A stretch of DNA of 64,000 nucleotides from assembly GCA_038890815.1 (NCBI GenBank), contig JAWAFC010000002.1, positions 41,067 to 105,066 on the forward strand, read 5' to 3'. This DNA is from Candidatus Micrarchaeia archaeon. GTDB lineage: Archaea > Micrarchaeota > Micrarchaeia > Burarchaeales > JACRGF01. Both the position numbers and the translations under genes were made by a program. The notes under the pieces were generated by a model, which had not been told where the DNA came from, did not search any database, and saw only the letters and a program-made list of their open reading frames with translations. Numbering within the stretch: the first letter of the stretch is position 1; the number at the start of each line of letters is the position of its first letter. Below, in pieces: positions 1 through 64,000 of this stretch.

Positions 1-460
1 ATCATTTCGGCAACGATGTCCACACCGTAATCGAGCAGAGCCATGCTGGCGCCCAGCGTGATGGTGTTTTTCATGAGCACATCAACGCCCAGCTCTCGCG
101 CAATGCGTATGAAGGGCACGTTGAACAGCTCAATGTCTGCCCGCCCCACCTTGCTGGCGGCCTCACCGTCCTTCTCGCCATCGTAAATTAACACGCCACC
201 GGGCTTGAGCTCGCGCGCGTTCTCCTCAATCGTCTGAGCATCGAGCGCCACGAGGATGTCGCAACGGTCGCTGTGCGCGTGCACTGGCCGTTCGCTCACC
301 CTGACGAGAAAGGTGTTGTGCCCTCCCCTGATACGGCTGGGGTAGCCGCTGTCGGTGAAAACATGTAAACCTCCGCGTGCGCACGCCTTGGCGAAGGTCA
401 GGCCGATGGAGGCTATGCCATAGCCTGCCTCCCCTCCGATCTTCCAAACTACGTCCGTCA
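1..460 (-). CDS. 2-oxoacid:ferredoxin oxidoreductase, gamma-type domain. Either a PorG/KorC-like subunit or the N-terminal domain of a fused alpha subunit; the 5'-partial gene continues beyond the window start.
   Basis: Reverse-strand translation from ATG (complement 458-460) gives MTDVVWKIGGEAGYGIASIGLTFAKACARGGLHVFTDSGYPSRIRGGHNTFLVRVSERPVHAHSDRCDILVALDAQTIEENARELKPGGVLIYDG... with no stop before position 1. The G-x-G-x-G nucleotide-binding-like motif and overall pattern match the gamma domain of pyruvate/2-ketoacid ferredoxin oxidoreductases. The listed ORF 226-447 is in a different frame and is rejected. Confidence 0.7.
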
Positions 461-532
461 TCTGTCTAAACCCCATTCGCTTAACTCAAACTATGTTTAA
501 ATGCATTCGTGTTCGGCAAAAGGCTAACAAAA

Positions 533-787
533 TTAGATTATCTTCTCGCCCGTATCTTTCTTAAATAGGTGGATGACATTCACGGGACAGGAATCGGCCG
601 CGCTCTTGTTGCACTCATAGTCCTTCTCCTCAATCTCACGCTCCTCCCAGCCATCCTCGCGCTGCCTGCCGTCTTTCAGCACGCTCTTGCCATCCTCGCC
701 CATGCTCCAGAACTCGGGGCACACGGTAGCACAGGCGGCACAACCAATGCAGTTTGGCCGGTCATGCTCAATCCTGTAACCTGGCAT
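533..787 (-). CDS. fdx: Single-cluster [4Fe-4S]/[3Fe-4S] ferredoxin (Pyrococcus Fd-like), the likely redox partner of the adjacent oxidoreductase.
   Basis: 84 aa containing CIGCAACATVCP and a distal C-x9-CP motif (DYECNKSAADSCPVNV), the signature of small archaeal ferredoxins. Co-directional with the oxidoreductase gene and immediately upstream of it. Confidence 0.7.
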   Translation of the reverse strand: MPGYRIEHDRPNCIGCAACATVCPEFWSMGEDGKSVLKDGRQREDGWEEREIEEKDYECNKSAADSCPVNVIHLFKKDTGEKII

Positions 788-811
788 GCCAATACAACGG
801 CTATAAGCCTA

Positions 812-1162
812 TTAAACTTTTCTTTTGAGTTCCTCCATCGCAGCCGCCAGCTCCTCTGATGAGAGCCCTCGCCCCGCCTTACCATCAAGCCGCACCAAAA
901 TTTTTCCTCTCTCGAAAAACAGCACAGTAGGGACAATGCTGATGGAATACTTTTCCCACAGTGGATTGTCCTCCTCATCAATGACGACCTCCAGCCAATC
1001 CCAGCCCTCAAGCTTGGCGGCGCGGAAAACTGGCAGGAAGGCACGGCAGAACGGGCACCATGTAGCATAGAAGAGAGCCGCCACGCGCTCGTGTTTGGCT
1101 AAGAAGTCAGCCAGCTCGGCCTCGCTCCGCACTTCCACCTTGAACACCTCACAGAGATTCAA
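812..1162 (-). CDS. Thioredoxin-family protein
   Basis: 116 aa with a WCPFC active-site motif (CxxC) in thioredoxin-fold context. Confidence 0.65.
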   Translation of the reverse strand: MNLCEVFKVEVRSEAELADFLAKHERVAALFYATWCPFCRAFLPVFRAAKLEGWDWLEVVIDEEDNPLWEKYSISIVPTVLFFERGKILVRLDGKAGRGLSSEELAAAMEELKRKV

Positions 1163-2012
1163 AAGTTTTTTTCATGAGCAGCGCATCGCCCTCAATATTT
1201 GGAGACTCGCTGATGACGATGCCCGCGCACCGGAATTCCTTGAGCACGGCCAACAGCTCCTTATAGCGGAAGTCGCTCTGGGGCAAGTTCACATGCTTGA
1301 GCTCACCCTTGGCGCCGTAGGTGATTCCCTCAACGTGGCAGTGGAGGTCGCGCAAGATGGCTTTGCCGAGAGATCTCTCGAGCGTGTAGAGCACCTCCCT
1401 GAACTCCTCGCGTGTGTTGTGCCTGCCCGTGCGCGCATGGATGTGGGCCCAGTCAACGCACGGCAGCACGCCCTCAACTTGCTCGCACAGGCTGCATATT
1501 TCCTCGAGCGTGCCGAACTGGGAGGGCTTGCCCGTTGTCTCCAGGCGTAGCTGCACTGGTATGTCCCTGTGCCGCAGTTCGGCTACCATCGCCTCCACCT
1601 GCTTTTTCACATTCTTATAGGCCACCTCGGGGGCATCACCCATATAATAAGCTGGATGAAAGGTAATGCTCCGACCGCCACACTCCCACAGCCGCTCAGC
1701 GCCCTCGAGTATTTTGGCGATGCCTGCCCTCAGCTTGCCCTTTTCCTTTGCATTTAGATTTACGAAATAGCTTCCGTGCGCAGTGAGGAAGATGGAGTGT
1801 TGCTCGGCAGTCGCTTTCACCTGCGGAGCGATTTCCCTGCTCACATTAACACTTCTCACGAACTCGAGCTCCAGCGCTCCCAGCCCGAGCTTTGCAACCT
1901 GCGCGATGCCGTGTAGCGTGTCGTGCGGCTGGGTGGAGAGCGGAATGCCCGCAGTGCCGAACAGCAGCGCGCCCGGTGGCGGAGGCAGCCTTTGCATGAA
2001 AGCCTTTTGCAC
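1149..2012 (-). CDS. nfo: AP endonuclease family 2 (endonuclease IV-like TIM-barrel) protein
   Basis: 287 aa. Blocks HGSYFVNLNA, TFHPA, LETTGKPSQFGT, CVDWAHIHA and LHCHVEG parallel the conserved metal-binding blocks of Endo IV (HDSYLINL, NFHPGS, IENTAGQG, CIDTCHAFA, MHLNDAK). Confidence 0.6.
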   Translation of the reverse strand: MQKAFMQRLPPPPGALLFGTAGIPLSTQPHDTLHGIAQVAKLGLGALELEFVRSVNVSREIAPQVKATAEQHSIFLTAHGSYFVNLNAKEKGKLRAGIAKILEGAERLWECGGRSITFHPAYYMGDAPEVAYKNVKKQVEAMVAELRHRDIPVQLRLETTGKPSQFGTLEEICSLCEQVEGVLPCVDWAHIHARTGRHNTREEFREVLYTLERSLGKAILRDLHCHVEGITYGAKGELKHVNLPQSDFRYKELLAVLKEFRCAGIVISESPNIEGDALLMKKTFESL

Positions 2013-2080
2013 ATAGGCTATAAGAGCATTCTTCTTGCGCGAACAGCCGAGGTTTTATTTCCTTATTGTAAATACAATGC

Positions 2081-3229
2081 ATGAAAGGGGTACCGCCGAA
2101 CGTTTTTTTCCTCGGGCTGGTGAGCCTGCTCAACGACATCGCCAGCGAGGCGATTTTCTCAGTGCTGCCGGCCTTCATGTCGGCCGTGCTGCGCATCGAT
2201 TATGCTGCCATCGGGGTGATCGAGGGGGCTGCCGAGAGCGCGGCGAGCCTTCTCAAGCTGGCCGCGGGGTGGGCGAGCGATAGATGGAGAAGGAGAAAGC
2301 CAATTGTGCTGTTTGGGTATGCGCTGTCGGCTTTTGTAAAGCCCCTCTTCGCGCTGACAACGGGTGTGGCCGATGTCGCGGCCATTCGCGTGCTTGACAG
2401 GATTGGAAAAGGAGTGCGCACCTCGCCCCGCGATGCGCTGGTGGCCGACAGCACCCTTAAGAAGTTTAGGGGGAAGGCCTTCGGCTTTCACAGGGCCATG
2501 GATACGCTGGGCGCGGTTGCAGGCCCTCTGCTGGCCTTTGCCTTTCTCTCCTACTTCGGGACGAGCGAGGCGAGCTACCGAAGCATGTTTCTGCTCACAA
2601 TAATACCGGGCCTGGCCAGCCTGTTGTTGTTGTGGTTTTTTGTGAGCGAGAGAAAAGCGAGAGGGGGAAGGGCGGTGCGGCTGCTCGATTTCTCTTTCCT
2701 GAGCGCTGAGGCCAGGGCCTTCATGCTCGCAGTTTTCGTCTTCTCGCTTGCCAACTATTCGTATGCATTTCTGTTGCTGAGGGCTGGCGAGCTTGGAGCG
2801 GGCACTGCCTTCCTGCCGCTCCTCTACCTCCTTTACAACATCGCGTATGCCTCGCTGGCAGTCCCCGCAGGCACGCTGGCAGACAGGATCGGTGGAAAAA
2901 TTGTGCTGGCCACGGGCTGGTTGGCCTTCATCGCCGTTGGGGTCGGATTTGCGCTGGCGGGCGCTTGGTGGCAGGCCTTGCCGCTTTTTGTGCTTTATGG
3001 GTGTTTCAGCGCTGTGCATGAGACAGTTGTCAGGAGCCAACTCTCGCTGATGGTAGCGCCCGCACGGAGGGGTAGCGCGATGGGGGCGCTGAATCTCCTG
3101 CTGGGGATTGGGGCGCTGCCTGCCAGCGCTGTGATGGGCTGGGTGTGGAGCGCATGGGGTGCGAGCGCGGCCTTTGCCCTGAGCGCGGGCATTGCAGCCG
3201 CCGCACTGCTACTGCTTGCCAAGCGATAG
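2081..3229 (+). CDS. MFS-type transporter
   Basis: 382 aa, ~12 predicted hydrophobic helices, and a D-R-x-G-R-R-like loop (ASDRWRRRKP) typical of the MFS loop 2-3 motif. Confidence 0.7.
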   Translation: MKGVPPNVFFLGLVSLLNDIASEAIFSVLPAFMSAVLRIDYAAIGVIEGAAESAASLLKLAAGWASDRWRRRKPIVLFGYALSAFVKPLFALTTGVADVAAIRVLDRIGKGVRTSPRDALVADSTLKKFRGKAFGFHRAMDTLGAVAGPLLAFAFLSYFGTSEASYRSMFLLTIIPGLASLLLLWFFVSERKARGGRAVRLLDFSFLSAEARAFMLAVFVFSLANYSYAFLLLRAGELGAGTAFLPLLYLLYNIAYASLAVPAGTLADRIGGKIVLATGWLAFIAVGVGFALAGAWWQALPLFVLYGCFSAVHETVVRSQLSLMVAPARRGSAMGALNLLLGIGALPASAVMGWVWSAWGASAAFALSAGIAAAALLLLAKR

Positions 3230-4429
3230 AAACAGCCGCATGAAATCGGTGCCGCTGATGGCTTGCTCAGCCTGTCCGCAGTGCTCATCGTAGGCGCACC
3301 GGTTGTCGTTGTTCTCGCCTTTGCGCCACATGGCAAAGGGCACGGGCGAGCTGGCATGTGTTCTGAGCGCGATGGGCGTTTCGTGATCGGGCGACACAGC
3401 CACCACATAGTCCCAGCCAGAGCGCTCAAGGCCCTTAAGTAGGGGCGCGATGATGCGCGCATCCAGGTTCTCAATCGCCCTCACTTTTTTCCCAGCATCG
3501 CCCTCATGGCCCGTCTCATCGGTCGCCTCGATGTGCACGATGACGAGGTCGTGGGAGCGCAGGGCGAGCAGGGCGGCATTCGCCTTGCCCTCATAATTCG
3601 TGTCCAGATAGCCAGTGGCGCCCGGCACGTTGATGACCGACATGCCGGTCAGCACGCCCATGCCCTTGATCAGATCGACCGCGCTGATGACGGCCGCCCG
3701 AAGCCCCCATTTGCGCTCAAAGGGCTCGAAGGCCGGCTTTCTGCCGATGCCCCAGAACCACACGCTATTGGCGTGCGGCTCGCCACGCGCGGCCTTTTCG
3801 CTGTTGAGCGGATGGGCTGACAGGATGCGCTGGGAAGCTGTGATGAGGTTGTTGAGCAGCTCTGCCGTGCGCCGCCCTGCCGGTGAGCGCGCACGCGGGA
3901 GATGTGGCGCAACCTCCTGGCCGGGGATGTCATGAGGGGGGGTGAGCTGCACCGCATCGCTGTAGTGCTGTCTGAGAACGAGCAGATTGCGGTAGCTCAC
4001 GCCCGCATGGAATTCTATCTCGCCTCGCTTGCCTAGCTGCCTGTCTAGCTCTGCGATGAGTTTCTTTCCATCCCTGCTTGGAATGTGGCCGGCGCTGTAG
4101 TCCGCCATGCGTCCCTCCTTCAGCCACACGAGGTTTGTGCGCACGGCGACATCGTGCGGCCCCATGGCAACTCCCATCGCCGCGGCCTCGATGGGCGCGC
4201 GGCCCGTATAGCAGGCCTTGACATCATAGCCGAGAAGACCAAGCGTTGCCACATCGCTGCCGGGCTCGAACCCCTCTGCCACCGTCCGCACAAGCCCACA
4301 TCTCCCTCTGGCGGCTATGCCGTCCATGTGGGGCTTGCGCGCTGCCTGCAATGGAGTGCGACCGCCCAGCTCAGAAAGAGGGCGGTCGGCCATGCCATCG
4401 CCTATAATTAAGACGAATTTTGTCCTCAT
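3209..4429 (-). CDS. apgM: 2,3-bisphosphoglycerate-independent phosphoglycerate mutase, archaeal type (ApgM)
   Basis: 406 aa starting MRTKFVLIIGDGMADRP, with alkaline-phosphatase-superfamily metal-binding blocks (HIEATDETGHEGD, VSPDHETP). Confidence 0.8.
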   Translation of the reverse strand: MRTKFVLIIGDGMADRPLSELGGRTPLQAARKPHMDGIAARGRCGLVRTVAEGFEPGSDVATLGLLGYDVKACYTGRAPIEAAAMGVAMGPHDVAVRTNLVWLKEGRMADYSAGHIPSRDGKKLIAELDRQLGKRGEIEFHAGVSYRNLLVLRQHYSDAVQLTPPHDIPGQEVAPHLPRARSPAGRRTAELLNNLITASQRILSAHPLNSEKAARGEPHANSVWFWGIGRKPAFEPFERKWGLRAAVISAVDLIKGMGVLTGMSVINVPGATGYLDTNYEGKANAALLALRSHDLVIVHIEATDETGHEGDAGKKVRAIENLDARIIAPLLKGLERSGWDYVVAVSPDHETPIALRTHASSPVPFAMWRKGENNDNRCAYDEHCGQAEQAISGTDFMRLFLSLGKQ

Positions 4430-4432
4430 GTG

Positions 4433-5332
4433 CTAAACAAAAGCGCTGAGAAAGTTGAAAACGTTTTCTCCCAGCGCATCCAGATAATAGCCGCCCTCTA
4501 AGACTGCGAACACCGAAGCGCCGCCGGCCTTTTGCCTGATGAGCTCGCCAACCTTTCGATATGTCCTGCTGTCGGATATCCTTGTCAGCTGGCCACAGCA
4601 GTTGTCCTTGCCAAAAGAATCAAAGCCCGCGCTCACGCCTATCACATCTGGCTCGAATGTGATGTCGGCCAGGTTCGCCCTGAACTTCTCGATGTATTCG
4701 GCATCGCGCACGCCTATGGGCAGCTCCACGTTGCGTATGTGCTCATTGCTCTCGCTCTCAAAGCCCGTGCCCGGATAGATGGAGTCGGCGCGCTGGTGGA
4801 TGGAAAAGTAGAAAACGCGCGGCTCGTTGTAGAAAATCTCCTGCGTGCCGTTGCCATGATGTATGTCGAAGTCTACGATGAGGACGCGCCGCGCGCTGCC
4901 ATCCCTGAGCAGATTTGCAACTGCAACCGCCATGTTGTTCAGATAGCAGAATCCGCCGAATTCAACTTTTTTCGCGTGATGGCCCGGCGGGCGCACGAGC
5001 GCGAAGGCAAACTTCTCCTGCAGGCAGGCGCGTGCCGCGCCTAGCGCAGCGCCCGCAGCGAGCCGCGCGATGGCATAGGTATTTTTGTCAATGGGAGTGT
5101 CGGGAAAATATGTGTGGATGAGCGAGGGGTGTGCGAGCTGGTTGAGATAGCGCGAGTCGTGCACGAGCGAGAGCTCTCTCTCGGTGGCGGGCTTGGGCTC
5201 GACAAGCTCAAACGACAGGCCACTGCCGCGCAGGTATTCCAGTATCACCTGTAGGCGCATGGCGCACTCGGGATGACCCCATCCCGTGTCGTGCTGCAGG
5301 AAGCGCGGAGAGTAGAATATTTTCATCGGCAC
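4433..5332 (-). CDS. Histone deacetylase / acetoin-utilization (AcuC) family deacetylase
   Basis: 299 aa with the HDAC-family zinc-binding region (DFDIHHGNGTQ, GGYYLDAL) and PPGHHA. Confidence 0.75.
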   Translation of the reverse strand: MPMKIFYSPRFLQHDTGWGHPECAMRLQVILEYLRGSGLSFELVEPKPATERELSLVHDSRYLNQLAHPSLIHTYFPDTPIDKNTYAIARLAAGAALGAARACLQEKFAFALVRPPGHHAKKVEFGGFCYLNNMAVAVANLLRDGSARRVLIVDFDIHHGNGTQEIFYNEPRVFYFSIHQRADSIYPGTGFESESNEHIRNVELPIGVRDAEYIEKFRANLADITFEPDVIGVSAGFDSFGKDNCCGQLTRISDSRTYRKVGELIRQKAGGASVFAVLEGGYYLDALGENVFNFLSAFV

Positions 5333-5368
5333 ACAAGGTTTAAGTTGTGCGCAAATTTAAACCCTATC
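5333..5368. promoter_or_regulatory. Bidirectional promoter region with TATA-like boxes serving divergent leaderless genes (HDAC-family on minus, secreted glycoprotein on plus).
   Basis: The sequence ggtttaagttgtgcgcaaatttaaaccc lies between the divergent ATGs at 5332 (minus) and 5369 (plus). A/T boxes sit ~25 nt from each start. Confidence 0.4.
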
Positions 5369-6331
5369 ATGCGCGCGCTGCTGCTGCTGGCGATTGTGGG
5401 CATGGCCGCAGCGGCCTGCAGGCCAGGGGAGATTGTTGGCGTGAAGTGCGAGCTGAACGGCACGCTCCACTACAAGGAGTGTGCGGCCGGCGTGTTCGTG
5501 GCGCGTGAGCGCTCCTGCTTTGCTGAGGGGAAAGCGTGCGATGTTGAGACCGTCGGCTGCGTGCCGGCAGCCAACTGCTCTGCCGACATAATCGAAAAAT
5601 GCCCTGATGGGCGCGAGGTCGTGGTGGCTAAGTGCAATATGAGGATGCTGATCACCCACCAGAGGGTGGTGGTGGGCGTGGCACAGCCCACGGGCGAGAG
5701 CTGCGCAGGCTGCGCGCCTGGCTATGCCTGCGAGAGGGTGGAGAACTACACCGCGCTCGCTGAGAACTTCTCTGTCTCGGTATCGCTCAGGCAACTCGAC
5801 GCCAGCGGGAACCCCAGCAGGTACCACCTCTACACGCTGAGGTCCGGCGAGAATGCCAGCCTAAAAGATTTGAGCGTACGGCTGCTGGCGGCCAATGCGA
5901 GCGTGAGCTGCACTGGGGAAGGGGATGCTGTGATCGGAGGAGAAACGGCTTTGCTTGAGGTCAGCTGGGGACCGGTCAAGAGCAACTTGACGCTCGCCGA
6001 GGGGGAGAAGAGCGGCCGCTATTGCGCAAGCTATTACGCCGTGCCACCTTGTGCTGACATAGACCTCGACATCATGATTCCCCTCGGAGGGATTAGGGAG
6101 GATGCCGCATGTCTGCCGCGCGCGCCGCCCCAACAGCCTCCGGCGCCACAAAATGCCACTCAGCCTCTCAACCTCACCCAACCCCCTGCTCCGAACATAA
6201 CACAGCCAATGCTCCCGCCATCCAATGCCACACCGCAGGCCACGCCTGCGCCACAGCCCCCAAAGTGCCTTGGGATGCTGCTTGTGCTCTCGCTCGGAAT
6301 GATGGCGCTTCGGGCCGTAGGGGTGCGCTAG
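5369..6331 (+). CDS. Secreted Cys-rich putative surface glycoprotein with a Pro/Thr-rich stalk and C-terminal hydrophobic anchor
   Basis: From ATG 5369 the product begins MRALLLLAIVGMAAAAC (signal peptide). It has many Cys and more than 10 N-x-S/T sequons. The C-terminus is NATQPLNLTQPPAPNITQPMLPPSNATPQATPAPQPPKCLGMLLVLSLGMMALRAVGVR. The track ORF start at 5273 overlaps the divergent HDAC gene and is rejected. Confidence 0.55.
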   Translation: MRALLLLAIVGMAAAACRPGEIVGVKCELNGTLHYKECAAGVFVARERSCFAEGKACDVETVGCVPAANCSADIIEKCPDGREVVVAKCNMRMLITHQRVVVGVAQPTGESCAGCAPGYACERVENYTALAENFSVSVSLRQLDASGNPSRYHLYTLRSGENASLKDLSVRLLAANASVSCTGEGDAVIGGETALLEVSWGPVKSNLTLAEGEKSGRYCASYYAVPPCADIDLDIMIPLGGIREDAACLPRAPPQQPPAPQNATQPLNLTQPPAPNITQPMLPPSNATPQATPAPQPPKCLGMLLVLSLGMMALRAVGVR

Positions 6332-6435
6332 CGTCTCTGACTCTGTCAGCCTCGTCATCGCCTTACGGCTGCGCGGTTGTTCATGTCTTCATCGACGCAA
6401 TGTATTATAACTCTGGGCAGATATAAAAGCTTCGT

Positions 6436-7071
6436 ATGTGGGGGGAGCTCGAGCTGCTCATCCTGCTCGCCACAGCGGGCGCTGCGGAGGGATGGGCGCG
6501 CACGACGACGAGGGAGATTGCCGGAAAGGCTGGGGCGAGCCAGCAGAGCGCCTCGCGGTGGCTCGCCAGGTTGGAGAGAGCCGGACTGATTGAGAGGCGC
6601 AGGGGGGCGGTGAGGCTCACAGAAAAGGGCAGGGAAAGGCTGCGGGTCGCGCTGGCAAGCCTCAGCACGATTTTTGCAGGAAAGCGCGTGGTGTTGAGGG
6701 GGGTGGTGTTCACGGGGCTGCGCGATGGCAGGTACTACATGTCGCTCGAAGGATACAGAAAGCAGTTCGCCGAGAAACTCGGGTTCGAGCCCTATCCCGG
6801 AACGCTGAATCTCAGAATAGATGAACCTGAGAAGAAAACCCTGCTCGCGCAGCGAAGGGGCATAGAGATCGGCGGTTTCGAGCACAATGGCAGGGTGTTC
6901 GGCGCGCTCAAGGCATTTCGCGCGAGCGTGAATGGCGTTAAGGGTGCGGTGATAATTCCGGAGCGCTCGCACTATGGAAACGATGTGGTGGAAGTGATTT
7001 CCGAGCACTACCTGAGGAAAAAGCTCGGGCTGAGAGATGGTGACAGGGCGGAAGTGGTCGTCAGGGACTAG
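6436..7071 (+). CDS. ribK: CTP-dependent riboflavin kinase with N-terminal winged-HTH domain
   Basis: 211 aa. The N-terminus carries an HTH (TTREIAGKAGASQQSASRWLARLERAGLIERRR). The C-terminal domain has the PYPGTLNLRI motif characteristic of archaeal MJ0056-type riboflavin kinases. Confidence 0.75.
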   Translation: MWGELELLILLATAGAAEGWARTTTREIAGKAGASQQSASRWLARLERAGLIERRRGAVRLTEKGRERLRVALASLSTIFAGKRVVLRGVVFTGLRDGRYYMSLEGYRKQFAEKLGFEPYPGTLNLRIDEPEKKTLLAQRRGIEIGGFEHNGRVFGALKAFRASVNGVKGAVIIPERSHYGNDVVEVISEHYLRKKLGLRDGDRAEVVVRD

Positions 7072-8288
7072 AGGAGGCTCTCGTAGAGCTCGATGGTCTC
7101 GTGAGCTATTTTTTCCCATGTGAATAGCTTTTCCACGCGCCGCCTGCCCGCCTCGCCCATGGCCTTGGCTGCTCCCTCATCTTCAAGCACACGCGTGAGG
7201 GCCGCGGCTATGCTCTCTGGCTTGTCAGGTTCGCACCAGAAGCCGTTCTTTCCATCCAGCACGCTCTCGCGCAGCCCGCCCAGCCCCACCACGACGGGCT
7301 TGCTCATCGCCATGCCCTCGAGCGACACAATGCCAAAAGGCTCATAGCGCGATGGCGCGCACACCACATCGCAGCAGGCATAGAGCAACAGACGCTCCCT
7401 CTCCTCCACCCATTTGTCTATCAGCACCACCTTATCCTTCAGCCCGTGGCGCACGATGAGCGAGCGTATCTCATCGGCCATCTCGCCACGCCCCAGGATG
7501 ACCAGCCTGGCCTTCGGCACTCTGGCGAGCACGAGCGGCATGGCGCGCACGAGGGAATCAACGCCCTTAACAAAGGTGAGCCTGCCAGTGAACAGGATGA
7601 CCTTGTCATCCTCGGCAAAGCCCAGCCGCTGTCTGCAGGCCGCCCTCTCCTCCGGCGGGAAGTTGGCGATGTTGTACTTCTTTTCATCAACGCCATTCCA
7701 CATCACACGGATGCGCGCGCCCGGGAAGTTCAGCACGTGTAGCTCCTCGCGCATGGCATAGCTGACAGTTATGATCATGTCAGCGTGCTGTGCGGTGGTG
7801 TACTCGAGATTGCGTATGGTGGAGGAGCCCCGCCCCCCGCTCCTGCCGTGCTCTGTGGAGTGCACATGGAAAACCATCGGCTTGCCCGTGTTCTTCTGTG
7901 CGATGACCCCGGCGATGGCCGACAGCCAGTCATGGCACACCACAAGGTCGTAGTTCTCTCTCTTCGCGATTTTGTTGACGAAGAGGTTGGCACTCAGGAA
8001 ATTGTAGGTCAGCACGTCACCAAAGAAGCGCAGGCCCTCGCCCCATCTGCGCAATTCCTCATCGACAAAAACGGGCAACACCGCGGTGGCGTCGGCGACG
8101 ATCGGGCGATGCACATCTATCCTCTCGCCGATTTCCTCGAAAGTCGGCAGATTGGCCCCCTCATTCATGGTGAATACCGTGACCTCATGGCCCATGGCTG
8201 CCAGCTGGGCTGTCATCTCCGCGGCATACGTGCCGAGGCCGCCGATGAAGCGCGGCGGATATTCCCACACGAAGTAGGCGAGCCGCAT
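7068..8288 (-). CDS. GT4/GT5-type glycosyltransferase (glycogen/starch-synthase-like)
   Basis: The start is chosen at MRLAYFVWEYPPRFIGGLGTYAAEMTAQLAAMGHEV (complement 8286-8288), which has a TTTAAA box ~25 nt upstream (8311-8320 region). The C-terminal GT-B motif is RYEPFGIVSLEGMAMSKPVV. The 98-codon upstream extension of the track ORF is Arg/Ala-rich with no homology and is rejected. Confidence 0.65.
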   Translation of the reverse strand: MRLAYFVWEYPPRFIGGLGTYAAEMTAQLAAMGHEVTVFTMNEGANLPTFEEIGERIDVHRPIVADATAVLPVFVDEELRRWGEGLRFFGDVLTYNFLSANLFVNKIAKRENYDLVVCHDWLSAIAGVIAQKNTGKPMVFHVHSTEHGRSGGRGSSTIRNLEYTTAQHADMIITVSYAMREELHVLNFPGARIRVMWNGVDEKKYNIANFPPEERAACRQRLGFAEDDKVILFTGRLTFVKGVDSLVRAMPLVLARVPKARLVILGRGEMADEIRSLIVRHGLKDKVVLIDKWVEERERLLLYACCDVVCAPSRYEPFGIVSLEGMAMSKPVVVGLGGLRESVLDGKNGFWCEPDKPESIAAALTRVLEDEGAAKAMGEAGRRRVEKLFTWEKIAHETIELYESLL

Positions 8289-8335
8289 GAGGCATTTTGG
8301 GGATGGGGATTTAAAAAGCACGCGCCAAAGTGCTG

Positions 8336-8501
8336 CATGCCAGAGCTCGTGGGCCTGTGCGCCATCTGCGGGCGGCCCGCCGTGCAGAGCTGCGGCCTGT
8401 GCGGCCGGCCGGCTTGCGAGCGCCACATCAGGGGAGGAGTATGCGATGCCTGCGCGGGTGGCAGGAGGATGCCCGAAAGAGGTCCGGGCCGTTTTCTCTA
8501 G
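8336..8501 (+). CDS. Small zinc-ribbon protein (54 aa), hypothetical
   Basis: MPELVGLCAICGRPAVQSCGLCGRPACERHIRGGVCDACAGG has a CxxC-x7-CxxC-x3-C-x2-H-x5-CxxC pattern. It lies divergent to the glycosyltransferase start. Weak support; it may be fortuitous in GC-rich DNA. Confidence 0.3.
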
Positions 8502-9031
8502 AGCCAAAGCTCGCTGCCGAGCCAGGCGAGCACGATCGAGCGGATCGTCTTGCCAAGCACGACGGCCACCAGGAACTTCCACCAGGGATAGCGCGTGGCG
8601 CCGGCAACGATGCCTGCCAGATCGAATGCTGGGTTTGGGATGAGCGCGAGGAGGAAGAGCGCGAGCGCGCCGTTGTTTTGCCTGAACATCCAGTCGCGCA
8701 ACGCGCGGTAGCGCACGCCCTCCTTTTTCCTAAAAATCCCCTCCGCGCCGTAGCCGGCGAGATAGCCGCTGAGCTCGCCGAGCCCGCTTCCGAGGCCAGC
8801 CGCAATCCCCAGCAGGAATGGATTGGTGTAGTGGCCGAGTATGACAACGACCGCGAGGCCCGGAACGGGCAGGATTACAGTGGCGCTCGTTACCAGCATC
8901 AACACAAAAACGCCGAAATATCCCCATGCCACAAGCTGTTGCTGGGAAAGCTGTGGGCCCAGCCACAGCGCGAGCGCGGTGATGGCCAACGAGATGGAGA
9001 GAGAAGCGATGGCTTTTCTGTCGATGCGCAT
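8498..9031 (-). CDS. DedA/VTT (SNARE-associated Golgi protein) family membrane protein
   Basis: Start at MRIDRKAIASL. Multi-pass hydrophobic profile. The PWWKFLVAVVLGKTIRSIVLAWLG region resembles the DedA C-terminal block. Confidence 0.5.
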   Translation of the reverse strand: MRIDRKAIASLSISLAITALALWLGPQLSQQQLVAWGYFGVFVLMLVTSATVILPVPGLAVVVILGHYTNPFLLGIAAGLGSGLGELSGYLAGYGAEGIFRKKEGVRYRALRDWMFRQNNGALALFLLALIPNPAFDLAGIVAGATRYPWWKFLVAVVLGKTIRSIVLAWLGSELWL

Positions 9032-9077
9032 ACACCTCTTTCGCAACCATAATAAATATTCGGCGCCTTAAAGGCGC

Positions 9078-9845
9078 GTGCGGCCTTTTGAAGTCGTGGC
9101 TGTGGCCTTTCTTGCAGCGCTCGCCGTGCTGCTGCAGCTTTACCGAGGTTTTTTCGGGGTACAGCTCACGAGCCTGATGTGGATTGATCTGGTCGGCGTG
9201 CCCGCGCTGCTGGCCTTTTTCCTTTTCGGGTTCGAGCACGCGCTGTACGTGAGCGTGCTGACCGCGCTGGCCGTGACCTTCGCCACGCCCGAATCCTGGC
9301 TCGGCGCGAGCGCGAAGTTTGCCGCCACAATGTGCATGCTCATTGTGCCAGCCACATACGCGCTGTATCGGAGGAATTTGGATGTGGGCATGATGGCGGC
9401 CATCCTCGTGGTCGGCACAGCCTACTCGCTGACCGCATTTGTGCTGTCGGGCGCGGTGAATCTGGCGAGCCAGGCATGGATAGAGATCACCGACCCACTT
9501 CTTCTCGGCGTGCTGCCCATACTCGCCATAGCGCTGTATGCCGTTGCGTTGCATGCCCTGTGGAGCAGGCAGAGAAGGATGTTGAGCGCGGATGAGTTCG
9601 CCGCCCCGAAAGTGCTTGCCCAGATGCTGGCCATCTCGCTCATCGTGCGAGGGCTGGTGATGATGGCTGTGTACTATTACTATGCCGGCCCACTGTTTCT
9701 CGGGCAGACAACCGAGGCGATAATGCGCGCGCTTCCCTGGGAGAGGATTTTCTTCTGGAGCGCTCTGCAGGGGAGCGTTGAGGCGCTGGTTGCCTGGGGC
9801 ATCGCCTTTCCGGCTGGTTTTCAGAAAAGATACGGAAGCTGGTGA
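9078..9845 (+). CDS. Integral membrane protein, unknown function (GTG start)
   Basis: 255 aa with 6-7 hydrophobic helices, coding-like composition, and no antisense competitor with homology. Confidence 0.45.
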   Translation: MRPFEVVAVAFLAALAVLLQLYRGFFGVQLTSLMWIDLVGVPALLAFFLFGFEHALYVSVLTALAVTFATPESWLGASAKFAATMCMLIVPATYALYRRNLDVGMMAAILVVGTAYSLTAFVLSGAVNLASQAWIEITDPLLLGVLPILAIALYAVALHALWSRQRRMLSADEFAAPKVLAQMLAISLIVRGLVMMAVYYYYAGPLFLGQTTEAIMRALPWERIFFWSALQGSVEALVAWGIAFPAGFQKRYGSW

Positions 9846-10520
9846 TCAGCGCCTGAGCACCCGCACGCCCCCTTCAGAGCCGATGATCGCCAGCGATGTC
9901 TTGCCCGCAAAAATTCCGTTCTCGAGCACGCCGGGAATGGCATTTATCTCTCTCTCAAGTTTGGCTGGATTGCGTATGATGCCAAAGCGCGCATCGAGCA
10001 GGAAATTGCCGTTGTCGGTGACAAAGCGCTCGCCTCGCTCGTTCAGCCTGTAATCCACCGATGCGCCCATGCGCCTGAGCGCGCGCGCGACCGCGCCGGC
10101 CGCAAAACGGATGACCTCCACGGCCACAACGCCATCCAGCCTTTTCACGAGCTTACGCTCATCGGCGATGACCACAAAACGCTTTGCCAGATAATCCACC
10201 ACCTTCTCCCTCGTCACGGCACCACCGCCAAGTCCCTTAAGCAGGTTGAGGTGTGGGTCAATCTGGTCGGCACCGTCCACGGCCAGATCTATCTGCTCGA
10301 CCTCCTCGAGCGTCACCACGCGTAGGCCGAGCCGGCGGGCGAGCTCCTCCGAGCGCAGCGAGGTCGCCACGCAACGCAGCCCCAGCTTCTCCTCCCTCTC
10401 CCTGGCGGCCACGGCCTCAATGAATCGCGCCGCTGTGCTTCCCGTGCCCAGGCCGAGCGCCATGCCTTCCCTGACCAGCTTGACGGCCTCGCGTGCCGCC
10501 ATCGCCTTTGCCTCCTCCAT
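9846..10520 (-). CDS. rpiA: Ribose-5-phosphate isomerase A
   Basis: 224 aa with GLGTGSTA and DGADQIDPHLNLLKGLGGGAVTREK, the canonical RpiA motifs. Confidence 0.85.
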   Translation of the reverse strand: MEEAKAMAAREAVKLVREGMALGLGTGSTAARFIEAVAAREREEKLGLRCVATSLRSEELARRLGLRVVTLEEVEQIDLAVDGADQIDPHLNLLKGLGGGAVTREKVVDYLAKRFVVIADERKLVKRLDGVVAVEVIRFAAGAVARALRRMGASVDYRLNERGERFVTDNGNFLLDARFGIIRNPAKLEREINAIPGVLENGIFAGKTSLAIIGSEGGVRVLRR

Positions 10521-11105
10521 CTATCCACCCCACAACCTGAAGAAAACCACGCAGGAGAGTGGCACGGTGATGTTGTCATCAAGATGCAAGTTAAAACTTT
10601 CCACGAGCGCGGCGAATGCTGCCAGCGCGAGCGGACCTTCCTCAGCGGGCAGGAAGAGCTGGATGAGCGAGGCCACGATGAAAAATGTCACCAGCCCCTC
10701 CCAGCTTTTGGTCGGGTTGTGCGGGAGAGGATGCCCTCCCTTGCCAAATATCGAGGCGAGGCCATCAGCAAAGGCGAGTATGAAAACGCCTGCGGCGATC
10801 TGCTGTGTGCTGTCCAGAAAAGAGAATAGTAGGAGGAGGCCCATGCCATACCAGAAGGCGCCATAGCCGGGTGGATGGCCCGGCCTCTCCACGAGGCGGA
10901 GGAGGGAGTCAAGCACCGGCGTGCGCTCTCCTTTCATGCTCCTATCCACAAGCCACACGCCGGCCATGAAGCCGAGCGACAGCAGCAGGAGGATGGGCGC
11001 CCTGCCCTCCTGGCCGCTGGCGGCAAGTAGCGCGAGCACGACCGCCCCCACGCCGATGTGCAGGAGCTTCCGCCTGAGCTCGAACGTTATCATCATCTCA
11101 CCCAT
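10521..11105 (-). CDS. CTP-dependent polyprenol/dolichol kinase-like membrane protein (SEC59/COG0170-like; CTP-transferase-1 superfamily)
   Basis: Start at MGEMMITFELRRKLLHIGVG (complement 11103-11105). It has the K-S/T-W-E-G motif (NPTKSWEG) of the CdsA/DolK family and a multi-pass TM profile. The long Arg/Cys-rich N-terminal extension in the track ORF is rejected. Confidence 0.5.
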   Translation of the reverse strand: MGEMMITFELRRKLLHIGVGAVVLALLAASGQEGRAPILLLLSLGFMAGVWLVDRSMKGERTPVLDSLLRLVERPGHPPGYGAFWYGMGLLLLFSFLDSTQQIAAGVFILAFADGLASIFGKGGHPLPHNPTKSWEGLVTFFIVASLIQLFLPAEEGPLALAAFAALVESFNLHLDDNITVPLSCVVFFRLWGG

Positions 11106-11593
11106 GCCTCGGTGATGCGCTCGGCAACCGCATAGCCAAGCACACCGACCACCATGCCGGCCACCACATCGCTGAGGAAATGCACGCCCAGATAGAGCCG
11201 CGAGAAAGCAGTGAAGAGCGCGAGCAGGTAGTAGGGCAGGAATGCGCCCGTGCCTATGGTGGCAGCAAGAAAGAAGAAAACGAGCACGGCATGGCCGCTC
11301 GGAAAGGAATAGTCTGGCGGGCGCGGACAGGAGACTTTCGGTACCACCGCATCGGGCAGGCTGGCATCGCACGGCCGCAGCTCGGCATAGGCGTTCTTCA
11401 GCGCGAGCGTGGCAAACAGCAACAACACAAGCCCAACGAAGATGGTGAGCAGGCGTCGCTTCTGAGAGAAAAATGGAATTGTGGCGATGAAAAGCAGCAG
11501 GGTGAGTGGATACACATGCTCGTGCACGAGGAGAGAAGGATAGGTGAGCAGCGGGTGATCGAGCGAGGCAAACCACGATGTCACTGCATCCAT
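11093..11593 (-). CDS. PAP2-family lipid phosphatase (polyprenyl-diphosphate / phosphatidate phosphatase-like)
   Basis: Start at MDAVTSWF. The PAP2 signature blocks KxxxxxxRP (KNAYAELRP), PSGH (FPSGHAV) and SRxxxxxHxxxD (SRLYLGVHFLSDV) are all present. Confidence 0.7.
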   Translation of the reverse strand: MDAVTSWFASLDHPLLTYPSLLVHEHVYPLTLLLFIATIPFFSQKRRLLTIFVGLVLLLFATLALKNAYAELRPCDASLPDAVVPKVSCPRPPDYSFPSGHAVLVFFFLAATIGTGAFLPYYLLALFTAFSRLYLGVHFLSDVVAGMVVGVLGYAVAERITEAWVR

Positions 11594-11654
11594 GCACAGG
11601 CTTTCCTGCCGAACGCATAAAAACATATTTTAAGGAGAATGGGGAGAGAAGCGC

Positions 11655-12605
11655 ATGCGATTGTTGGCGCTTTTTGTGCTGGCGTTGTCAGCGCTGTCCG
11701 TGCTCGCGGCCCAAGAGTTTGACGCTGTCGTTGTGGGCGTGAGCGGGGCGGCCACGCTCAGGGGCAGCGACGAGCTCAGCGTATACAATTGCAAGCTGCC
11801 CACGCAGGCGCCCCCCAGGATAGAGTTCGACATAGCCAGGCCTGCTCAGTGCGGCGAGGCATTTGTGGTGAATTATGAGAGGTATGACTTTGACCGCAGG
11901 CAGTTCGTGCCGGGAGGACAGCTGTGTATAGTGCCGCCCGCCGCCAACTGTAAGGCAACGGTGCCGATAAAGCTTGGCGGAAGCGGGCGGGGCGAGATTG
12001 AGCTCAAACTCCTCCGCCTCACCGCAACGTGCCAGGGCATCGAATATGCGAGGGAATTCACATTCAGAATAATCCACCAGCCCGATCCGGTCGAGCAGGG
12101 CGTGATGGCGAGCATGGCAGAGGCCAACGCCACAGCGGAGCGGGCGAGGGCTGTGCTGGCTGAGTGTGGCCAGTGCTGCGCCGGAGCTGGCGAGGGCGAG
12201 CTGGCAGCCGTGAGTTCCGCCCTCGCAAGGGCCGCGACCGCGCTCACGGCATGCGATATGGCGGATGCCACGAGCCAGGCGGGGTTGGCAGCACAGAGCG
12301 CGCAGGCCGCGCTGGCGCTCGCCGAAGCCAGGCTGGCCGATTGCCGTGCGAGTGGCGGCATCACCATCACGACACCGAACGTGACTGAGAATGTGACTGA
12401 GAATGTGAGCTGCGCCAACACCTGCCTTCCTGATGAGGAGCAGCTCCCTGACTGCTCATGCATCAAGAAGCCAATCAGCATCGTAGCCGGGAACATCACG
12501 GGGAATGCCACAGTCGCAAATGCCACCACGCCCCCAGCTCGGCCGAGGCCCTGCGGGCTGTTCGCCCTCCTCCTGCTGGCTTGCTTGGCAGTGCTGAGAG
12601 GATAG
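11655..12605 (+). CDS. Secreted Cys-rich putative glycoprotein with C-terminal hydrophobic anchor
   Basis: Signal peptide MRLLALFVLALSALSVLAAQEF, many Cys, tandem NVTENVTENVS sequons, and the C-terminus NITGNATVANATTPPARPRPCGLFALLLLACLAVLRG. Confidence 0.55.
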   Translation: MRLLALFVLALSALSVLAAQEFDAVVVGVSGAATLRGSDELSVYNCKLPTQAPPRIEFDIARPAQCGEAFVVNYERYDFDRRQFVPGGQLCIVPPAANCKATVPIKLGGSGRGEIELKLLRLTATCQGIEYAREFTFRIIHQPDPVEQGVMASMAEANATAERARAVLAECGQCCAGAGEGELAAVSSALARAATALTACDMADATSQAGLAAQSAQAALALAEARLADCRASGGITITTPNVTENVTENVSCANTCLPDEEQLPDCSCIKKPISIVAGNITGNATVANATTPPARPRPCGLFALLLLACLAVLRG

Positions 12606-12606
12606 C

Positions 12607-12909
12607 ATGGGCATACTCGATCTGTTGCTGGGCAAAAAGGAAACTACGAGAGGGCTGTGGTGTCTGCGCTGCAAGTCCTACATCCCTGAGGGAAGCGAGG
12701 AGTGCCCGCGCTGTCATGCCAAAGTCAGCGAGATGTTCAAAATAACCTGCCCGAACTGCAAGAAGGAGATCGCTTGGAATGCAAAGCTCTGTCCGCACTG
12801 TGGAAAGAGTTTCATCGAAACAGAGCAGACCTTCAGGTGCCCGGTATGCGGCTATGAGGCTGGATATAGGATGAACCAATGTCCTGTGTGCAACACGCCG
12901 TTAGTTTAG
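12607..12909 (+). CDS. Multi-zinc-ribbon (double zinc ribbon-like) protein
   Basis: 100 aa with four CxxC pairs (CLRC..CPRC, CPNC..CPHC, CPVC..CPVC). It starts 1 nt after the stop of the upstream secreted-protein gene. Confidence 0.55.
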   Translation: MGILDLLLGKKETTRGLWCLRCKSYIPEGSEECPRCHAKVSEMFKITCPNCKKEIAWNAKLCPHCGKSFIETEQTFRCPVCGYEAGYRMNQCPVCNTPLV

Positions 12910-13583
12910 CTCCCTTTCCTCAGATAAGTTCTGAAGAAATACAGCGAGGCGATGACTGTCGCCACGGCTGCGATGGTTATGGCGGGCGCTGCCATCTGGC
13001 TGAAGGACTCAAGCGCGAAGGCCACGGATTTTGGGGGCGCGCCGGCCACGGCCGTCTTGGCGCTCACCGCAAACGCGCTCGCCCTCTCCGAATCATTCTG
13101 TGCAAGCGCCAGCACAGCAAGCCTTACATAGCCCTCTGCTTCCTCCGTGTCGAGCCCCTGCCTGCTCGCTCTCACTATGCTGTCATTGGCCTCAGCGATG
13201 AGCCGGAGCGCCAGCGCGTGCTGTGAGGGTGAGGGAAGAGGCTTGGCATTGCCCACCTCAATCCTCTGGGGCTGGCCCGACTGCCGAGCGAAGCCATCGG
13301 CGCTGCAATCGCACTTCCATGTGTGATTGCCAGCGGACAGAAACACCGAGCGTGTGAAGGAGGGTGAGCGCACGTCGTAGGAAGAGGAGTCCACAACGAT
13401 GTCGCACTTCCCGCCCGGCACCGCCCCACCCGCATAGCGGTAGCTGCATGTGAGCGAAACCCAGCCCGGCGAAGGCAACGAGGATGGCACGGCCTGCTGG
13501 AACAGCGTCGTGGGCACGTCAACCGGGGCATGCTCTGCGAAGGACAGCGCGATGCACGCCAGCGCGAGCAGAATTTTCAGCAC
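12906..13583 (-). CDS. Secreted/membrane-anchored protein, unknown function
   Basis: Sec-type signal peptide MLKILLALACIALSFA, N-x-S/T sequons, and a single C-terminal TM helix followed by RKGS. Confidence 0.45.
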   Translation of the reverse strand: MLKILLALACIALSFAEHAPVDVPTTLFQQAVPSSLPSPGWVSLTCSYRYAGGAVPGGKCDIVVDSSSYDVRSPSFTRSVFLSAGNHTWKCDCSADGFARQSGQPQRIEVGNAKPLPSPSQHALALRLIAEANDSIVRASRQGLDTEEAEGYVRLAVLALAQNDSERASAFAVSAKTAVAGAPPKSVAFALESFSQMAAPAITIAAVATVIASLYFFRTYLRKGS

Positions 13584-13618
13584 GCTCGTTTTTTATTTGT
13601 CCCGCTTAAAAAATTTCG

Positions 13619-14109
13619 TGTTCGCGGGCATAGACCTGGCGGCGAAAGAGAAAAATCCTTCCGCAGCCTGCCTGCTGGGCAGGAGGGTGCAATGCGCCAC
13701 GCTCCACTCCGACAGGGAGATAATTGCATGGGCGGCGGCCGCAAGGCCCGCGCTCATCGCGCTTGATGCGCCGCTCTCTCTTCCAAGCAAAGGGAGCCTG
13801 CGGGAAGTTGAGAGGGAGTTGATCGCGCGCGGCCTGCGCGTTTTTCCAATTCGGGGGGCCATGCGCGCGCTGGCGAGAAGGGGGATGAGGCTGAGAAGAA
13901 AGCTCGCTGCCCTCGGCATACGGGTCATCGAGGTGCACCCGCGCTCCTCCCTGCTGGCACTCCGTCGACTCGGTCAAAACATCCGCTTTCCTGCGGCCTG
14001 CAGGAGCGAGCACGAGAGGGATGCCTGGCTGGCCGCACTCACGGCAAAGCTTTTTGCCAAAGGGAAGTGTGAGGTGATAGGCAGGGCATTCGCACTGCCC
14101 AGTGCCTAG
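13619..14109 (+). CDS. DUF429-like (RNase-H-fold, predicted nuclease) protein; start uncertain (GTG 13619 proposed)
   Basis: VFAGIDLAAKEKNPSAACLLG...IALDAPLSLP resembles the DUF429 N-terminal catalytic block. A TTTTATTTG/TTAAAAAA box at 13591-13613 directly precedes the GTG. The track ORF starting at 13450 overlaps a convergent gene. Confidence 0.4.
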
Positions 14110-14219
14110 GGCGAGATTTGAACTCGCGACTTCCAGATTTCCCGTCATCGCCCGGGGCTCGGCACTCACATCGCGTGCGATATGAGTCTGGCGCTCTAAC
14201 CAGGCTGAGCTACCTAGGC
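14103..14219 (-). tRNA. tRNA-Met (CAU), elongator-type (G1:C72), with ~41-nt intron at canonical 37/38 position. Could alternatively be tRNA-Ile2 (CAU).
   Basis: Hand-folded. Acceptor GCCUAGG/CCUAGGC with discriminator A; D arm GCUC-AGCCUGGUUAG-AGCG; anticodon stem CCAGA/UCUGG with loop CUCAUA+intron; T arm GCGAG-UUCAAAU-CUCGC. No encoded CCA. Confidence 0.75.
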
Positions 14220-14251
14220 AAAAAACAAGTTGGAATTAACAATAAATAAAC

Positions 14252-14662
14252 TCATCGCTCAAGGGCGAAGGATATCTGCTCGTATTCTCCGCCCGCGCGG
14301 GCGAGCAGGCGGGTGGTTGTGATTTTTCGCGTGGAGTGCGCCCCACACCCGAACTCGCGCGACCACATCCGCATGCTGACGCGGAGGCAGGCGCCCAGCC
14401 TATTCGCGATGCCGCTGAGCTTTGCCTCGGCCTCCGCCCATCTGCCGGCTGCAAGCTCATCGAAAACCCCTAACCCATGCGCCACTTCAATGGCATCATC
14501 GAGAAGCTGGCTGTCGTAGAGAAAGGCATGTCTCTGCGCGAGCGCGCCCTGGGTGAGCGAGAGAAATGGCATGAGGAGCACGATGGCCAGCAGGATGCTG
14601 AGCAGGGCCTCAAGCATGAGCGCAAAACCCCTATCCGCAAACGATGAGCGCATCGAGCTCAC
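14252..14662 (-). CDS. Prepilin-like protein with class III (type IV pilin) signal peptide
   Basis: N-terminus MSSMRSSFADRG|FALMLEALLSILLAIVLLMPF has a basic residue-Gly cleavage context followed by a hydrophobic helix. It is last in a tandem of four such genes. Confidence 0.5.
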   Translation of the reverse strand: MSSMRSSFADRGFALMLEALLSILLAIVLLMPFLSLTQGALAQRHAFLYDSQLLDDAIEVAHGLGVFDELAAGRWAEAEAKLSGIANRLGACLRVSMRMWSREFGCGAHSTRKITTTRLLARAGGEYEQISFALER

Positions 14663-15032
14663 CTGCGACGAGCACTATGCGGCGAATGCACCGGCCGCTT
14701 GCCCCACGCTGGCTCTCGAGGCTTGCGGTGACATTCAGGCGCGCCAGCTTTGCGCCGAATGCCGCCAGCTTGGCCTTATCGATCCTGTTGGGATGCACGA
14801 CCGGCGGCAGCATCTCGCTCTCAGCTGCCTCTGCCTTGACGAGGCGGTCGGCCACGGACAGCAGCAATGCCTCTCTCTCCCAATCCTGCACCGAGGCCGC
14901 CGAGCGCTCATAGAATAGGAAGAGAACGGCAGATACGATGTGGAGCAGCAACAGCACGGCTAGGCTGGCGAGCAGCGCGTCGCTGGCGAGCAGCGCGCCC
15001 TTAGACTTTCTGAAGGAAATATAAGCTCGCAT
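14631..15032 (-). CDS. Prepilin-like protein with class III signal peptide
   Basis: N-terminus MRAYISFRKSKG|ALLASDALLASLAVLLLLHIV; overlapping neighbours give an operon arrangement. Confidence 0.5.
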   Translation of the reverse strand: MRAYISFRKSKGALLASDALLASLAVLLLLHIVSAVLFLFYERSAASVQDWEREALLLSVADRLVKAEAAESEMLPPVVHPNRIDKAKLAAFGAKLARLNVTASLESQRGASGRCIRRIVLVAGELDALIVCG

Positions 15033-15324
15033 TCAGCGCACCCAGCACTTTCGTTGAGGCGGCCTTCCCCCTGACATAGCAGCTGACCTGGTCCACGGGT
15101 GTCGTGCAATTTCCGAGATCGAATGAATGCGAGAACTGGCGAGCATTTGTCGCCAGCGCATCCTGAATGGCAGCGCTGCGAATGGAGATTGCCTTCGCCT
15201 CGAGCGCGGCGTGCTTTTCCGAAAGGCTCCGCGCGCTCGCGCTCAGGCTGCTGATCAACAGGAAGAGGAAGGCCAGATAGGCGGCCAGCACGACCATCGC
15301 CTCGACCGAAGACTGCCCTCTCAA
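15001..15324 (-). CDS. Prepilin-like protein with class III signal peptide
   Basis: N-terminus MRG|QSSVEAMVVLAAYLAFLFLLISS, with Gln at +1 and Glu at +5, reminiscent of type IV pilins. Confidence 0.55.
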   Translation of the reverse strand: MRGQSSVEAMVVLAAYLAFLFLLISSLSASARSLSEKHAALEAKAISIRSAAIQDALATNARQFSHSFDLGNCTTPVDQVSCYVRGKAASTKVLGALNASLYFLQKV

Positions 15325-15782
15325 TAACTCACCACTACCCCCGCGGGGATGAAGGAGGTGAAATTTGCCTCTGGCGAGCGCAACACGATGATGATGTCGC
15401 TCATGAGCGTGAGGCGGCGCGCATGCGGCTCAGCCACGATGAGGCGTGCGCACGCCTCGAGCGGCACGCCCTCGGCACCGCACCACAGGCTCGCATTGAA
15501 GCCATGAAAATCGCCCTGAGTGAGCGTGTGCTCTAGCGAGCGGAGGCGCCAGGCGAGCGCAGCCGAGATGTCGTGGGAAGCCGACAACGCTCGTGCATCC
15601 TGCCGAATGCCATCGAGCAGCGCATGCTTGGCGTCCATCTCGGCGGCATGGGCGCGCTCGATGAGCAGTAGCTCCCACTCGGCAGAGCGCGCCATGCGCA
15701 CGTTATTGAGATAGCTGTGGGAGGCGGCGAGCAGCGCGCTCAGCGCGATGGCGACAAGGAGAAAACTGAAAAAACCTCTCAC
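15321..15782 (-). CDS. Prepilin-like protein with class III signal peptide (first gene of the tandem)
   Basis: N-terminus MRG|FFSFLLVAIALSALLAASHSY. An A/T-rich box (ggatataaaatg, 15800-15812) lies upstream. Confidence 0.5.
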   Translation of the reverse strand: MRGFFSFLLVAIALSALLAASHSYLNNVRMARSAEWELLLIERAHAAEMDAKHALLDGIRQDARALSASHDISAALAWRLRSLEHTLTQGDFHGFNASLWCGAEGVPLEACARLIVAEPHARRLTLMSDIIIVLRSPEANFTSFIPAGVVVSY

Positions 15783-15835
15783 GCAAAGCTAGGCGGGAAA
15801 GGATATAAAATGCTTGTGAGCCAAATTTACGAGGC

Positions 15836-15910
15836 AGCGGGGTAGGGTAGCCTGGAGTGCCCGCTGGGCTCATAACCCAGAGATCGGTGGTTCAAATCCA
15901 CTCCCCGCTA
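15836..15910 (+). tRNA. Initiator tRNA-Met (CAU)
   Basis: 75 nt, no intron. A1:U72 terminal pair and three consecutive G:C pairs (GGG/CCC) at the bottom of the anticodon stem, which are archaeal initiator hallmarks. T arm GGUGG-UUCAAAU-CCACU. Confidence 0.8.
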
Positions 15911-16351
15911 TCGTCTTTCTCTCTCCTCGAGCAGCGCGATGAGGCGGGCAAGTTGCTCGCTGTTCTTAGCGAGCAGCGCGGCGATGAGCCCTTCCTTGTC
16001 CTCTATCTTTCTGAGCGCGCGCCCGGCGCAAATCCTCACCCACTCTCGCTCATCCTCGAGCGCCAGAATGAGCGCGGCCACGCCTGCGGGCGCACGCAGC
16101 TCGCCGAGCAGATAACAGGCGGCCAGGCGCTCGCGCGGTCCGCCCGAGCGGATGAGCTCCTTGGCCACTTCCACCGAGGCTGGCGCGAGGCGGGCGAGCT
16201 TTCTCAGCGCGCGCTCCACTTCCGGCCTTTTTTCCCACCCTTCGCGCGGGGGGTCTTCTATGAAGGCGAGCAGCGAGCCGAAAATCACACGCGCCTTCTT
16301 GAACTTGCTCTCATCGAGCGCACGTTCGCCCTTGGCGGCAGCCAGCCGCAA
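15908..16351 (-). CDS. HEAT-repeat (PBS-lyase HEAT-like) protein
   Basis: 147 aa with repeated ...RxxAxxALGxxGxxxAVxALxxALxDE... units. It lies 12 nt downstream of the large membrane/coiled-coil gene. Confidence 0.55.
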   Translation of the reverse strand: MRLAAAKGERALDESKFKKARVIFGSLLAFIEDPPREGWEKRPEVERALRKLARLAPASVEVAKELIRSGGPRERLAACYLLGELRAPAGVAALILALEDEREWVRICAGRALRKIEDKEGLIAALLAKNSEQLARLIALLEERERR

Positions 16352-16362
16352 TTCCTCGGTTG

Positions 16363-19300
16363 TCAGCTCCTCCCCTCCAGCAGCGCTGCAATCTCCCTCG
16401 CTGCCTCGCTCATCGCGATGAGCACAAACCCCATATCCTCCTGCGGCTTTATCAATGTTATGAGGATGGCCATGCGACCGGCTGCGAGCAACACGAGCCG
16501 GCCCTCTTTCGTGGCGATGATGACATCTTTGACCGCCCCGCGGTGCAGCTCGCTCGAGACCATCTCGGACTTCGCCGCAATGCGGGCCGCCATGGCTGCT
16601 ATGCTCTCGGCATTCATCTCTAGCGGCAGCGTGCTGGCTATCATGAGCCCATCTCGCCGCACCACGGCCGCGGCCTCAATCTTCTGCGAGGCCACGAGCC
16701 GCTGCAGTATGACCTCGAACTGGAACTTTGAGACGGGTGCGGGCCTGAGGCGCACGAGCGCGTTGTTTTCTATGACAAAGCTTTCGGCCGGGTGCTCGGC
16801 CAAATATCGCTCTATGGCCCACTTCCTCCATTTTTCGGGCACGGCCACCAGCATCGACTCAGTGACGGTATCCTGTCTGCGCAACAGGGAGGCGATGTGC
16901 GCGCTCCAGGCAGGCCAGTTGGACAGCATGGCGAGCTTTTCGCGCAGGCTCGCCAGCGCGCCCTCGGCGGCCGACAGCGCGGCCTCTATCTGCTCGCGCA
17001 CGCCTTCGACGCTGTCGAGGGCAGACAGAGCTGCGCGCAGGCGCTCCAGGTCGATGGCATACAACGTCTCGTGCTCGATGCCTACATCAATGCCTTCGGC
17101 AAGACACCTGTTGATCAGCCCATCGGCTTCCTTCAATGTCTGCTCGAGCGAGGCCAGCCTGCCCTGTAGCGCCTCAAATGCCTCAAGTCTTTCGGCCATG
17201 CCCTTCTCGAGCGCTGTGGCCCTCTCGACAGCGGCGTCTATGTCTTTCGCGACCGGTTCACGCGCCTTGAGCGCGGCGCGCAACCTCTCAAGGTTGATCG
17301 ACCTCGCGGCTGTTTCCTCCCGCCATGCGCTGAGACCGACTTTTTTTGCTTTGGCGATCATTTCCTCTACGCGGCTCAGCGCTGCAGCCGCCAGCGCGAT
17401 GCGGTCGGCCTGATTGCGAAAATCTTCAATGACATCGCCGATGTGCGCCTCCAGCCTCTCAAAGGAATTCTCTGTGGCCGTCAGCAGCTCATCGGCGGCC
17501 GCGAACTTCCCGGCCCTGAATAGCTCGCGCACGCGGGCCATCGCGCCCTCCAGATCGAGCGCGCCGACTTCCTTCGCCTCTGCGCTCAGGTCTAACCCAA
17601 GCTTTGCTCCCTGCGCGAGCATGTGTTGGATCACATCGATGCGCTTGGCCAGAATGTCGCGCCTTTCGGTGAGGCCCCTGAAGGCCTCGAGCTTGTCACG
17701 CAAGAGAGGTTTGACCTTGTCATAGCGCGAGGCCTCGGCCTCGAGCGACTTCGCCGCTTCATCGAATGCCCTGCGGCCGGCGGCATCGATGATGTCGGGC
17801 AGCGCGGCCTCTATTTCCGACAGCGTCCTTTCCTCGGCAGTCGTATCCAACCAGCCGCGCGCGGGCTCCAGCTCCTTCCTATCGCCCTCAATGGCCCTGT
17901 GCAGCGCCTCGGCCTTCTCCCGGATCTTGGCGGCCACATCGGACTTGCAATAGCCGCACACATCGCTCACCACGCTTATTGAGCGGCCACATTCCGGGCA
18001 CCGGAATGTCCTGCCCAGCAAGAGCTTGCGCTCCTCGCCTTTCTTCGTCGCAGCCTGGGCGAGCGAGGTCAGCTCGGCCAGCTTTTGGCTGAGGATGGTT
18101 TCGGCTTTGGCCAGCTCATCGGCGCTCCACGCTCTCTTCGCCTCCTCCAGCGCAGCGCTGGCTGGCGAGGCCGTGAGAGCCTTTTGTTCCTCCCTTATGT
18201 CAGCTCCGATTTTTTCTGCCACCTCAAGCGCCGAGCGCGCGGCCGTCTCGGCCTTCTGCACTTTCTCGGCAAGGCCTAACAGCCTCTCCTGCGCGGCCAG
18301 CTTTGCTTCAAGTGCGGCCTTCGCCCTGTCGACCGCGCTGCGCGCCCTTTGCAATTCTATGTTGGCCTGGGCGAGGTTGGCAGCTCTGCAGGCCGCCTCG
18401 CAGGCATCGAGAATGGCGAGCGCGCCACGCGCGGCCTTCTCTTCGGCATCGAACACAAAGCCCTGCCGGCGCGGCTCACGTGTACGCTCGAGCAGCAGCT
18501 CGAGCGACTCGCGCGCGCTCTTGGCCGCCTCGAGGATCTGCGCTTCGTACATGACGGCGCGCACGCCAGTCGGCAGAGGCTTCTCGTAATACCGCGGGCC
18601 CAGCACCGCGCCCTTACAGAAGTCCGCAATCAGGAAGTATAGGGAGAGGAGGCCCAGAAAGATGGAGAACGAGCCAGTGGTTTTGATTAGATCGGCGTTC
18701 AGCGCTTGTAGGAGATCGCTCTCGGCCGTGAGAGGTTGCGGGGGAGGAGCAGTGAGGTAGATGGCCGCAAGCCCGAGGATGGTGAGGCTCATTCCGATTG
18801 CCAGGTAGGCGCCTCTCTGCGTGCCCCCGTGGCCCGCAAATGCATAGATGGCCTCCTTGATGTCCTTTCTGGTGCGCACGGCATTCACGAGAGCGAGGAT
18901 GAACGAAATTCCGCTCCACACTAGCCACAGCGCGACAAGCATGGCTGCGGCAACGATGCCTATGGCCACATGGAAGTTGGAGAGCGAGATGAGGGAGGAC
19001 AGCATGCCCGAGTAAATCCCCTTGACGAGGATGAGCAGGGGCGAGGCCATGGGCTCAAGGCGCGTGAGCGAGAGCTGGGGTTTGCTGAGCCCTTGCGCCC
19101 ACGCCAGCCAGCCTTCGGCTGGCTCGCGGACATCCCTGATGAGGTATACGATTTCGCTCTCGCCCGCCCGCCCCCCGATGTTGCTTTGCCTCCAGCTGAC
19201 AACGAAAGGTGGGCGTGCCGAGATGCCGGTGTAATTCATTCCAAACTCGATTTGGGATAGCTCGGATGCCAAGGGCACGGTTTCGATGAGTGTGAGGTCG

Positions 19301-20130
19301 GAGAATGCCGAGCCTTCGGACATGGAGAGGGTCAGGCGCACGAGCACTGTGTAGCGCTCTGGGGGCTTTGGTGCGCGAGGGGGTGCAGCTTCTGCCGTCC
19401 GGATGCTCGCGATGAATGTCCTCCTGGCATCCTCGAGCAGGTTGAGGCCGATCGGAACCGGCGCGCATACCCCGAGCGCGCTCAGCGAATTGGTCGAGAT
19501 GCCAGCGGCCGAGGCTCTGGCGCGCTCGAAATCGCCCGCTATCCTGTTAAGCTCGCCGAGCGAGGGGCTCGTCTGCACCGTCCTCAGGTCGGCATACAGC
19601 GCGCTCAGAGCCTCATCGAGCCCATGTGAGGCGCGCGAGAACTCGAGCACCGCATGGACGAGCGCATCGCCATAGAGCGCGAGCTTTGCCGCGCACTCTG
19701 GTGATGCGGCGCAGGCCGCCCTGCAGGCCGCGCGGTCCGCACAGGGTGTCTGCACGCCGGCCGCTTTTCGGCAGGCCATCTCGGCAGGCCCGTCCGGCGT
19801 TTGGGAAAAGCGCGAGGCATTGAATGCCGTGAGCAGGCGGTGCGTCTCGGCGAGCTTTGCAGGGTCGAGGAGAAATGACTCGGTGAAGTTGAACCCCTCT
19901 TCCCGCGCCTCAATGACGCCCGATACGAGCACCTGCCTGCTCAGGCTCATCTGCGGTGTGATGTTGTAGGGCTCGAAAAAAAATGAAAACCAGTCCGGCG
20001 CGCCATCCCCGTCGGCATCGCCGCTTGTCCAGTTGGCCAGCACTTCCCGCTCGGGCGCGATGAGCTCACGCCTCTCGAGGCAGCCTGCGAGAAACACGAG
20101 CAGCACGACGAGCGCGAGTTTTTTGCGCAT
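16363..20130 (-). CDS. Large (1255 aa) membrane protein. It has an N-terminal lipoprotein-like signal, an extracellular domain, ~4 TM helices, ~500 aa of coiled coil with an embedded zinc ribbon, and a C-terminal Roadblock/LC7 domain.
   Basis: N-terminus MRKKLALVVLLVFLAGC. TM segments sit around residues 395-520. Long heptad-like Ala/Glu/Lys/Leu-rich segments follow. The zinc ribbon is CPECGRSISVVSDVCGYC. The C-terminus ...AAVVRRDGLMIASTLPLEMNAESIAAMAARIAAKSEMVSSEL...RLVLLAAGRMAILITLIKPQEDMGFVLIAMSEAAREIAALLEG matches the Roadblock/LC7 fold pattern. Confidence 0.65.
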   Translation of the reverse strand: MRKKLALVVLLVFLAGCLERRELIAPEREVLANWTSGDADGDGAPDWFSFFFEPYNITPQMSLSRQVLVSGVIEAREEGFNFTESFLLDPAKLAETHRLLTAFNASRFSQTPDGPAEMACRKAAGVQTPCADRAACRAACAASPECAAKLALYGDALVHAVLEFSRASHGLDEALSALYADLRTVQTSPSLGELNRIAGDFERARASAAGISTNSLSALGVCAPVPIGLNLLEDARRTFIASIRTAEAAPPRAPKPPERYTVLVRLTLSMSEGSAFSDLTLIETVPLASELSQIEFGMNYTGISARPPFVVSWRQSNIGGRAGESEIVYLIRDVREPAEGWLAWAQGLSKPQLSLTRLEPMASPLLILVKGIYSGMLSSLISLSNFHVAIGIVAAAMLVALWLVWSGISFILALVNAVRTRKDIKEAIYAFAGHGGTQRGAYLAIGMSLTILGLAAIYLTAPPPQPLTAESDLLQALNADLIKTTGSFSIFLGLLSLYFLIADFCKGAVLGPRYYEKPLPTGVRAVMYEAQILEAAKSARESLELLLERTREPRRQGFVFDAEEKAARGALAILDACEAACRAANLAQANIELQRARSAVDRAKAALEAKLAAQERLLGLAEKVQKAETAARSALEVAEKIGADIREEQKALTASPASAALEEAKRAWSADELAKAETILSQKLAELTSLAQAATKKGEERKLLLGRTFRCPECGRSISVVSDVCGYCKSDVAAKIREKAEALHRAIEGDRKELEPARGWLDTTAEERTLSEIEAALPDIIDAAGRRAFDEAAKSLEAEASRYDKVKPLLRDKLEAFRGLTERRDILAKRIDVIQHMLAQGAKLGLDLSAEAKEVGALDLEGAMARVRELFRAGKFAAADELLTATENSFERLEAHIGDVIEDFRNQADRIALAAAALSRVEEMIAKAKKVGLSAWREETAARSINLERLRAALKAREPVAKDIDAAVERATALEKGMAERLEAFEALQGRLASLEQTLKEADGLINRCLAEGIDVGIEHETLYAIDLERLRAALSALDSVEGVREQIEAALSAAEGALASLREKLAMLSNWPAWSAHIASLLRRQDTVTESMLVAVPEKWRKWAIERYLAEHPAESFVIENNALVRLRPAPVSKFQFEVILQRLVASQKIEAAAVVRRDGLMIASTLPLEMNAESIAAMAARIAAKSEMVSSELHRGAVKDVIIATKEGRLVLLAAGRMAILITLIKPQEDMGFVLIAMSEAAREIAALLEGRS

Positions 20131-20180
20131 CGTTCCCTAATCGGATTCTGATTTTAAATACTGTCGGAGATTAGTTTTGC

Positions 20181-20290
20181 GCGGGGGTGCCGGAGCCTGG
20201 TCAATCGGGCAGGCCTTAGGATTCGATGGCTGAAGGATGAGAAAGCCTGTGCGCTTAGGCGCTGCAAGAGTTCAAATCTCTTCCCCCGCA
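20181..20290 (+). tRNA. tRNA-Leu (UAG) with ~23-nt intron at 37/38 and long variable arm
   Basis: Acceptor GCGGGGG/CCCCCGC+A; anticodon stem CAGGC/GCCUG with loop CUUAGG[intron]A; variable arm UGCGCUUAGGCGCUGCA; T arm AAGAG-UUCAAAU-CUCUU. No CCA. Confidence 0.75.
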
Positions 20291-20295
20291 CTCCT

Positions 20296-20448
20296 TCACT
20301 TCTTTGCGCGGATTTCCCTTCGCTTCGGGCGAAGCCAGCGATAGCCACACTTGCGGCACTTCTCCGCGCCACGCTTGTTGCGCGCCTTGCACTTCCTACA
20401 AATCCAGATCTGAGCGAGAAAGGCATCCGCGAGAGCGTGCTTGCCCAT
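20296..20448 (-). CDS. rpl40e: 50S ribosomal protein L40e
   Basis: The 50-aa product MGKHALADAFLAQIWICRKCKARNKRGAEKCRKCGYRWLRPKRREIRAKK carries the L40e zinc-ribbon signature C-x2-C...AEKCRKCGY..LRPK. The longer track ORFs here are N-terminal over-extensions. Confidence 0.8.
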   Translation of the reverse strand: MGKHALADAFLAQIWICRKCKARNKRGAEKCRKCGYRWLRPKRREIRAKK

Positions 20449-20493
20449 AACATCACAAGCAAAAGAATTAAGCCAAATAAGTTTTATAACACT

Positions 20494-20583
20494 GCCCCAG
20501 TAGCTCAGCGGTAGAACGGCGTTCCGCCAGAGAGCGCTCGCCTTGTAAGCGAGATGTCGGGAGTTCAAATCTCCCCTGGGGCT
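20494..20583 (+). tRNA. tRNA-Thr (UGU) with a ~16-nt non-canonical intron in the D-loop/D-stem junction
   Basis: Acceptor GCCCCAG/CUGGGGC+U; anticodon arm CUCGC-CUUGUAA-GCGAG; T arm GGGAG-UUCAAAU-CUCCC. About 16 extra nt (ACGGCGUUCCGCCAGA, containing the GGCG-UUC-CGCC hairpin) sit between D-loop and D-stem 3' strand. A TATA-like gttttataac lies at 20481-20490. Confidence 0.65.
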
Positions 20584-20877
20584 TACAGCCCGATCAGCCT
20601 GCTCGCAGGCCTGAACAGCTTTATGTACGTCGCGAGAGCAAACAAGCTCAATGCGAGGATGAGGATGAGCACATCGATGGCTTTTCCGGCTATTCCACGC
20701 CTCTGCAGGGCAAACCGCGCGCCTATGGAAACGTGGAGAAGGAAGGTGGCGAGGAGCGGGAGGTCAATGCTCGTGTGAATTTCGAGCGAGAGCTTTGGGT
20801 CGATGACCGCTCTCGTCATGCCATAGCCCGTTGCAAAGTAGGCGAGGACGAAGAGCAGCAGCATCCAGCCGCTCATC
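20583..20877 (-). CDS. Small (98 aa) membrane protein, hypothetical
   Basis: Start at MSGWMLLLFVLAYFATGYG, with TTTTAAAG ~20 nt upstream on the minus strand and three hydrophobic segments. The track ORF N-terminal extension is rejected. Confidence 0.4.
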
Positions 20878-20906
20878 CTCTGAAGCTTTAAAAGAACGGC
20901 GCACAC

Positions 20907-21638
20907 ATGCATTTCATGGCGGGCGAGGTTAAAAAAATGGATTGGTTTCTTCCCGCAACGCTCGCCTTTCTCGCAATACTGGCCGCCTACTTCCTGCCCA
21001 CCCTTCTGCCCAGGCCCTTCCTGCCGGCAAAGCACTATGCTGCTGCTCAGCTCATCGAGCTTCCTCGGCCAGCGCGTTCAAACATCTCGTTTGAGGATGC
21101 TCTGCTGGCTCGCAGGTCTGTGCGCGACTACACGGATGAGAGCATTTCGCCCAGCGAGCTGGCCGCGCTGCTGTTTGCCGCACAGGGAATGAGTGGGGAG
21201 GGCAAAAGGACAGCGCCATCTGCCGGAGCGCTCTATCCGCTCGAGCTGTATGTGCTCGTTTCGCGCGTGGAGGGCATTGCGCCAGGCGCCTATCATTATA
21301 ACAGCGCGAATAACTCGCTCGAGCTGGTCGCAGCCGGAGACTACAGGGAGAGAATTGCCCGCGCAGCAGCCGACCAGCCTTGGGTGGGAAACGCTGCAGT
21401 GGTGGTGGTGTTTGCAGCGCTCATGCACAGAACAACGGCAAAATACGGCGCGAGGGGCGTGCAGTATGTGTGGATTGAGGCGGGCCATGCCAGCCAGAAC
21501 CTCCTGCTCCAGGCCGCCGCCCTGGGGCTCGGCGCGGTGCCCATCGGGGCATTCAATGAGGATGAGGTGAGGCACCTGCTCAACCTGAGCGCGGACGAGG
21601 AGGTCATCTATCTCAACATCGTGGGCAGACCCGCATAG
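20907..21638 (+). CDS. Nitroreductase-family (SagB-type dehydrogenase-like) protein with N-terminal TM segment
   Basis: 243 aa. RSVRDYTDE, ALYPLELYV and GHASQNLLLQAAALGLGAVPIGAF match nitroreductase-fold blocks. Confidence 0.6.
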   Translation: MHFMAGEVKKMDWFLPATLAFLAILAAYFLPTLLPRPFLPAKHYAAAQLIELPRPARSNISFEDALLARRSVRDYTDESISPSELAALLFAAQGMSGEGKRTAPSAGALYPLELYVLVSRVEGIAPGAYHYNSANNSLELVAAGDYRERIARAAADQPWVGNAAVVVVFAALMHRTTAKYGARGVQYVWIEAGHASQNLLLQAAALGLGAVPIGAFNEDEVRHLLNLSADEEVIYLNIVGRPA

Positions 21639-21669
21639 ATTTAAAAATATATAAGATGAATAAGGGGCG

Positions 21670-21870
21670 ATGGTGAGGGTAAACCTGCTCACATATTTGG
21701 TCATCTTCACTTTCGTCATACTGGTCTATCTGATAGGGCTGTATGTAACGACACCACCCACAGAGCTCGGCGTGCTCCAGCTGATCTTCGGAGCTCAGCT
21801 GGCCATATTCATCGTGCTCGTGGCCGTCTTCGCCGAGCTCTCGGCGCACGAACCCGCAAGGAAAAAGTGA
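21670..21870 (+). CDS. Small (66 aa) two-helix membrane protein, hypothetical
   Basis: Strongly hydrophobic. It lies immediately upstream (4-nt gap) of the acetyltransferase gene. Confidence 0.35.
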   Translation: MVRVNLLTYLVIFTFVILVYLIGLYVTTPPTELGVLQLIFGAQLAIFIVLVAVFAELSAHEPARKK

Positions 21871-21874
21871 CCTC

Positions 21875-22378
21875 ATGCGGCGGCTCGAGCGCTTTGCCTC
21901 CGTCAGCAGGAACTCGCTGTGGGACTGGCCAAAAGTCAAAAATCCGCTCATTGTCGTGCTGAACTTCCTTGTCATACAGATATGCAAGTATCTGCCTTCT
22001 CTCGCTCTCAAAAATATGCTTTACAGGGCAATTGGCGTGCGCGTCGGCAAAAACGCCGCGCTCGGGCTTGGGGTACAACTTGACATCTTCTTCCCAGAGC
22101 TCATCGAGATAGGCGACAACGCCATCATAGGTTATAATGCTACCTTGCTGGCACACGAGTTTTTGGTTGACGAGTTCAGAGTGGGACGAGTAAAAATAGG
22201 TGCGGGCGCGCTCATCGGAGCATGCTCGGTGGTGCTGCCCGGTGTGGAAGTGGGCGAGGGCGCTGTTGTAAGTGCACTGTCGCTCGTAAACAAAGATGTT
22301 CCAAGAGGATGGTTTTGTGGGGGGGTGCCGATAAGGAAAATAAAGAAGTTGACAATTAATAAGCAATTACAATCTTGA
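21875..22378 (+). CDS. Hexapeptide-repeat (left-handed beta-helix) acetyltransferase
   Basis: 167 aa with tandem [LIV]-G-x-x-x-x hexapeptides (IGDNAIIGYNATLLAHE, IGAGALIGACSVVLPGVEVGEGAVV), typical of maltose/galactoside O-acetyltransferase-like enzymes. Confidence 0.65.
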   Translation: MRRLERFASVSRNSLWDWPKVKNPLIVVLNFLVIQICKYLPSLALKNMLYRAIGVRVGKNAALGLGVQLDIFFPELIEIGDNAIIGYNATLLAHEFLVDEFRVGRVKIGAGALIGACSVVLPGVEVGEGAVVSALSLVNKDVPRGWFCGGVPIRKIKKLTINKQLQS

Positions 22379-22417
22379 GAAAAATTATTGCAAAATTAAA
22401 TTTCAAGCTTTTATAGA

Positions 22418-22675
22418 CTAATATTCGGATATTTCAGTTATCACATAAGCGCTTCCTTTTATTCTGCCTTTTTTAAACTTGAATTTTGCATTTTCAGCAG
22501 GTGTTCCTCGCGCAAGCTCGGTGAGCCAGTATTTTAGGTCTTTGACTTGCATGGGAAAAGCTTCACCAATTGCTATTTCAGCTGTCCTTATCGTCCTGAC
22601 TCCTTGCTCACTCGCCTCCTCGAGCAGTTTCGCCAAAATCTCTTTAACAATGTTAAGTTCTTCCATCCCGCTCAC
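22418..22675 (-). CDS. Hypothetical protein (85 aa) in a low-GC patch
   Basis: Coding-like, no recognised motif, convergent with the acetyltransferase. Oligo-T tracts between them act as terminators. Confidence 0.4.
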   Translation of the reverse strand: MSGMEELNIVKEILAKLLEEASEQGVRTIRTAEIAIGEAFPMQVKDLKYWLTELARGTPAENAKFKFKKGRIKGSAYVITEISEY

Positions 22676-22711
22676 TGGGCGAATAGGTTTTAAGGAGGAT
22701 TTAAAATACTT

Positions 22712-23530
22712 TCACTTGCCACGTCCGAACCTTCCTCTTGGTTTGGGCAACTTTAGGTTCGGATAGATTTTTTGGAGGATTTCTGGGGTTGGAAAAACAG
22801 CGTAACCTAGATTGGAGAGCACGAAGCGCATTGTGCCCGCCCTCATGATGATATCGGAATCTCCAACGCCAGACAGCGCTTGTGCAAGCGCTGCAAAACC
22901 CTTCCTTTTTCCAGCAGTGAGCGCATTGGCCTTTCCTTGCACCTCGCTGGAGATCCCCAAAAACTCAAACCCTTTCCTCTGGGCGCTTTCGGCCACGCTG
23001 GCAAAGGCCGCCGCCTTTTCCTCCGGCCTAGTTCTGGCATCAAAGCTCGTCTTCTTTATGCTTATCCATCCTCTGTAGTTGGCCGTAAAGAAGACGCCTT
23101 CACCCAGATCGACCTCCCATTTCAGAGAGGGAAACTGTGCCGCCGGAAAAGCCGACTTGACAAGTGAGGGAGTGAGGCTCACCTCCACGCCCGCATATTC
23201 AAAGAGTTTTTTGAGAAAGCGTGCCTCGCAGGCCGGAAATTTTTCTTCCCCGCTGGCACGGGAGAGGGCTTCTCTTACCTCAGAGGGCCGGATTTCCTTT
23301 AGAGTGGCCACCACCCCTTCCAGCCCTCTCTTTGCGCCGAGTACTCTATTAGCGTAATCGTCGATTTCAGCCAGATTGATTCCGACAAACTCGAATGCCT
23401 TTTCGGCACACTCGGCGCACACAGTTGCGAGGAAAAGCGCAACGTCCTCATTCTTGGCGGCTGTTTCGATGCGGAAGTTCGCTTTCCAGTCTCCTGCCTT
23501 GGCCTGGAATGCGATCTCGTCCATCGTCAA
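22712..23530 (-). CDS. Hypothetical protein (272 aa), translationally coupled to the upstream wHTH gene
   Basis: No recognised motif. The ATGA overlap with the upstream gene suggests an operon. GC is lower than the surroundings. Confidence 0.45.
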   Translation of the reverse strand: MTMDEIAFQAKAGDWKANFRIETAAKNEDVALFLATVCAECAEKAFEFVGINLAEIDDYANRVLGAKRGLEGVVATLKEIRPSEVREALSRASGEEKFPACEARFLKKLFEYAGVEVSLTPSLVKSAFPAAQFPSLKWEVDLGEGVFFTANYRGWISIKKTSFDARTRPEEKAAAFASVAESAQRKGFEFLGISSEVQGKANALTAGKRKGFAALAQALSGVGDSDIIMRAGTMRFVLSNLGYAVFPTPEILQKIYPNLKLPKPRGRFGRGK

Positions 23531-23772
23531 GCCTGCTTGAGGTAGTATCCCGCAGCCTTTTCTCTTGCCTTTCTCACTACAATGCCTTTCTGTACAAGGC
23601 TTGTCAAGGCATTGGACACTTGTCCCTTAGGACGGTTGCATTTCTTCTGCACATCGTCCGCGGTCTTCATCTTGTCCTCGCTCGTCGCTCCAAGCTCCTG
23701 GAGGGCCTTGACGATGATTTGTTCTATTGGTGTAAGTTCGGCCATGCTACCACCTTGCTCTGTTTTCCACAA
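23527..23772 (-). CDS. Small winged-HTH DNA-binding protein
   Basis: MAELTPIEQIIVKALQELGATSEDKMKTADDVQKKCNRPKGQVSNALTSLVQKGIVVRKAREKAAGYYL has a MarR/TrmB-like recognition helix plus wing. The alternative start at 23745 would give 72 aa. Confidence 0.55.
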   Translation of the reverse strand: MWKTEQGGSMAELTPIEQIIVKALQELGATSEDKMKTADDVQKKCNRPKGQVSNALTSLVQKGIVVRKAREKAAGYYLKQA

Positions 23773-23787
23773 ATTAGATTTTTATTA

Positions 23788-24486
23788 TTACCTTCCACAC
23801 CTGAGAATATCGATAAGCTCGCCCGGGAAGCCGGCATGGGCCATCTTCCTGCACACGATGTCGATGTCATATTTGATGCGCAGTATTCTCGCCACGCCGC
23901 TGTCCAGATCTATCAGCGCGGCGCTGGCCCTGTTGTCTCCGTCGCGTGGCTGGCCCACACTACCCGGATTGACCACAGTCCTTCCGTTGAGCGCGGTGGA
24001 ATTCACCAGCGGGCGATGGGTATGGCCAAAGAGGATGAATTCCGCATCTATGCCAGCAAGCTCTGCCGCCAGCGCTTTGTCGCTACCCTTCTCGATGGAC
24101 TGATAGAGCGGGTCGCGGGGTCCGCCGTGCACTGCATATAAGCTCCTGCCACCAATGCTCACCGCAAGCTTGAGCGGAAGGCTCCCGAGAAAATTGATCT
24201 CGGCAACATCCAGCATGCTGTGTGAGTAGCTGCGCGTTGCCTCGGCCAGACGCTCCAGTTTCTCTGAGGAGCACCTGCATGCCACGTTGTTGGCAAGTGC
24301 GTGATCGTGGTTGCCGCGGACAATGTAGCGCGTGCTCCGCCTTACCCACTCCACGCATTCCTTTGGATCCGGGCCGAAATCGACCAGGTCGCCGAGGCAG
24401 AGAACCTCATCGTAGCGCACGGTTGATGCAATGGCTTCGAGCGCTTCGTAGTTGCCGTGAATGTCGCTGATAACCAGGAGCTTCAT
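23788..24486 (-). CDS. Calcineurin-like metallophosphoesterase (YfcE/MJ0936-like)
   Basis: MKLLVISDIHGNYEAL...GDLVDFGPDP...RGNHD...GHTHRP form the classic metallophosphoesterase motif series. Confidence 0.75.
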   Translation of the reverse strand: MKLLVISDIHGNYEALEAIASTVRYDEVLCLGDLVDFGPDPKECVEWVRRSTRYIVRGNHDHALANNVACRCSSEKLERLAEATRSYSHSMLDVAEINFLGSLPLKLAVSIGGRSLYAVHGGPRDPLYQSIEKGSDKALAAELAGIDAEFILFGHTHRPLVNSTALNGRTVVNPGSVGQPRDGDNRASAALIDLDSGVARILRIKYDIDIVCRKMAHAGFPGELIDILRCGR

Positions 24487-24636
24487 GGGGAAAATTTCTG
24501 GAAAGCTAATAAAGTTTTTTCGGAAAATTGCTTCATGTTAACAAGGGCCGATGTGAACGCGCTGGTTTTCACAGCCACAATGGCTGCCTCCTTTTTGCTG
24601 TTCATCCTACTTCTGAGAGCGCTATTCGGCTAAGCC

Positions 24637-25030
24637 TTATCAGAACCAATCGATGACTTCGTCGCTCGTAATAGGAACCTACGGTTCCTATTACCTCCCT
24701 TTTTATTTGCGCGAGGCTCGCTCCTCGTCGAATCGTTGGTTCCGATACCTCCAAACCGCGGGAACCTACGGTTCCCCCAGTTCCAGGTTCCTCCTGACCC
24801 CTCCCTTTTCCATCAATGCTTTTATCCGAGGGGGGAAGGTCAAGGACGAAGGGGGGATACTTCCCCCCTTTGTCTTATCAGAACCGCCAGCGCGGTTCCG
24901 ATACCTCCAGCAACCATTTTCCACCAATGCTTTATCCGAGGGGGGAAGGTCAAGGACGAAGGGGGGAAACCTCCCCCCTTTGTCTAGGGAAGGTCAAGGA
25001 CGAAGGGGGGATACTTCCCCCCTTTGTCTA
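24637..25030. repeat. Hairpin-rich composite repeat element, copy A (~394 bp), with an internally triplicated ~48-bp unit. It abuts the 3' end of tRNA-Thr(GGU).
   Basis: It shares modules with copy B at 33673-33980: ttatcagaaccaa..cg...cttc.tcgctcg.aataggaacc(tac/gta)ggttcctattacctccctttttatttgcgcgaggctcgctcctcgtc...tcgttggttccgat; atcagaaccgccagcgcggttccgatacctccagcaacc; and gaggggggaaggtc[a/t]aggacgaaggggggatacttcccccctttgtct (three copies in A, one in B). Confidence 0.75.
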
Positions 25031-25152
25031 AGCCCCTGGCGAGGATTGAACTCGCGACCTTGTGCTGTATGGCTTCTCGTTGGATGCTACCATGCACACG
25101 CTCTTTCGTGGAACCCGCTTTCCGCGTGGCTCTACCACTGAGCTACAGGGGC
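25031..25152 (-). tRNA. tRNA-Thr (GGU) with two introns: ~29 nt between D-arm and anticodon stem (non-canonical) and ~21 nt at 37/38
   Basis: The 122-nt gene hand-folds to a 72-nt mature tRNA. Acceptor GCCCCUG/CAGGGGC+U; D arm GCUC-AGUGGUA-GAGC; anticodon stem UGUGC/GCACA with loop AUGGUA[intron]A; T arm GCGAG-UUCAAUC-CUCGC. Confidence 0.65.
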
Positions 25153-25155
25153 GTT

Positions 25156-26463
25156 TTATTTAGTTGCAAAAGGGTTTTTGAATTCTATTGTGGCGCTACG
25201 ATCCCGGCCTACAGAGATGGCATAGATCGGCACGCCGGTCAAACGGCCCACGCGCTTTACATAGGCGCGCAACTCGGGAGGCAGCGCGCCGAATCCTTTT
25301 CTGGCGAGCCGTTGCCATTCCTCGTGTGATAGCTCTCGCCAGCCCGGCATCTCTTCATACACCGGCCTGCATTTGGCGAATTCCCGTGGGCTCGATGGAA
25401 CGCTGAACAGCCTCTTTCCTTCAAGCTCATAAGCCGTGCACATCTTGATTTTCTCAAGGCCGCCGAGCACATCGAGCTTGGTTATCACAAGGCCTGTCAA
25501 GCCATTCACGCGGGCGGCATACCGCAGCGAGACGATGTCAAGCCAGCCACACCTCCGTGGTCTGCCCGTGGTGGTGCCGAACTCAACACCTTTTGTGCGG
25601 ATCCACTCGCCGGTCTCATCGGTCAGCTCGGTGGGCACAGGGCCTTCGCCAACTCTTGAGAGGTAGGCCTTTGCCACACCAATAATCTCGTTGATGGCTG
25701 TGGGCGGAACGCCTGCCCCCGTACAGGCTCCGCCGGCAGTTGTGTTGCTGCTCGTGCCGAATGGATACAGGCCGTGGTCGATGTCGAGCATCGTGCCCTG
25801 CGCACCCTCAAACAGCACCCGCCGACCTCGTGCGAGCGCGGCGCACAGCTCGGCGCTCGCGTCACCGACGTATTTTTTCAGTCTCTCCCCGATGGCCGCG
25901 TATTCCCGGAAGATCTCCTCCTCGCTCGGAGCGATCGTCTCGCCGTAGGCCGCCAGCACCCTTTTTTTTATCTCGTACAACGTGGCCAGCTTTTCCTTGA
26001 ACACCTCCCTGTCCACGAGCTCGCACATACGTATGCCCAGGCGTGCAACCTTATCGGCATACGTTGGGCCTATGCCACGCATTGTGGTGCCCGCGCGCCA
26101 CTTTCCCTTTAGCTTCTCCTCAATGCCATCGAGCTGCTTGTGAAAAGGCAGCACAACGTGCGCGCGCTCGCTGATGAGCAGGTTTGGCTCGATGCCCTCC
26201 TCGCGCAGCTTGGCGAGCTCGACCTCGAGCAACAACTTCGGATCCACCACCACGCCGTTGCCAATGATCACCCTCTTCCCACGTATGGCGCCGCTCGGCA
26301 TGATGTGGAACTTGTGCTCGTGACCGCCAACCACAACGGTGTGGCCGGCATTGCTGCCGCCGTTGAACCGCACCACGATGTGTGCGCGCTCGGCGTAGTA
26401 GTCAACTATTTTGCCCTTGCCCTCATCACCCCACTGCGCGCCGACTACGACAACTCCGCTCAT
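25156..26463 (-). CDS. purA: Adenylosuccinate synthetase
   Basis: Start at MSGVVVVGAQWGDEGKGKIVD (P-loop-like GDEGKGK), then GNGVVVDP and GTTxRGIGP blocks. The 7-codon upstream extension in the track ORF is less likely. Confidence 0.85.
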   Translation of the reverse strand: MSGVVVVGAQWGDEGKGKIVDYYAERAHIVVRFNGGSNAGHTVVVGGHEHKFHIMPSGAIRGKRVIIGNGVVVDPKLLLEVELAKLREEGIEPNLLISERAHVVLPFHKQLDGIEEKLKGKWRAGTTMRGIGPTYADKVARLGIRMCELVDREVFKEKLATLYEIKKRVLAAYGETIAPSEEEIFREYAAIGERLKKYVGDASAELCAALARGRRVLFEGAQGTMLDIDHGLYPFGTSSNTTAGGACTGAGVPPTAINEIIGVAKAYLSRVGEGPVPTELTDETGEWIRTKGVEFGTTTGRPRRCGWLDIVSLRYAARVNGLTGLVITKLDVLGGLEKIKMCTAYELEGKRLFSVPSSPREFAKCRPVYEEMPGWRELSHEEWQRLARKGFGALPPELRAYVKRVGRLTGVPIYAISVGRDRSATIEFKNPFATK

Positions 26464-26500
26464 ACAAAAAGCTTTAACGCCCAAGCTTTAAACAATTGTC

Positions 26501-27091
26501 ATGCCCAGGGCGTCCAAAGTCCGCGTCAGGCTCAACCCTCTGCTCGCCGGGTTGGCGAGGGGCCCGCAGGTAATGCTGCCAAAAGACATCGGGCTTGTTC
26601 TGGCATACACGGGCGTGGGCAGGAACAGCACTGCGGTGGATGCCGGTACGGGCAGCGGATTTTTGGCCATAAGCCTGGCGAATGTCTGCCGCAGAGTGGT
26701 CACCTATGAGTGGAGGGAGGAATTCGTAGAGCTGGCAAGACGGAATATAGAAAAAAGCGGGCTGGCGAATATAGAGCTCAAGCATGCGAATGTTTTCGAT
26801 GGCATTGCTGAGAGGGAAGTTGACCTCGTCACCCTCGATCTGGCTAACCCAGAGCGGGCACTGCCGCACGCTGCCTGCGCGCTGAGGCAAGGGGGCTTTG
26901 TGGTGGCCTATGTGCCGCACGCCGAGCAGGCGAGCGCTTTTGTGAGAGCAGTCAGGGCAAGCGGGAGCTTTGAGGAGCCTTTTGTCCTCGAGGCCATCGT
27001 ACGCGAGTACCTCGTCAGAGAGGCTGGCTTCAGGCCTGAGAACAAGGGCATCACGCACACGGGCTATCTGTGCTTTGCGAGAAAGAGATGA
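26501..27091 (+). CDS. trmI: tRNA (adenine-N1)-methyltransferase TrmI/Gcd14-like SAM-dependent methyltransferase
   Basis: 196 aa with the SAM-binding motif VDAGTGSGFLAISLA and a DLANPE block as in archaeal TrmI. Confidence 0.6.
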   Translation: MPRASKVRVRLNPLLAGLARGPQVMLPKDIGLVLAYTGVGRNSTAVDAGTGSGFLAISLANVCRRVVTYEWREEFVELARRNIEKSGLANIELKHANVFDGIAEREVDLVTLDLANPERALPHAACALRQGGFVVAYVPHAEQASAFVRAVRASGSFEEPFVLEAIVREYLVREAGFRPENKGITHTGYLCFARKR

Positions 27092-27095
27092 TGGC

Positions 27096-27521
27096 ATGCT
27101 GGTCGTCAGGAGAGCGGTGAAAAAGGATTTTTCACGCATTCGCGCGCTCGATGTGCTGTGTGAGGGCGTGCGGCTGGCCGACGGCGAGCACACTTGGAGG
27201 GAGTGGATAGCGCACGCTGATGTGTGGGTTGCTGAAAAGGGCAGGAAGCTGCTCGGCGCGGTAGTGCTTTTTCCGACAAAGCGCGGCGACTGGTATCTCC
27301 ACAAGATTTTCGTACACCCTCGCCATAGGCACATGGGAATTGGAAGCGCGCTGCTCGCCAAGGCGCTGCCCGCCCTGAGGGGGAAGAGGATTTTCCTCAC
27401 CGTTTATCCGGGCTTTCCGGGCGCCGTGCACCTCTACAAGAAGTTCGGCTTCAGAATAAAGAGGCTGGAGAGAGGCTACTACAGGAAGAGCGAGCCGAGA
27501 TATGTCATGGAGAGGGCATAG
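27096..27521 (+). CDS. GNAT-family N-acetyltransferase
   Basis: Start at MLVVRRAVKKDF, 5 nt after the trmI stop. The acetyl-CoA-binding motif is HPRHRHMGIGSALLAKA (Q/R-x-x-G-x-G/A). Confidence 0.6.
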   Translation: MLVVRRAVKKDFSRIRALDVLCEGVRLADGEHTWREWIAHADVWVAEKGRKLLGAVVLFPTKRGDWYLHKIFVHPRHRHMGIGSALLAKALPALRGKRIFLTVYPGFPGAVHLYKKFGFRIKRLERGYYRKSEPRYVMERA

Positions 27522-27527
27522 CCTGCC

Positions 27528-28109
27528 CTACCTCTCCCTGAACCTCTTTTCGACAGTGCTCCAGTCAATGGCCTCGAAGAAAGCGGCGATGTAGTCGGCT
27601 CGCCTCAGCCCGTAGTCGAGCATGTAGGCGTGCTCAAAGACATCCATGACGAGGAGGGGCGCGCAGCCCGCGAGATGCCCAACGTCGTGCTCGCCTATCC
27701 ATGTATTGAAGAGCCTGTCTGTCTCCCTGTCATAATACAGGATGGCCCAGCCGATGCCGCGCATGCCGCCCACGCCCTTGAAGTCCTTCTCCCAGCTCTC
27801 GAGGGAACCGAAGTCCTCGACAATCTTTTTGGCAAGCCTCGCGCCTGCCTCGAGTTTCTTCCCCCCTTTTGCCATGTTTTCAAAATACAGCTCGTGCAGC
27901 CTCATGCCGTTGAACTCCCAGCCGAACCTGCGCCTGAGCTCGGCATACTCGGGCGTGCCAGGCGCGAGCGAGGCCAACGCCTCGGCTAGCTTGTTGGTAT
28001 TCGCCACATAGCCCTGGTAGAGAGTGAAGTGGTTTTTTAGCAGGGCGTCGCTGAAGCCTTTTGTTCCAAGCAGGTGCTCAAAATTTTTTGCCTCGTATGC
28101 CATCGTCAC
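27528..28109 (-). CDS. sod: Fe/Mn superoxide dismutase
   Basis: 193 aa; metal ligands sit in the conserved blocks (H in LHxxKHH-like FTLYQGYV..., DVFEHAYMLDY with D-x-W-E-H-A-Y-Y-like motif). Confidence 0.8.
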   Translation of the reverse strand: MTMAYEAKNFEHLLGTKGFSDALLKNHFTLYQGYVANTNKLAEALASLAPGTPEYAELRRRFGWEFNGMRLHELYFENMAKGGKKLEAGARLAKKIVEDFGSLESWEKDFKGVGGMRGIGWAILYYDRETDRLFNTWIGEHDVGHLAGCAPLLVMDVFEHAYMLDYGLRRADYIAAFFEAIDWSTVEKRFRER

Positions 28110-28112
28110 ACC

Positions 28113-28676
28113 CTATATCTTGCCCACCAATTCCAGGCCAGGCTTAAGAGTTTTTTGGCCCGGCCTCCACGAGACTGGACATACCTCTCCCTTGTGTTCT
28201 CTGACATACCTCGCTGCCTGAAGCTTTCTCAGGATTTCTTCGGTGTTCCTGCCTATCGCGTTTGAATGCATCTCAAAAGACTTTATCACGCCATCCGGAT
28301 CGATGATGAATGTGGCGCGCACTGAGATGCCTTCCTCCTCAATATAAGTGCCGTATTCCCTGCACACCCTGCCACCCGGGTCTGCGAGCATTGGGAACTT
28401 GACTTTCTTTATGGCCGGGGAAGTATCGTGCCAGGCTTTGTGCACGAAGACCGTATCGGTGCTGATACTCAACACCTCGGCCCCCAGCTTTTTGAACTCG
28501 TCATAGTAATGCGCGGCCTCCTCGAGCTCGGTGGGACAGATGAAGGTGAAGTCCGCTGGATAGAAAATCAGCACGACCCACTTTCCTCTGTAGTCCGATA
28601 GCCTTATCGTCTTTTCCTTCCCATCGTGAAACGCCTTCAGTTCAAACTCTGGCGCCTTCTGGTCTACCCTCAACAT
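28113..28676 (-). CDS. Peroxiredoxin (Prx/AhpC-TSA family), likely 2-Cys
   Basis: The FTFICPTELE peroxidatic-Cys motif. Start proposed at MLRVDQKAPEF (complement 28674-28676), 25 nt from the palindromic A/T box. It sits directly upstream of sod on the same strand. Confidence 0.75.
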   Translation of the reverse strand: MLRVDQKAPEFELKAFHDGKEKTIRLSDYRGKWVVLIFYPADFTFICPTELEEAAHYYDEFKKLGAEVLSISTDTVFVHKAWHDTSPAIKKVKFPMLADPGGRVCREYGTYIEEEGISVRATFIIDPDGVIKSFEMHSNAIGRNTEEILRKLQAARYVREHKGEVCPVSWRPGQKTLKPGLELVGKI

Positions 28677-28688
28677 GTCATCACCCAT

Positions 28689-28737
28689 TATCCTTTTGAA
28701 GTTAAAATTTTTAACTTTTTGGTTCGAAAAAAATACT
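28689..28737. promoter_or_regulatory. Divergent promoter region with a perfect palindromic A/T box gttaaaatttttaac (28701-28715) between the prx-sod operon and the Lrp/AsnC regulator gene
   Basis: The palindrome is ~25 nt from both the Lrp ATG (28738) and the proposed Prx start (28676). Confidence 0.4.
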
Positions 28738-29166
28738 ATGGATAGGAGAGATCTGATCATATTGAAAGCTCTTGTGGATAATGCGAGGGTCTCCTACACT
28801 GAGCTGGCCAGACGGCTACGCATCACCGAGGCTGCCGTGCGCAAGAGGGTGAAGAGGCTTGAGGCGGAGGGTGTGGTGCAGCGCTACACCGCGGTGGTGG
28901 AGCCTGTGCTGCTGGGCTTTGCCGCCGTGGCGATCGTTGGCGTGGACACGAGGCCGGACGCGCTGCTGCGGACGCATGAGGCACTGAAGCGGATTAAGAA
29001 CGTCAGATACTCGGCGCTCTCGACTGGCGACCACATGCTGTTGTTCGAGGCGTGGTGCAGAGATCAGGCCGAACTGGGCCGCCTAGTCAGGCGCGTCGCG
29101 CGCATGCCCGGCGTGACGCGCGTGTGTCCCGCCGTGCTGATGAAAAGGCGAGAGATGGCTGAGTGA
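28738..29166 (+). CDS. Lrp/AsnC-family transcriptional regulator
   Basis: MDRRDLIILKALVDNARVSYTELARRLRITEAAVRKRVKRLEAEGVV is the canonical Lrp HTH. The C-terminal RAM domain is present. Confidence 0.8.
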   Translation: MDRRDLIILKALVDNARVSYTELARRLRITEAAVRKRVKRLEAEGVVQRYTAVVEPVLLGFAAVAIVGVDTRPDALLRTHEALKRIKNVRYSALSTGDHMLLFEAWCRDQAELGRLVRRVARMPGVTRVCPAVLMKRREMAE

Positions 29167-29384
29167 ATGCAGGGGGAGTAAGGCGAGTCCACGCCTCAAA
29201 GCAGCATCCTTTTGATGCTCCTTCACGCACTACTATGTGTAGCTTTCGGCGTTTAAAAACTCTGCATCACTATAGTGCGGTGACGAGGACGGACTCGTCC
29301 ATTGCCGAAGACTATAAAGCGAAGGAGGGACAGCGCGCTTCCGGAAAATTCGAGGTATGCGAAAGTATTAATAATGCATAGTGC

Positions 29385-29645
29385 TTGCTTATATTAGTGA
29401 AAACTAATATACTCCGAGCAGTCGCTGATTCCACGCGGCTTGAGCTACTTAGAAAAATAAGCGACGGAGAAGTGTGCGCATGCGCTCTGCCGAATTGCGT
29501 TGGCGTTAGCCAGTCCGCGGTTTCCCAACACCTCAAGGTTTTGTTGGACGCGGGTTTGGTGAAAAGGCGCAAGGAGGGAGTGAAGAGGTTGTATTCGCTT
29601 TCTTCGTTGGGCAGAAAAGTTTGGAAAGACATTTCGAGGTGGTAG
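29385..29645 (+). CDS. arsR: ArsR/SmtB-family transcriptional regulator (TTG 29385 per ORF track; GTG 29397 is a plausible leaderless start)
   Basis: LRAVADSTRLELLRKISDGEVCACAL...VSQSAVSQHLKVLLDAGLVKRRKEG matches the ArsR HTH with a CxC metal(loid)-sensing site. A TATA-like gtattaataatgc lies at 29365-29377, and a 22-bp palindrome tatattagtg-aaaa-ctaatata spans 29390-29411 over the start. Confidence 0.7.
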   Translation: MLILVKTNILRAVADSTRLELLRKISDGEVCACALPNCVGVSQSAVSQHLKVLLDAGLVKRRKEGVKRLYSLSSLGRKVWKDISRW

Positions 29646-29646
29646 C

Positions 29647-29874
29647 GTGAGAGTGGAAATTCTTGGTGGCGGTTGCGCCAACTGCAAGAAACTTGAAGAA
29701 AACGTGAGGGCCGCGCTGGCAAAAAAAGGAGTCAATGCAGAGGTAGTTAAAGTGACTGACTTCGGCGAAATAGCGTCTTACGGCGTCCTGCGCACGCCTG
29801 CACTGGCGATAGATGGCAAAGTAGTGGCGGAAGGAAGAATTCCCTCCGTTGAAGAAATAGCAAAGATGTTGTGA
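29647..29874 (+). CDS. Small thioredoxin-fold (redox-active disulfide protein 2-like) protein
   Basis: 75 aa with a GGCANCKK CxxC motif and thioredoxin-fold length. It is sandwiched in the ars-like operon. Confidence 0.6.
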   Translation: MRVEILGGGCANCKKLEENVRAALAKKGVNAEVVKVTDFGEIASYGVLRTPALAIDGKVVAEGRIPSVEEIAKML

Positions 29875-30839
29875 AGCGAATGGGCGCGCTCGAAGACTTT
29901 GGTGCATGGGTTGTTTACGGCGTACTTGGCATGGCCCGTGACAATCCGTTTGCCGAAGCGCTGAATTTTTTCATCTACGACAACATCAAGATATTCCTGT
30001 TGTTGTTCGGAATAACTTTTGTCGTCGGTATAATCCGCAGTTTCATTACGCCCCAGAAAATAAGGGATTTTCTCGCCAGCAGGAAAAACGGGTCGGGAAA
30101 CGTCTTGGCCGCGTTGCTTGGAATACCCACTCCCTTCTGTAGTTGCTCGGTGATTCCGTTGTTCATCGGCTTCATTCGCGCCGGCGTTCCCCTCGGAATA
30201 ACCTTTTCTTTTCTCATCGCGTCTCCGCTCATAAACGAAGTGGCGGTAGTTCTCTTGCTTGGCTTGGTGGGGTGGGAAGTGACGGCGCTTTACATTGGCA
30301 TCGGGTTTGTCGTCGCCGTCGTGGCTGGATTTGTTTTGGGAAAGCTCGGCTTGGAAGACCAGATAGAAGTTTTTGTCAAAGCGTCCCAAGTCAAGTCTGC
30401 TGGCGACGAAAAACGTTTGACGTGGAGAGAACGCGCGCGTACTGCTCTCGAAGAAAGCAAGACCATTACTAGGCAAGTCGCGCCGTACATAATCGTCGGC
30501 ATTGCAGTGGGCGCTCTTATTCACGGCTATGTGCCGCAGGAATTTTTTCTGCAGTACGCCGGCCCCGGCAATCCTTTCGCTGTGCCCGTAGCCGTGTTGA
30601 TAGGAATTCCCCTGTACTCCAATGCCGCAGGAACAATTCCAATTATTCAGGCACTGATGACAAAGGGAATGGCGACGGGAACTGCGTTGGTGCTCATGAT
30701 GTCCATCACCGCCCTGTCTTTTCCACAGTTGCTGATTCTGCGGAAAGTCGTGAAAACAAAACTCCTTGTTTACCTGGTTGTGATATTGGCGGTTTCTTTC
30801 ATGCTGATAGGATACTTGTTTAACGCAATACTACAATGA
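29871..30839 (+). CDS. arsP: ArsP-type permease (organoarsenical efflux permease family, COG0701)
   Basis: 322 aa, ~8 TM helices, and the TPFCSCSVIP motif corresponding to the conserved TPFcSCS signature of ArsP. Confidence 0.65.
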   Translation: MKRMGALEDFGAWVVYGVLGMARDNPFAEALNFFIYDNIKIFLLLFGITFVVGIIRSFITPQKIRDFLASRKNGSGNVLAALLGIPTPFCSCSVIPLFIGFIRAGVPLGITFSFLIASPLINEVAVVLLLGLVGWEVTALYIGIGFVVAVVAGFVLGKLGLEDQIEVFVKASQVKSAGDEKRLTWRERARTALEESKTITRQVAPYIIVGIAVGALIHGYVPQEFFLQYAGPGNPFAVPVAVLIGIPLYSNAAGTIPIIQALMTKGMATGTALVLMMSITALSFPQLLILRKVVKTKLLVYLVVILAVSFMLIGYLFNAILQ

Positions 30840-30851
30840 CGGTGGTTTTAG

Positions 30852-30937
30852 TGCAGGGGGAGAGATTTGAACTCTCGAAGGCCCTGAGGCCACAGGGTCT
30901 TAAGCCCCGCGCTTTTTCCTGGCTCAGCCACCCCTGC
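30852..30937 (-). tRNA. tRNA-Leu (UAA), no intron
   Basis: 86 nt. Acceptor GCAGGGG/CCCCUGC+A; anticodon arm CGGGG-CUUAAGA-CCCUG; long variable arm (GGCC-UCA-GGCC hairpin); T arm GAGAG-UUCAAAU-CUCUC. Confidence 0.75.
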
Positions 30938-30953
30938 AAAAAATGAGCGCTTG

Positions 30954-31685
30954 TTAGCCATACATGGGCCCGAGCTCGCCGGTCTCCCTGTATTTCTGGT
31001 GGGCTGTCTTGGCGTGCTCGAGAATCTCCTTTATCTTTGTCTCGATGTTCCTAGCCTCGGCTATCAGCTCCTTGGTCTCGATGGGCAGGCCCGTGATGTC
31101 GCGCACGGCATCGAGCACCATGGCGGCACCTCTCGGATCTAAATACTCTGGCTTTGCCTCTGCGAGCAGCGAGATGGCGGGGAAGCCCTGGATGGCGGCC
31201 TCGGCCATGAGCACGCCAGACACGCCGGTTGTCGCGCCCTCTTTGATAAGCCGCACGCCGGCCGCCTCCAAACGCCTGAGCAGTTCCCTGTTGGTGGCTA
31301 TGCCAAACACCTCATCTTGCTCTCCCCTGATGCCTATGCCACCTACCGAGATGATCTCCCTCACCCCCCGCCTCTTGCTCCAGGCCAGAATCTCGTGGGC
31401 CAGCTCATGCACCGTACTGAGGGGCACGATGAACTCGCTGAAAAGCACAATGAGATTGAGCTTCTTGCTCTTGTAGATGCGCGCTGGGTGCAGCGGCTGG
31501 TACTCGTGTACGGCTGCGATGGGCGGAAAGCGCTCGCTGGCGATGTAGCCCAGCAGCTCCATGTCAAACTTCTCCACAAGGTAGGAGGCCGCAATCGTCC
31601 CCACGAGGCCGATGCCCGGAAAGCCCTCGATGAGCAGTGGCCTGTTGAGATCAAACTTGCTCGTCTCGATAATCCGCACTGGCAT
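30954..31685 (-). CDS. PAC2-family protein (proteasome-assembly-chaperone-like, COG1938)
   Basis: 243 aa. The N-terminal LIEGFPGIGLVGTIAASYLVEKFDMELLGYIASERFPP matches the PAC2/PbaA family N-terminal block. Confidence 0.55.
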   Translation of the reverse strand: MPVRIIETSKFDLNRPLLIEGFPGIGLVGTIAASYLVEKFDMELLGYIASERFPPIAAVHEYQPLHPARIYKSKKLNLIVLFSEFIVPLSTVHELAHEILAWSKRRGVREIISVGGIGIRGEQDEVFGIATNRELLRRLEAAGVRLIKEGATTGVSGVLMAEAAIQGFPAISLLAEAKPEYLDPRGAAMVLDAVRDITGLPIETKELIAEARNIETKIKEILEHAKTAHQKYRETGELGPMYG

Positions 31686-31716
31686 GGTGGAGAATTGGGC
31701 AAGGATTTATAAAAGG

Positions 31717-33486
31717 CTAAGCCAGCAGGTGCAGGCCGAGCGATAGTTTGAACACGCCGAGCGAGAGGGGAGCGAGGATGAGGAAATACACGAGCGCCTT
31801 GCGTGGGGAGCCCTCCTGAAAAGCCACAAGCAAGCCGGACAGGAAAGCATAGATAATGAGGTAGGCCTGCACGGCATCGAGCGTGGCCGAGAAGAGCGTG
31901 AGGCGCTCAGTAGCCGGCAGCGCGGAGAAGAGCGCGCCTGCTGACAGATTGAGCTCTGCCACCATGTTGGCAACGAGCGCGAGTATGAAGGGAACGAGCA
32001 CACTGCCTCCTATCAGCATCGTGTACTTCTGCATGGCCAGCAGCGCCGCGCGCTCCCTCACGAGCGCGGCAAAGCCCATGATGTCTTCGGCCGTCTCGCG
32101 CACGGCATGTTCGAAAGCCGCACCGGCCGACCAGCCAGCCGCGAGAAGGTGTGTTGCACGTGAGAGCAACAGCGAGTCATTGCGTTCGCCTATCTCAAGC
32201 ACAGCCCGCTCAAGCGGCATGCCCGACCTGACCTGGTTGAGGGCCATGCGGAACTCCTCGCTGAGGGGCCCGAAGCCAGAGCCGGCAATGCTCTCGAGAA
32301 TTCTCTCTACCGAAACACCCCTGGGAAACGAGGAGGCCTGAAACAGCGCATCGGGCAGAAACCTCTCAAGCTCTTTTGTGCGCTGCTCGAGCCTGTAGGA
32401 AAGAGAGAGATAGGTGAGGGCTGGCAGTGCCAGGGGAATTGGGGAGTAGGCCCGCATCGCTGGAGCAGACAGCGAAAGCGCAAGCAGAAGGAGAAAGCAC
32501 AGTATGCCTACGGCGAGGGAGAGGAGGATGAGGCGCTTAGCTCCAAAATGGGCGAAAGGGGCAGGGACCACGGCATCGAGGCGAGCCATTTCCTCCTCGG
32601 AAAGGGGGGATGAAAGGGAGCTGTGCAGAAAGGGTGGGGCTTTCATGCGTATCGCCATGATGACAAGCAGGCCGAGCAAGGGAAAGACCACGAGATAGGC
32701 GAGCCAGATATCGCTCGCGGTGAAAATGGGCGAAAAAATCGCCGAACCCACCACAACGTATGCCTGAAAGAGTGCGGGAATGACGCACGCCACGGCGAGA
32801 AAAAGCAGGCCGAGAAATGACAGCGCAGCCGCATACTCACGCGCGCCAGCTTTCTGAACATCGATGAGCTCATCGGCCAGCCGCTTGAGGGCCTCACCCT
32901 GCCCGCCATGCTGATAGGCTGCCACGAGGTGGGCGACAGCGCGCCTAAATGCCAGCGAGCCCACGCGGCCGGCCAGCCTGCGCAGGGCATCGGGAAAGGT
33001 GGCCCCACCTTTCTTTACCTCATTGAGCACGAGCGCGAGCTCGGCCGAGGTCTGGTAGCGCATGCGCGCCGCGCGCTCGATGGCCTTCTCGAAAGGCGTA
33101 TTGAGCGAAAGCTCGGCGGCCAGAAAACGAAGGAGGAAAGGAAGCTCTGCCTCCAGCTGCGCAGCCCGCCTTTTCGCCTGAAATGCTGGCAAGGATTTGA
33201 GCACGAGGAAGATGAGGGAGAAGGATAGCAGGGAGAGCGACAGGGATGTCGGCGCATCGCGCAAGAGGAAGTAAAACGCGCCGAAGAGAACAGAGGCAAG
33301 GAAAAGCGAGAGTAGGAGGGAACGGAAGAGATAAGAGCGCGCGGGGATGCCCATGCCTGCCTGCTCAAGCTGCGACTGTAGGCACGCGGTTTCCTGCCTA
33401 GTGAAAAGCCAGCTCACGCGAGGTTTTAAATTGGCGGTAAATTTATGCTTGACTGCGATTATCGAAAAACGAGCTCTTCCCTGCAT
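31717..33486 (-). CDS. Type II secretion system F-domain membrane protein (FlaJ/TadC-like platform protein); start uncertain (33486 or ~33354)
   Basis: Two T2SS-F-like repeats (e.g. ...ALRRLAGRVGSLAFRRAVAHLVAAYQHGG...), ~9 TM helices, and a length typical of archaeal FlaJ/TadC homologues. No adjacent secretion ATPase is in the window. Confidence 0.55.
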   Translation of the reverse strand: MQGRARFSIIAVKHKFTANLKPRVSWLFTRQETACLQSQLEQAGMGIPARSYLFRSLLLSLFLASVLFGAFYFLLRDAPTSLSLSLLSFSLIFLVLKSLPAFQAKRRAAQLEAELPFLLRFLAAELSLNTPFEKAIERAARMRYQTSAELALVLNEVKKGGATFPDALRRLAGRVGSLAFRRAVAHLVAAYQHGGQGEALKRLADELIDVQKAGAREYAAALSFLGLLFLAVACVIPALFQAYVVVGSAIFSPIFTASDIWLAYLVVFPLLGLLVIMAIRMKAPPFLHSSLSSPLSEEEMARLDAVVPAPFAHFGAKRLILLSLAVGILCFLLLLALSLSAPAMRAYSPIPLALPALTYLSLSYRLEQRTKELERFLPDALFQASSFPRGVSVERILESIAGSGFGPLSEEFRMALNQVRSGMPLERAVLEIGERNDSLLLSRATHLLAAGWSAGAAFEHAVRETAEDIMGFAALVRERAALLAMQKYTMLIGGSVLVPFILALVANMVAELNLSAGALFSALPATERLTLFSATLDAVQAYLIIYAFLSGLLVAFQEGSPRKALVYFLILAPLSLGVFKLSLGLHLLA

Positions 33487-33672
33487 TCAGAGCGCATCCG
33501 CAACAGCAAAAGATCGTGGCGCAATCCATTTAAACCTCGCCCGTGTAAAATGTTCGGTCAGCGGCCATAGGGGAGGGGCCAGACCCGAACCCATTCCGAA
33601 CTCGGCAGTGAATCCCTCCCACGATGTCGCTTGTACTGCCATGCGGCGGGAAAGCGCATTGCTGCTGGCCAT

Positions 33673-33980
33673 TATCAGAACCAACCGACGGCTTCCTCGC
33701 TCGCAATAGGAACCGTAGGTTCCTATTACCTCCCTTTTTATTTGCGCGAGGCTCGCTCCTCGTCATATCGTTGGTTCCGATCGGAACCGCCAGCGCGGTT
33801 CCGATACCTTCAAACCGCGGAAGGGCTCCGCCCCTCCCCAGTTCCAGGCTCCTCCTGACCCACCCCAATCAGAACCGCCAGCGCGGTTCCGATACCTCCA
33901 GCAACCCCTTTTCTATCCTTTATCCCCGAAGAGGGGGGAAGGTCTAGGACGAAGGGGGGATACTTCCCCCCTTTGTCTAG
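33673..33980. repeat. Hairpin-rich composite repeat element, copy B (~308 bp), in the same orientation as copy A
   Basis: See copy A. It shares >80% identical modules in the same order, with a single copy of the terminal ~48-bp unit. It lies in the intergenic space between two minus-strand genes. Confidence 0.75.
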
Positions 33981-33982
33981 GG

Positions 33983-34489
33983 TCATTGCGCTTTCAGCTG
34001 CAATTCTCCGACCGCTATGCGAACCTCTTCCGGCATTATTGTGAAATGGTGGCGGATGAAGAGAACGCCCTCGAAGCTCTCGTTTGTGTTGAATTGCCTG
34101 TTCTCGCCCGCCTCGTTTCGGCAAGGCACGGGCACAAGGTCGGTGGCTCCTGCTTGTGGGATGGACTTGTTCATCTTTGTCCATTCAGCAGCGGGGAGCA
34201 GACGCACATCGCGCGCCTTGCTCGAGCAGTACAGGCCCGTCACGACTATCTCGCCTGGCATGGCATTCCTCACCCTCAGCGTGAGGTAGCCGTCCGTTGA
34301 TAGCTTGGCTGAACAGCTCAAGCCTGGCGGCAACAGGCACTCCTGCGAGATATTTTTGTCGGCCACTCCGGCGCACTCGCTCAGGCTATCGGCGAGCGAG
34401 CCATTCAGACAGACAAAACTACCCTGAGGCGCTCCGGTGCATCCAAGCAGGATGCCAAGCAGCAGCACAGCGGCCAGCCCTCTCATCAT
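33983..34489 (-). CDS. Secreted lipoprotein-like protein, unknown function
   Basis: Signal MMRGLAAVLLLGILLGC (lipobox-like LLGC), with several Cys and N-x-S/T sequons. Confidence 0.45.
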   Translation of the reverse strand: MMRGLAAVLLLGILLGCTGAPQGSFVCLNGSLADSLSECAGVADKNISQECLLPPGLSCSAKLSTDGYLTLRVRNAMPGEIVVTGLYCSSKARDVRLLPAAEWTKMNKSIPQAGATDLVPVPCRNEAGENRQFNTNESFEGVLFIRHHFTIMPEEVRIAVGELQLKAQ

Positions 34490-34791
34490 TCAACCAACTC
34501 CCCTCTCAGCACAAGGAACATCTCTATGGCTGCTATTATTAGCACGGCCTTGGGAACCGCCCAGGTCAGCGGAAGCCCGGCTTGCCTGTTAGTCACCAAT
34601 ACTCCCTCGATAAAGTTCTCAAACGCGAGCGCGAAGCACACGAGGATGAGCGCGGCGAGCGCGCGCGCTTCCCTTTTCTTTGACAGCGCGTCGATGTAAG
34701 CACGCAACAGCAAAAGGGTAATGGCCGTCCACAGCACTGCAGAAAGCCACAGCGTGCCCACAATGATATCGCTCACGCTTATCCTTTGCAA
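34486..34791 (-). CDS. Small (101 aa) membrane protein, hypothetical; ATGA-coupled to the downstream lipoprotein gene
   Basis: Three hydrophobic helices and a 4-nt overlap with the next gene. Confidence 0.35.
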   Translation of the reverse strand: MQRISVSDIIVGTLWLSAVLWTAITLLLLRAYIDALSKKREARALAALILVCFALAFENFIEGVLVTNRQAGLPLTWAVPKAVLIIAAIEMFLVLRGELVE

Positions 34792-34827
34792 ACATGCTTT
34801 TTAAAATCTCGCACCTATCTTCATTCG

Positions 34828-36087
34828 ATGAAATCATCTGCCATTTCGGGTTTCTACAAGTTGAGCGTCGAGGAGAGAGTCAGGCTGGTGAAAGAGTTCG
34901 CTGGCCTGAGCGAGGCCGAAGTGGCCCTGCTCAGGAACGCGCTGTCCATTGAGACGGCCAACCGCATGATAGAGAATGTCGTGGGCCTTCACGCCCTTCC
35001 CATCGGCATTGCCACATACTTCACCATTAACGGCCGTGAGCTGCTTATCCCGATGGTGATCGAGGAGCCGAGCGTGGTGGCCGCGGCCTCGCACGCCGCG
35101 AAGCTTGCCAGGCCCGGCGGGGGCTTTCAGGCCGAGGCCGATGCCTCCCTCATGATCGGGCAGATCCAGCTGGTGGGCATCGCCGATGCCGAAGGAGCAG
35201 TGGCAGACATCACGGCGCGCGCGAGCGAGCTACTGGCAAGCCTGCAGGATGTCGATGCGGTGCTTGTGAAACATGGTGGCGGACCGAGGGAGTTGAGCGC
35301 GCGCGTGCTCGATACCGCCAGAGGGAGAATGGTGGTGGCAGAGCTGACTGTCGATGTGCGCGATGCCATGGGCGCGAACGCCGTCAATACAATGTGCGAG
35401 AGGCTCGCGCCACAGCTCGAACGCATAACGGGCGGCCGGGCCAGGCTCCGCATACTCACCAACCTTGCCGTAAGACGGCTCGCGCGGGCGCGCGCTGTTT
35501 GGAAGAAGGAGGTTATTGGCGAGGATACCGTGGAGGGGATTCTCGATGGCTGGGCGTTTGCTCAGGCCGATGTCTTCAGATGCGCCACTCACAACAAGGG
35601 CATAATGAATGGCATCGATGCGGTAGCCTTGGCCACGGGCAATGACTGGCGCGCGCTCGAGGCGGGCGCGCATGCCTATGCCGCAAGGAGCGGAAAATAT
35701 GCGCCGCTCACGAGGTACGAAAAGGATGCCCAGGGCAACCTCATAGGCTTCATAGAGCTGCCCATTGCGGTTGGGGTTGTTGGGGGAGCCACGCGAACAC
35801 ATCCCCTGGCGCAGCTTGCGCTCAAAATTATGGGCGTGAGCACCGCGCGTGAGCTCGCCATGGTGATGGCGTGCGTTGGGCTCGCGAATAATTTCGCCGC
35901 GCTGCGCGCGCTGGCCACCGAGGGAATACAGAAAGGACACATGGCGCTGCATGCACGCAACATCGCCATCATGGCTGGCGCACAGGGGAGCGAGATCGAT
36001 GCCGTTGCAGAGGTGTTGGTGTCAGAAGGGAATGTGCGCGTGGACAGGGCAAAGGAGGTTCTCGCACAGCTGAGAAAGGGGCGATGA
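34828..36087 (+). CDS. hmgA: Hydroxymethylglutaryl-CoA reductase (class-II-like, ~420 aa)
   Basis: Start at MKSSAISGFYKLSVEERV. It has an ENVVGLHALPIG block (E-N-V-I/V-G catalytic motif) and DAMGANAVNTMCE (DAMGxN). Its length and N-terminus resemble class II enzymes. Confidence 0.75.
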   Translation: MKSSAISGFYKLSVEERVRLVKEFAGLSEAEVALLRNALSIETANRMIENVVGLHALPIGIATYFTINGRELLIPMVIEEPSVVAAASHAAKLARPGGGFQAEADASLMIGQIQLVGIADAEGAVADITARASELLASLQDVDAVLVKHGGGPRELSARVLDTARGRMVVAELTVDVRDAMGANAVNTMCERLAPQLERITGGRARLRILTNLAVRRLARARAVWKKEVIGEDTVEGILDGWAFAQADVFRCATHNKGIMNGIDAVALATGNDWRALEAGAHAYAARSGKYAPLTRYEKDAQGNLIGFIELPIAVGVVGGATRTHPLAQLALKIMGVSTARELAMVMACVGLANNFAALRALATEGIQKGHMALHARNIAIMAGAQGSEIDAVAEVLVSEGNVRVDRAKEVLAQLRKGR

Positions 36088-36088
36088 G

Positions 36089-37759
36089 GTGCTGACAAAA
36101 CGAGATGTCGTATTGCTGGCTGTAGTGGTTTTCTTCGCCCTTGCCATGGCCTCAATCGATTTTGGGGAGATTGATGCGCGCACCTATCCCCATCTCCTCC
36201 GCATTGAGAAGGGGGAGGGCGCAAATGGTTTTCATGCAGCGCTCGCGGCACTCAAAGGAAGCGGGAGGACTTTACTCAAGAATGTCGCACTGATTCTGCC
36301 TGCCGTGCTGACAGCCATGTCGACGGCATTCGTTTTTCTCACGCTGCTGCCCATCGGCAGATTTCATGCCTTTTTTGCAGCCGTGCTGTATGCATCCTCC
36401 CCACTTGTGCTCGCGAGCTCCACCTCGGGCGTGTTGCTCCCAGAGACATTTGCCCTATTTTTTTACACGCTTTCGGCCCTCCTCTTTCTCTCCTCGCTGA
36501 GGGTGCCCGCGCTCGCGCTCTCCGCCGGCCTGGCATCGCTGGCCGCCGCAATCCTCTCTCCCGATTTCATCTATGCTGCCCTGGCGCTGTTCGTTGCCGG
36601 CCTCCTCCACTCCGCCCTCCACAAGCACTTCCCCCTGCAGCCAGCACTGCTCGCTCTGCCATTCCTCGCTTTTCCGGCCCTTGCCACTCTCCCACAGCTA
36701 TCATTTTCGTCCACGCTCGATCCCTGGAGTTTGCTCACATTCGGCATTGCAGTGTTTCCCCTCGTGCGGTCCGGGCGCATTGAGAGAGAGGAGGTATTCT
36801 TTGGCGTGCTCGCCCTTCTCTCTCTCATACTGGCATGGCATGCCCGTGCGCTCGCACCGACGGGCCTTGCGCTCGCGGCGGGATTTGCGGCAGGCTCGGC
36901 TTTCACATCACAGCGTCATCCGCTCACGGGGCTGGCGGTGCTCGCCTTTTTTGTCTTTCTGTCAATCACCACCGCCTTTGTTGAGCCAGCGCGCGCGCTC
37001 GCTCTCGCCACTGTTCTCACTGTGCTGATCGCTCTCGGCGCATGGATGTACAGGGAGAAAGTGCCCCCCTTCTACGCCATCTCGCTGGCCATGCTGCTCG
37101 CGCTTTTCCACGGCCTGCTTGCTGCACAATTCTCGAAGCAGGCTATCGGGCCCGAGACAAAAGCAGCCATTGCCTGGAGCGCCAACCTGCCCTCCGGTGC
37201 GCGCGTCGCGCTGTGGGGCGACGAAACCGCTTTCGAGTTCGAAAGTGGCCTGCGCGCGCTCGGGGACAGGAATGCGCTGGCGCGCTATCTGCTGTCAAAC
37301 GCTACCACGACCGAACTTGCGCGCGCCGGAGTCACCCATCTCATCATCCCCTTCAGCGTGTTCGATGATTTCGGCGCGTTGCGCGAGGCTGCGCGCTCCA
37401 CGGCACGCCTTGATGCCTTTGCCCCCACAGGCCAATACGTTGTGTTGGGCAACCGCCTTTATGCTGTATTCTCCTCCAAAACGGGCTGGATGTTCTATCC
37501 TGCCGATCCAGACACGGGCAATCTCATAGAGGGCGAGATCCTGCTCGAGAGTGGCGGTAGCCTGCCGACAGGGCGGCTCCTCCTGCTCAAGGCCTCCAAC
37601 ACCAGCGGGCTGGCTCCCGCTGACAGGTTCATCTATCCACGCGCGGGCCTTGAGATCAATCTGCTCAAGCTCTTCTTTCCCGATAGTTTCGGTAAGGCTG
37701 CTGGCGTGAGAGAGCTCAGCCGGGAACAAGGATTGCTCATACTGGAGGTGAGTGAATGA
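36089..37759 (+). CDS. Polytopic membrane protein (556 aa), possibly a GT-C-fold glycosyltransferase; function unassigned
   Basis: About 13 TM helices in the N-terminal 370 aa, followed by a soluble C-terminal domain. It sits between hmgA and the AglH-like gene with 1-4 nt spacing. Confidence 0.45.
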   Translation: MLTKRDVVLLAVVVFFALAMASIDFGEIDARTYPHLLRIEKGEGANGFHAALAALKGSGRTLLKNVALILPAVLTAMSTAFVFLTLLPIGRFHAFFAAVLYASSPLVLASSTSGVLLPETFALFFYTLSALLFLSSLRVPALALSAGLASLAAAILSPDFIYAALALFVAGLLHSALHKHFPLQPALLALPFLAFPALATLPQLSFSSTLDPWSLLTFGIAVFPLVRSGRIEREEVFFGVLALLSLILAWHARALAPTGLALAAGFAAGSAFTSQRHPLTGLAVLAFFVFLSITTAFVEPARALALATVLTVLIALGAWMYREKVPPFYAISLAMLLALFHGLLAAQFSKQAIGPETKAAIAWSANLPSGARVALWGDETAFEFESGLRALGDRNALARYLLSNATTTELARAGVTHLIIPFSVFDDFGALREAARSTARLDAFAPTGQYVVLGNRLYAVFSSKTGWMFYPADPDTGNLIEGEILLESGGSLPTGRLLLLKASNTSGLAPADRFIYPRAGLEINLLKLFFPDSFGKAAGVRELSREQGLLILEVSE

Positions 37760-38772
37760 ACCTCGATTTTGGCATTTCGCTGACAGTTGTGTTCGCGCTG
37801 TCCTTTTTCACCGTCCTTCTCACCACACCGCTGCTGGCGCGCAAAATAGCCGCGGCCGGACTGCTCGCGCCAGATCTCAACAAGCGCGGCAGGCCCGCCG
37901 TTCCGAGAATAGGCGGCGTGGCGGTGATCTTCGGCTTCGCTCTCGCCACACTGCTCTCGCTGCAGCTCTCTACCCACCTCCTCAACGTCCCCCTCATGCT
38001 GGCGAGCATCGCAACCGTGCTTCTCATTGCGTTGCTCGGTCTTCTCGACGATATCTTGCGCATTCGCGATGTCTGGCGTGTGGTGCTGCCTGCATTCGCC
38101 GCACTCCCCCTCATGGCCGTGAAGGCCGGCACGAGCGTACTCACCATTCCTCTCATCGGTCCGGTGGAGACCGATCTTGGCGTTTTTGTGCTGCCCTTTC
38201 TGGGACCTGTTGATGTCAACCTATATGTTCTCCTTCTCATCCCGATCGGCGTGGTGGCCTCAAGCAATCTCATCAATCTCCTAGCCGGTTTCAACGGCCT
38301 TGAGGCCGGAAGCGGCGCGATCGTCAGCGCCTCGCTCCTGGCCACCCTTCTGCTCCTACCACCAAACCCGGGCACTGCCGTGGCCGGTTTCTTGCTCGCG
38401 GCCATGCTCGGTGCTTGCCTCGCTTTCCTGCCGTTCAACTGGTTTCCGGCGCGCGTTTTTCCCGGCAATGTGCTCACCTATGCCATAGGCGCGCTCATCG
38501 TGGCCGCCGTGGTTTCCGCTAACTTCGAGCGTGCGGGCGTCATCGCGCTCACCCCGCAGATTGTAGAATTCTTTCTCAAGGCGCGCTCACGCTTTCAGGC
38601 CGAGAACTTTGGCAGGCCCGACAAGCAGGGGAGGCTGCACTACAGCGGCAAGATATGTTCGCTCACACATCTCATCATGCGGCTCTTCAAGCCAACCGAG
38701 CCGCAGCTCGTGGTCGTGCTCCTGCTGCTACAAGCGCTTTTCGGCCTGCTGGCCATGGCCAGCGTGCTCTAG
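37756..38772 (+). CDS. UDP-HexNAc:polyprenyl-phosphate HexNAc-1-phosphate transferase (MraY/WecA/AglH family)
   Basis: 338 aa, ~10 TM helices, a DDxxD-like GLLDDILRIRD motif and an NLINLLAGFNGLEAG block conserved in the PNPT family. Confidence 0.7.
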   Translation: MNLDFGISLTVVFALSFFTVLLTTPLLARKIAAAGLLAPDLNKRGRPAVPRIGGVAVIFGFALATLLSLQLSTHLLNVPLMLASIATVLLIALLGLLDDILRIRDVWRVVLPAFAALPLMAVKAGTSVLTIPLIGPVETDLGVFVLPFLGPVDVNLYVLLLIPIGVVASSNLINLLAGFNGLEAGSGAIVSASLLATLLLLPPNPGTAVAGFLLAAMLGACLAFLPFNWFPARVFPGNVLTYAIGALIVAAVVSANFERAGVIALTPQIVEFFLKARSRFQAENFGRPDKQGRLHYSGKICSLTHLIMRLFKPTEPQLVVVLLLLQALFGLLAMASVL

Positions 38773-39491
38773 CGCCCGCGCGTGACCAAATCTATTATGC
38801 TGATTATCTGATTGAGATATTCATAGTCGTGAATGCGACCGATATCCATCCAGTACTCATCAAAAACATAGCCATACACGGGCCTGCCGGCCGCCAGCAT
38901 GGCCGGGAAAACATCTTTGGCGAAGTCCTTGCCCGGCGATATGAAATCGAACACCTCGGGCTCAAGCACATACACGCCAGCATTGATGAGGTTGGTGAGG
39001 ATGGGCTTTTCCTGAAACTTCGTTATGCGCCCATGCTTGTCGACTTCCGCTATCCCGTACTCCAGCGGCATTCCCTGCCTTTTGAGCCCGAGCGTGGCCA
39101 CCGCCCTTTTCTCCCGATGCCATCTTACCATCTTCTGCAAATCAACTGTGGTGAGGTGGTCACCCATCACCACAACAAACGTATCCTTAACCTCTTTTCT
39201 CGCTGGATAGATTGAGCCCGCGGTATTCATGGGCCTTTTCTCCTCAATGTAGGAGATGTTCACGCCCCACCTACTGCCGTTTCCGAAATGCTCGCGGATG
39301 CATTCCCCGAGATAGCCTATGGTCAGCGTGATGTTGGTTATTCCGTTTGCCTTCAGGTTCTCCACCACGAATTCGAGGATGGGCCTTTTGCCAAGCGGCA
39401 ACATTGGTTTGGGAATTGTGTATGTGTATGGCCGCAGCCGCGTGCCTTCCCCGCCACACAACACAAATGCCCTCGTATCATGCATTGACAT
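38769..39491 (-). CDS. Sugar-phosphate nucleotidyltransferase (short G1P thymidylyl/uridylyl-transferase-like)
   Basis: Start at MSMHDTRAFVLCGGEGTRLRPYTYTIPKPMLPLGKRPIL (G-x-G-T-R-L-x-P-x-T motif). The Cys/Trp-rich upstream extension in the track ORF is rejected. Confidence 0.65.
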   Translation of the reverse strand: MSMHDTRAFVLCGGEGTRLRPYTYTIPKPMLPLGKRPILEFVVENLKANGITNITLTIGYLGECIREHFGNGSRWGVNISYIEEKRPMNTAGSIYPARKEVKDTFVVVMGDHLTTVDLQKMVRWHREKRAVATLGLKRQGMPLEYGIAEVDKHGRITKFQEKPILTNLINAGVYVLEPEVFDFISPGKDFAKDVFPAMLAAGRPVYGYVFDEYWMDIGRIHDYEYLNQIISIIDLVTRGR

Positions 39492-40233
39492 CGCCTCTGT
39501 GAGCATCCAGCCACTTGCCCGTGAACACGAATCCATGCACCAGCCCTGCCTTTGCCAGCTCGGGCAACACATCGCGCTCCAGCGAGCCGCTCTTTGGCAA
39601 GAAGTCAAATATCCTTGGCTCAAGCACATATACACCCGCATTCACCAGCCTGCTCGGCTCTTTTCCGGGTGGAGGCTTTTCCACAAAACCCTTGACGCGC
39701 ACTCCCTCGAGCTCCACCGCACCGTAGCGTGAGGCATTCTTCACCTCAGTCAGCGCCATCGTGACCAACGGCCTCTCTCTGGCATGCTGCGCGAGCATGC
39801 TCATGAGATCGAAATCACACAGCGTGTCCGCATACAGCAGCAGGAAGGTGTTTTTCACAACGCTCCTCGCCAGCGCCAGCGCGCCGGCCGTGCCACGCGG
39901 GCTTTCCTCAAACAGGAACCTGATGCTCGGTACGGCATCGCCCGCACTTTCGACCAATGGGCTGTTCCCCACCACAATGACCTCTTGCACGCCGAACCCG
40001 CCGAGCCAGGCGAGGATGCGCGACAACACCGCTCGCTTTCTGTCTGATGGTCTAACACCCTTTCCCCCTGCCAATATGACTGCGGTAGCCGGCATACTCT
40101 CGGCGAGCGCAGCCCTGAGGAGCATCTCTATGGCATGCGAGCGTGACTTGACTCTCTCACCGTCCACCATAGCGTCTATGCGCGCCAGCAGCGCTGGATC
40201 TATGCTGATGGCGATCTTTTCCTTTTGTTTCAT
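39478..40233 (-). CDS. Ribbon-helix-helix (CopG/Arc-like) domain fused to a sugar-phosphate nucleotidyltransferase domain
   Basis: The N-terminal ~45 aa KEKIAISIDPALLARIDAMVDGERVKSRSHAIEMLLRAAL has the beta-alpha-alpha RHH pattern. It is followed by AVILAGGKGVRP...VGNSPLVE...GTAGAL...LLYADTLCDFDL of the NTP-transferase fold. Confidence 0.55.
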   Translation of the reverse strand: MKQKEKIAISIDPALLARIDAMVDGERVKSRSHAIEMLLRAALAESMPATAVILAGGKGVRPSDRKRAVLSRILAWLGGFGVQEVIVVGNSPLVESAGDAVPSIRFLFEESPRGTAGALALARSVVKNTFLLLYADTLCDFDLMSMLAQHARERPLVTMALTEVKNASRYGAVELEGVRVKGFVEKPPPGKEPSRLVNAGVYVLEPRIFDFLPKSGSLERDVLPELAKAGLVHGFVFTGKWLDAHRGDVNA

Positions 40234-40261
40234 ACCATTTCATACTTTGAAAGAAATACTT

Positions 40262-41620
40262 TTAAAGGAGTCGTCTCACCCTCGTCGCCCACTCCTGCAT
40301 GAGCGCGTTGGCCCTCTCCGCGCTCTTTGCCTCTGCGAACACCCTTATGTAATTCTCTGTGCCGGATGCGCGCGCGATCACCCAGCCATCCCTGACATCA
40401 AGTCGAGCACCATCGATTGTGGTGAGCCTGCCCCTCCCAGCCATCTCCTCGGCAATGCGCGCGACGGCCTCGGCCTTCTTTTGTGGGGGGACCTCAATTT
40501 TCGTCTTGGCATTGTAGTAGCGCGGCAATTCAGCGAGCAGCTCCGACAGCCTTTTCCCCTCCACAGCCATGCGCTCCACGATCTTTGCCGCACTATAGAA
40601 ACCATCTTTCCCCCAACTGTGTTCGGGCCATACGACTCCCCCCACCTCCTCACCGCCGATTACTGCACCGATCTCGCGCATCCTCTCACTTATGTATGGC
40701 GCGCCCACCTTGCAGTAGACAGTTTCCTGACCAAATTTTTTTGCGATGTCCTCAACCGCCCTGGTTGTCGACACTGTCGAGACCACGGGCCCCCTATGGC
40801 TTTCCAGTTTTATGCGCGCACAAAGCGCAAAAACCCTATCACCTATGACATAGTTGCCGCGCTCATCGACCATGACAACTCTATCGCAATCGCCATCCCA
40901 AGCCATGCCGGCATCGGCACCCGCCTCCCTGACAGACTCGATCAGATCCTTTATGTTGGCTTCGGTTGGCTCGCTGGCCCTGCCCGGAAAAAATCCATCC
41001 GGCTGACTGTTCAATGCCTCAACCCGGCATCCTAGCCTTCTGAAGAGGGTGGGCCCGATGCCGCATGCCGTGCCATTGCCACAATCCAATATCAGGCTTA
41101 GTCTGGCCCTCGCAATCGCCTTGCGGTCAACGGCCGCGGCCACCGCACGAATGTATTCGCCCTGCGCGCTCCCATCCGCTCTCTCGCCTCCAACCTCCCC
41201 CCACGTGACGTGTTTTCTCCTGCCCTCAAAAATTCTCTCTATCTCCTCCCCCCGCTCTCTCGAGACTGCCATGCCCTGCCCATCAACAAACTTGAGCGCG
41301 TTCCACTCGGGCGGATTGTGCGAGGCCGTGATGATGACCGCGCCGGCCGTGCCCCCCTGTCTCACCCTCCACTCCACGAGTGGCGATGGCGCAATGCCAA
41401 GCCTCACAACATCGTTGCCCGCGCTCAGCAGGCCTGCCAGCACGGCATGCTCGAGCACCTCGCCCGTCACCCTCGTATCCCTGGCCACAAGTATTGTGCC
41501 CTTGCCGGCCCACTCGGCAAATGCATTGCAAAGGCCGGCCACAAAATCGGGCGTCAGCTCATCGTAGAGCCGCCTCACGCCATTGGTGCCGAAATATTTT
41601 GCCACGAAGCCTAAACACAA
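40262..41620 (-). CDS. Phosphoglucomutase/phosphomannomutase (alpha-D-phosphohexomutase family)
   Basis: 452 aa with the TASHNP active-site serine loop (ITASHNPPEWNALKF), a GDGDCDR metal loop (WDGDCDRV), and a sugar-binding GEE...S block. Confidence 0.8.
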   Translation of the reverse strand: MCLGFVAKYFGTNGVRRLYDELTPDFVAGLCNAFAEWAGKGTILVARDTRVTGEVLEHAVLAGLLSAGNDVVRLGIAPSPLVEWRVRQGGTAGAVIITASHNPPEWNALKFVDGQGMAVSRERGEEIERIFEGRRKHVTWGEVGGERADGSAQGEYIRAVAAAVDRKAIARARLSLILDCGNGTACGIGPTLFRRLGCRVEALNSQPDGFFPGRASEPTEANIKDLIESVREAGADAGMAWDGDCDRVVMVDERGNYVIGDRVFALCARIKLESHRGPVVSTVSTTRAVEDIAKKFGQETVYCKVGAPYISERMREIGAVIGGEEVGGVVWPEHSWGKDGFYSAAKIVERMAVEGKRLSELLAELPRYYNAKTKIEVPPQKKAEAVARIAEEMAGRGRLTTIDGARLDVRDGWVIARASGTENYIRVFAEAKSAERANALMQEWATRVRRLL

Positions 41621-41631
41621 ACAACCTTTTT

Positions 41632-42003
41632 ATGTCTGAGCGAGACAATCTCCCTATGGCCGAGCTGCTCAGGAGAATAAGAAATTTCCTTGCCGAGCAA
41701 TGGTGGAGGTTTCTCATCGGCATTTCCTTCCTCACCCTCATCAACTTCATCCTGCTCGTGCTGACCGCCAGCGATAAGCTCAAGGCGCTTACGGGCGTGC
41801 GCTTCACTGCCGAGGTGGTGCTGCTTCTCGTTCCGCTCGCCATCATTGCGGTGTGGCTGTGGGGGCTCATTCTCGAGAAGTACATCAAATTCCCACAGCA
41901 GCAGGAGAGGGAGGCCTGGAAGAGAAGCCCCATCTGGCAGGAGACCCATCGCAAGCTCGATGAGATACTGGCCAGGCTTGCCAGGCTGGAGAGAAAGCGA
42001 TGA
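41632..42003 (+). CDS. Small (123 aa) two-helix membrane protein, hypothetical, leading the nucleotide-sugar operon
   Basis: ATG at 41632 with an A/T box (gaaatatttt) ~35 nt upstream. Its stop overlaps (ATGA) the start of the UDP-xylose synthase gene. Confidence 0.4.
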   Translation: MSERDNLPMAELLRRIRNFLAEQWWRFLIGISFLTLINFILLVLTASDKLKALTGVRFTAEVVLLLVPLAIIAVWLWGLILEKYIKFPQQQEREAWKRSPIWQETHRKLDEILARLARLERKR

Positions 42004-42920
42004 GAGTCCTTGTGACAGGCGGAGCTGGCTTCATAGGCTCACACCTGTGCGAATTTCTCTCAAAGAGGCATGAGGTGTGGTGCCTTGACAACCTGCTCAC
42101 GGGCAGCAGGGACAACATCGCGGGCCTCGATGTGAATTTTGTTCGGCATGACATCACACGAGCGCCCCCTCGCGGCATCCCGGCTCCCCAACTCATCTTC
42201 CATCTCGCCTCGCCCGCCAGCCCGCGGGACTATCAGGCGCGGCCAATCGAAACGCTCCTCGCAAATGCTCTCGGCACAAAACACATCCTCGACTACGCTC
42301 TCGCTTGCGACGCCCGTGTGTTGCACGCCAGCACGAGCGAGGTGTATGGAGACCCACTACAGCACCCACAGACAGAGAGCTATTGGGGTAACGTAAATCC
42401 CATTGGCCCGCGCTCCTGCTATGATGAGGGCAAACGCTTTGCCGAAGCGCTGTGCATGGCCTATCACAGGCAAAGGGGTGCAGACGTCGTCATCGCACGC
42501 ATCTTCAACACATACGGTCCGCGCATGAGACCGGACGATGGCAGGGTAGTGCCCAATCTCATTGTTCAGGCGCTTGCCGGCCAGCCCCTCACAATTTATG
42601 GAAGTGGCAGGCAGACGCGCTCCTTCTGCTACATTCAGGATATGGTGGAAGGACTTGTCAGGCTCGCCTTCAGCAATCTTTCGGGCGATGTGTTCAACAT
42701 CGGAAACCCAAAAGAGCATTCCATACTTGAGCTGGCAAAAATAATCCTCGCAGAGACAGGCTCAAAATCTAAAATAGTCTTCAGGCCACTGCCAATAGAC
42801 GACCCACGCAGGAGGAGGCCCGACATCACAAAGATAGCGCGTGCGATAGGGTGGAGGCCGGTCACGCCGCTGAGGGCGGGGCTGCGCGCCACCATAGCAT
42901 GGTTCAAGGAGAGGATGTGA
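42000..42920 (+). CDS. uxs: UDP-glucuronate decarboxylase (UDP-xylose synthase)
   Basis: MRVLVTGGAGFIGSHL Rossmann start plus the highly diagnostic TSEVYGDPLQHPQTESYWGNVNPIGPRSCYDEGKRFAE block. Confidence 0.8.
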   Translation: MRVLVTGGAGFIGSHLCEFLSKRHEVWCLDNLLTGSRDNIAGLDVNFVRHDITRAPPRGIPAPQLIFHLASPASPRDYQARPIETLLANALGTKHILDYALACDARVLHASTSEVYGDPLQHPQTESYWGNVNPIGPRSCYDEGKRFAEALCMAYHRQRGADVVIARIFNTYGPRMRPDDGRVVPNLIVQALAGQPLTIYGSGRQTRSFCYIQDMVEGLVRLAFSNLSGDVFNIGNPKEHSILELAKIILAETGSKSKIVFRPLPIDDPRRRRPDITKIARAIGWRPVTPLRAGLRATIAWFKERM

Positions 42921-43849
42921 TGGCGAGAATACTCATCACTGGCGGGGCTGGCTTTATTGGCAGCAATCTCGCGCACGTGCTGTGTAAAAAGAACGATGTC
43001 GTTGTGCTTGATGATTTCTCCACCGGGAGGAGGGAAAACCTTGAGGGCGCTGACATCGAGCTCGTTGTGGGAAGCGTGTGCGATCTAAATGCCGTCAGGC
43101 GCGCCTGCCAGGGCGTAGATTTCGTGCTACACCAGGCTGCCCTTCCCAGCGTGCCACGTTCGGTGACGGACCCGCTCGCGACCAATGCAGCAAACGTCAC
43201 AGGCACCCTGAATGTGCTCATCGCAGCGCGCGATGCCGGCGTTAAGCGCATAGTGTATGCCTCCTCCTCAGCCGTTTATGGTGAGCAGAAGGCGAGAAGG
43301 AAAAGCGAGCGCCTTTCCCCTAATCCGATCTCCCCGTATGCCGCCAGCAAGCTTGCTGGCGAGCTTTATTGCAGAGTTTTTTTCCAGACCTACGGCCTCG
43401 AGACCGTGTGTCTGCGCTATTTCAATGTTTTTGGCCCGCGCCAGAATCCAACCGGCGAATATGCCGCGGTTGTTCCGAGGTTTATCAGCGCGCTACTGCG
43501 CGGCGTTCCCCCAGTGATTTACGGCGATGGCAGACAGTCGCGCGACTTCACATATGTGGACAATGTTGTGCAGGCCAACATCTTGGCTATGAAGGCAAAG
43601 GGCGCTGCAGGGAAAGTTTTTAACATCGCGTGTGGAAAAGCCTACAGCGTGCTCACCCTGCTTCACACGCTCGAAAAAATCATTGGGAAAAAATCCACTC
43701 CAAAATTCCTCCCTCCGAGACAGGGCGATATCCGCCACTCGCTGGCCGACATCGAGTTGGCGCGGCGCGTGCTCGGTTATAGACCGACAGTTGGCTTTGA
43801 GGAGGGCTTGAGAAAAACTGTTGCATGGTTTGAGGCGAGGGATGTCTGA
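42920..43849 (+). CDS. NAD-dependent nucleotide-sugar 4-epimerase (WbpP/Gne-like, SDR family)
   Basis: Start at MARILITGGAGFIGSNL, with SSSAVYG and the YAASKLAGE catalytic YxxxK. The track ORF start 42851 would overlap the previous gene. Confidence 0.7.
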   Translation: MARILITGGAGFIGSNLAHVLCKKNDVVVLDDFSTGRRENLEGADIELVVGSVCDLNAVRRACQGVDFVLHQAALPSVPRSVTDPLATNAANVTGTLNVLIAARDAGVKRIVYASSSAVYGEQKARRKSERLSPNPISPYAASKLAGELYCRVFFQTYGLETVCLRYFNVFGPRQNPTGEYAAVVPRFISALLRGVPPVIYGDGRQSRDFTYVDNVVQANILAMKAKGAAGKVFNIACGKAYSVLTLLHTLEKIIGKKSTPKFLPPRQGDIRHSLADIELARRVLGYRPTVGFEEGLRKTVAWFEARDV

Positions 43850-45184
43850 ATGAACTATGCAAGCCTCAGGAAAAAAATCAGCGAGAAGAGCGCGCTCGTG
43901 TGCGTGGTTGGCCAGGGCTACGTTGGTATTCACCTTTCGGTCGCTTTTGCGCGCGCCGGCTTCCGCACAACAGGCTTTGACATAAGCGAAAAGCGCATTG
44001 CCGAGCTGTCACGCTGTTATGACAGCGCCGGGGAAGTCGGCGAGGACACGCTCCGCGAGCTGCAGGCGAGCGGAAAGCTCGCCTTTACCACGAATCCAGC
44101 TTCCATCAGCGAGGCTGATTTTATCTTGCTCGCCCTCCCCAGCCTCCTCACAAAGAAAAAGGAGCCGGACCTATCAGCTATTCGCGCTGCAAGCGAAACT
44201 GTCGGAAAGCATATGAAGCGCGGCGCGGTTGTCGTGCTCGAGTCAAGCGTCTACCCTGGTGTGACTGAGGAAGAGGTTCTTCCGCGCCTGGAGGAGCTCT
44301 CTGGCATGAGAGCTGGCATCGATTTCTCTGTAGGCTATTCGCCGGAGCGTGTGAATCCGGGCGACCCAGAACATTCGTTAGAGAAAATTGTGAAGGTGGT
44401 TGCCGGCCTGGATGACGAGACGACCGATCTCCTTGCTTTTCTCTATGGCCACATAACAAAGGCTGGCACATTCAAGGCCAAAAACATCAAGACTGCCGAG
44501 GCTGCCAAAATCATCGAGAACATTCAGCGCGACCTCAACATTGCGCTCATGAATGAGTTCGCCATCATCTTTGAGCGCATGGGCCTTAGCATATGGGATG
44601 TGTTAGAGGTTGCGAAGACGAAATGGAACTTCATACCATTTAAGCCAGGCCTTGTGGGCGGTTATTGCGTACCCGTCAATCCCTATTACCTCGTATACAA
44701 GGCGCGAAGGCTCGGCTATCGCCCAAGAGTCATGCTTGCCGGCCGAAGCACGAACGACTCCATGCCAAAACACATTGTCAGTTTGACAGAGAAGGCGCTT
44801 GCGAGGGTGGGGAAAAAAACAAAGGGCTCGCGCGTGCTGGTGCTTGGCCTGAGCTTTAAGGAGAACGTACGTGATCCGAGGTTTTCCCCTGTCAAGGAGG
44901 TTATTAAGGGTCTGAAGAGAAAAGGCTGTGCTGTGCTCGCGCATGACCCCCTCCTCTTTAAGTTTGATGTGGAGAAGGAATTTGGAGTAAAAAATCTTGA
45001 TAATTTTGGGATGGCTAGTGGTGTGGATGCAATAATTCTTGCTACAGGTCACAACGAATTTAGGAAAATACCTCTGAGCGAGCTGAGGCGAATCTGCAAC
45101 GAAAAGCCTGTGTTGGTTGACACGAGGAATTTCTTCAGCGAAAAGGAAGGGGAATCGGCCGGATTCATAGTAGTGCGACTATAG
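43850..45184 (+). CDS. UDP-N-acetylhexosamine 6-dehydrogenase (WbpO/TviB/WecC-like nucleotide-sugar dehydrogenase)
   Basis: 444 aa. It has the N-terminal Rossmann VCVVGQGYVGIHLSVAFA, a catalytic-Cys region, and the C-terminal VLVLGLSFKENVRDPRFSP block typical of the UDP-Glc/GDP-Man dehydrogenase family. Confidence 0.7.
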   Translation: MNYASLRKKISEKSALVCVVGQGYVGIHLSVAFARAGFRTTGFDISEKRIAELSRCYDSAGEVGEDTLRELQASGKLAFTTNPASISEADFILLALPSLLTKKKEPDLSAIRAASETVGKHMKRGAVVVLESSVYPGVTEEEVLPRLEELSGMRAGIDFSVGYSPERVNPGDPEHSLEKIVKVVAGLDDETTDLLAFLYGHITKAGTFKAKNIKTAEAAKIIENIQRDLNIALMNEFAIIFERMGLSIWDVLEVAKTKWNFIPFKPGLVGGYCVPVNPYYLVYKARRLGYRPRVMLAGRSTNDSMPKHIVSLTEKALARVGKKTKGSRVLVLGLSFKENVRDPRFSPVKEVIKGLKRKGCAVLAHDPLLFKFDVEKEFGVKNLDNFGMASGVDAIILATGHNEFRKIPLSELRRICNEKPVLVDTRNFFSEKEGESAGFIVVRL

Positions 45185-45203
45185 GTCAAGCGCAATCCAT
45201 TGA

Positions 45204-47072
45204 CTAAAATTCAATTTTAAAGGCATCGCTCCATAGCTCAAGCTCAAGCAGCGCCCACAGCTTGTAGGAATACGCGGCCCTACCTTTCCTGTGCTCATTG
45301 AGCATCCTGAACACTTCGTCCTTGCTGAACAGTTTTGCGCATACTCTACCTTCTGCTATTTTTTGCTCAAGGAACTCGCCAACCTCTTTCTTGAACCATG
45401 GACCGAGCGGAATTCCGAACCCACGTTTTTTCCTTTCCAGAATCTCCAGCGGAAGCCACGGCTTAAGGGCGCGCTTGAACACATGTTTAGTCTCGAGCCC
45501 ACGGAGCTTAAGGTCGCTAGGAATTGTCGCGGCAAACTCAACAAACTCGTGATCGAGCAATGGTGCTCTCGCCTCAAGACTGTGCGCCATGCTCGTTCTG
45601 TCTACTTTTGCAAGAATATCATCGGGCAAATAGGTATTGAAATCTGCGTACATCATCTTGTCCAGTTGTGTCTTTGCATTGCGCTTTGCAAAACAGGCCG
45701 TAATCGATTTCTGGGACGCCGCCTTTTTTAAGCTTGCGAGCCTGCCCTCTTTATACAGCCTTTCTCTTTCCTCGTTGCGATAGAACGACACAAGCTCGGC
45801 ATATCTCTCCGGAAGTGGGAGTCGTGCGAGGGCTTCGAACTTCTCTGCGCGCTGCGCGAGCAGGTGCATCCCAACAAAAGAGAGTGCTTTTTTTGCGGCC
45901 GCCACGCCGATAGCTCTGAGTGGTTGTGGGATTTTTGCATATCCTCTAAGCAACATATCAATAACATACCTATCATAGCCAGCGAAATTCTCATCGCCAC
46001 CATCCCCAGACAACACAACCGTCACATAGCGTCTCGCAAACTCTGAGACCATATAAGTCGGAACTGCACTTGCATCTGCGAAAGGCTCGTCTAAGTACCA
46101 TGCAATTTTTGGAAGATTTTTTATCACGTCTTTTGGATAGAGAATCTTCTCATAATGCTTTGTCCCTAGATGCTCGCTTACCTCTCTTGCGAAAGAGAGT
46201 TCGCTGTAGTCACTTTCCTCGAATCCGATGGTGAAGGTCTTGACATCCTCCGTAGCAACTTTCGTCATCGCAGCGACAACCGCGCTGGAATCTATCCCTC
46301 CCGAAAGAAAGGCGCCGAGCGGAACATCGCTTATAAGGCGCATGCTCACGCTCTCTTTGAGCCTCGAAATAATTTCATTCTCCCAAGCCTCCATACTCAT
46401 CTTCAGGGGTCTGTACCATATATCCCAATATCTATGCAACTCCATCCCTTTTTTTGTCACCAATGCATAATGTGCTGCCTGAAGTTTCTTGGCACCTAAA
46501 AAAATCGTTCTCGGCGCTGGAATATACTGCAGTGCTAAGAACTCGTCGAGCGCGCGCCAATCAATAACCTTACTGATCACGCCACTTTCACTCAGCGCCT
46601 TAAGCTCGGATGCAAAATAAAAAACTCCATCGCGCCACGAATAATAAAGTGGCTTTTTCCCTAATCTATCTCTAGCCAAAAAGAGCATCTTTCTCTTTGC
46701 GTCCCACAGTGCGAATGCAAACATCCCACGCAGACGGGACAGGCAGGCTGTCCCCCACTCCTCATATGCATGAACAATTGTCTCTGTATCGCTCTTTGTT
46801 GTAAAGCGATGTCCACGTAGTTCAAGCTCTTTACGGAGTTGTTGGTAATTGTATATCTCCCCATTGAAAACGATATGGACATCCCCATCCTCATTGCTCT
46901 GTGGTTGATGGCCAGTCTTAAGATCTATAACACTTAGCCTACGCATGCCAAGCGCAACGTTTCGCTCAGCAAATATACCCCAGTCGTCTGGCCCACGGTG
47001 ACGTAAGAGCGCTAGCATACGCTTCAGAATGTTTGCGTCGCCAGGACCCAGAAAACCCGCGATGCCACACAC
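45204..47072 (-). CDS. asnB: Asparagine synthetase-like glutamine amidotransferase (AsnB/WbpS-type), paralogue 1
   Basis: 622 aa. The N-terminal MCGIAGFLG has Cys2 as the Ntn nucleophile. The central ...SGGIDSS... PP-loop ATP-pyrophosphatase motif is LSGGIDSSAVVA. Confidence 0.8.
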   Translation of the reverse strand: MCGIAGFLGPGDANILKRMLALLRHRGPDDWGIFAERNVALGMRRLSVIDLKTGHQPQSNEDGDVHIVFNGEIYNYQQLRKELELRGHRFTTKSDTETIVHAYEEWGTACLSRLRGMFAFALWDAKRKMLFLARDRLGKKPLYYSWRDGVFYFASELKALSESGVISKVIDWRALDEFLALQYIPAPRTIFLGAKKLQAAHYALVTKKGMELHRYWDIWYRPLKMSMEAWENEIISRLKESVSMRLISDVPLGAFLSGGIDSSAVVAAMTKVATEDVKTFTIGFEESDYSELSFAREVSEHLGTKHYEKILYPKDVIKNLPKIAWYLDEPFADASAVPTYMVSEFARRYVTVVLSGDGGDENFAGYDRYVIDMLLRGYAKIPQPLRAIGVAAAKKALSFVGMHLLAQRAEKFEALARLPLPERYAELVSFYRNEERERLYKEGRLASLKKAASQKSITACFAKRNAKTQLDKMMYADFNTYLPDDILAKVDRTSMAHSLEARAPLLDHEFVEFAATIPSDLKLRGLETKHVFKRALKPWLPLEILERKKRGFGIPLGPWFKKEVGEFLEQKIAEGRVCAKLFSKDEVFRMLNEHRKGRAAYSYKLWALLELELWSDAFKIEF

Positions 47073-47081
47073 ACAAAACCC

Positions 47082-48032
47082 TCAACCATTCTCCCTAAAC
47101 CATCTCACAAACTTCTTGATACCTTCATCAATTGACGTACGCGGCTCATATCCAAGCATCCGTCGCGCTTTCGAGATGTCCGCATACGTTATTGGAACAT
47201 CACCGGGCTGAGGAGGAAGATGCGTGATCTTTGCTTTTTTCCCAACATTTTTTTCTATGAGCGTAATAAGCTCGTTGAGCGAAACAGTTCGTGAGCCACC
47301 TAAGTTAAATATCTCGAAACTGAATGGCTTTTCGAGTGCAGCGAGTATTCCCTGTACGATGTCATCTATGTAGGTATAGTCTCTTTTCATGCTACCGTCC
47401 CCAAAAACTGGAATCTCTTTTCCTTCGCTGATGAGGCGAACGAACTTGTGGATAGCCAAATCTGGCCTCTGGCGCGGGCCATAAACTGTGAAAAGGCGTA
47501 GCACTGTCACAGGTATGCCATACAGATGGCTGTAGGTGAAACAGAACAGTTCTGCCGCGCGCTTGCTTGCAGCATACGGTGAGATGGGCTGGGCTATGGG
47601 ATCTTCCTCACTGAACGGCACTTTGTTGTTTATGCCGTACACGCTGCTGGAGGAGCCGAAAATGAATGTTTTGAGTTTCGCGTTTTTGCATGCCTCAAGC
47701 AAGCTGATGGTTCCATTCACGTTTACATCCGCATATTCGAGTGGCCTTTCTAGCGAAGGGCGCACACCTGCCTTCGCTGCGAGGTGGATGACTGCTTCCG
47801 GTTTTGCCTGCGCGACAAGACTCTTCATTCTTTTTGTATCGCGAATGTCAGCCCGGACTAGTTTGAAAAGTCTGTTTTTCTTAAGCGCAGCGATGTTTCT
47901 TTCTTTTATTCTGCGGTTATAGAGGAAGGAATCAAAGTTGTCTACTCCTATGACGTTGTTTCCTCTACTAACCAGCGCCTCACACACATGCGAGCCGATG
48001 AAGCCTGCTGCACCAGTAACTAAAATCCTCAT
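47082..48032 (-). CDS. NAD-dependent epimerase/dehydratase (UDP-glucuronate 4-epimerase-like SDR)
   Basis: MRILVTGAAGFIGSHV with the YAASKRAAE YxxxK catalytic motif. Confidence 0.7.
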   Translation of the reverse strand: MRILVTGAAGFIGSHVCEALVSRGNNVIGVDNFDSFLYNRRIKERNIAALKKNRLFKLVRADIRDTKRMKSLVAQAKPEAVIHLAAKAGVRPSLERPLEYADVNVNGTISLLEACKNAKLKTFIFGSSSSVYGINNKVPFSEEDPIAQPISPYAASKRAAELFCFTYSHLYGIPVTVLRLFTVYGPRQRPDLAIHKFVRLISEGKEIPVFGDGSMKRDYTYIDDIVQGILAALEKPFSFEIFNLGGSRTVSLNELITLIEKNVGKKAKITHLPPQPGDVPITYADISKARRMLGYEPRTSIDEGIKKFVRWFRENG

Positions 48033-48060
48033 GAGAAAATTTTGGCGATGAAATTAAAAA

Positions 48061-49014
48061 CTATCCTCTTCCGATGTCAGACCGTCTTCCAAAAACGAAC
48101 ATAAGTATCCCAATGCAGAAAAAGACCCCCTGCAGGAGTTTGAGCGCCAGCGCCGGAATATACTCCCAGTCTCTTCTTTTTAATGCCAGCAGGGCAAACC
48201 AAAGCGCGATGATGTCGAATGGAAGCGAGAGCAGCGCGAGCAATGGATGCGAAAATACTGTGAAAGCTACCAATGCGGCGAACGATACTAACAAGCCAGG
48301 CAGTCGGACGAACTCCAGCCTTCTTGTCTTTATCATGTAAATCGGTGCAGTCCTGCCATACCACAGCGCGCTCTTGACGAATTCACTAAATGATTCTGGC
48401 ACATTAGAGTACTGAATTGCCCTGCGCTCCAAGACCTCAATTAAACCCTTTTTCTTACAATATGCTTTCAGCCTTTCTCTGAGCTCCATGTCTTCGCCCA
48501 CCCCCAATTTTGCAAACCCACCGACATCGAAAAACACCGTTCGGCGTATCGCGCCGGCTGCAGACATCGTCCCATCAAAAGGTCCTGCAAACGATGGGTA
48601 ATGAAAATATTGCTGCTTAAGGTAAAGCCTCTCAAACCAAGTATGCACGACAAACTGGTAACGCGTCATGACACCAGCTACACGTGGATCTTTGAAATGT
48701 CTCAATACACGAAAGAAGTAAGCTCTGTTGTATCCATCAAAGTCGGCGTCACAAAAAGTAAGAAAAGGGGCATTTGTGGCCCTCGCACCCTGATTTCGTG
48801 CGCCCGCTGGGCCGGTCTTTTCTTTTTGGTGCAGTACTTTACAGCCAAACTTTCTTGCAACTGTAACTGTACCATCGGTGCTTCCACCATCAACTACGAT
48901 GATCTCCTTGTCCGGATACGGATTTTTTGTCAGATTGTACAATAGCTTCTCGAGTTTCTTTTCCTCATTAAGTGCTGGGATGATTATTGCAACTTTCCCA
49001 AAACTCTTTTTCAC
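48061..49014 (-). CDS. Family-2 glycosyltransferase with C-terminal TM helices (Dpm1/AglJ-like)
   Basis: The N-terminus VAIIIPALNEEKKLEKLL...IIVVDGGSTDGT...DADF has the GT2 DxD context. Two or three C-terminal hydrophobic helices follow. Confidence 0.65.
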   Translation of the reverse strand: MKKSFGKVAIIIPALNEEKKLEKLLYNLTKNPYPDKEIIVVDGGSTDGTVTVARKFGCKVLHQKEKTGPAGARNQGARATNAPFLTFCDADFDGYNRAYFFRVLRHFKDPRVAGVMTRYQFVVHTWFERLYLKQQYFHYPSFAGPFDGTMSAAGAIRRTVFFDVGGFAKLGVGEDMELRERLKAYCKKKGLIEVLERRAIQYSNVPESFSEFVKSALWYGRTAPIYMIKTRRLEFVRLPGLLVSFAALVAFTVFSHPLLALLSLPFDIIALWFALLALKRRDWEYIPALALKLLQGVFFCIGILMFVFGRRSDIGRG

Positions 49015-50177
49015 TCAATCAACTCTCTATACAGCTCATGATGCTTTTTTGCAGTCATGCGAATATCATGATGTTTTCTCGCATAAGCAAATGCTCTCGT
49101 TCCGATTTTTCTATTGAGTTTGGTATCTTCAAGCAGCATGCGGGTGGTCTCAATCAATTTATTGAAATCTCCTTTTGCATGAAAACCGATTTTCTCCTTG
49201 CACAAGACCTCATCCGGGTCAACATTTAGCGAAACAACGGGAGTTTTCCTCAGCCAAGCCTGAATAAACGTATTGGGAAAACCAGCGCTATCGCTTGTAT
49301 CGACAAGCACACTTGCTCTGGCAATAATGGCGTTAACTTTTTCTAAAGATTGAAATGGAAGTATTTCGACATTTTCCGTTTTCTTAGCGAGCTCGAGCGT
49401 TTTCGCGAAAATGTTGTAAGTCTTTCCCATTATATCTTTCTCCTGTATTGCTCCGACCATGACAAACTTATAATGTGGGAATTTTTGCGCGAGCTCGATA
49501 AACTGCATTGGAAATTTATAGTCAGCAGTCCTCCCTACCCACACTGCAAACGGAGGATCGGATTTTTTTGGGAGACTTTTCGGTACCGGGTGGCCAGAAG
49601 GAATGATACGAATATCCGCATTAGGCATGCATTGAGCCATTGCTTTGCGGAGGTATTCTGCAGTAGCAATAATTACATTGGCGTTTTTGAGCCCATAAAG
49701 ATAAAGTCTTTTTTTAATTGTATTTCTGAAAAACCCCCTCCACATATTTCCAGACAGCGTACAGTCATCGATGTGCGCGATGGAGAAGACAAAAGGTCTG
49801 GCATTCTTCTTTGCATGATGCGCGAAATAACCCGTTGCGATGTTGCTCCCCCTCTGGTGATAAATGTCCGCTTTAAAGGAGTTGAGCACGCGCGTGAAGA
49901 AAGGGTGAGAATAAGTAAGAAAGGAATTGAGCGCGAAGAAGGGAGCCGCTTCCACCAAATCCCATAGCGAGCGCTTGAAAGTCCTCACCTTGTGGAGTAT
50001 CTGTCCCTTCCTAACAATTGTTTCTGGCTGCCCCTCGTCATCAACCAAATAGTGTGTTTGCCAACCAAGCCTTTGTAACTCCTTCCCGATCAAGTAAAGC
50101 TGTATCTCAGCGCCCCCCACTCTTCTGCTCACGAGCGGATGACCCATTGTATAGTAGCAAACGCTTTTCCCGCTCAT
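49011..50177 (-). CDS. Family-4 (GT-B) glycosyltransferase
   Basis: 388 aa with a GT-B fold pattern and a C-terminal E-x7-E-like region. The ATGA overlap with the downstream GT2 gene indicates an operon. Confidence 0.6.
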   Translation of the reverse strand: MSGKSVCYYTMGHPLVSRRVGGAEIQLYLIGKELQRLGWQTHYLVDDEGQPETIVRKGQILHKVRTFKRSLWDLVEAAPFFALNSFLTYSHPFFTRVLNSFKADIYHQRGSNIATGYFAHHAKKNARPFVFSIAHIDDCTLSGNMWRGFFRNTIKKRLYLYGLKNANVIIATAEYLRKAMAQCMPNADIRIIPSGHPVPKSLPKKSDPPFAVWVGRTADYKFPMQFIELAQKFPHYKFVMVGAIQEKDIMGKTYNIFAKTLELAKKTENVEILPFQSLEKVNAIIARASVLVDTSDSAGFPNTFIQAWLRKTPVVSLNVDPDEVLCKEKIGFHAKGDFNKLIETTRMLLEDTKLNRKIGTRAFAYARKHHDIRMTAKKHHELYRELIE

Positions 50178-51856
50178 CTCTTGCTCACCATGATGTTTCC
50201 CATTACGAGATGTCTAAGCCCAGACCGCTCCATTGTGTAAAGCGCATCTGTAGGCGAGCACACCATCGGCTCACCATGGAGGTTGAAGCTCGTGTTCAGC
50301 ACGCCACCGATTCCTGTCTCTTTTTCAAAATATTCCAGTATCCTGTAGTAGTCAGGATTGCTCCAATTTTCGAGTATTTGTGGCCTGAGTGTGAAATCGG
50401 CGGGATGCATGGCCGCGACAAGCTCCTTGCGCGCGAGCGGCTTCGAGCGGAAGGCCATTATCATGTAAGGTGCAGGAATCTTTTTCGGATTGATAAGATA
50501 GTCATCTGCTCTTTCCGCGGACAGCGTGGGCGCAAATGGCATCCAAAAGTCCCTGCTCTTTATCTGCTCGTTGATGATGCGTACGGTCTCCCATGTGCTT
50601 GGGTTTGCGAGAATTGCCCGGTTCCCGAGACTCCGTGCACCCCATTCCATTCTGCCGGAGCAGCGTGCGACTATCTCGCCCTCAGCAAGTAGGCCCGCGA
50701 TTTCTTTGGCGATATTCTTACATCGTCTTACATCGTAGTTTTTCCCGAGACGCGCGAGTGCCTCCTTGATTTCTTTTTCGCCGAACTCCATCCCTAAGTA
50801 GAGGTCCTTTAGTGGTGTAGTAGGCGCGTCCTGTCCAGCCAATTCCTTGTAGGCGTAGAATACCGCACCGAAGGGCGTACTTTCGTCTCCGCATGATGGC
50901 AACGGGTAGAGTTCCTCCACTTCTGGAAGTTCGCTGATGAGCATGTTAGCCTTGACGTTCATGAAAACGCCACCTGAGAGAATAACACGCCTTACGCCTG
51001 TTTTTTTTACTGCAGCTCTCACCCACCTCACAAGCAGGTCTTCTGTCAGCCGCTGCACACTCGCTGCAATGTTATCGAACCTCTCGTGTTTGAGCATTTC
51101 ATCTAGATAGAAGAGCGAGCGCTGTGTGTTAAAAGCCGACTTGAACGAGAGCTCGTTCTCATCTAACCAAATCATGGGCTTAAACACCCTCTCATAAGTC
51201 TTTTTGTAATACTCTTTCGCATAGGGCGCGAGGCCCATGAGTTTGTACTCATGCTCGAGTGGCTTCATTCCCATATAGATTGTTGTCGCGGCGTACACAA
51301 GGCCAATTGAGGCCTCCAGCGGTGTTGCGGCGATCCTTCTGATTCTTCCCTCGCGCGCAATGTTGACCGTCGCGCACAGGCCATCTCCCTCGCCATCGAG
51401 CGTGAGCACGAGGGCTTCCTCGATTCCATCAGTCATGCCAAAATAGCCCGCATAGGCATGACAGGTATGGTGGTCTATGAAATGGATTTTACTCTCCGGA
51501 ACGCCAAGTCTTTTCAAGAGGATTTTTTTAACTGCCTTTCTGCCAGCCGCGCTCCTTCTTTTCCGAATAAAGTGAACAAGTGGGAGGGCAATGACGCGAA
51601 GAATCGGGTGGGCGTAGTCTATTGTTGCCCAAATGCTTCTTGCGGCGCTCGGCATGCCAAGTGCAACCCCACGTGCCTTTTCGTAGTCGGAATGATTTTC
51701 TGTCGAAACGACCGCAACCGCATCCAATTCTTCGCCCGTGATCCCCTCGCTTTCAAGAACCCATTTCCACGAATTTGCGGGTACTGCGTCCTCATTTTTC
51801 CTGCGCGTAAACCTTTCCTCGCTCACCGCCCTAACTATTTTTCCGTCTTTGAGCAA
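50174..51856 (-). CDS. NodU/CmcH-family carbamoyltransferase (COG2192). The annotated TTG start truncates a conserved N-terminus; an in-frame ATT at complement 51899-51901 may be the true start.
   Basis: ...LLKDGKIVRAVSEERFTRRKNEDAVP matches the family N-terminal block. The 14 codons upstream in-frame (IYILGIVFGHNSTVA) match the family consensus M-Y-I-L-G-I...H-D-S-A-A, with ATT in place of ATG. Confidence 0.7.
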   Translation of the reverse strand: MLKDGKIVRAVSEERFTRRKNEDAVPANSWKWVLESEGITGEELDAVAVVSTENHSDYEKARGVALGMPSAARSIWATIDYAHPILRVIALPLVHFIRKRRSAAGRKAVKKILLKRLGVPESKIHFIDHHTCHAYAGYFGMTDGIEEALVLTLDGEGDGLCATVNIAREGRIRRIAATPLEASIGLVYAATTIYMGMKPLEHEYKLMGLAPYAKEYYKKTYERVFKPMIWLDENELSFKSAFNTQRSLFYLDEMLKHERFDNIAASVQRLTEDLLVRWVRAAVKKTGVRRVILSGGVFMNVKANMLISELPEVEELYPLPSCGDESTPFGAVFYAYKELAGQDAPTTPLKDLYLGMEFGEKEIKEALARLGKNYDVRRCKNIAKEIAGLLAEGEIVARCSGRMEWGARSLGNRAILANPSTWETVRIINEQIKSRDFWMPFAPTLSAERADDYLINPKKIPAPYMIMAFRSKPLARKELVAAMHPADFTLRPQILENWSNPDYYRILEYFEKETGIGGVLNTSFNLHGEPMVCSPTDALYTMERSGLRHLVMGNIMVSKR

Positions 51857-51921
51857 AGCTACTGTGCTGTTGTGGCCGAAGACTATCCCTAAAATATAAA
51901 TAGTTCCACCCGGTACTTATT

Positions 51922-53097
51922 ATGTGTGCGAGGTTTAAAAAAATGATTCGCGTTTTTTTCAACCTGTCTCCGCGCCACAGGGTTCGCTTCCGCGAGACTG
52001 TCTGGCATCCACCTCCAGGAGTTATCTATGTGAACAAAATCCCTCCCACCTGGAAGGATACAAACATCAGCCCGGCAGATCCACTGCGAGAGCGTGCTAC
52101 AAATCTTTTGAAAAAAGTTATTGATATTTTCCGTATTCCGAACATCCGCCTCGCCCGTCCGAACCTCCCATGCGACCTTATCCATGCACCCGGCCAGCTT
52201 TTGCTCAATCGCCAGCAGTGGGTGACAGAGATTGACAACCCTGCGGTTCTCACTCTTTATAATCTCAACACGCTCTACTCACGAATAGGTCAGTTTTGGA
52301 TAAAGCGATTTCTCCGCTCACGCCACTGCGGAGGGGTTATTGCTATTAGCCAGGCGGCAAAAAAAAGCCTTGCGAATGTTCTACGTGATGATGAAATAAA
52401 CTCAAAAACTTCTGTTGTTTATCCTTTCGTACGTCTCTCGCCCTTTAGGAAAAAGCCGAGCGAGCACATCCGTCTCCTGTATGTGAGCACTAGTTTCTTC
52501 CGCAAGGGGGCGCGCGAGCTCCTCAAGGCATTCGAGAGGCTTAACAAGATGTTCCCCAATAAGCTTTCGCTCACTCTTGTCACAAACGCCCCCAAGGAAT
52601 ACATCTCACGCTATTCACGTTTTCCCAACATCCGTCTCCTTCCCGCAAACATTCCGAAGGAAATTCTTTATCGCGACTTTTTTTCGGATGCCGACATTTT
52701 TGTTGTTCCGACTTACCAGGACAGCTTCGGCCTCGTCAATCTCGAGGCCATGAGCGCCGGCCTGCCAGTTGTTGCTACTGATCTTTTCGCACTACCCGAG
52801 ATGGTAGAAGACGGTAGAAACGGCTTCCTGCTACCGTGCCCCATACCTTATTTTAGGCCGGATTACACACCGAATCCTGCCGTATGGTCATTGAACTTGG
52901 AGGAGTACTGCAGCCGAAAGGAGTTTCCGGAAATAGTCAATGGGCTGATCGAAAAGTTGACCATACTCATTGAGGACGAAAAACTCAGGAGGCAAATGGG
53001 CGAACGCTCACTGAAAGCTGTTAAGGAAGGAAAGTTCAGCGAGAAAGTTCGCGCGGCCTCACTTATTCAAGCTTACCGCCGCGCGTTGGGTGAGTGA
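51922..53097 (+). CDS. Family-4 glycosyltransferase; start uncertain
   Basis: The C-terminal GT4 signature [39 protein letters not shown] (E-x7-E) is present. The N-terminal ~35 aa of the track ORF may be a 5' over-extension. Confidence 0.65.
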
Positions 53098-53098
53098 A

Positions 53099-55033
53099 TT
53101 GTGCGGAATAGGTGGAATCTACTGTTTCAATGGTGGAAAAGTACGAAAGGCCGCTCTTAAAAGTATGATCTCGGTCCTGCGCCACAGGGGGCCGAACGGC
53201 TGTGGTGTGAGGGTCTTCGACTCGGCAGGCCTTGCTCATACACGCCTAAGCATTATCGACCTTTCGAAGCGCGCCACACAGCCAATGAGCAATGAGGATG
53301 GCAACTTATGGATCGTGCTTAATGGCGAAGTATACAACTACCGTAAGCTCAGAAGCGAGCTCACGCAAAAAGGCCACCGTTTCAGGAGCGCGAGCGACAC
53401 TGAGGTCATTCTCCATCTTTATGAAGAAGAGGGCGAGCGTTGCTTGTCACGCCTACGCGGAATGTTCGCATTCGCGCTTTACGACAGAAGAAAGAACGAA
53501 ATGTTTCTCGCACGCGACAGGATAGGCGAGAAGCCTCTCGTATATGGGATTTTCAATAACGTTCTATATTTCGCCTCGGAGATTCCCGCCATTCTCAATG
53601 CTTCCGGCTGTCCTAGAGAAATCGACCTTGAGGCTCTCCATCATTACTTCTCTGATTCTTGGTATCATCCCCCCGCGCCCTACACGATCTTTAAGGGAAT
53701 TAGGAAGCTGCCAGCTGGTTGCTTCGCGCGCGCCACAAGAGAGGGACTCTGCATCAGGAAATATTGGTCTCTCGACTTTGGCAGAAAAAGCAAGGCAAGT
53801 GAGGCCGAGTTGTGCAGAAGCCTGCGCAATAGGTTGCGCGAGGCAGTGAGATTGCAACTCGAGAGCGATGTGCCAGTTGGCATCATGCTGTCTGGTGGCA
53901 TCGACTCTTCCTCCATAGTGCTGGCCATGCGCGAGCTTGGGGTGCAGACCATCCGCTCTTTTGCTGTTGGCTTCAGCAAGGATGACGAGGAGCTACAGCG
54001 TGCGCGCCTCGCAGCAAAATTTTTTGGCACAAAACATACCGAGCTCATAATAAAGGCCGATGATATCTCACGCTTGCCAGAGATGATCGCGCTTTATGGA
54101 GAGCCCATCAGTCTGTTGCCTGCGTTCTACACGTTCGAGCTCTCAAGGCTCATGAATCGACATGTCACGGTTGTGCTCACTGGCAACGGCGGCGATGAGC
54201 TCTTCGGAGGATACGACTACTATAACAGAGTGCGCCTACTCTCTATTCTCTCACGTATTGATTTCCTTTTACCGCATTCTCTGTTTGGACTAGCCGGCAG
54301 AGCGCTCGGCGCGCTCTTTACAAAAGGCTTTCTTTCCGAAATCGCATTGGGCTTGCGTATTCTTGGTAGCAGTTTTTTCAAGAGAAAGGGCTTGTCGGCT
54401 CGCGAGGATGGCGAGCGGCTCCGCCGTTCTCTCTACTCCCCGGCAGTGCGTGAAAAACTGGCACGCTCGGATACTGGAAGACTGCTCGATGACGCTTTCG
54501 CCGAACCGCAGTGCGGAAGCTACTTTGATCGTGTGCTATACGCAGACCTGACCGTAGGCAACTCGCACTCCGTAGTGGTCTCAAGCGACGTGGGCGGCAT
54601 GGCACACGCGCTTGAGATGCGCTCCCCTTTTCTCGACCCAGGGCTTCTTGAGTTCTCCTCCATCCTGCCTGAACGAATGAAAGTTCGTTCTCTTTTTGAC
54701 CCCTCACAGAACAAGTACATCCTCAAGAAAGCTATTGAGAGCGATGTGCCCGCGGAGATCGTATCTGCAAAAAAAATGGGCTTCGGGTTCAACATTCCTT
54801 GGCGTGCCTGGATGAAAACGAAGTGGAGGCGCACCATACATAGCCTGTTGTTTGATGGCTCGCTTGCCCGCTCGGGTCTGTTCGACATGAACTTCGTTAA
54901 AAAAATTTTTGAAGAGAATTCAAGCGGAAGAGCAGACCACTCTAGACTACTTTTTGCTCTAGTTGTCTTCTCGATCTGGTACAAGCTCTTTATTGAGCGC
55001 GTTTCTGTGAAAAGACTAAAACTTAAATTCTGA
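53099..55033 (+). CDS. asnB: Asparagine synthetase-like glutamine amidotransferase, paralogue 2 (TTG start placing Cys at position 2)
   Basis: From TTG 53099 the product begins (M)CGIGGIYCF. The track start at GTG 53090 would place the catalytic Cys at position 5, which is incompatible with Ntn amidotransferases. The PP-loop is MLSGGIDSSSIV. Confidence 0.75.
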   Translation: MCGIGGIYCFNGGKVRKAALKSMISVLRHRGPNGCGVRVFDSAGLAHTRLSIIDLSKRATQPMSNEDGNLWIVLNGEVYNYRKLRSELTQKGHRFRSASDTEVILHLYEEEGERCLSRLRGMFAFALYDRRKNEMFLARDRIGEKPLVYGIFNNVLYFASEIPAILNASGCPREIDLEALHHYFSDSWYHPPAPYTIFKGIRKLPAGCFARATREGLCIRKYWSLDFGRKSKASEAELCRSLRNRLREAVRLQLESDVPVGIMLSGGIDSSSIVLAMRELGVQTIRSFAVGFSKDDEELQRARLAAKFFGTKHTELIIKADDISRLPEMIALYGEPISLLPAFYTFELSRLMNRHVTVVLTGNGGDELFGGYDYYNRVRLLSILSRIDFLLPHSLFGLAGRALGALFTKGFLSEIALGLRILGSSFFKRKGLSAREDGERLRRSLYSPAVREKLARSDTGRLLDDAFAEPQCGSYFDRVLYADLTVGNSHSVVVSSDVGGMAHALEMRSPFLDPGLLEFSSILPERMKVRSLFDPSQNKYILKKAIESDVPAEIVSAKKMGFGFNIPWRAWMKTKWRRTIHSLLFDGSLARSGLFDMNFVKKIFEENSSGRADHSRLLFALVVFSIWYKLFIERVSVKRLKLKF

Positions 55034-56528
55034 TTGCACCTCTCGCTATTTTCAGTAGTTCGGCGGGTTCCACTGCCCTGAAAAGAAAAAGTAGCAGGCC
55101 GTAGGCAAGTGTGGCGACCAGACCAAAAAACAGTAATATCCTCCAGCTGGATTCGAAACCGGCGAGAAGCTGTGAGAGCACGAGCAGGCAGATGAGAGAG
55201 GCCACGGCTGGCTTGAGCAGAAGTTGTACGTCGAACGGAATGTCCGCGTGCCTGAGCGCGTAGGCTGTAATAACTCCTGCAGACAGGAACTTCATTGCCA
55301 GTATGGATGCCACTATTCCCATTAGGCCGAACACCGGAATAAGCGTTACATAGAGGAGGACCTGAAGAACGGTGGTAGCGAAGTTTATTCGTGCGGATAT
55401 GTCAATCCTTCCTGTGCCTGTCAGTAGCATGTCTGCAGCCTGAAAGAGTGTGAAGGCAATTGTCAGAGGCGACAGATAGACAAGAAGCGTGCTGGCCTCC
55501 GCATACTGAATCCCATAAACTAATTTCACAAAGCCCGGTGCGAGTAGGGCTATGCCCAATACTGCCCAAAAAGAAAAGGCGAGCCCATACTGTAGTGTCT
55601 TTTTGTACATTACCGCTTTCTTCTCAGGTTTCCTTGCATAAGAAGAAACAAAAACAGCCGAGCTGAACGGGAACACTGAGTTAGGGAAGTTTGCCCACGA
55701 AAAGGCTGTTCGAAAAATGCCAATAGCAGAGGCAGGCAAGAAGAGCGCCGTTATCGGCGCGTCGATAAACATAGAAATAAGATAGTTAAACGTAACAAGC
55801 GTGCCATAAGCGAAATATCTCCTTACAACCTTCGGCATACCCTCAATCGTTGTCTCGAAATTCGGGAAAAGAACCCTTCTCTTTGCATAAAGCAGCGCAA
55901 TCGCGAGTGTCAGGCTCGCTGCAGCTGACAGCACGAAAGCCCAGAGCACGCTCACAAAACCCCCAAATGCAAAGAAAAAGATGAACGGAAGGATTGCCCT
56001 TAGCCCAAAGTGTGTCGCGGTTGTCAGGAAAGTGTAAAACGATTTTCTGAGAGCCGAGAACACCGTAGCATAAAACCCAGACAATGAGTAGAGTGCAGTA
56101 AGAAGAGCGCTCACCTTAATTGGTTCCGAAAGGGACGGATTCTTGAGGCCGAGGGCTATCCATGGCGCTAGGAGAAAAAGGAGTGCTGCAGCGAGCGCCG
56201 ACAGCATCCACTTAGATTTCTCGAAGAACCTGAAGTACGCCCACGCACGCTCGCCGTGTCTCTGGGGGATAAAGTAGAGGGCTGCCATTCCGATGCCGAA
56301 CTCGGTGAAGAACAACCACAGGCTCGAGACTGCTATCACTAGGGAGAGCAGGCCGAACCCCTCGCTTCCCAACAGCGTAGGAAAAAACCACACGTATACG
56401 AGGCTTGTCACTACTGTGGAGTACTGCGCTGCGACCGCGAAAACGTTCTCACGCGCCACTACCAAATACCATGGGGGTTTTTTCTTCATTGCCTCACGGG
56501 CATCTTCCACACATGAAAATGAACCCAT
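55023..56528 (-). CDS. Wzx-like oligosaccharide flippase (MOP/polysaccharide biosynthesis protein family)
   Basis: Start at MGSFSCVEDA (complement 56526-56528), 2 nt after the stop of the upstream gene. About 14 TM helices, with the family architecture. Confidence 0.65.
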   Translation of the reverse strand: MGSFSCVEDAREAMKKKPPWYLVVARENVFAVAAQYSTVVTSLVYVWFFPTLLGSEGFGLLSLVIAVSSLWLFFTEFGIGMAALYFIPQRHGERAWAYFRFFEKSKWMLSALAAALLFLLAPWIALGLKNPSLSEPIKVSALLTALYSLSGFYATVFSALRKSFYTFLTTATHFGLRAILPFIFFFAFGGFVSVLWAFVLSAAASLTLAIALLYAKRRVLFPNFETTIEGMPKVVRRYFAYGTLVTFNYLISMFIDAPITALFLPASAIGIFRTAFSWANFPNSVFPFSSAVFVSSYARKPEKKAVMYKKTLQYGLAFSFWAVLGIALLAPGFVKLVYGIQYAEASTLLVYLSPLTIAFTLFQAADMLLTGTGRIDISARINFATTVLQVLLYVTLIPVFGLMGIVASILAMKFLSAGVITAYALRHADIPFDVQLLLKPAVASLICLLVLSQLLAGFESSWRILLFFGLVATLAYGLLLFLFRAVEPAELLKIARGAIRI

Positions 56529-56530
56529 CA

Positions 56531-57229
56531 CTATTTTTTCCCTACATACAAAAGCTCGGAGCCGTTTCCTGGGAGAAAAGGGCCTCCCGGAAGCAAGTAG
56601 CTCAACATGAACATGCGGTAACTGAAAGATTCGCACACAACTGTTTTGAACCCGCTTATCTCAAGTGCTTGCCTAAGCGACAGTCTTGTAAACGGCTTTA
56701 CGTGCGTGGGGTCCGACCAAAAGCTGAATCCCACTTTTTCAATGTCCGGAGTCCGAATGATGATTATGCCGTCCCTTTTTAGTCGGCTGTGGAGACCTTT
56801 AAGCACTGAAACAGGGTCATCCAGATGCTCCAGAACATGGTTTAGGATTAGCACGTCCACAGAATTTTTTGCCAAAGGAATCTTTTTCCGCACGTCAGCC
56901 TGACAGAAAACAATCCCTTTTGCTTCTAGTTTTTTTCTGTATGTCGCATCGATATCCACCGCAATCTTTTCCTTTATCCTCCGGTCCATCAGAGAGAGCG
57001 CCCAGCCATCGCCAGGCCCAATCTCCACAACCGACAGGCCTGGTTTGTTGCAGTACCGGTCAATAAAAAATTTCAGAAATACCGCGTAGTGGTTTTTTTG
57101 TCCAATTTGTGAGACAGCCTTCCTTTCCAACAAGTAGGTAATCCACCTGGAAAGCAATCCCTTCTTTTCCCGATATCTCTCTGCGACCTTTAGGTATCCC
57201 ATTGAATTCGCCTTACCTCCTTTTTTCAT
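56531..57229 (-). CDS. Class I SAM-dependent methyltransferase
   Basis: VVEIGPGDGWALSLM glycine-rich SAM motif I, followed by DVLILNHVLEHL (motif II/III). Confidence 0.6.
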   Translation of the reverse strand: MKKGGKANSMGYLKVAERYREKKGLLSRWITYLLERKAVSQIGQKNHYAVFLKFFIDRYCNKPGLSVVEIGPGDGWALSLMDRRIKEKIAVDIDATYRKKLEAKGIVFCQADVRKKIPLAKNSVDVLILNHVLEHLDDPVSVLKGLHSRLKRDGIIIIRTPDIEKVGFSFWSDPTHVKPFTRLSLRQALEISGFKTVVCESFSYRMFMLSYLLPGGPFLPGNGSELLYVGKK

Positions 57230-57959
57230 GGCGCGTCCCGCCAGGAGGAAGTACCCCCTCCATCATCCTGTTCGCCGCGCGGTAGCTCTCTATTGTGCCT
57301 ATGTCGAGCCAGTAGTCTGGGTCATACACGAAGCCAGCGAGCCTGCCTTCCCTTGCGAGCTTTGGGAATACCACCTCCTCCACCTTTGCTTTCCTGTGCG
57401 GGAGGAGCTCGAGCACACTCTTGCTAAGGACATAATAGCCAGCATTGGCTAGGTTGCTGGGCGCTTCCTCCTTCCTCGGCTTCTCCACAAACTTCGTGAC
57501 TAAGTCGTCCTTAAGCTCGGCAATGCCGAACCTGCTTACCTCATGCCACGGAACCCTGAACAGCGCTATTGTAGCGAGCTTTTCTTTTTTCCTATGGAAT
57601 TTCACCATCTCTCCAATGTCTATATTCGTAACATTGTCCCCGTACGCCACGACAATATCCTCGTTTATCTCCTTTTCCACGCACACAGCCCTCAGGTCGC
57701 CACCTGTTTCCCATCCAAGCGTCTGTACTGTCTCGATCACGATGTTGTCACGGGGAGTGTGCCTGAGATAATTTTCCAGCGTCTCGCGCATGTGCGACAC
57801 TGCTACATAAATTGTTTTGATTTCCCTACAGGTAAGGAGGTTATCGATAACGTAGTCGATGACTGGTTTCCCTCCAACGGGCAGAAGTGGTTTTGGGATA
57901 GCATATGTCAGTGGGCGAAGCCTCGTCCCTTTCCCTGCAGCCAATATTACAGCCTTCAT
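57213..57959 (-). CDS. Sugar-phosphate nucleotidyltransferase (glucose-1-phosphate thymidylyl/uridylyl-transferase-like)
   Basis: Start at MKAVILAAGKGTRLRPLTYAIPKPLLPVGGKPVIDYVIDNL. The track ORF start at 58043 would overlap the upstream ugd gene. Confidence 0.7.
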   Translation of the reverse strand: MKAVILAAGKGTRLRPLTYAIPKPLLPVGGKPVIDYVIDNLLTCREIKTIYVAVSHMRETLENYLRHTPRDNIVIETVQTLGWETGGDLRAVCVEKEINEDIVVAYGDNVTNIDIGEMVKFHRKKEKLATIALFRVPWHEVSRFGIAELKDDLVTKFVEKPRKEEAPSNLANAGYYVLSKSVLELLPHRKAKVEEVVFPKLAREGRLAGFVYDPDYWLDIGTIESYRAANRMMEGVLPPGGTRHEKRR

Positions 57960-57963
57960 CTTT

Positions 57964-59280
57964 TCACCCAACGCTTTTCCTCCCAATCCCCCTGTAGCAA
58001 AGACCGGCAAGTGCTTTTCTTGGTAGCACGTCTCTTCCTTCAATCACGACCGCTGGCTTGCTGGCCATAAGCGAAAAGTCCTTTTGAGAAAGCCGCTTAT
58101 ATTCTTTCCATGCTGTAAGGATGATGCATGCATCAGAACCCTTCAACGCAGCATGCGCGCTTTCGGCATATGCAATTTTTTCACCGAAGGTATTTTTCGC
58201 GTTCTCCATTGCTTTTGGATCATGCGCTATGACCGAAGCGCCCTCCTTTAGCAGCGCAGGGATCACTTTCAGAGATGGCGCCTCCCTCATGTCGTCAGTA
58301 TTCTCTTTGAAGGCAAGGCCTAGCACCGCGATGCGCTTCCCGCGCAAAGTCCCGAGCGCTTCCTTTGCCAGCTCGATTGTTTTGAGCGGCTGCTGTGCAT
58401 TCACATCCAGCACGGCCTGGATTATCCTTGGCTCAACGCCTACGCTCCTGGCTGTGTGCGCAAGTGAGGCAACATCCTTTGGAAAGCAGCTTCCGCCGAA
58501 GCCAACGCCAGCATTCAAGAAGGCCCGTCCGATCCTCCTGTCGAGACCCATGCCATCAGCAATATCATATACATCAATTCCGAGCTTCTGGCAGATGTTC
58601 GCAATCTCATTGATAAAGGAAATTTTTGTGGCAAGAAAGGCGTTGCTTGCGTACTTTATCATCTCGGCAGTCCGCCAGTCAGTCTGCAGGAAAGGACACT
58701 TGAAACGTGTGTAGAGCTTGCGCATCGCAGTGACATCCATTTTATTCTGCGCTCCGACGACAATCCTGTCCGGGTTGAAGAAATCGAAAACTGCATTTCC
58801 TTCTCTGAGAAACTCCGGGTTGGCACACGCGCCGAAGCCATCACCGAATTTTTTTCCGCTCGTCTTCTCAATTATCCCAACAATTTTTTCTGTAGTGCCC
58901 GGTGGGACTGTGCTCTTGACAACAACTACCGGGCGTTTTTTGCTTTCCGCGAGCGCCCTGCCAATGTTCGAGGCTGCCTCCTCAACAAACCGCAGGTCTG
59001 TCGAGCCATCCGCTCTGCTCGGTGTGCCTACGCAGATGAAGACTATCTCCGACTCAGCAATCGCGCTTTTTCCATTGGTCGTTGCCGATAGCTTTTTTCT
59101 CTTAACATTTTTTCTGATCAGCACGTCGAGGCCAGGCTCGAATACGGGCGCGCGTCCGCTGTTGATGGCATTTACCTTTTCTTTGTCAACATCAATGCAC
59201 GTTACGTGGTTGCCCAGCTCGGCTAGTCCAGCAGCCTGCACAGAGCCGACATAGCCAACGCCGACAACAGCGATTCTCAT
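57964..59280 (-). CDS. ugd: UDP-glucose 6-dehydrogenase
   Basis: MRIAVVGVGYVGSV Rossmann start, the catalytic Cys region GFGGSCFPKD, and the C-terminal VLGLAFKENTDDMREAPS block. Confidence 0.8.
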   Translation of the reverse strand: MRIAVVGVGYVGSVQAAGLAELGNHVTCIDVDKEKVNAINSGRAPVFEPGLDVLIRKNVKRKKLSATTNGKSAIAESEIVFICVGTPSRADGSTDLRFVEEAASNIGRALAESKKRPVVVVKSTVPPGTTEKIVGIIEKTSGKKFGDGFGACANPEFLREGNAVFDFFNPDRIVVGAQNKMDVTAMRKLYTRFKCPFLQTDWRTAEMIKYASNAFLATKISFINEIANICQKLGIDVYDIADGMGLDRRIGRAFLNAGVGFGGSCFPKDVASLAHTARSVGVEPRIIQAVLDVNAQQPLKTIELAKEALGTLRGKRIAVLGLAFKENTDDMREAPSLKVIPALLKEGASVIAHDPKAMENAKNTFGEKIAYAESAHAALKGSDACIILTAWKEYKRLSQKDFSLMASKPAVVIEGRDVLPRKALAGLCYRGIGRKSVG

Positions 59281-59335
59281 ATAATGTCTTTGGCATGTAA
59301 TTATTAATGTACATTTCTACTAAGCTAAGAAAAGC

Positions 59336-60517
59336 ATGCGCATCTGCATGGTATCAACCGATTTTCCATATGCCACCGCTAGGGGCGTGATCACCCAAGG
59401 CGGAGGTGGGGCCTGCATCGCCCAGCTAGTGGAGGCACTCCTTCGAAGAGGGCATAAGGTTACTGTAGTCACGCGAGCCGAAGAAAGCGGCCCCGTAAAG
59501 GAATTGTTTAACATTCCAATTATACGCACGCGTTTCGCCTGGCTAGGCTTCCGTGAGAGCAAAATAACCCACTCGCTGTTTTCCTTGCCAGCGCTCTTTC
59601 GCGTGCTGGCAAGCGGACACTTCGATCTTATTCACGCTCACAATCCAGCAGCCGCGCTTCCATCTATCCTCGCTGCCCGTTGGTTCTGCCTCCCCTTACT
59701 TCTCACCATGCACGGCCCCTGGGCGAGTGTGAGGCAGCGTGCTGTCATCAGATGGCTTGCGCGCAGAATAGAGCACATAGCACTGCTAGGGGCTGACCAT
59801 ATCACTGCCGATTCACACGCGTTACTGAACGAACTTGTGGCAATTCATCACCTCTCACGCTCGAAATTCACCTGCATCCCAAACGCTGTGGACACCACAA
59901 TGTTTTCTCCGGAAAAGATGACGCAGTCTGCCGCACGACGAAAACTTGGCCTCCCCGCAAAAGGAAAGGTTGTTTTGTTTACTGGCAGGTTTGTGGCAGA
60001 GAAGGGCTTGCCCGATCTCCTCGAAGCAGCATCCATACTTTTGGGGAAAGGCGAAAAATTCACCCTACTCTTAATTGGTGGCGGTTTTGATGAGCATGTC
60101 GTCAGGGATTGGTTAGCACGGCACAATGGCTTCCGCAACCACATCATCGTTAAGCCTTACGTCGCGTACGAGAACATGCCAATAGCGTACATTGCCAGCG
60201 ATGTGTTTGCACTTCCTTCCCTAGCCGAAGGCATGTCACGTTCTCTGATGGAGGCCGTAGCGTGCGGCAGGCCAGTTATCGCGACAGATGTAGGAGGTAA
60301 TCCCGAGATAGTGCAGAGGGAATTTGGCATGCTGGTTCCGCCGCGAAACCCACCGGCTCTGGCCGAAGCCATCCACGTACTCCTCGCAGACGAGAAAAAA
60401 AGGAAAAAGATGGGAATGGCGGCGAGGGCTTTTGCCCAAAAACACCTGAGCATCGCTGCAAGGGTGCGCGCCTTCGAAAAAATCTACGAAAAACTGGTGG
60501 CGGGATGTGCGGAATAG
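59336..60517 (+). CDS. Family-4 glycosyltransferase
   Basis: The GT4 C-terminal motif EGMSRSLMEAVACGRPVIATDVGGNPEIV. Confidence 0.65.
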   Translation: MRICMVSTDFPYATARGVITQGGGGACIAQLVEALLRRGHKVTVVTRAEESGPVKELFNIPIIRTRFAWLGFRESKITHSLFSLPALFRVLASGHFDLIHAHNPAAALPSILAARWFCLPLLLTMHGPWASVRQRAVIRWLARRIEHIALLGADHITADSHALLNELVAIHHLSRSKFTCIPNAVDTTMFSPEKMTQSAARRKLGLPAKGKVVLFTGRFVAEKGLPDLLEAASILLGKGEKFTLLLIGGGFDEHVVRDWLARHNGFRNHIIVKPYVAYENMPIAYIASDVFALPSLAEGMSRSLMEAVACGRPVIATDVGGNPEIVQREFGMLVPPRNPPALAEAIHVLLADEKKRKKMGMAARAFAQKHLSIAARVRAFEKIYEKLVAGCAE

Positions 60518-62262
60518 CCGGCTACTGTGGCGAAGGGGACAGACAGCTCGTGCGGAAGATGCTCAAGACTATTTCCTACAGGGGACCTGACGATGAGGGG
60601 GTGTATGTTGATGACCGCGCCGGCCTAGGCAACCGGCGCCTCAGCATCATCGATCTCAAGACAGGCAGACAGCCCATTTCGAACGAGGACGGGAGCGTGT
60701 GGATTGTATACAACGGCGAGCTATACAACCACCTCCTGTTGCGCGCCGAGCTCGAAGCCAGGCGCCATCGCTTCGTCACTCGCAGCGACACTGAGGTGTT
60801 CGTACATGCTTATGAAGAGTGGGGTCCTGCCTTTGTCGAACGGCTTCGCGGTATGTATGCGTTCGCGCTGTGGGACAGTAGGAAAAAACAACTTCTCCTC
60901 GCAAGAGATGAAGCTGGCGTCAAACCACTTTACTACTCGCTCCGCAATGGAACCCTCTACTTCGGCTCCGAAATTAAGTGCATGTTGGAAAACAAAGACC
61001 TTCCGCACGCCCTTTATCTCCCTGCGGTTGACTGCTATTTCTCCTTTGGAAGCGTTTTCGGAAGCCAGACGATGTTCGAGGGAATAAAAAAGCTAGAGCC
61101 CGGGACGTACGCTCTCTACAGCGCGCGCGCAAAACGCCTGACATTCAAGCGCTTTTGGCGCCTGCGTTTTGCCCCTTCTATTCGCTCGCTTCACGAAGCA
61201 TCAGAGCGCCTGTTCGACCTTCTTAAGGAAAGTGTGGAGCTCCAGCTGATGTCCGATGTTCCACTAGGCGCCTTTCTTTCTGGCGGCATTGACTCGAGTG
61301 GGGTGGTCGCATTCATGTCAAAAGCGCTTCAGAGACCAGTCAGGACATTCACCATCGGCTTTGACGAGGAGAGCGACGAGCTTACATTCGCCAGGGAGGT
61401 AAGCGAGCTTTTCGGAACGCATCACAGGGAAAAAATTGTTGAGGATGATGATGCGGTCAGATTGCTTCCAGTGCTTCCATATTATTTCGACGACTTGACG
61501 GGCGATGCAGCTGCTGTGCCGACATTTTTTGTCGCAAAGCTAGCCCACCGCTTTGTTAAGACAGTGCTCACGGGCGAAGGGGGCGACGAGCTGTTCGCCG
61601 GCTATAACCGCTATAAGATATTCTCACCATGGTTCGACTTTATCCCAAAAAGCATCCGCTTATATTTTTTTGAAAGCGTGGTGAGTATTTTTCAAGATGC
61701 GCACAAGAGAGCTTTTTACTCCCCTCGCCTCCTCGCCGCAAAGCGTGATTGGTCTGCTGTTTTCCTGCGCCCGTATTTTGAAGGGAAGGTGGGTGGCCTT
61801 GACCAAGCTCTCGCCTTTGGCTTTGAGCAAGTCCTGCCAAATCAGCTGCTTGCTAAAGTTGATAGAGCTGCTATGGCGAATTCGCTCGAGGCACGTGTGC
61901 CGCTGCTCGACAAAGAACTTGCTACATTTTCAGGGAGATTATTCCCTAGCCTGAAAATGAGCGGAATCCAGGGAAAATTCGTGCTGCGAAAAGTTATGGA
62001 GCGGATTCTCCCAAAACGCATTATCCAGAGACCAAAACATGGATTTGACGTTCCATGGCAAAGATGGTTCTCGGGAGAAGTCGGTGAATTCGCAGAACAA
62101 GTTTTTGATGAGGGAACAAACAACTTACTCCTCGCTTCAGCGGTTAAAAAAGAAATGCGTCGTGCCTCCTTCTCTGGGAAAGGCAAGAAGCCGCTCATGC
62201 GCGCCTGGCATATCCTACTGTTTGAGCTGTGGATGAGAAGGTGGTTTCCGGATGAGTACTGA
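60505..62262 (+). CDS. asnB: Asparagine synthetase-like glutamine amidotransferase, paralogue 3
   Basis: MCGIAGYCG N-terminus and the FLSGGIDSSGVVA PP-loop. Confidence 0.8.
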   Translation: MCGIAGYCGEGDRQLVRKMLKTISYRGPDDEGVYVDDRAGLGNRRLSIIDLKTGRQPISNEDGSVWIVYNGELYNHLLLRAELEARRHRFVTRSDTEVFVHAYEEWGPAFVERLRGMYAFALWDSRKKQLLLARDEAGVKPLYYSLRNGTLYFGSEIKCMLENKDLPHALYLPAVDCYFSFGSVFGSQTMFEGIKKLEPGTYALYSARAKRLTFKRFWRLRFAPSIRSLHEASERLFDLLKESVELQLMSDVPLGAFLSGGIDSSGVVAFMSKALQRPVRTFTIGFDEESDELTFAREVSELFGTHHREKIVEDDDAVRLLPVLPYYFDDLTGDAAAVPTFFVAKLAHRFVKTVLTGEGGDELFAGYNRYKIFSPWFDFIPKSIRLYFFESVVSIFQDAHKRAFYSPRLLAAKRDWSAVFLRPYFEGKVGGLDQALAFGFEQVLPNQLLAKVDRAAMANSLEARVPLLDKELATFSGRLFPSLKMSGIQGKFVLRKVMERILPKRIIQRPKHGFDVPWQRWFSGEVGEFAEQVFDEGTNNLLLASAVKKEMRRASFSGKGKKPLMRAWHILLFELWMRRWFPDEY

Positions 62263-63124
62263 CCATCACAAACGCCTCGAAGCCGCGCTAACACGTATTT
62301 ATGCATCCATTTCGCGCAGGCCATCTCGCTCGTACTACGAGAGCCAGCTTAGAAACTGGCGCGATGAAATTGTAAGCCATGAGCTCATCGCAGCACAACT
62401 CCTTCAGCAACTCCAGAAATGGACAAGCTCCAAAACATATTGCCGTATATTGGATGTAGGATGCGGCACGGGCGATTTGGTCCTTGCTTTTGCAAAGAAC
62501 ACTTCCGCAACAGGCATCGACATAGATCACCAGTTCATTAAGGCTGCAAAACTTAAAGCAGTTTACCTCAGAAGGAAAAAAGCGCGTTTTTTTGTTGCAA
62601 GAGCAGAGAACCTGCCGTTTCCAGACAATTATTTTGATCTAGTTGTTTGCAAAACAACTCTCGAGCATGTAAACGATGTGGAAAAAGCCATTTCCGAAAT
62701 GGTTCGTGTACTTAAACCAGGTGGCTGGATGTATATAGAGGCGCCAAACTATTTCTGGATTTGGGAGGGACATTATGGGCTTTTTATGTTTCCTCTTCTT
62801 CCCAAATCACTTTTCAAGTTATATGCACGCTTGGTCGGTAAAGATCCAGCATTTATTCAGTACATCAATTACCTAACTCCTTGGCAGCTCGAGCATTTGA
62901 TGAAAAAGTTTGGGTTATGGTTTAAAAATCTCTCACCGGAGAGATACCGACGAATCATGACGCACCCTGAAGAGCTCTCAAAGGACTCTAAGCCAAGACA
63001 TTTTTGGCTTCTCAGAATACTTTCGCGGATCGGACTCTCACAACTTTTAAGTGCACTCATGTTATCGCTTAAATTCTATCCATCGCTTATCTACCTCGCG
63101 CAAAAGCCAAAAGGGGCAAACTGA
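62252..63124 (+). CDS. Class I SAM-dependent methyltransferase
   Basis: ILDVGCGTGDLVLAF (motif I) and DLVVCKTTLEHV (motif II). Confidence 0.6.
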   Translation: MSTDHHKRLEAALTRIYASISRRPSRSYYESQLRNWRDEIVSHELIAAQLLQQLQKWTSSKTYCRILDVGCGTGDLVLAFAKNTSATGIDIDHQFIKAAKLKAVYLRRKKARFFVARAENLPFPDNYFDLVVCKTTLEHVNDVEKAISEMVRVLKPGGWMYIEAPNYFWIWEGHYGLFMFPLLPKSLFKLYARLVGKDPAFIQYINYLTPWQLEHLMKKFGLWFKNLSPERYRRIMTHPEELSKDSKPRHFWLLRILSRIGLSQLLSALMLSLKFYPSLIYLAQKPKGAN

Positions 63125-64000
63125 TGGAGTGTGTGATCACCGGCGGTGCCGGTTTCATCGGCTCGCATCTTGCCGATGCGTTGATCGCAAAGGGCCGTAC
63201 TACAGTAATCGTTGATAATTTAGTTGAAGGAAAGAGAGAAAACATAAACCCAATGGCGCGTTTTTTCAAAGTCGATCTCTTACGTACCGAGCTTTTCCGC
63301 ATTTTTAAAGGAGCTGACAGCGTTTTCCATTTTGCAGCCGACCCGTTTGTCCGCCGGAGCACCGAAAATCCTGAGCTGAGCTTCCGGCAGAATGTGCTCA
63401 CAACCTTCCGCGTGCTCGAGGCCTGCAGAAAAGCTGATGTAAAGCAAATCGTTTTTGCGTCGTCAAGCGTTGTTTACGGAGAAGCAAAACAGATTCCAAC
63501 TCCAGAAGACGCCCCTCTTGAACCTATCAGCAACTACGGCGCTAGCAAACTTGCGGGCGAGGCCTACTGCTCTTCCTACGCTCATTCCTATGGTATACGC
63601 GCTACCGTTCTGCGCTATGCCAATATTTTCGGTCCACGCGCCCGCCATGGCGTGATGTGGGATTTCTACTGGAAGCTGCGGCACAATCCCGCCAGACTTG
63701 AAATCCTCGGAGATGGAAAGCAGAAAAAAAGCTATCTCTTTGTGAGTGATGCTATTTCCGCTACACTAATCGCCGCAGAAAGACAGAAGCGGATTTTTGA
63801 AATATTCAATGTCGGAAGCGAGGAGGCAATTACTGTGAATAGGATTGCACGCGTTGTGTGCCGTGAACTTGGTGTGCGCCCGCGTTTCGTCTATACAGGT
63901 GGAAGGCGCGGCTGGCCCGGTGACATTCCGTGCATGTTGCTTAGCATTGACAAGCTAAAGCGCTTGGGCTGGAGGTCGAAAGTCCCATTCGTGGAGGGGG
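63124..64000 (+). CDS. NAD-dependent nucleotide-sugar epimerase/dehydratase (GalE-like SDR), 3'-partial at window end
   Basis: MECVITGGAGFIGSHL and the YGASKLAGE catalytic motif. The reading frame is open to position 64000. Confidence 0.7.
   Translation, partial: MECVITGGAGFIGSHLADALIAKGRTTVIVDNLVEGKRENINPMARFFKVDLLRTELFRIFKGADSVFHFAADPFVRRSTENPELSFRQNVLTTFRVLEACRKADVKQIVFASSSVVYGEAKQIPTPEDAPLEPISNYGASKLAGEAYCSSYAHSYGIRATVLRYANIFGPRARHGVMWDFYWKLRHNPARLEILGDGKQKKSYLFVSDAISATLIAAERQKRIFEIFNVGSEEAITVNRIARVVCRELGVRPRFVYTGGRRGWPGDIPCMLLSIDKLKRLGWRSKVPFVEG

Follow-up and report, generated by a model that had tools for sequence, protein, structure and literature searches.

The wbpO, wbpP and wbpS genes of Pseudomonas aeruginosa O6 and the wbqA (tviB), wbqB and wbqG genes of Escherichia coli O121 are sets for the synthesis of GalNAcAN. 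We know of no glycan structure for any Micrarchaeon. In E. coli O121, WbqG is reported to be required for the conversion of GalNAcA to GalNAcAN (PMC7468200, citing King et al. 2010). A Helicobacter pullorum wbpS mutant incorporates HexNAcA rather than HexNAcAN (PMC6025236), and deletion of PGN_1234 in Porphyromonas gingivalis abolishes the uronamide (PMC7468200).

Results

We analysed a window of 64,000 nucleotides from a contig that bears the name Candidatus Micrarchaeia archaeon, a very small archaeon of the symbiotic type, and belongs to a metagenome-assembled genome. Its tRNA-Trp gene is 90 nt, longer than a standard tRNA, and we read it as intron-bearing, as is typical of archaea. The locus described here consists of five operons in alternating orientation, with about four to five glycosyltransferases. 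We propose that it directs assembly of a lipid-linked oligosaccharide, most likely an N-glycan, with uronamides formed by AsnB-family enzymes; as a full explanation, we regard this as probable, though far from certain.

The probable initiating enzyme resembles polyprenyl/dolichyl-phosphate HexNAc-1-phosphate transferases of the AglH/WecA/MraY family (37756–38772, plus strand; PF00953, 99 bits, with weak matches to MraY-family NCBIfam models). The sugar activation genes (38769–41620, minus strand; Pfam and gene calls, L001) comprise two NTP_transferase genes, the second with an N-terminal RHH domain, and a phosphogluco/phosphomannomutase gene. A plus-strand operon is headed by a 115-aa ORF with no assigned function (41656–42003; gene call, L001), for which a Pfam search found no family. 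It overlaps by 4 nt the gene for UXS (42000–42920), a UDP-glucuronate decarboxylase producing UDP-xylose, which scores 342 bits against human UXS1 structures and 136 bits against the next-best family. A minus-strand operon is headed by a NodU/CmcH-type O-carbamoyltransferase (50174–51856; Carbam_trans_N and Carbam_trans_C) and includes the glycosyltransferases GT4a (49011–50177) and GT2 (48061–49014), both assigned by Pfam and NCBIfam. Further minus-strand genes encode a Wzx/MOP-family flippase (55023–56528; Polysacc_synt, gene call of 501 aa), a SAM-dependent methyltransferase (56531–57229), a sugar-1-phosphate nucleotidyltransferase (57213–58043) and Ugd (57964–59280). The NTP_transferase domain of the nucleotidyltransferase begins at residue 30, and because the ORF runs into ugd, the true start of the gene probably lies near 57960. 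Ugd is a UDP-glucose 6-dehydrogenase of the Ugd/AglM/TuaD type and a source of UDP-GlcA (AglM 479 bits, TuaD 479 bits, TviB only 84). On the plus strand lie the glycosyltransferase GT4c (59336–60517; Pfam), whose top NCBIfam models are the PEP-CTERM/XrtA-system glycosyltransferases stp3 and stp2, and TuaC, and a second SAM-dependent methyltransferase (62252–63124; Pfam). The carbamoyltransferase and both methyltransferases, named in an earlier sequence-only reading, are thus borne out by Pfam. The ugd/uxs pair of that reading is present, but the two genes are ~15 kb apart and are paired only metabolically. The window contains neither AglB nor a recognisable Wzy, so the final acceptor of the glycan may be protein, lipid or polymer.

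Two adjoining genes downstream of uxs encode an epimerase and a dehydrogenase. The first (42920–43849, plus strand; 309 aa, as is the NCBI protein) overlaps the uxs stop codon by 1 nt and encodes an SDR-family UDP-HexNAc(A) 4-epimerase of the WbpP/WbgU/TviC type. Among solved structures it is closest to the UDP-GlcNAc/GalNAc 4-epimerases WbgU (271 bits) and WbpP (265 bits), with E. coli GalE at ~100, and its best NCBIfam model is TviC (256 bits, cutoff 760). The second gene (43850–45184, plus strand; 444 aa) starts one base past the epimerase stop and encodes a TviB/WbpO-type UDP-N-acetylhexosamine 6-dehydrogenase with three UDPG_MGDP_dh domains and the GGYC catalytic-Cys motif. It scores 369 bits with TviB (cutoff 592, exceeded by O121 TviB itself), as against 233 for UDP-ManNAc dehydrogenase and 162 for Ugd.

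The window encodes three AsnB-type amidotransferases. AsnB1 (45204–47072, minus strand; GTG start, 622 aa, GATase_7 and Asn_synthase domains) ends the operon headed by the carbamoyltransferase gene. The two further paralogues that had been predicted were confirmed by Pfam: AsnB2 (53099–55033, plus strand) and AsnB3 (60505–62262, plus strand), the latter a WbqG-type enzyme and sister of AsnB1 (44% identity). The start of asnB3 overlaps the GT4c gene by 13 nt, and its end overlaps the second methyltransferase gene. All three proteins retain the Cys2 nucleophile and the SGGIDSS PP-loop, as claimed previously, and also the glutaminase residues R49, N74, G75, E76 and D98.

We compared the paralogues with the NCBIfam models TIGR03108 (cutoff 817) and PRK09431 (cutoff 499). 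The respective scores were 646 and 325 bits for AsnB1, 482 and 293 for AsnB2, and 513 and 327 for AsnB3; for calibration, WbqG scored 528 and 268, and E. coli AsnB 241 and 1046. TIGR03108 was the top profile for AsnB2 too. The specific equivalog cutoffs (TIGR03108, TviB and TviC) were all missed at this locus. In a neighbour-joining tree, the three paralogues clustered with WbqG and homologues from polysaccharide loci. Identity to WbqG is full-length (38% for AsnB1, 31% for AsnB2, 33% for AsnB3), whereas E. coli AsnB can be aligned with the paralogues over only the first ~365 residues, with a partial identity of 34% to AsnB1. Among solved structures, AsnB1 is closest to TsnB9, a hydroxyamidotransferase with a non-amino-acid carboxylate as its acceptor. 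Clustering with asparagine synthetases, which would have spoken against the sequence-only reading, was seen in neither the profile scores nor the tree. Because all three paralogues are WbqG-like rather than asparagine synthetase B-like, we conclude that uronamide-sugar synthesis is the best reading. AsnB1 carries the canonical active site of the family (EPFADAS, SGDGGDE and AKVDR); judged by their residues, AsnB1 and AsnB3 share their active-site make-up with O121 WbqG and are the likeliest uronamide formers. The families of the epimerase, dehydrogenase and amidotransferase are as first named, and the O121 set is homologous to them (44%, 42% to TviB, and 38% identity, respectively).

AsnB2 differs. 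Its gene has a TTG start at 53099 with an S-D-like GGTGA 5–10 nt upstream; one automatic gene call (622 aa) begins at an ATG further in and so omits the Cys. The protein keeps an intact glutaminase site and PP-loop but has a remodelled synthetase pocket (TGNGGDE, EPISLLP), which lacks the family Lys, the EPFADSS motif and an acidic residue where E. coli AsnB has Glu348. AsnB2, an unusual enzyme variant, belongs to a conserved, partly archaeal subfamily whose synthetase site has Asn instead of the catalytic Glu/Asp. The earlier prediction that the three paralogues are probably active, yielding several amidated uronic acids, is weakened by AsnB2, with its conserved but remodelled pocket and its genomic company. 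We regard it as a tentative possibility that one or more paralogues, above all AsnB2, have a non-uronic target, either amidating another carboxylate of the glycan or carrier or ligating another nucleophile, with a dedicated GT4. The subfamily (P0122–P0133) is marked by conserved pocket motifs of its own (G[NSA]G[AG]DE and EPxNLxP), lacks the family Lys and carries two inserted residues in KMGFGYNI; in the five related loci examined, no nucleotide-sugar dehydrogenase gene lies within 10 kb. Four of these five have a fused-adjacent GT4b-like gene, and three have a carbamoyltransferase gene nearby. In the window, GT4b (51922–53097, plus strand; Pfam) is the conserved partner of AsnB2; in L090 and L092, homologues of 46% and 35% identity directly precede AsnB2-type genes, and AglB adjoins AsnB2-type modules in L092 and L094. 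The chemistry of TsnB9 also indicates that the AsnB fold tolerates varied acceptors. However, the intact glutaminase site of AsnB2 means that glutamine-derived ammonia is still the likely nucleophile, TIGR03108 is still its top profile, and those genomes may encode dehydrogenases at other sites, the window itself having two.

The substrate of AsnB1 is a separate question. The sequence-only reading described a contiguous triad at 42920–47072. The three genes are indeed adjacent, but they are not one operon: asnB1 lies on the opposite strand and is convergent with the epimerase/dehydrogenase pair, with 19 nt between the two stop codons. The gene for SDR3 (47082–48032) shares the strand of asnB1 and lies 9 nt upstream of it; SDR3 is a probable UDP-glucuronate 4-epimerase that scores 297 bits against 5u4q and 241 against 6zl6, compared with 162 for WbpP, 115–150 for canonical RmlB and ~143 for GalE. 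Given this convergent arrangement and co-transcription with SDR3, the acceptor of AsnB1 could be GalA/GlcA rather than GalNAcA. The adjacency would then be incidental, with AsnB1 amidating GalA/GlcA from Ugd and SDR3, and the UDP-GalNAcA of the pair incorporated unamidated, as happens in Vi antigen and many capsules. We think this unlikely. In its favour, the best solved relatives of SDR3 are 5u4q and a UDP-GlcA 4-epimerase, and Ugd-like genes accompany AsnB paralogues in seven loci, as against four for TviB-like genes. On the other hand, the trio recurs, contiguous in L009, in a near-identical gene set (AsnB-WbpP-GT4-UXS-TviB) in L045, and in L161. Moreover, tviB/epimerase and wbqG are ~9 kb apart within the single O121 cluster, so separate placement is no argument against cooperation. 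AsnB1 may thus serve the neighbouring pair or not; its acceptor could be GalNAcA, from the adjacent operon, or GalA/GlcA, from its operon mate.

Among 79 related AsnB-like loci, only 11 have a nucleotide-sugar dehydrogenase of any kind in their flanks, and only four a TviB-like one, indicating that the tie of the family to uronic-acid synthesis genes is loose, at least locally. A GT4 gene directly adjoins the AsnB gene in 26 of the 79, and multi-AsnB loci with interleaved GT4 genes are common among the nearest homologues. We conclude that this amidotransferase family has its most conserved partner in the adjacent GT4, not in a dehydrogenase.

That one paralogue is the housekeeping asparagine synthetase of the cell is highly implausible. 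In favour of this reading, DPANN genomes are small, with few genes per biosynthetic task, and all three proteins score above the cutoff of TIGR01536, a broad model, hence their annotation as asparagine synthase. However, WbqG passes that model too, so it does not discriminate, and all three fall well short of PRK09431 (293–327 bits). In addition, they have another sequence in place of the E. coli AsnB segment TTIRAS, and each of the three genes lies among glycan genes and overlaps them.

Discussion

The pathway that we propose has as its observed basis the family assignments, the conserved catalytic residues, the order of the genes and their homology with the O121 set; from this basis we infer all substrates, the timing of amidation (nucleotide sugar or lipid-linked intermediate) and the final glycan, whose composition is a prediction. 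Ugd and the sugar activation enzymes would supply UDP-Glc and UDP-GlcA, from which UXS would make UDP-Xyl and SDR3 probably UDP-GalA. The translationally coupled epimerase/dehydrogenase pair (42920–45184) would convert UDP-GlcNAc to UDP-GlcNAcA/UDP-GalNAcA, with the steps in either order. The PF00953 transferase would start the chain on polyprenyl/dolichyl phosphate, one GT2 and three GT4 enzymes would extend it, and Wzx would flip it. In each of the three AsnB-family enzymes, the N-terminal Cys would hydrolyse glutamine, the PP-loop site would adenylate a sugar carboxylate, and ammonia would be passed over, turning COOH into CONH2 to give uronamide residues. AsnB2 and its dedicated GT4b may perform the same chemistry on a different acceptor. 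The carbamoyltransferase and the two methyltransferases would add further decoration.

The O121 and O6 clusters, like the Micrarchaeia locus, bring the epimerase, dehydrogenase and amidotransferase families together in a single glycan cluster; identities to the O121 proteins are given above. Here as there, the AsnB-like gene has a GT4 gene as a close neighbour (in the O121 cluster, L089, which contains tviB and the epimerase gene, asnB/wbqG overlaps one), and TIGR03108 scores far above the AsnB profile. In contrast to those clusters, the Micrarchaeia locus has an archaeal (DPANN) host and three amidotransferase paralogues rather than one. The amidotransferase gene beside the pair, asnB1, shares its convergent operon with the gene for a probable UDP-GlcA 4-epimerase. 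The locus further encodes UXS, a carbamoyltransferase and two methyltransferases, uses an initiating enzyme of the PF00953 type and has no recognisable Wzy.

Bacterial exopolysaccharide loci of the PEP-CTERM/XrtA type provide the best NCBIfam models for the AsnB proteins (TIGR03108, eps_aminotran_1) and for GT4c (stp3, stp2). However, the Micrarchaeia proteins score under the curated cutoffs throughout, no exosortase or PEP-CTERM protein was seen at the locus, and the context is archaeal, with AglB adjoining related modules. E. coli AsnB (1CT9) resembles the paralogues in its two-domain architecture, its Cys1 glutaminase site, its PP-loop and residues D351, E352, K429 and K449. It differs in its C-terminal ~250 residues and in its TTIRAS segment, which gives way to EPFADxS; the Micrarchaeia paralogues also do not reach PRK09431.

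H. pullorum WbpS (N-glycan HexNAcAN) and P. gingivalis PGN_1234 (glucuronamide linking sugar) are AsnB-like proteins that amidate the uronic acid of a protein-linked glycan, as shown by mutants. Both are bacterial, with a single paralogue, and their relationship to the Micrarchaeia AsnB proteins is drawn only through WbqG and TIGR03108. By analogy with them, we propose that the AsnB proteins of this locus may play the same role in an archaeal protein glycan.

The AsnB paralogues resemble WbqG rather than asparagine synthetase

The glycan locus encodes three AsnB-family amidotransferase paralogues: AsnB1 (45204-47072, reverse strand), AsnB2 (53099-55033, forward strand) and AsnB3 (60505-62262, forward strand). 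We compared them with E. coli K-12 AsnB and with WbqG, the AsnB-like protein of the E. coli O121 cluster. The reference O121 cluster was that of strain 16-9255 (L089), where tviB and an epimerase gene accompany the asnB gene encoding WbqG, which overlaps a downstream GT4 glycosyltransferase gene. PMC7468200, citing King et al. 2010, reports that WbqG is necessary for uronamide formation, and in P. gingivalis deletion of the homologue PGN_1234 leads to loss of a glucuronamide (PMC7468200). The N-glycan of an H. pullorum wbpS mutant receives HexNAcA, not HexNAcAN (PMC6025236).

All three window paralogues have glutaminase and synthetase domains (Pfam). Their start codons (GTG, TTG or ATG) are followed by TGC or TGT, placing a Cys directly after the initiator Met. 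This Cys2, together with R49, N74, G75, E76 and D98 (E. coli AsnB numbering), is present in AsnB1, AsnB2, AsnB3, WbqG and 86 of 86 locus homologues, and the PP-loop, SGG(I/L/V)DS(S) in general form, reads SGGIDSS in each window paralogue. Alignment thus bears out the sequence-only reading, according to which all three retain the nucleophile and the PP-loop. WbqG aligned over its full length with AsnB1, AsnB2 and AsnB3 (38, 31 and 33% identity; 384, 288 and 327 bits, respectively); alignments with E. coli AsnB were limited to the first ~365 residues and scored 172-177 bits.

Profile searches gave a consistent picture. TIGR03108 (eps_aminotran_1) was the top full-length profile for all three paralogues, well above the AsnB-specific model NF006949/PRK09431, as it was for WbqG: 646 versus 325 bits for AsnB1, 482 versus 293 for AsnB2, 513 versus 327 for AsnB3 and 528 versus 268 for WbqG, with 241 versus 1046 for E. 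coli AsnB. The AsnB-specific cutoff (499 bits) was missed by all three paralogues, and their matches to that model were fragmented. All three also missed the curated TIGR03108 cutoff of 816.9 bits, AsnB1 coming closest; given that WbqG itself falls this far short, we reasoned that the cutoff marks a narrower PEP-CTERM-linked equivalog and not uronamide function. The broad asparagine synthase model TIGR01536 was passed by the three paralogues, WbqG and E. coli AsnB alike, and the uninformative label "asparagine synthase" follows from this. A neighbour-joining tree built from 91 sequences is crude in that it has a single outgroup, star-like resolution and two references, WbqG and E. coli AsnB, but it agreed with the profile scores: the paralogues fell with WbqG and the 86 polysaccharide-locus homologues, separated from E. 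coli AsnB by a long branch, with AsnB1 and AsnB3 as sisters and AsnB2 near the base. The sequence-only reading had proposed sorting the paralogues between WbpS-like and true AsnB clades; by alignment, profiles and tree they are WbqG-like, and the clustering with bona fide asparagine synthetases that would have counted against that reading did not appear.

Gene organisation and nucleotide-sugar enzymes

Pfam, NCBIfam and PDB comparisons recovered every gene named in the sequence-only reading where it had been placed, and confirmed the family assignments of the carbamoyltransferase and the two methyltransferases. The genes form five units in alternating orientation. The first (41656-45184, forward) comprises orf115, UXS, the epimerase and the dehydrogenase, with junctions of 4, 1 and 0 nt; the second (51856 down to 45204, reverse) comprises the carbamoyltransferase, GT4a, GT2, the short-chain dehydrogenase/reductase SDR3 (47082-48032) and AsnB1; the third (51922-55033, forward) comprises GT4b and AsnB2; the fourth (59280 down to 55023, reverse) comprises Ugd, a nucleotidyltransferase, methyltransferase 1 and Wzx; and the fifth (59336-63124, forward) comprises GT4c, AsnB3 and methyltransferase 2. 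Upstream, positions 37756-41620 encode a PF00953 initiating transferase, two nucleotidyltransferases and a phosphomutase. One nucleotidyltransferase (39478-40233, reverse) is unusual in that the sugar-activating enzyme is fused to a DNA-binding fold, here a ribbon-helix-helix (CopG-like) domain at the N-terminus. The epimerase, dehydrogenase and AsnB1 genes, previously described as a contiguous triad, are indeed adjacent, but they are not transcribed as one unit: AsnB1 and the dehydrogenase gene are convergent, their stop codons 19 nt apart, and the own-strand neighbour of AsnB1 is SDR3, 9 nt upstream. This operon structure loosens the argument for the specific trio.

The epimerase (42920-43849, forward) scored 271 bits against WbgU, 265 against WbpP and ~100 against E. 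coli GalE in the PDB comparison; WbgU and WbpP are genuine UDP-GlcNAc/GalNAc 4-epimerases. Its sequence carries GGAGFIG, SSSAVYG and YAASK, matching the GxxGxxG NAD-site and catalytic Ser...YxxxK features of extended SDR proteins, and aligns with WbgU in a common GDxRHSxAD segment. The best NCBIfam model was TviC, at 256 bits against an equivalog cutoff of 760 bits; the O121 epimerase, 44% identical to that of the window, likewise falls below this cutoff (509 bits). The dehydrogenase (43850-45184, forward) has the three-domain UDPG_MGDP_dh architecture (PF03721, PF00984 and PF03720 in Pfam) and a GGYC catalytic-Cys motif. TviB was its best model (369 bits, below the cutoff of 592), ahead of archaeal UDP-ManNAc dehydrogenase (233) and AglM-type Ugd (162), and it shares 42% identity with O121 TviB (644 bits on the same model). 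Its best PDB matches were UDP-ManNAc dehydrogenase (195 bits) and M. mazei 3g79 (188 bits), no WbpO/TviB structure being available there as a comparator. The predicted ugd/uxs pair was likewise found: UXS (42000-42920) is assigned unambiguously by a score of 342 bits to human UXS1, and Ugd (57964-59280) scores 479 bits on both the AglM and the TuaD model. The best solved relatives of SDR3 are 5u4q (297 bits), which we take to be a Klebsiella UDP-glucuronate 4-epimerase-type enzyme despite its deposited name, and 6zl6 (241 bits), presumably the Bacillus cereus UDP-glucuronate 4-epimerase; WbpP, RmlB and GalE types scored 115-162. With these as its nearest structures, SDR3 is a probable UDP-GlcA 4-epimerase.

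Apart from the narrow curated cutoffs, and from the synthetase-site motifs that AsnB2 lacks, the sequence tests place the window proteins with the families of the uronamide pathway and of the eps_aminotran_1 amidotransferases; those cutoffs are missed by the validated WbqG and by the O121 epimerase too.

Neighbourhoods of related loci

The nearest named-genome relatives of AsnB1 (80 loci, 40-47% identity) are nearly all bacterial (Acidobacteriota, Methylomirabilota, Patescibacteria and others), with one Woesearchaeote. In a further scan, of metagenomes, back-translation of aligned AsnB2 subfamily members yielded generic patterns (NGEIYN, LSGGxDSS); the 80 loci retrieved were ordinary family members (32-39% identity) with no AsnB2 subfamily members among them, and were used only as a second background sample. 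After pooling both sets, we kept the 79 loci with at least 3 kb on each side. A GT4 gene lay directly adjacent on the same strand in 26 of these, making GT4 the steadiest partner of the AsnB family. Two or more AsnB paralogues occurred in 20/79 loci and three or more in 6/79. The flanks contained any nucleotide-sugar dehydrogenase in 11/79 loci, a TviB-like dehydrogenase in 4/79, and a WbpP-like epimerase of at least 40% identity in 4/79. The exact trio is present in a Clostridia MAG (L009; AsnB, TviB-like and WbpP-like at 57%) and the trio also occurs in L161, while an NC10 MAG (L045) has a close set consisting of AsnB, a WbpP-like protein at 59%, GT4, UXS and a TviB-like protein. From these loci and the counts, we conclude that linkage of the trio is recurrent but a minority arrangement.

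AsnB2 has a divergent synthetase site

The column of Glu348 in E. coli AsnB contains Asp in AsnB1, WbqG and 76/86 homologues, Glu in AsnB3, and Asn in AsnB2 (TGNGGDE). Glu348 reportedly controls acyl-adenylate formation. AsnB1 has all three family motifs, EPFADxS, G(D/E)GGDE and xKxD(R/I)xxM, and AsnB3 reads DLTGDAA, GEGGDE and AKVDR at these sites. AsnB2 reads EPISLLP, GNGGDE and VSSDV and so lacks the family synthetase-site motifs; the near-invariant Lys of xKxDR is replaced by Ser. Its 12 closest homologues (P0122-P0133; 41-47% identity), one of which is labelled as coming from a Methanobacteriota archaeon, have G[NSA]G[AG]DE, EPxNLxP, no family Lys and a two-residue insertion (KMGFGYNI), and retain the MCGI start and the PP-loop. 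A sequencing error in AsnB2 is ruled out by the non-acidic residue common to all 12. Across all retrieved loci, 140 of 152 AsnB-like ORFs have Asp or Glu at this position. Of the AsnB-like paralogues encoded by unrelated bacterial polysaccharide loci, ~4% have N, Q, I or M there (L010, L062, L140, L146, L152 and L170); the Glu348-equivalent acid appears to have been lost repeatedly. One automatic gene call for AsnB2 (622 aa, Logan; P0121) begins at a downstream ATG and thereby loses the Cys nucleophile. To encode the conserved MCGI N-terminus, translation must begin at the TTG at 53099, and a GGTGA motif lies 5-10 nt ahead of this codon.

We examined the context of the AsnB2 subfamily in five related loci. 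In four of them (L090/L091, L092, L094 and L095), the AsnB gene is preceded by a GT4b-like gene that ends 0-14 nt away; in the window, GT4b (51922-53097, forward) ends 1 nt before AsnB2. A carbamoyltransferase lies near the AsnB2-type gene in 3/5 loci and AglB (STT3) in 2/5 (L092 and L094), and all five lack a dehydrogenase for nucleotide sugars within 10 kb. L094 (GCA_964572035.1) repeats the GT4-AsnB-methyltransferase module of the window. Its STT3/AglB-type oligosaccharyltransferase (1-2247) carries an FKBP_C domain and is followed at 2244-13999 by GT2, GT4, GT4-AsnB-methyltransferase, GT4, GT4-AsnB2-type and three methyltransferases, closely repeating modules of the window without any dehydrogenase. 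In L095, a carbamoyltransferase (11947-13698) directly follows the AsnB gene, and the large and small subunits of carbamoyl-phosphate synthetase (17444-21759) lie beside glycan genes, which hints at a dedicated carbamoyl-phosphate supply.

Source, composition and wider window

AsnB1 is 100% identical to an NCBI protein encoded on a 151,933-bp contig of a Candidatus Micrarchaeia archaeon MAG; the epimerase (MEM4389301), dehydrogenase (MEM4389302) and AsnB3 (MEM4389315) belong to that same record, and a Logan contig provides an independent assembly of the glycan-locus stretch. The G+C content is 0.57-0.63 until ~44 kb and 0.44-0.54 over the remaining glycan locus, and GC3 falls from ~0.68 (window 1-42000) to ~0.50 (42000-64000). 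The epimerase (0.560), dehydrogenase (0.525) and AsnB1 (0.485) straddle this gradient. Together with nearest AsnB1 homologues that are mostly bacterial and only ~48% identical, the drop in G+C suggests that part of the glycan locus was acquired horizontally, long ago or from an unsampled source.

Elsewhere in the window, a tRNA-Trp gene (20494-20583, forward) is 90 nt long, exceeding standard tRNA size, which we read as an intron, as would fit an archaeon. The only recognisable domain of a 1255-aa ORF (16363-20130, reverse) is a C-terminal Roadblock/LC7. A T2SSF-domain membrane protein (31717-33486, reverse) lies ~5 kb upstream of the glycan locus; such proteins are platform proteins of archaeal type IV pilus/archaellum-like systems, and this one may be part of a possible glycosylation target system. 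A 556-aa protein (36089-37759, forward) that combines numerous hydrophobic segments with a soluble C-terminal portion overlaps the start of the PF00953 transferase and had no match in Pfam, NCBIfam or PDB. Its role may be that of a polymerase, of a GT-C-type enzyme or of some other membrane-bound part of the glycan pathway; unannotated proteins of similar size are encoded in related loci (L095).

Discussion

Our data lead us to propose assembly of a lipid-linked oligosaccharide as the most likely function of the locus, with the PF00953 transferase starting the chain, one GT2 and three GT4s extending it and Wzx flipping it. By analogy with L092 and L094, the oligosaccharide would probably be bound for AglB-dependent N-glycosylation; AglB is absent from the 64-kb window. 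We predict the donors to be UDP-Glc, UDP-GlcA (Ugd), UDP-Xyl (UXS), UDP-GalA (SDR3) and UDP-GlcNAcA/GalNAcA (epimerase and dehydrogenase). AsnB1 and AsnB3 would most likely amidate uronic-acid carboxylates through the Ntn-glutaminase, PP-loop adenylation and ammonia channel of the AsnB fold, acting on a nucleotide sugar or a lipid-linked residue. Both the phenotype of the H. pullorum mutant and the widespread coupling to GT4 suggest that amidation is tied to one particular transfer step.

On this evidence, AsnB1 and AsnB3 are probably glycan amidotransferases that make uronamides. The AsnB1 acceptor may be GalNAcA, judging from the adjacent operon, or GalA/GlcA, judging from its own; that it makes GalNAcAN specifically is a tentative proposal, somewhat doubtful in our view. 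AsnB2 probably catalyses a reaction of the same type on a different acceptor, together with GT4b, although we hold this loosely; whether it acts on a uronic acid is close to an even call, leaning slightly against. AsnB2-type proteins form a distinct, at least partly archaeal, GT4-locked subfamily that retains glutamine hydrolysis and the PP-loop but has Asn, Ser or Ala in place of the catalytic Glu/Asp and a rebuilt acceptor pocket. We consider it unlikely, but worth stating, that they carry out an undescribed glycan modification, such as amidation of a non-uronic carboxylate or GT-coupled amidation on a lipid-linked intermediate. Were this so, N-glycans of DPANN and other archaea would carry amide-capped sugars so far unknown in archaea. 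AsnB2 deserves separate biochemical attention, and its subfamily, coupled to GT4 and altered in the active site, is a concrete target.

DPANN cell surfaces are thought to mediate host attachment, and from the locus we predict a surface glycan of heavily neutralised charge that bears carbamoyl and methyl groups besides amidated uronic acids. The literature we searched contained no Micrarchaeon glycan structure, no link between uronamides and archaea, and nothing on archaeal AglU as a possible amide-forming analogue. The generic "asparagine synthase" annotation conceals glycan amidotransferases in archaeal genomes. Our findings take a pathway known from bacteria into a new lineage and an unusual host, and do not overturn current understanding. 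The closest known system to the window locus is the uronamide pathway of E. coli O121 and P. aeruginosa O6; at the family level, the window AsnB proteins are closest to the eps_aminotran_1 amidotransferases of bacterial EPS loci.

Follow-up and report, generated by a model that had tools for sequence, protein, structure and literature searches.

The low-GC block described here is best read as the glycan-specific part, variable between lineages, of the N-glycosylation (agl) locus in a very small, uncultured archaeon, represented by a metagenome-assembled genome (MAG) of Candidatus Micrarchaeia (DPANN), and as a replacement-type variable island. In the analyzed window (a contiguous stretch of 64,000 nucleotides), it extends from ~44.4 to 45.2 kb up to 64.04 kb, between UXS-/TviC-/TviB-like nucleotide-sugar genes and the oligosaccharyltransferase gene aglB. 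We assign it to the glycan-specific part of such a locus because it ends 43 bp from the STT3/AglB gene. It comprises 15 tightly packed genes in four modules of alternating strand (Table 1).

Gene identities were taken from Pfam and NCBIfam profile matches and, for Modules 2 and 3, also from Logan gene calls. Pfam agrees with the gene list of a previous sequence-only reading, which comprised three AsnB, an SDR epimerase, GT2 and GT4 genes, the carbamoyltransferase, a Wzx-like flippase, and a methyltransferase. The NCBIfam assignments of TviB (369 bits versus a cutoff of 592), TviC (256 versus 760), and the AglM-like Ugd (479 versus 670) are best matches that lie below the equivalog cutoffs, and no agl equivalog model scored above its own. 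The genes from 34786 to 41620 (GC of 53 to 61%, GC3 of 0.67 to 0.74) are the host-GC portion of the same N-glycosylation super-locus, and those from 42000 to 45184 form a left transition zone of intermediate GC. UPPS and GGR genes adjoin aglB.

TABLE 1 Features of the N-glycosylation super-locus (window coordinates)
Feature	Position	Strand	Part	GC (GC3)	Basis
HMG-CoA reductase	34786-36087		Host-GC super-locus		Pfam
556-aa membrane protein, unannotated	36089-37759		Host-GC super-locus		
AglH-like GlcNAc-1-P transferase, PF00953	37756-38772		Host-GC super-locus		Pfam
Two NTP-transferases	38769-40233		Host-GC super-locus		Pfam
Phosphohexomutase	40262-41620		Host-GC super-locus		Pfam
UXS-like SDR	42000-42920	+	Left transition	57.4% (0.66)	Pfam, NCBIfam
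TviC/WbpP-like epimerase	42920-43849	+	Left transition	56.0% (0.63)	Pfam, NCBIfam
TviB/WbpO-like UDP-sugar 6-dehydrogenase	43850-45184	+	Left transition	52.5% (0.61)	Pfam, NCBIfam
AsnB-1 amidotransferase	45204-47072	-	Module 1	48.5%	Pfam, NCBIfam
UDP-glucuronate 4-epimerase-like SDR	47082-48032	-	Module 1	47.6%	Pfam, NCBIfam
GT2	48061-49014	-	Module 1	47.1%	Pfam, NCBIfam
GT4-a	49011-50177	-	Module 1	44.4%	Pfam, NCBIfam
NodU/CmcH-family carbamoyltransferase	50174-51856	-	Module 1	51.5%	Pfam, NCBIfam
GT4-b	51922/51943-53097	+	Module 2	49.7%	Pfam, Logan gene calls
AsnB-2 amidotransferase	53090/53165-55033	+	Module 2	51.5%	Pfam, Logan gene calls
Wzx-like flippase	55023-56528	-	Module 3	50.2%	Pfam, NCBIfam
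Methyltransferase MT-1	56531-57229	-	Module 3	46.4%	Pfam, NCBIfam
NTP-transferase C	57213-57971	-	Module 3	51.7%	Pfam, NCBIfam
Ugd, AglM-like UDP-glucose 6-dehydrogenase	57964-59280	-	Module 3	51.9% (0.57)	Pfam, NCBIfam
GT4-c	59348-60517	+	Module 4 (59336-64000)	54.1%	Pfam
AsnB-3	60505-62262	+	Module 4	52.0% (0.57)	Pfam
Methyltransferase MT-2	62252-63124	+	Module 4	44.1%	Pfam
SDR304	63124 to window end (gene end equivalent to 64038)	+	Module 4	51.3%	Pfam, L001
aglB/STT3 (3' end 43 bp past SDR304)	Equivalent to 64082-66760	-	Outside window		L001

The block has a GC content of 49.7% over ~19.25 kb, versus 58.7% in its flanks (61.8 kb), and no host window of matching length falls under 56.7%. The deficit is genuine, at ~9 points overall and ~17 points at third codon positions. 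The sequence-only reading had seen a 12-kb cassette of ~35 to 50% GC at 45185 to 57230, embedded amid host-GC sugar genes. The drop there is real (49.0% versus 58.6% for 1 to 45184), but its bounds and magnitude were wrong. No 1-kb window falls below 43.2%; at 49.0 kb, a 200-bp window gives 38.5% and a 1-kb window 43.4%, and values under 40% are reached only in spots of at most 300 bp. A 300-bp spot at 22.3 kb, outside that segment, is equally low (37%). Beyond 57,230, GC is still 51.1% up to 64000, and a contig of the same genome (L001), which is identical (100%) over the 11,749 bp from 52252 to 64000 and continues past the window end, recovers only at window-equivalent 64.04 to 64.08 kb. Ugd and AsnB-3, taken to be near host GC, belong to the low-GC block, in which GT4-c, MT-2, and SDR304 have equally low GC, the uxs-, wbpP-, and wbpO-like genes are intermediate, and the cassette becomes a block of ~19 kb that reaches aglB.

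Recalculation bore out the deviation at the level of codons, and neither GC nor GC3 is uniform across the locus. GC3 is depressed in 15 of 15 block genes (0.44 to 0.61; mean of 0.539 versus 0.710 ± 0.058 in 45 flanking genes; Mann-Whitney P = 1.5e-8), GC1+2 is likewise reduced (0.472 versus 0.528; P = 1e-5), and amino acid usage is shifted (K/[K+R] of 0.48 versus 0.37). Module 1 (45204 to 51856) has the lowest GC, with GC3 z-scores of -2.2 to -4.0 against the core. The pooled values (GC1 54.5, GC2 40.6, GC3 54.4) sit close to the equilibrium expected for a 50% GC genome (57.5, 40.2, and 52.0), so the block resembles DNA with a long history of adaptation to ~50% GC rather than half-ameliorated DNA. 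The GC-normalized dinucleotide signature deviates only slightly (delta* of 63.5 versus a host-chunk maximum of 61.9), and codon preferences independent of GC3 are host-like: the AGR share of Arg is 0.48 (host, 0.46), the AGY share of Ser 0.42 (host, 0.44), and the ATA share of Ile 0.24 (host, 0.27), although these shares vary widely among relatives.

Both edges of the block are sharp. Unbiased Jensen-Shannon segmentation placed the strongest split of the window at 44,370 (N*JSD of 327 bits). On the left, GC3 stays at 0.60 to 0.71 up to ~44.8 kb and drops to 0.47 to 0.49 over the final ~370 nt of the TviB/WbpO-like dehydrogenase gene (Fisher P = 0.012), and on the right SDR304 is at ~0.50 throughout versus 0.63 to 0.72 in AglB from its 3' end on, so that the steps fall at ~44.8 to 45.2 kb and in the 43-bp SDR304/aglB spacer. 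Genes within Module 1 overlap or lie at most 28 nt apart, and no intergenic gap in the block exceeds 65 nt, which leaves no space for insertion sequence (IS) or integrase genes. A search of the block for integrases, IS elements, and att-like or flanking repeats found none, nor were there tRNAs at either edge or repeats of at least 14 nt joining the two edges.

Comparison with other Micrarchaeota showed that the order aglB-SDR304-[slot]-Ugd-SDR-NTP-transferase is kept in L002, L003, L005, L006, and L007, with the slot filled by different glycan genes lineage by lineage. SDR304 adjoins aglB in these five (54 to 58% identity), and in L002, L005, L006, and L007 synteny with aglB extends to Ugd and NTP-transferase C (53 to 57% and 65 to 67%, respectively). 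The three genes therefore hold their place beside aglB in five or six distant Micrarchaeota, they have diverged as much as the flanking core genes (53 to 67% identity), and no phylogenetic incongruence was found for them, the source genome being equidistant from all relatives (distance ratios of 0.94 to 1.08 versus 1.05 to 1.16 for core genes). By the refuting test that the sequence-only reading set for itself, this speaks against simple acquisition of these genes. Their orthologues follow the GC of their own genomes (Ugd has 62.5% in L005 and 47% in L002), so low GC is not intrinsic to the families. Calibrated on orthologues, the three imply a background of 48 to 51% (GC3) and 53 to 58% (GC12), versus 52 to 60% and 60 to 67% for adjacent core genes. 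The silent sites of SDR304 point to 48% and its protein-level composition to a host-like 58%, the reverse of what amelioration of imported DNA predicts. No sister strain was found in the searched collections, and all relatives are at 37 to 67% protein identity only.

We give a smaller chance to vertical descent with in situ drift toward AT. A native locus, hypervariable in the population, would find few homologous partners and escape the GC-biased gene conversion (or selection) that maintains ~59% GC in the recombining core; universal AT-biased mutation would then lower its GC, silent sites first, with edges where homology between strains stops. The ancestral positions and core-like divergence of three block genes, the host codon dialect, the SDR304 pattern, the hardly atypical dinucleotide signature, and the lack of a donor-like homologue among five tested genes are all consistent with such drift, and most of them, together with the lack of incongruence, count against the reading as an exchanged island. 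A comparable dip lies beside aglB in L010 (0.44 to 0.48 at the aglB end, 0.33 to 0.42 within the cluster), with small ones in L002 and L006. Along these lines, recombining genes are GC-richer (PMC4450053), and so are core relative to accessory genomes (PMC5303225). However, GC12 and K/(K+R) are shifted as well, the proximity of the codon positions to the 50% equilibrium line would require a very long-lasting regime, and the orthologous locus is free of a dip in L003, L005, and L007, so the dip is not a general property of this locus. GC-biased gene conversion is also not known from DPANN archaea.

A recent, discrete cassette from a distant donor (for instance, bacterial or from the archaeal host of the episymbiont), the literal sense of the sequence-only reading, is unlikely. 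It would fit the named top matches of AsnB-1, mostly bacterial (Pyrinomonadaceae/Acidobacteriota and Abditibacteriales, 46 to 49%), a bacterial cluster 56% identical to the 4-epimerase (Polarisedimenticolia and Verrucomicrobiae), and the strongest deviations, 44 to 48.5% GC with GC3 z-scores of -3.5 to -4.0, reached within Module 1. However, Micrarchaeota (48%) and Woesearchaeota (46%) homologues of AsnB-1 score as well as the bacterial ones, and these two groups are best among the named matches of the carbamoyltransferase (52%). The best non-self homologues reach 46 to 49% for AsnB-1, 50 to 53% for the carbamoyltransferase, and 55 to 60% for the 4-epimerase-like SDR, and none was found for GT4-a; over the five block genes tested (best identities of 49%, 53%, 60%, none, and 51%), none had a donor-like homologue or one closer than the nearest relatives of this lineage's core genes (AglB 44%, T2SSE up to 59%). 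In favor of the island reading, the best-matching homologues of both the carbamoyltransferase and the 4-epimerase likewise lie in STT3-linked glycan clusters on DPANN-like contigs. A GT4-b-like gene, adjacent and divergent to the carbamoyltransferase here, is adjacent to it in L010 and 2 kb away in L012. The host-like AGR share, the missing mobility features, and the ancestral syntenic genes inside the block also argue against a distant source. An assembly or binning chimera, in which a lower-GC fragment of another organism was joined into the contig, is very improbable: the source is a MAG, and contigs of the Logan assembly made from the same run end at other points of the region (~15.9 kb and 33.95 kb), but one 46.8-kb contig from this independent assembler (SRR27730023_78025) spans both junctions at 100% identity, the right-junction gene order matches five relatives, packing is tight with undisrupted edges, and the codon dialect is host-like.

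Low-GC, variable surface-sugar loci are an already known kind of feature. The O-antigen clusters of Enterobacteriaceae are low-GC mosaics between conserved flanking genes and are exchanged through these flanks. The block shares with such O-antigen and capsule loci a Wzx-dependent polysaccharide cluster at a conserved site, but its product is presumably transferred by AglB to protein asparagines, not to lipid A-core, and the carrier would be of the dolichol type, with UPPS and GGR beside aglB. UDP-GlcNAc 6-dehydrogenase and 4-epimerase sugar pathways are represented by WbpO/WbpP/WbpS of Pseudomonas aeruginosa O6 and TviB/TviC of Salmonella Vi. The locus shares with them these two activities together with AsnB-type amidotransferases, which suggests amidated N-acetyl-hexosaminuronic acids, with similarity at the family level only and putative substrates.

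Further parallels are the replacement flexible genomic islands known from aquatic prokaryotes ("glycotype" islands), among them the S-layer/cell wall island of Haloquadratum walsbyi (PMC4033161, PMC4535781). Such islands are swapped via homologous recombination, also in the archaeal S-layer cluster (PMC4033161). Both they and the block occupy a fixed site between conserved genes, carry glycan or surface genes of equivalent function that differ by lineage, lack integrase/att hallmarks, and have a composition off the core. Glycotype islands were recognized among strains of a single species, where an identical island turns up in divergent backgrounds and synonymous changes peak in the bordering genes, whereas the block was compared with distant relatives. 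The agl clusters of Haloferax are variable among related organisms, with recombination and xenologous displacement reported (PMC5867893), and they too have aglB-adjacent glycosyltransferases, sugar-modifying enzymes, and a flippase; the block differs in its phylum, in its three AsnB-type amidotransferases and carbamoyltransferase, and in having a glycan predicted from genes. In the DPANN nanohaloarchaeon Ca. Nanohalococcus occultus SVXNc, islands of 41.5 to 44% GC in a 47.5% genome, one with glycosyltransferase and sugar synthesis genes, were read as horizontally acquired (PMC10266531). These were predicted by composition software and not described as aglB linked or syntenic across the phylum, while the block has a larger deficit and ancestral anchor genes inside it.

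The GC drop, the sharp edges, a gene set made up entirely of glycan-building and glycan-decorating functions, and the lineage-variable content at a matching position form the pattern classically seen in glycan-diversifying loci that are exchanged, and in this respect the sequence-only reading stands. Its horizontal acquisition fares less well: composition makes a horizontal origin plausible but leaves it unproven, because there is no donor and no mobility hallmark, codons are host-like, and some genes are ancestral and syntenic. Lateral exchange inside the lineage is likely, and if the origin is indeed horizontal, the donor probably belonged to a related lineage and not to a distant one. The replacement-type island would be a flexible genomic island at a fixed chromosomal site, in which genes turn over between conserved anchors without mobile-element machinery. 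Most likely, whole-cluster or modular replacement through homologous recombination in the conserved flanks would have produced the GC deficit and the step-like edges. The incoming DNA would stem from the same broad lineage (Micrarchaeota/DPANN) and have been shaped there by a background of ~50% GC. As for the glycan, Ugd, the TviB-like dehydrogenase, and the 4-epimerases would supply UDP-uronic acids, one GT2 and three GT4 enzymes would build a lipid-linked oligosaccharide, and three AsnB-type amidotransferases, one carbamoyltransferase, and two methyltransferases would decorate it. The Wzx-like flippase may then carry it across the membrane, where AglB would transfer it onto surface proteins.

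The low-GC block beside aglB is a real feature of a well-known kind that had previously been described imprecisely. It spans about 44.8 to 64.05 kb (19.25 kb) and has a GC content of 49.7% compared to 58.7% elsewhere in the 81 kb of contiguous sequence, in which the lowest host stretch of equal length was not below 56.7%. This sequence comprises the window plus two contigs from a Logan assembly (run SRR27730023), both 100% identical to it, that add 7.9 kb on the left (L017) and 9.1 kb on the right (L001). The drop is far beyond chance, and the sequence-only reading was right to flag it at 45185-57230, where the GC content is 49.0% versus 58.6% for positions 1 to 45184. The strongest compositional change-point of the window falls at 44,370, and GC3 lies between 0.44 and 0.61 in all 15 block genes (mean, 0.539), compared to 0.710 ± 0.058 in 45 flanking genes (P = 1.5e-8). 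GC at codon positions 1 and 2 was likewise lower in block genes than in flanking genes, amino acid usage was shifted concordantly, and the three codon positions stand near the values expected at equilibrium in a genome of 50% GC, unlike half-ameliorated DNA.

The depth and extent proposed earlier did not hold, however. A range of ~35 to 50% GC overstated the drop, as no 1-kb window is below 43% and the 35% value at 49.0 kb applies only over ~200 bp; a spot just as rich in AT occurs at 22.3 kb, outside the segment. There is no recovery of GC at 57,230, the right edge originally drawn. NTP-transferase C, Ugd, GT4-c, AsnB-3, MT-2, and the terminal SDR gene (SDR304) are all at 44 to 54% GC, and recovery occurs only at window-equivalent 64.04 to 64.08 kb, just past the end of the window. 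Ugd and AsnB-3, which had been counted among flanks near host GC, therefore belong to the block, and only the UXS-, TviC-, and TviB-like genes at the left are intermediate.

Both edges are steps at silent sites. On the left, GC3 is 0.60 to 0.71 across the three transition genes until the final ~370 nt of the TviB-like gene, where it falls to 0.47 to 0.49 (Fisher P = 0.012). At the right edge, at 100-codon resolution, SDR304 has a GC3 of ~0.50 throughout versus 0.63 to 0.72 in AglB. A gradual compositional gradient into aglB was rejected, as these AglB values hold right from its 3' end. None of the three classical hallmarks of integrative islands (an integrase or recombinase, insertion at a tRNA or tmRNA gene, and flanking direct repeats) was present. 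No tRNA gene lies at the block edges (the closest is at 30.9 kb), and no direct or inverted repeat of at least 14 nt joins them, the sole match being a 13-mer consistent with chance. The block contains no integrase or transposase; every open reading frame (ORF) carries a glycan-related Pfam domain, and the gaps are at most 65 nt.

Two other patches of lower GC were found in the host part of the contig (see the table). One holds genes for a hexapeptide acetyltransferase (GC, 51%; GC3, 0.59) and a DUF2666 protein (GC, 54%; GC3, 0.59); the two genes converge, and the spacer separating their 3' ends has 37% GC. The other holds peroxiredoxin (49.4% GC) and ArsP-type permease (50.5% GC) genes amid genes of 58 to 62% GC, and the host part is therefore compositionally patchy itself. 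The archaeal character of the window is apparent from its intron-bearing tRNAs, lone 5S rRNA, HMG-CoA reductase, FlaJ-like protein, and AglH-type phosphosugar transferase. One of the tRNAs (117 nt) was found by Rfam, missed by ARAGORN, and presumably bears an intron, as the tRNA-Trp (90 nt) also appears to. The Logan assembly breaks at a tRNA-Met gene (~15.87 kb) and just past the 5S rRNA gene (~33.95 kb); the NCBI contig is continuous across both, so that the joins within 15.9 to 33.9 kb are supported by one assembly only.

Features of the low-GC block and of the surrounding sequence (window coordinates)
Feature	Position	Strand	Assignment
tRNA	14103-14219	-	Rfam
tRNA-Trp	20494-20583	+	
Lower-GC patch, acetyltransferase and DUF2666 genes	21875-23530		
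Spacer within this patch	22.38-22.71 kb		
Lower-GC patch, peroxiredoxin and permease genes	28113-30839		
5S rRNA	33557-33670		
Polytopic membrane protein	36089-37759	+	No Pfam match
Initiating transferase, AglH-like	37756-38772		PF00953 (Pfam)
Next NTP-transferase, ORF with long upstream extension	38769-39641		
NTP-transferase with CopG-type domain	39478-40233	-	
AsnB-type amidotransferases (three)	45204-47072, 53165-55033, 60505-62262		Best NCBIfam model XrtA/PEP-CTERM amidotransferase, under its cutoff
Carbamoyltransferase, NodU family	50174-51856		
Wzx-like protein			PF01943 (Pfam)

The block is organized in four alternating-strand modules whose genes overlap or almost touch. Their products are UDP-sugar dehydrogenases and epimerases, four glycosyltransferases (one GT2 and three GT4), three AsnB-type amidotransferases, a carbamoyltransferase of the NodU family, two methyltransferases, and a Wzx-like flippase. 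Pfam and NCBIfam bore out the original gene calls at the family level, and no specific equivalog model reached its cutoff. The last 11.7 kb of the window are 100% identical to L001, a contig of the same genome that thereby links the block to aglB (PF02516 STT3; 892 amino acids), located 43 bp past SDR304, the last low-GC gene. Exact protein matches at NCBI (AglB, MEM4389318.1, named "STT3 domain-containing protein"; AsnB-1, MEM4389303.1) have accession numbers 15 apart, in agreement with the 15 block genes counted ahead of AglB.

Beyond aglB come a methyltransferase and then geranylgeranyl reductase (GGR), cis-prenyltransferase (UPPS), DUF192, a type IV pilus-type ATPase, TBP, and ribosomal genes, while on the opposite side of the block there are genes for HMG-CoA reductase, the AglH-like initiating transferase, NTP-transferases, and a phosphohexomutase. 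With aglB and carrier genes on one side and AglH-like and sugar genes on the other, the block forms the glycan-specific core within an archaeal N-glycosylation super-locus. The components expected of an agl locus were found, namely, a linked STT3/AglB gene together with family-level assignments of an initiating phosphosugar transferase, a GT2, three GT4s, and a flippase. We infer that the product would be a lipid-linked oligosaccharide with a high content of (N-acetyl)hexuronic acids, part of which would be amidated, carbamoylated, or methylated, and that the finished chain would be flipped and then moved onto protein by AglB. From the three AsnB-type amidotransferases and the carbamoyltransferase, an archaeal N-glycan decorated with uronamide and carbamoyl groups is predicted. 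In one DPANN-like contig (L010), a GT4-b-like gene is found beside the carbamoyltransferase; in another contig (L012), the two are 2 kb apart.

Between the HMG-CoA reductase and AglH-like genes, a 556-amino-acid polytopic membrane protein is encoded that gave no tblastn homologue in the loci of five distant Micrarchaeota contigs (L002, L003, L005, L006, and L007). A relationship to the PMT_2-type GT-C that L005 and L007 have in the variable slot was rejected for lack of homology, and this protein may be a lineage-specific glycosylation component. Nearby is the gene for an NTP-transferase that carries a CopG-type ribbon-helix-helix domain at its N terminus; its ORF overlaps a long upstream extension of the neighboring NTP-transferase ORF, and the enzyme may be a self-regulating sugar-nucleotidyltransferase.

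The collections searched contained no sister strain or species; of 5.8 billion proteins, the next closest AglB shares 44% identity, and a contig scan gave nothing closer than 43 to 44%. Nevertheless, the gene order T2SSE-DUF192-UPPS-GGR-AglB-SDR304-slot-Ugd-SDR-NTP-transferase is common to six distant Micrarchaeota contigs (L002 to L007; 46 to 60% GC) and is also seen at L001 11831-20873 (window-equivalent 64.08 to 73.1 kb), with only 37 to 67% protein identity among them. The part from aglB and SDR304 to Ugd, SDR, and NTP-transferase is kept in L002, L003, L005, L006, and L007, a comparison at phylum or class depth rather than strain depth. The slot between SDR304 and Ugd contains MT-2, AsnB-3, and GT4-c in the window, LPG_synthase_TM, Wzx, and GT2 in L002, and a PMT_2 GT-C with GT2, or an unknown gene, in L005 and L007, and it is empty in L006. 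With different glycan genes in each lineage, its content therefore turns over while the scaffold stays conserved.

SDR304, Ugd, and NTP-transferase C are low in GC here, yet they occupy their ancestral positions and are 53 to 67% identical to their relatives, at least matching the flanking core genes (37 to 59%). In the relatives, these three genes have a GC close to that of the genome around them, dipping little or not at all, and low GC is therefore intrinsic neither to the families nor, in general, to the locus. L010 (positions 1 to 21749; 39% GC) repeats the pattern of the window in another lineage, from 0.44 to 0.48 at the STT3 3' end to 0.33 to 0.42 in the glycan cluster downstream, where genes for a sulfotransferase and two carbamoyltransferases are found along with a Wzx-like gene, although the baseline is only 1.4 kb of aglB.

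The GC3 step, by its size and its sharpness, counts for a foreign origin, as do the concordant shift in GC1+2 and amino acids and the near-equilibrium codon positions. In orthologue-calibrated regressions, SDR304, Ugd, and NTP-transferase C were also ~5 (GC3) to 8 (GC12) points under adjacent core genes in implied background GC, with few points and wide error. Composition is thus atypical, as in horizontally acquired DNA, but the GC-corrected signature and codon dialect are not. With GC factored out, the dinucleotide signature was marginal, barely beyond host variation (delta*, 63.5 versus a host-chunk maximum of 61.9), and the GC3-independent codon choices (Arg AGR, Ser AGY, Ile ATA, and A versus T endings) equaled those of the host core while ranging widely among relatives. 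For SDR304, silent sites imply 48% GC and the protein implies 58%, which is the reverse of what amelioration predicts and argues against a foreign origin. A distance-based incongruence test on SDR304, Ugd, and NTP-transferase C gave no signal, as their patterns could not be told apart from core-gene patterns. Nor was a donor found in homologue searches with five island genes (AsnB-1, the carbamoyltransferase, the 4-epimerase, GT4-a, and MT-2), none of which had a homologue closer than 49 to 60%. The best foreign identities were 46 to 60% with mixed taxonomy, Micrarchaeota and other DPANN archaea being level with Acidobacteriota, Omnitrophota, and Verrucomicrobiae; GT4-a had no relative whatever, and the best match of MT-2 (51%) was partial, on a 1.7-kb contig. 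In so isolated a lineage, the incongruence test and these searches had low power.

The block is most economically read as a replacement-type flexible glycan island, since it has a fixed site with anchor genes, content turnover, no mobile-element machinery, and a composition apart from the core. Different genes of equivalent function occupy the same bounded location, with no integrase, transposase, tRNA target, or att repeats. Exchange of replacement islands by homologous recombination in conserved flanks has been described, an archaeon included (PMC4033161), variable clusters linked to aglB are known from Haloferax (PMC5867893), and another DPANN archaeon has lower-GC islands bearing glycan genes (PMC10266531). 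We somewhat favor lateral exchange, of the whole cluster or modular, from a related background of ~50% GC. The kind of locus had thus been recognized correctly, although its extent was wrong and "horizontally acquired" is unproven.

A clearly less probable explanation is that the locus is native and drifted toward AT in place through exclusion from recombination-linked GC maintenance (PMC4450053, PMC5303225). In its full form, which we consider rather unlikely, nothing would have been imported, and an ancestral aglB-anchored hypervariable locus would have decayed in GC in situ, shut out of the homologous recombination and GC-biased gene conversion keeping the core at ~59%. If true, it would be a clean natural example of recombination-dependent GC maintenance in a DPANN archaeon and a warning that equating a low-GC glycan island with horizontal transfer can mislead. 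A distant donor is improbable. An assembly artifact or chimera is very improbable, because one assembler-independent contig bridges both junctions and gene order over the right junction is the same as in relatives.

Low-GC mosaic surface glycan loci are well known from bacteria and haloarchaea. The island described here is a further instance, from a DPANN lineage (Micrarchaeia) that branches deeply and is poorly sampled. It also illustrates the limits of inference from composition only, as GC and GC3 point to a foreign origin but synteny, codon dialect, and homologue searches give no such indication. Across the group, glycan genes hang on a conserved scaffold in which dolichol-carrier synthesis (UPPS and GGR) and the oligosaccharyltransferase are tied to a variable slot; neither this pattern nor the limits of composition would be unexpected to a specialist. 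Episymbiotic archaea probably meet host cells and viruses through their cell surface glycan, and a diversifying glycan locus is therefore biologically plausible.

Follow-up and report, generated by a model that had tools for sequence, protein, structure and literature searches.

In infC, the Escherichia coli gene for IF3, translation starts at an AUU that has been conserved between species and through which IF3 regulates its own synthesis. Both infC and a second E. coli gene, pcnB, encode a conserved protein for which AUU is the only full-length start, and in both genes this codon is preceded by a Shine-Dalgarno element. Initiation at AUU in E. coli reaches 1-2% of the level obtained with AUG, and the AUU codons with which infC and pcnB start lower their translation relative to AUG (bioRxiv 10.1101/063800). 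Near-cognate codons have also been observed in archaea, where ribosome profiling of Haloferax volcanii found them at about 30% of putative alternative initiation sites; the authors set these near-cognate sites aside to limit false positives (PMC7261190). The archaeal factor aIF1 discriminates against non-canonical starts (PMC6237735), which counts against initiation at AUU.

The closest described enzymes are the class-III carbamoyltransferases TobZ, NovN, GdmN, NodU and CmcH (PDB 3VEN, 9S2T, 7VYJ, 7XB6), which combine a Kae1-like and a YrdC-like domain in the same two-domain build as the protein considered here, and have in common with it a metal-binding H-x3-H, D, D set and an N-terminal His. 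A structural study of GdmN identified H27 as the general base deprotonating the acceptor hydroxyl and located the metal site of the Kae1-like domain at H133, H137, D156 and D333 (PMC9633730). We analyzed a carbamoyltransferase gene of this type within a stretch of 64,000 nucleotides (the window) from a Candidatus Micrarchaeia archaeon, in which the codon at the family's Met-1 position is ATT.

The carbamoyltransferase gene and its N-terminus

We classified the gene as a class-III O-carbamoyltransferase (NodU/CmcH/TobZ-type) with an intact frame and carbamoyl transfer as its predicted activity. Read from the ATT, the coding sequence occupies 50174..51901 on the minus strand, with 575 codons followed by a TGA (50176-50174), and comprises a Kae1-like N-domain and a YrdC-like C-domain. 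The C-terminal YrdC-like, carbamoyl-AMP-forming domain matched Pfam PF16861 with 186.9 bits over profile positions 1-170 of 170, and the PDB relatives 7xb6, NovN, GdmN and TobZ were found with E values of 1e-55 to 1e-64. The frame is unbroken over 575 codons and family-invariant columns are kept in 77 of 77 cases; no further disabling lesions or lost conserved residues were found over these codons and columns. The predicted metal ligands H144, H148, D169 and D339 lie in invariant columns of 47 sequences including the window protein, and were equated with the GdmN residues by motif (HHxxH) rather than by superposition.

On the minus strand, an in-frame TAA (51917..51919) closes the frame and limits any N-terminal extension. 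It is followed by GTA CCG GGT GGA ACT and then by the candidate initiation codon, ATT (51899..51901). From this ATT the codons read TAT ATT TTA GGG ATA GTC TTC GGC CAC AAC AGC ACA GTA GCT, then TTG CTC AAA GAC, and the translation across the region is *VPGGT-IYILGIVFGHNSTVA-LLKDGKIV. Neither the minus-strand reading nor the list of open reading frames gave an ATG, GTG or TTG in frame between the TAA at 51919-51917 and the TTG at 51856, and a canonical start able to encode the conserved N-terminus is absent from the frame. Both sources place the first canonical in-frame start at this TTG (51854..51856, minus), in agreement with a preliminary description of the locus, which had also counted 14 stop-free codons upstream of it. 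The stretch is indeed free of stops, but the count from ATT to GCT is 15 codons (45 nt).

The 15 codons beginning with the ATT (IYILGIVFGHNSTVA) are identified by homology as the family's real N-terminus. Pfam PF02543 (Carbam_trans_N) matched the protein read from the ATT with 129.9 bits, aligning residues 3-346 with profile positions 2-344 of 346, while the protein read from the TTG scored 115.6 bits with a profile match starting only at position 17. On this profile the 15 upstream codons gain 14.3 bits, or odds of about 20,000 to 1. Among 45 aligned homologues (47-54% identity), the ATT column is Met-1 in 13 (MYILGI, MYVLGI, MNILSL and similar), and most of the others start one residue before it. 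The window's ATT TAT ATT TTA GGG corresponds to ATG TAT ATT TTG GGA in the DNA of the nearest homologue. Three points of the preliminary description are borne out by these results: the assignment to the NodU/CmcH family, through PF02543 together with PF16861; the match of the upstream codons to its conserved N-terminus, through the profile gain and the Met-1 alignment; and the occurrence of ATT at the position expected to be ATG, which coincides with the Met-1 column of the MYILGI-type homologues.

His10 does not vary across 47 full-length sequences, the window protein among them, and Leu4 hardly varies. His10 (CAC, 51874-51872) aligned with the His of the TobZ segment DFHDASAALL and with NovN His27. 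This is the position assigned as general base in GdmN (H27; PMC9633730); in TobZ the general base is H14. An AlphaFold model of the protein (pLDDT 89.5, pTM 0.91) places strands at E2-6 (beta-1) and E13-18 (beta-2), with a pLDDT of 92 over residues 1-10. Together, the model and the alignment assign beta-1, the His10 loop and the beginning of beta-2 to codons 2-15 (YILGIVFGHNSTVA; 51857..51898, minus). The extension, forming beta-1 and carrying the invariant His10, is on this basis predicted to be indispensable. A protein started at the TTG (from residue 16) would lose beta-1, the His10 loop and about half of beta-2, and a product without beta-1 and the catalytic His would not be a credible functional isoform.

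The ATT start is already in the public record, as NCBI annotated the protein MEM4389307.1 (P0121; 575 aa, begins MYILGIVFGH) from this codon. The annotated protein is the same as our reading from the ATT except for Met-1 in place of the ATT-encoded residue. This GenBank protein, from a Candidatus Micrarchaeia (DPANN) metagenome-assembled genome (MAG), clusters with a TTG-start protein from Logan (P0001), and the two annotations conflict, with 575 aa from the ATT in the NCBI call and 560 aa from the TTG in the Prodigal-type Logan call. A literature search on how PGAP treats ATT starts gave no specific statement; presumably PGAP takes them on homology evidence, with which the MEM4389307.1 record agrees. 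The N-terminal peptides predicted from the sequence are (M)YILGIVFGHNSTVALLK for the ATT start and (M)LKDGKIVR for the TTG start.

All of the 45 homologues inspected, including two seemingly truncated ones, have canonical starts, and we therefore regard the ATT as a single mutation and not a family trait. Recurrent non-canonical starts in the family were considered and rejected, as the two proteins in question (P0026 and P0060) have canonical TTG and ATG codons at the MVYILG position; their apparent truncations are thus gene-caller errors. The preliminary description had looked to orthologues in related genomes for an ATG at this position. The homologues do use ATG or TTG there (ATG in the nearest), but apart from the gene itself no orthologue above 53% identity was found in 5.8 billion proteins, the next relative being 53% identical. 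Exact-pattern scans for strain variants with ATG, with the third codon base left free, gave 0 hits in the genome and metagenome contig collections.

Relaxed start use across the genome was likewise rejected, on the basis of the window's other ORFs. We compared with Pfam the stop-to-stop frames of those window ORFs that had at least 10 start-less upstream codons, and no Pfam domain lay upstream of the first canonical start in the window's other ORFs. One frame (8733-9845, minus) carries 97 start-less codons; it has no homologue and is called as a gene nowhere, and was therefore considered spurious. The ATT-start pattern was seen in no other window gene tested and in no homologue inspected.

The carbamoyltransferase heads a five-gene minus-strand operon for glycan biosynthesis. 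Behind it come a GT4, a GT2, an epimerase and an AsnB-like amidotransferase, and the genes overlap at the first two junctions, by ATGA and GTGA. The part of the window that contains the carbamoyltransferase gene is comparatively poor in GC (about 0.50 vs about 0.60), and this lower-GC glycosylation island was probably acquired and is probably dispensable. The archaeal nature of the window is evident from its tRNA genes with introns and from a 5S rRNA gene that stands alone.

Transcription and translation signals between the divergent genes

Two classes of start were observed among the well-defined starts of the window. In leaderless genes (about 10), an A/T-rich box begins 32-34 nt ahead of the start codon. 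Operon-internal genes carry an upstream GGTG or GGAGG, with GGTG spacers of 5, 6, 5 and 8 nt (modal 5). Shine-Dalgarno-like 4-mers were found at 9 of 33 well-defined starts, against a background of 14% for any such 4-mer at spacers 3-11, and genes at the head of an operon are in most cases leaderless.

An A/T-rich TATA/BRE-like box, AATCATTTTTTTAAA (51934..51948, minus), is the candidate promoter for the carbamoyltransferase operon. Scored with a matrix built from 10 other (leaderless) promoters in the window, the box reached 11.9 bits when started at 51948 (AATCATTTTTTT, 51948-51937) and 10.8 bits when started at 51947, and such scores are reached by <0.1% of positions. The modal offset from this box predicts a transcription start site (TSS) near 51914-51916. 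The box also has TTTAAACCTCGC in common with the 5S rRNA promoter, and the same register predicts a TSS at G51911, giving a predicted range of about 51911-51916. The A/T box pointed out in the preliminary description is thus real, at 51948-51934 of the minus strand, and at 10.8-11.9 bits it places the ATT inside the predicted transcript, after a leader of 10-15 nt and behind a GGGUGG.

This Shine-Dalgarno-like element, GGGTGG (51906..51911, minus), has a GGTG core ending 5 nt before the ATT, and at spacers 3-11 a GGTG has a background rate of 4%. At the homologue loci P0026 and P0060, GGTG was also observed 6-7 nt before the TTG or ATG. Because Shine-Dalgarno-like elements serve only a minority of starts in this genome, the one in front of the ATT amounts to a likelihood ratio of only about three-fold. 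No Shine-Dalgarno-like 4-mer was found 3-11 nt before the TTG at 51856. Leaderless geometry yielded no candidate start either, with slot scores of -2.2 bits for ATT 51901, 3.8 bits for ATT 51895, -6.7 bits for ATA 51886 and 2.4 bits for TTG 51856. Leaderless initiation at any of the candidate starts was rejected, as the -30 to -36 slot lacks an adequate box in each case.

An out-of-frame GTG at 51909, within the Shine-Dalgarno-like element, could compete with the ATT. Initiation at this GTG followed by a frameshift was considered as a route to the full-length protein and rejected. Read from the GTG, the frame ends after 6 codons (VELFIF*), slipping by +1 on the T-run leads into the third frame, which is also stopped, and an X XXY YYZ heptamer for a -1 slip is absent.

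The divergent neighbour of the carbamoyltransferase is a GT4 glycosyltransferase of 384 aa (51943..53097, plus) with Pfam GT1/GT4 domains, for which ATG codons are available at 51943 and, in the same frame, at 51922. The ATG at 51943 is most likely the start, because NCBI and Logan both call a protein of 384 aa, four homologues start there, and a GAGGT (51930-51934) lies 8 nt upstream. With this start, only 41 nt separate the two divergent start codons. A TATA-like box, TAAAATATAAATA (51890..51902, plus), is the candidate glycosyltransferase promoter; it lies 31-32 nt upstream of the ATG at 51922 and overlaps codons 1-4 of the carbamoyltransferase, including the T of the ATT. The best glycosyltransferase box, TAAAATATAAAT (51890-51901, plus), is the reverse complement of these four codons (ATT TAT ATT TTA). 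In turn, the carbamoyltransferase box at 51948-51934 spans the glycosyltransferase ATG.

With a matrix built without this site, the glycosyltransferase box scored 8.4-9.2 bits as observed and 5.3-6.5 bits with an ATG codon. The G-to-T change swaps C for A in the core of the box, and the match goes up by about 2-4 bits. One could imagine, though we think it improbable, that the start codon is set by a trade-off, in which AUU would tune the carbamoyltransferase down and the better TATA box would tune the glycosyltransferase up. Drawn from a 10-site matrix and predicted TSSs, this trade-off is a weak proposal, and that it accounts for an ATT in place of the ATG is a hypothesis.

Explanations for the ATT codon

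The preliminary description had left three explanations of the ATT unranked, namely initiation at AUU, recent loss of the start codon, and a sequencing or assembly error; our analysis places them in this order. We lean towards the first, in which an ancestral ATG was substituted by ATT and near-cognate initiation at AUU gives the full-length enzyme at weak expression. A single G-to-T change would have turned the ATG into ATT. With the A/T box at 51948-51934 as promoter, the mRNA would start 10-15 nt before the ATT (TSS about 51911-51916), and the GGGUGG in its leader, 5 nt ahead of the AUU, may assist initiation. The initiator Met-tRNA would start at the AUU, probably far less efficiently than at an AUG, and the carbamoyltransferase would be weakly expressed and not truncated. 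We infer the TSS, the use of the Shine-Dalgarno-like element and initiation at AUU from features present at the locus: the sequence itself, the homology of the extension, its structural and catalytic need, the intactness of the gene and the sequence signals. Initiation at AUU is the best supported explanation because the GGTG spacer of 5 nt is the modal one, a promoter box puts the ATT within the transcript, the gene is otherwise intact, and NCBI calls the protein from the ATT.

Recent loss of the start codon, in which the G-to-T change inactivated the gene and left a very young pseudogene, with either a truncated dead protein from the TTG at 51856 or none, appears to us rather unlikely. The inspected homologues are all canonical and the ATT was derived by a single mutation, as start loss would have it, and the glycosylation island around the gene is lower in GC and probably both acquired and dispensable; reductive evolution is at work in DPANN genomes. 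The poor initiation at AUU, 1-2% of AUG in E. coli, also speaks for this explanation. The palindromic box at 51890-51902 could in addition fire minus-ward, giving a transcript that contains only the TTG, and the box shared by tRNA-Met and gene 15782 suggests that a box can fire both ways. However, no second lesion was found in 575 codons and 77 of 77 invariant residues are intact, which by our estimate would limit neutral decay to roughly <2% divergence. The 15 codons that start loss would have orphaned still encode the consensus N-terminus, including the invariant His10 and the nearly invariant Leu4. The Shine-Dalgarno-like element is ideally spaced for the ATT, and there is no such element before the TTG, whose product, without beta-1 and the catalytic His, would be an implausible isoform.

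Initiation at another near-cognate codon, either the second in-frame ATT at codon 3 (51893..51895, minus) or the ATA at 51886 (codon 6), for example leaderless by way of a weak CATAATAAG box, is very unlikely. A start at codon 3 would retain most of beta-1 plus His10, and ACACATAATAAG lies 32 nt upstream of this ATT, the modal leaderless distance in the window. This box scored only 3.8 bits, however, a value matched by about 5% of random positions, and no homologue begins at the codon-3 column. The spacing from GGTG is 11 nt for ATT 51895 and 20 nt for ATA 51886, beyond the observed range. Leaderless initiation is also commonly regarded as relying strongly on an AUG at the very 5' end, which argues against a leaderless near-cognate start.

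A sequencing or assembly error, with ATG as the true codon, is the least credible explanation: the site departs by a single base from the codon expected, in a genome assembled from a metagenome and within the A/T-rich run ACTATTTATATTTTAGG, but it is a substitution and not a homopolymer-length change, and the GenBank MAG contig and the Logan contig (SRR27730023), assembled with different software, are 100% identical over 7,683 nt including the ATT, which makes an error unlikely in a comparison that is not fully independent, as the two assemblies may share reads.

Significance and comparison with known systems

For annotation, the analysis favors the homology-aware NCBI protein of 575 aa as correct over the Prodigal-type call of 560 aa, which is without beta-1 and the catalytic His. 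Expression or modelling of the enzyme is best done with the ATT-start version carrying Met at position 1. If confirmed, initiation at AUU in this gene would contribute one modest but useful observation, from a DPANN archaeon, on start-codon fidelity in archaea. The overlap of a TATA-like box with the first codons suggests that, in small archaeal genomes, tightly packed divergent promoters can couple a coding sequence to the regulation of its neighbour.

As an enzyme, the window protein differs from the solved class-III carbamoyltransferases in its low identity to them and in its ATT start codon. Its operon context, unlike that of the TobZ-type enzymes, suggests a cell-surface glycan and not an antibiotic. 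In its promoter arrangement the locus resembles compact divergent archaeal promoters, in which TATA boxes likewise lie close to or inside the neighbouring coding sequence. Here the two starts are 41 nt apart and the TATA-like boxes lie about 32-47 nt upstream, each over the first codons of the other gene, with the TSSs as predicted.

The window gene adds a single case to a phenomenon that is rare but known. Very few AUU starts have been verified, and among archaea we are aware of no gene for which this was done individually. Whereas the AUU starts of E. coli infC and pcnB are verified, that of the window gene is predicted from sequence and belongs to an archaeal system with aIF1, aIF1A and aIF2. 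In contrast to infC, the window ATT is unique among the 45 homologues, and a regulatory logic is not evident. [quoted passage not shown] Those sites are putative alternatives, whereas in the window gene a conserved enzyme would depend on the near-cognate codon as its one productive start.

Divergent promoters at the carbamoyltransferase and glycosyltransferase junction

The carbamoyltransferase (-) and its glycosyltransferase neighbour (+) were observed in a head-to-head promoter layout on both strands of window positions 51890-51948, with the start codons of the divergent pair, ATT 51901 (-) and ATG 51943 (+), separated by 41 nt. The TATA-like box of each gene overlaps the start codon and first codons of its partner, and at their predicted 5' ends the two transcripts would have an overlap of about 10 nt. 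A tiny out-of-frame ORF (51889-51909, minus strand; GTG GAA CTA TTT ATA TTT TAG, VELFIF*) was also observed overlapping the ATT; its GTG start is part of the SD-like GGGTGG and lies 2-7 nt from the predicted TSS. This ORF could act as a competitor to initiation at the ATT, or have some effect on it.

The 12-mer TTTAAACCTCGC was common to the promoters of the 5S rRNA (33512-33556) and the carbamoyltransferase (51912-51956, minus strand); a chance 12-mer match is not rare in 64 kb, and what is notable is the identical register of the two copies relative to the expected TSS. The tRNA-Met gene (start 15836, plus strand) is divergent from a minus-strand protein gene that ends at 15782, the two being separated by 53 nt (15783-15835). 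A single palindromic TATA box (GGATATAAAATG / CATTTTATATCC), placed at the correct distance to each gene, appears to serve the two of them, suggesting that one box is used in both directions.

Amidotransferase start codons in the glycan-biosynthesis island

GC content is about 0.50 over the glycan-biosynthesis island (window ~44000-64000), down from about 0.60, and the island was probably acquired horizontally. Three AsnB-like amidotransferase paralogues were observed in the island, each with the obligatory Met-Cys-Gly N-terminus and each with a different start codon, namely GTG at 47072 (-), TTG at 53099 (+) and ATG at 60505 (+). The GTG at 53090 given in the ORF list is not the start of the second of these.

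Long tRNA genes and a spurious open frame

Two long tRNA genes, one of 117 nt (14103-14219, minus strand), matched in Rfam and missed by ARAGORN, and a tRNA-Trp of 90 nt (20494-20583, plus strand), presumably contain introns. An open frame at 8733-9845 (-), beginning immediately past the stop of the upstream gene, has 371 codons, with a 97-codon stretch that lacks ATG, GTG and TTG. It was rejected as a spurious high-GC ORF because no Pfam match, homologue or gene call was found for it in any database. The overlapping plus-strand ORFs (8330-9052 and 9078-9845) were likewise without Pfam matches.

Starts in the homologue loci

An intein, recognized by Intein_splicing and LAGLIDADG matches, was observed in the UDP-glucose/GDP-mannose dehydrogenase upstream in the locus of a carbamoyltransferase homologue (L002/L003/L004, 1-1443). 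Start miscalls have cut the N-termini from the database proteins of two homologues, P0026 and P0060, for which canonical starts, TTG and ATG, do exist (L002, 1450; L005, 1451).
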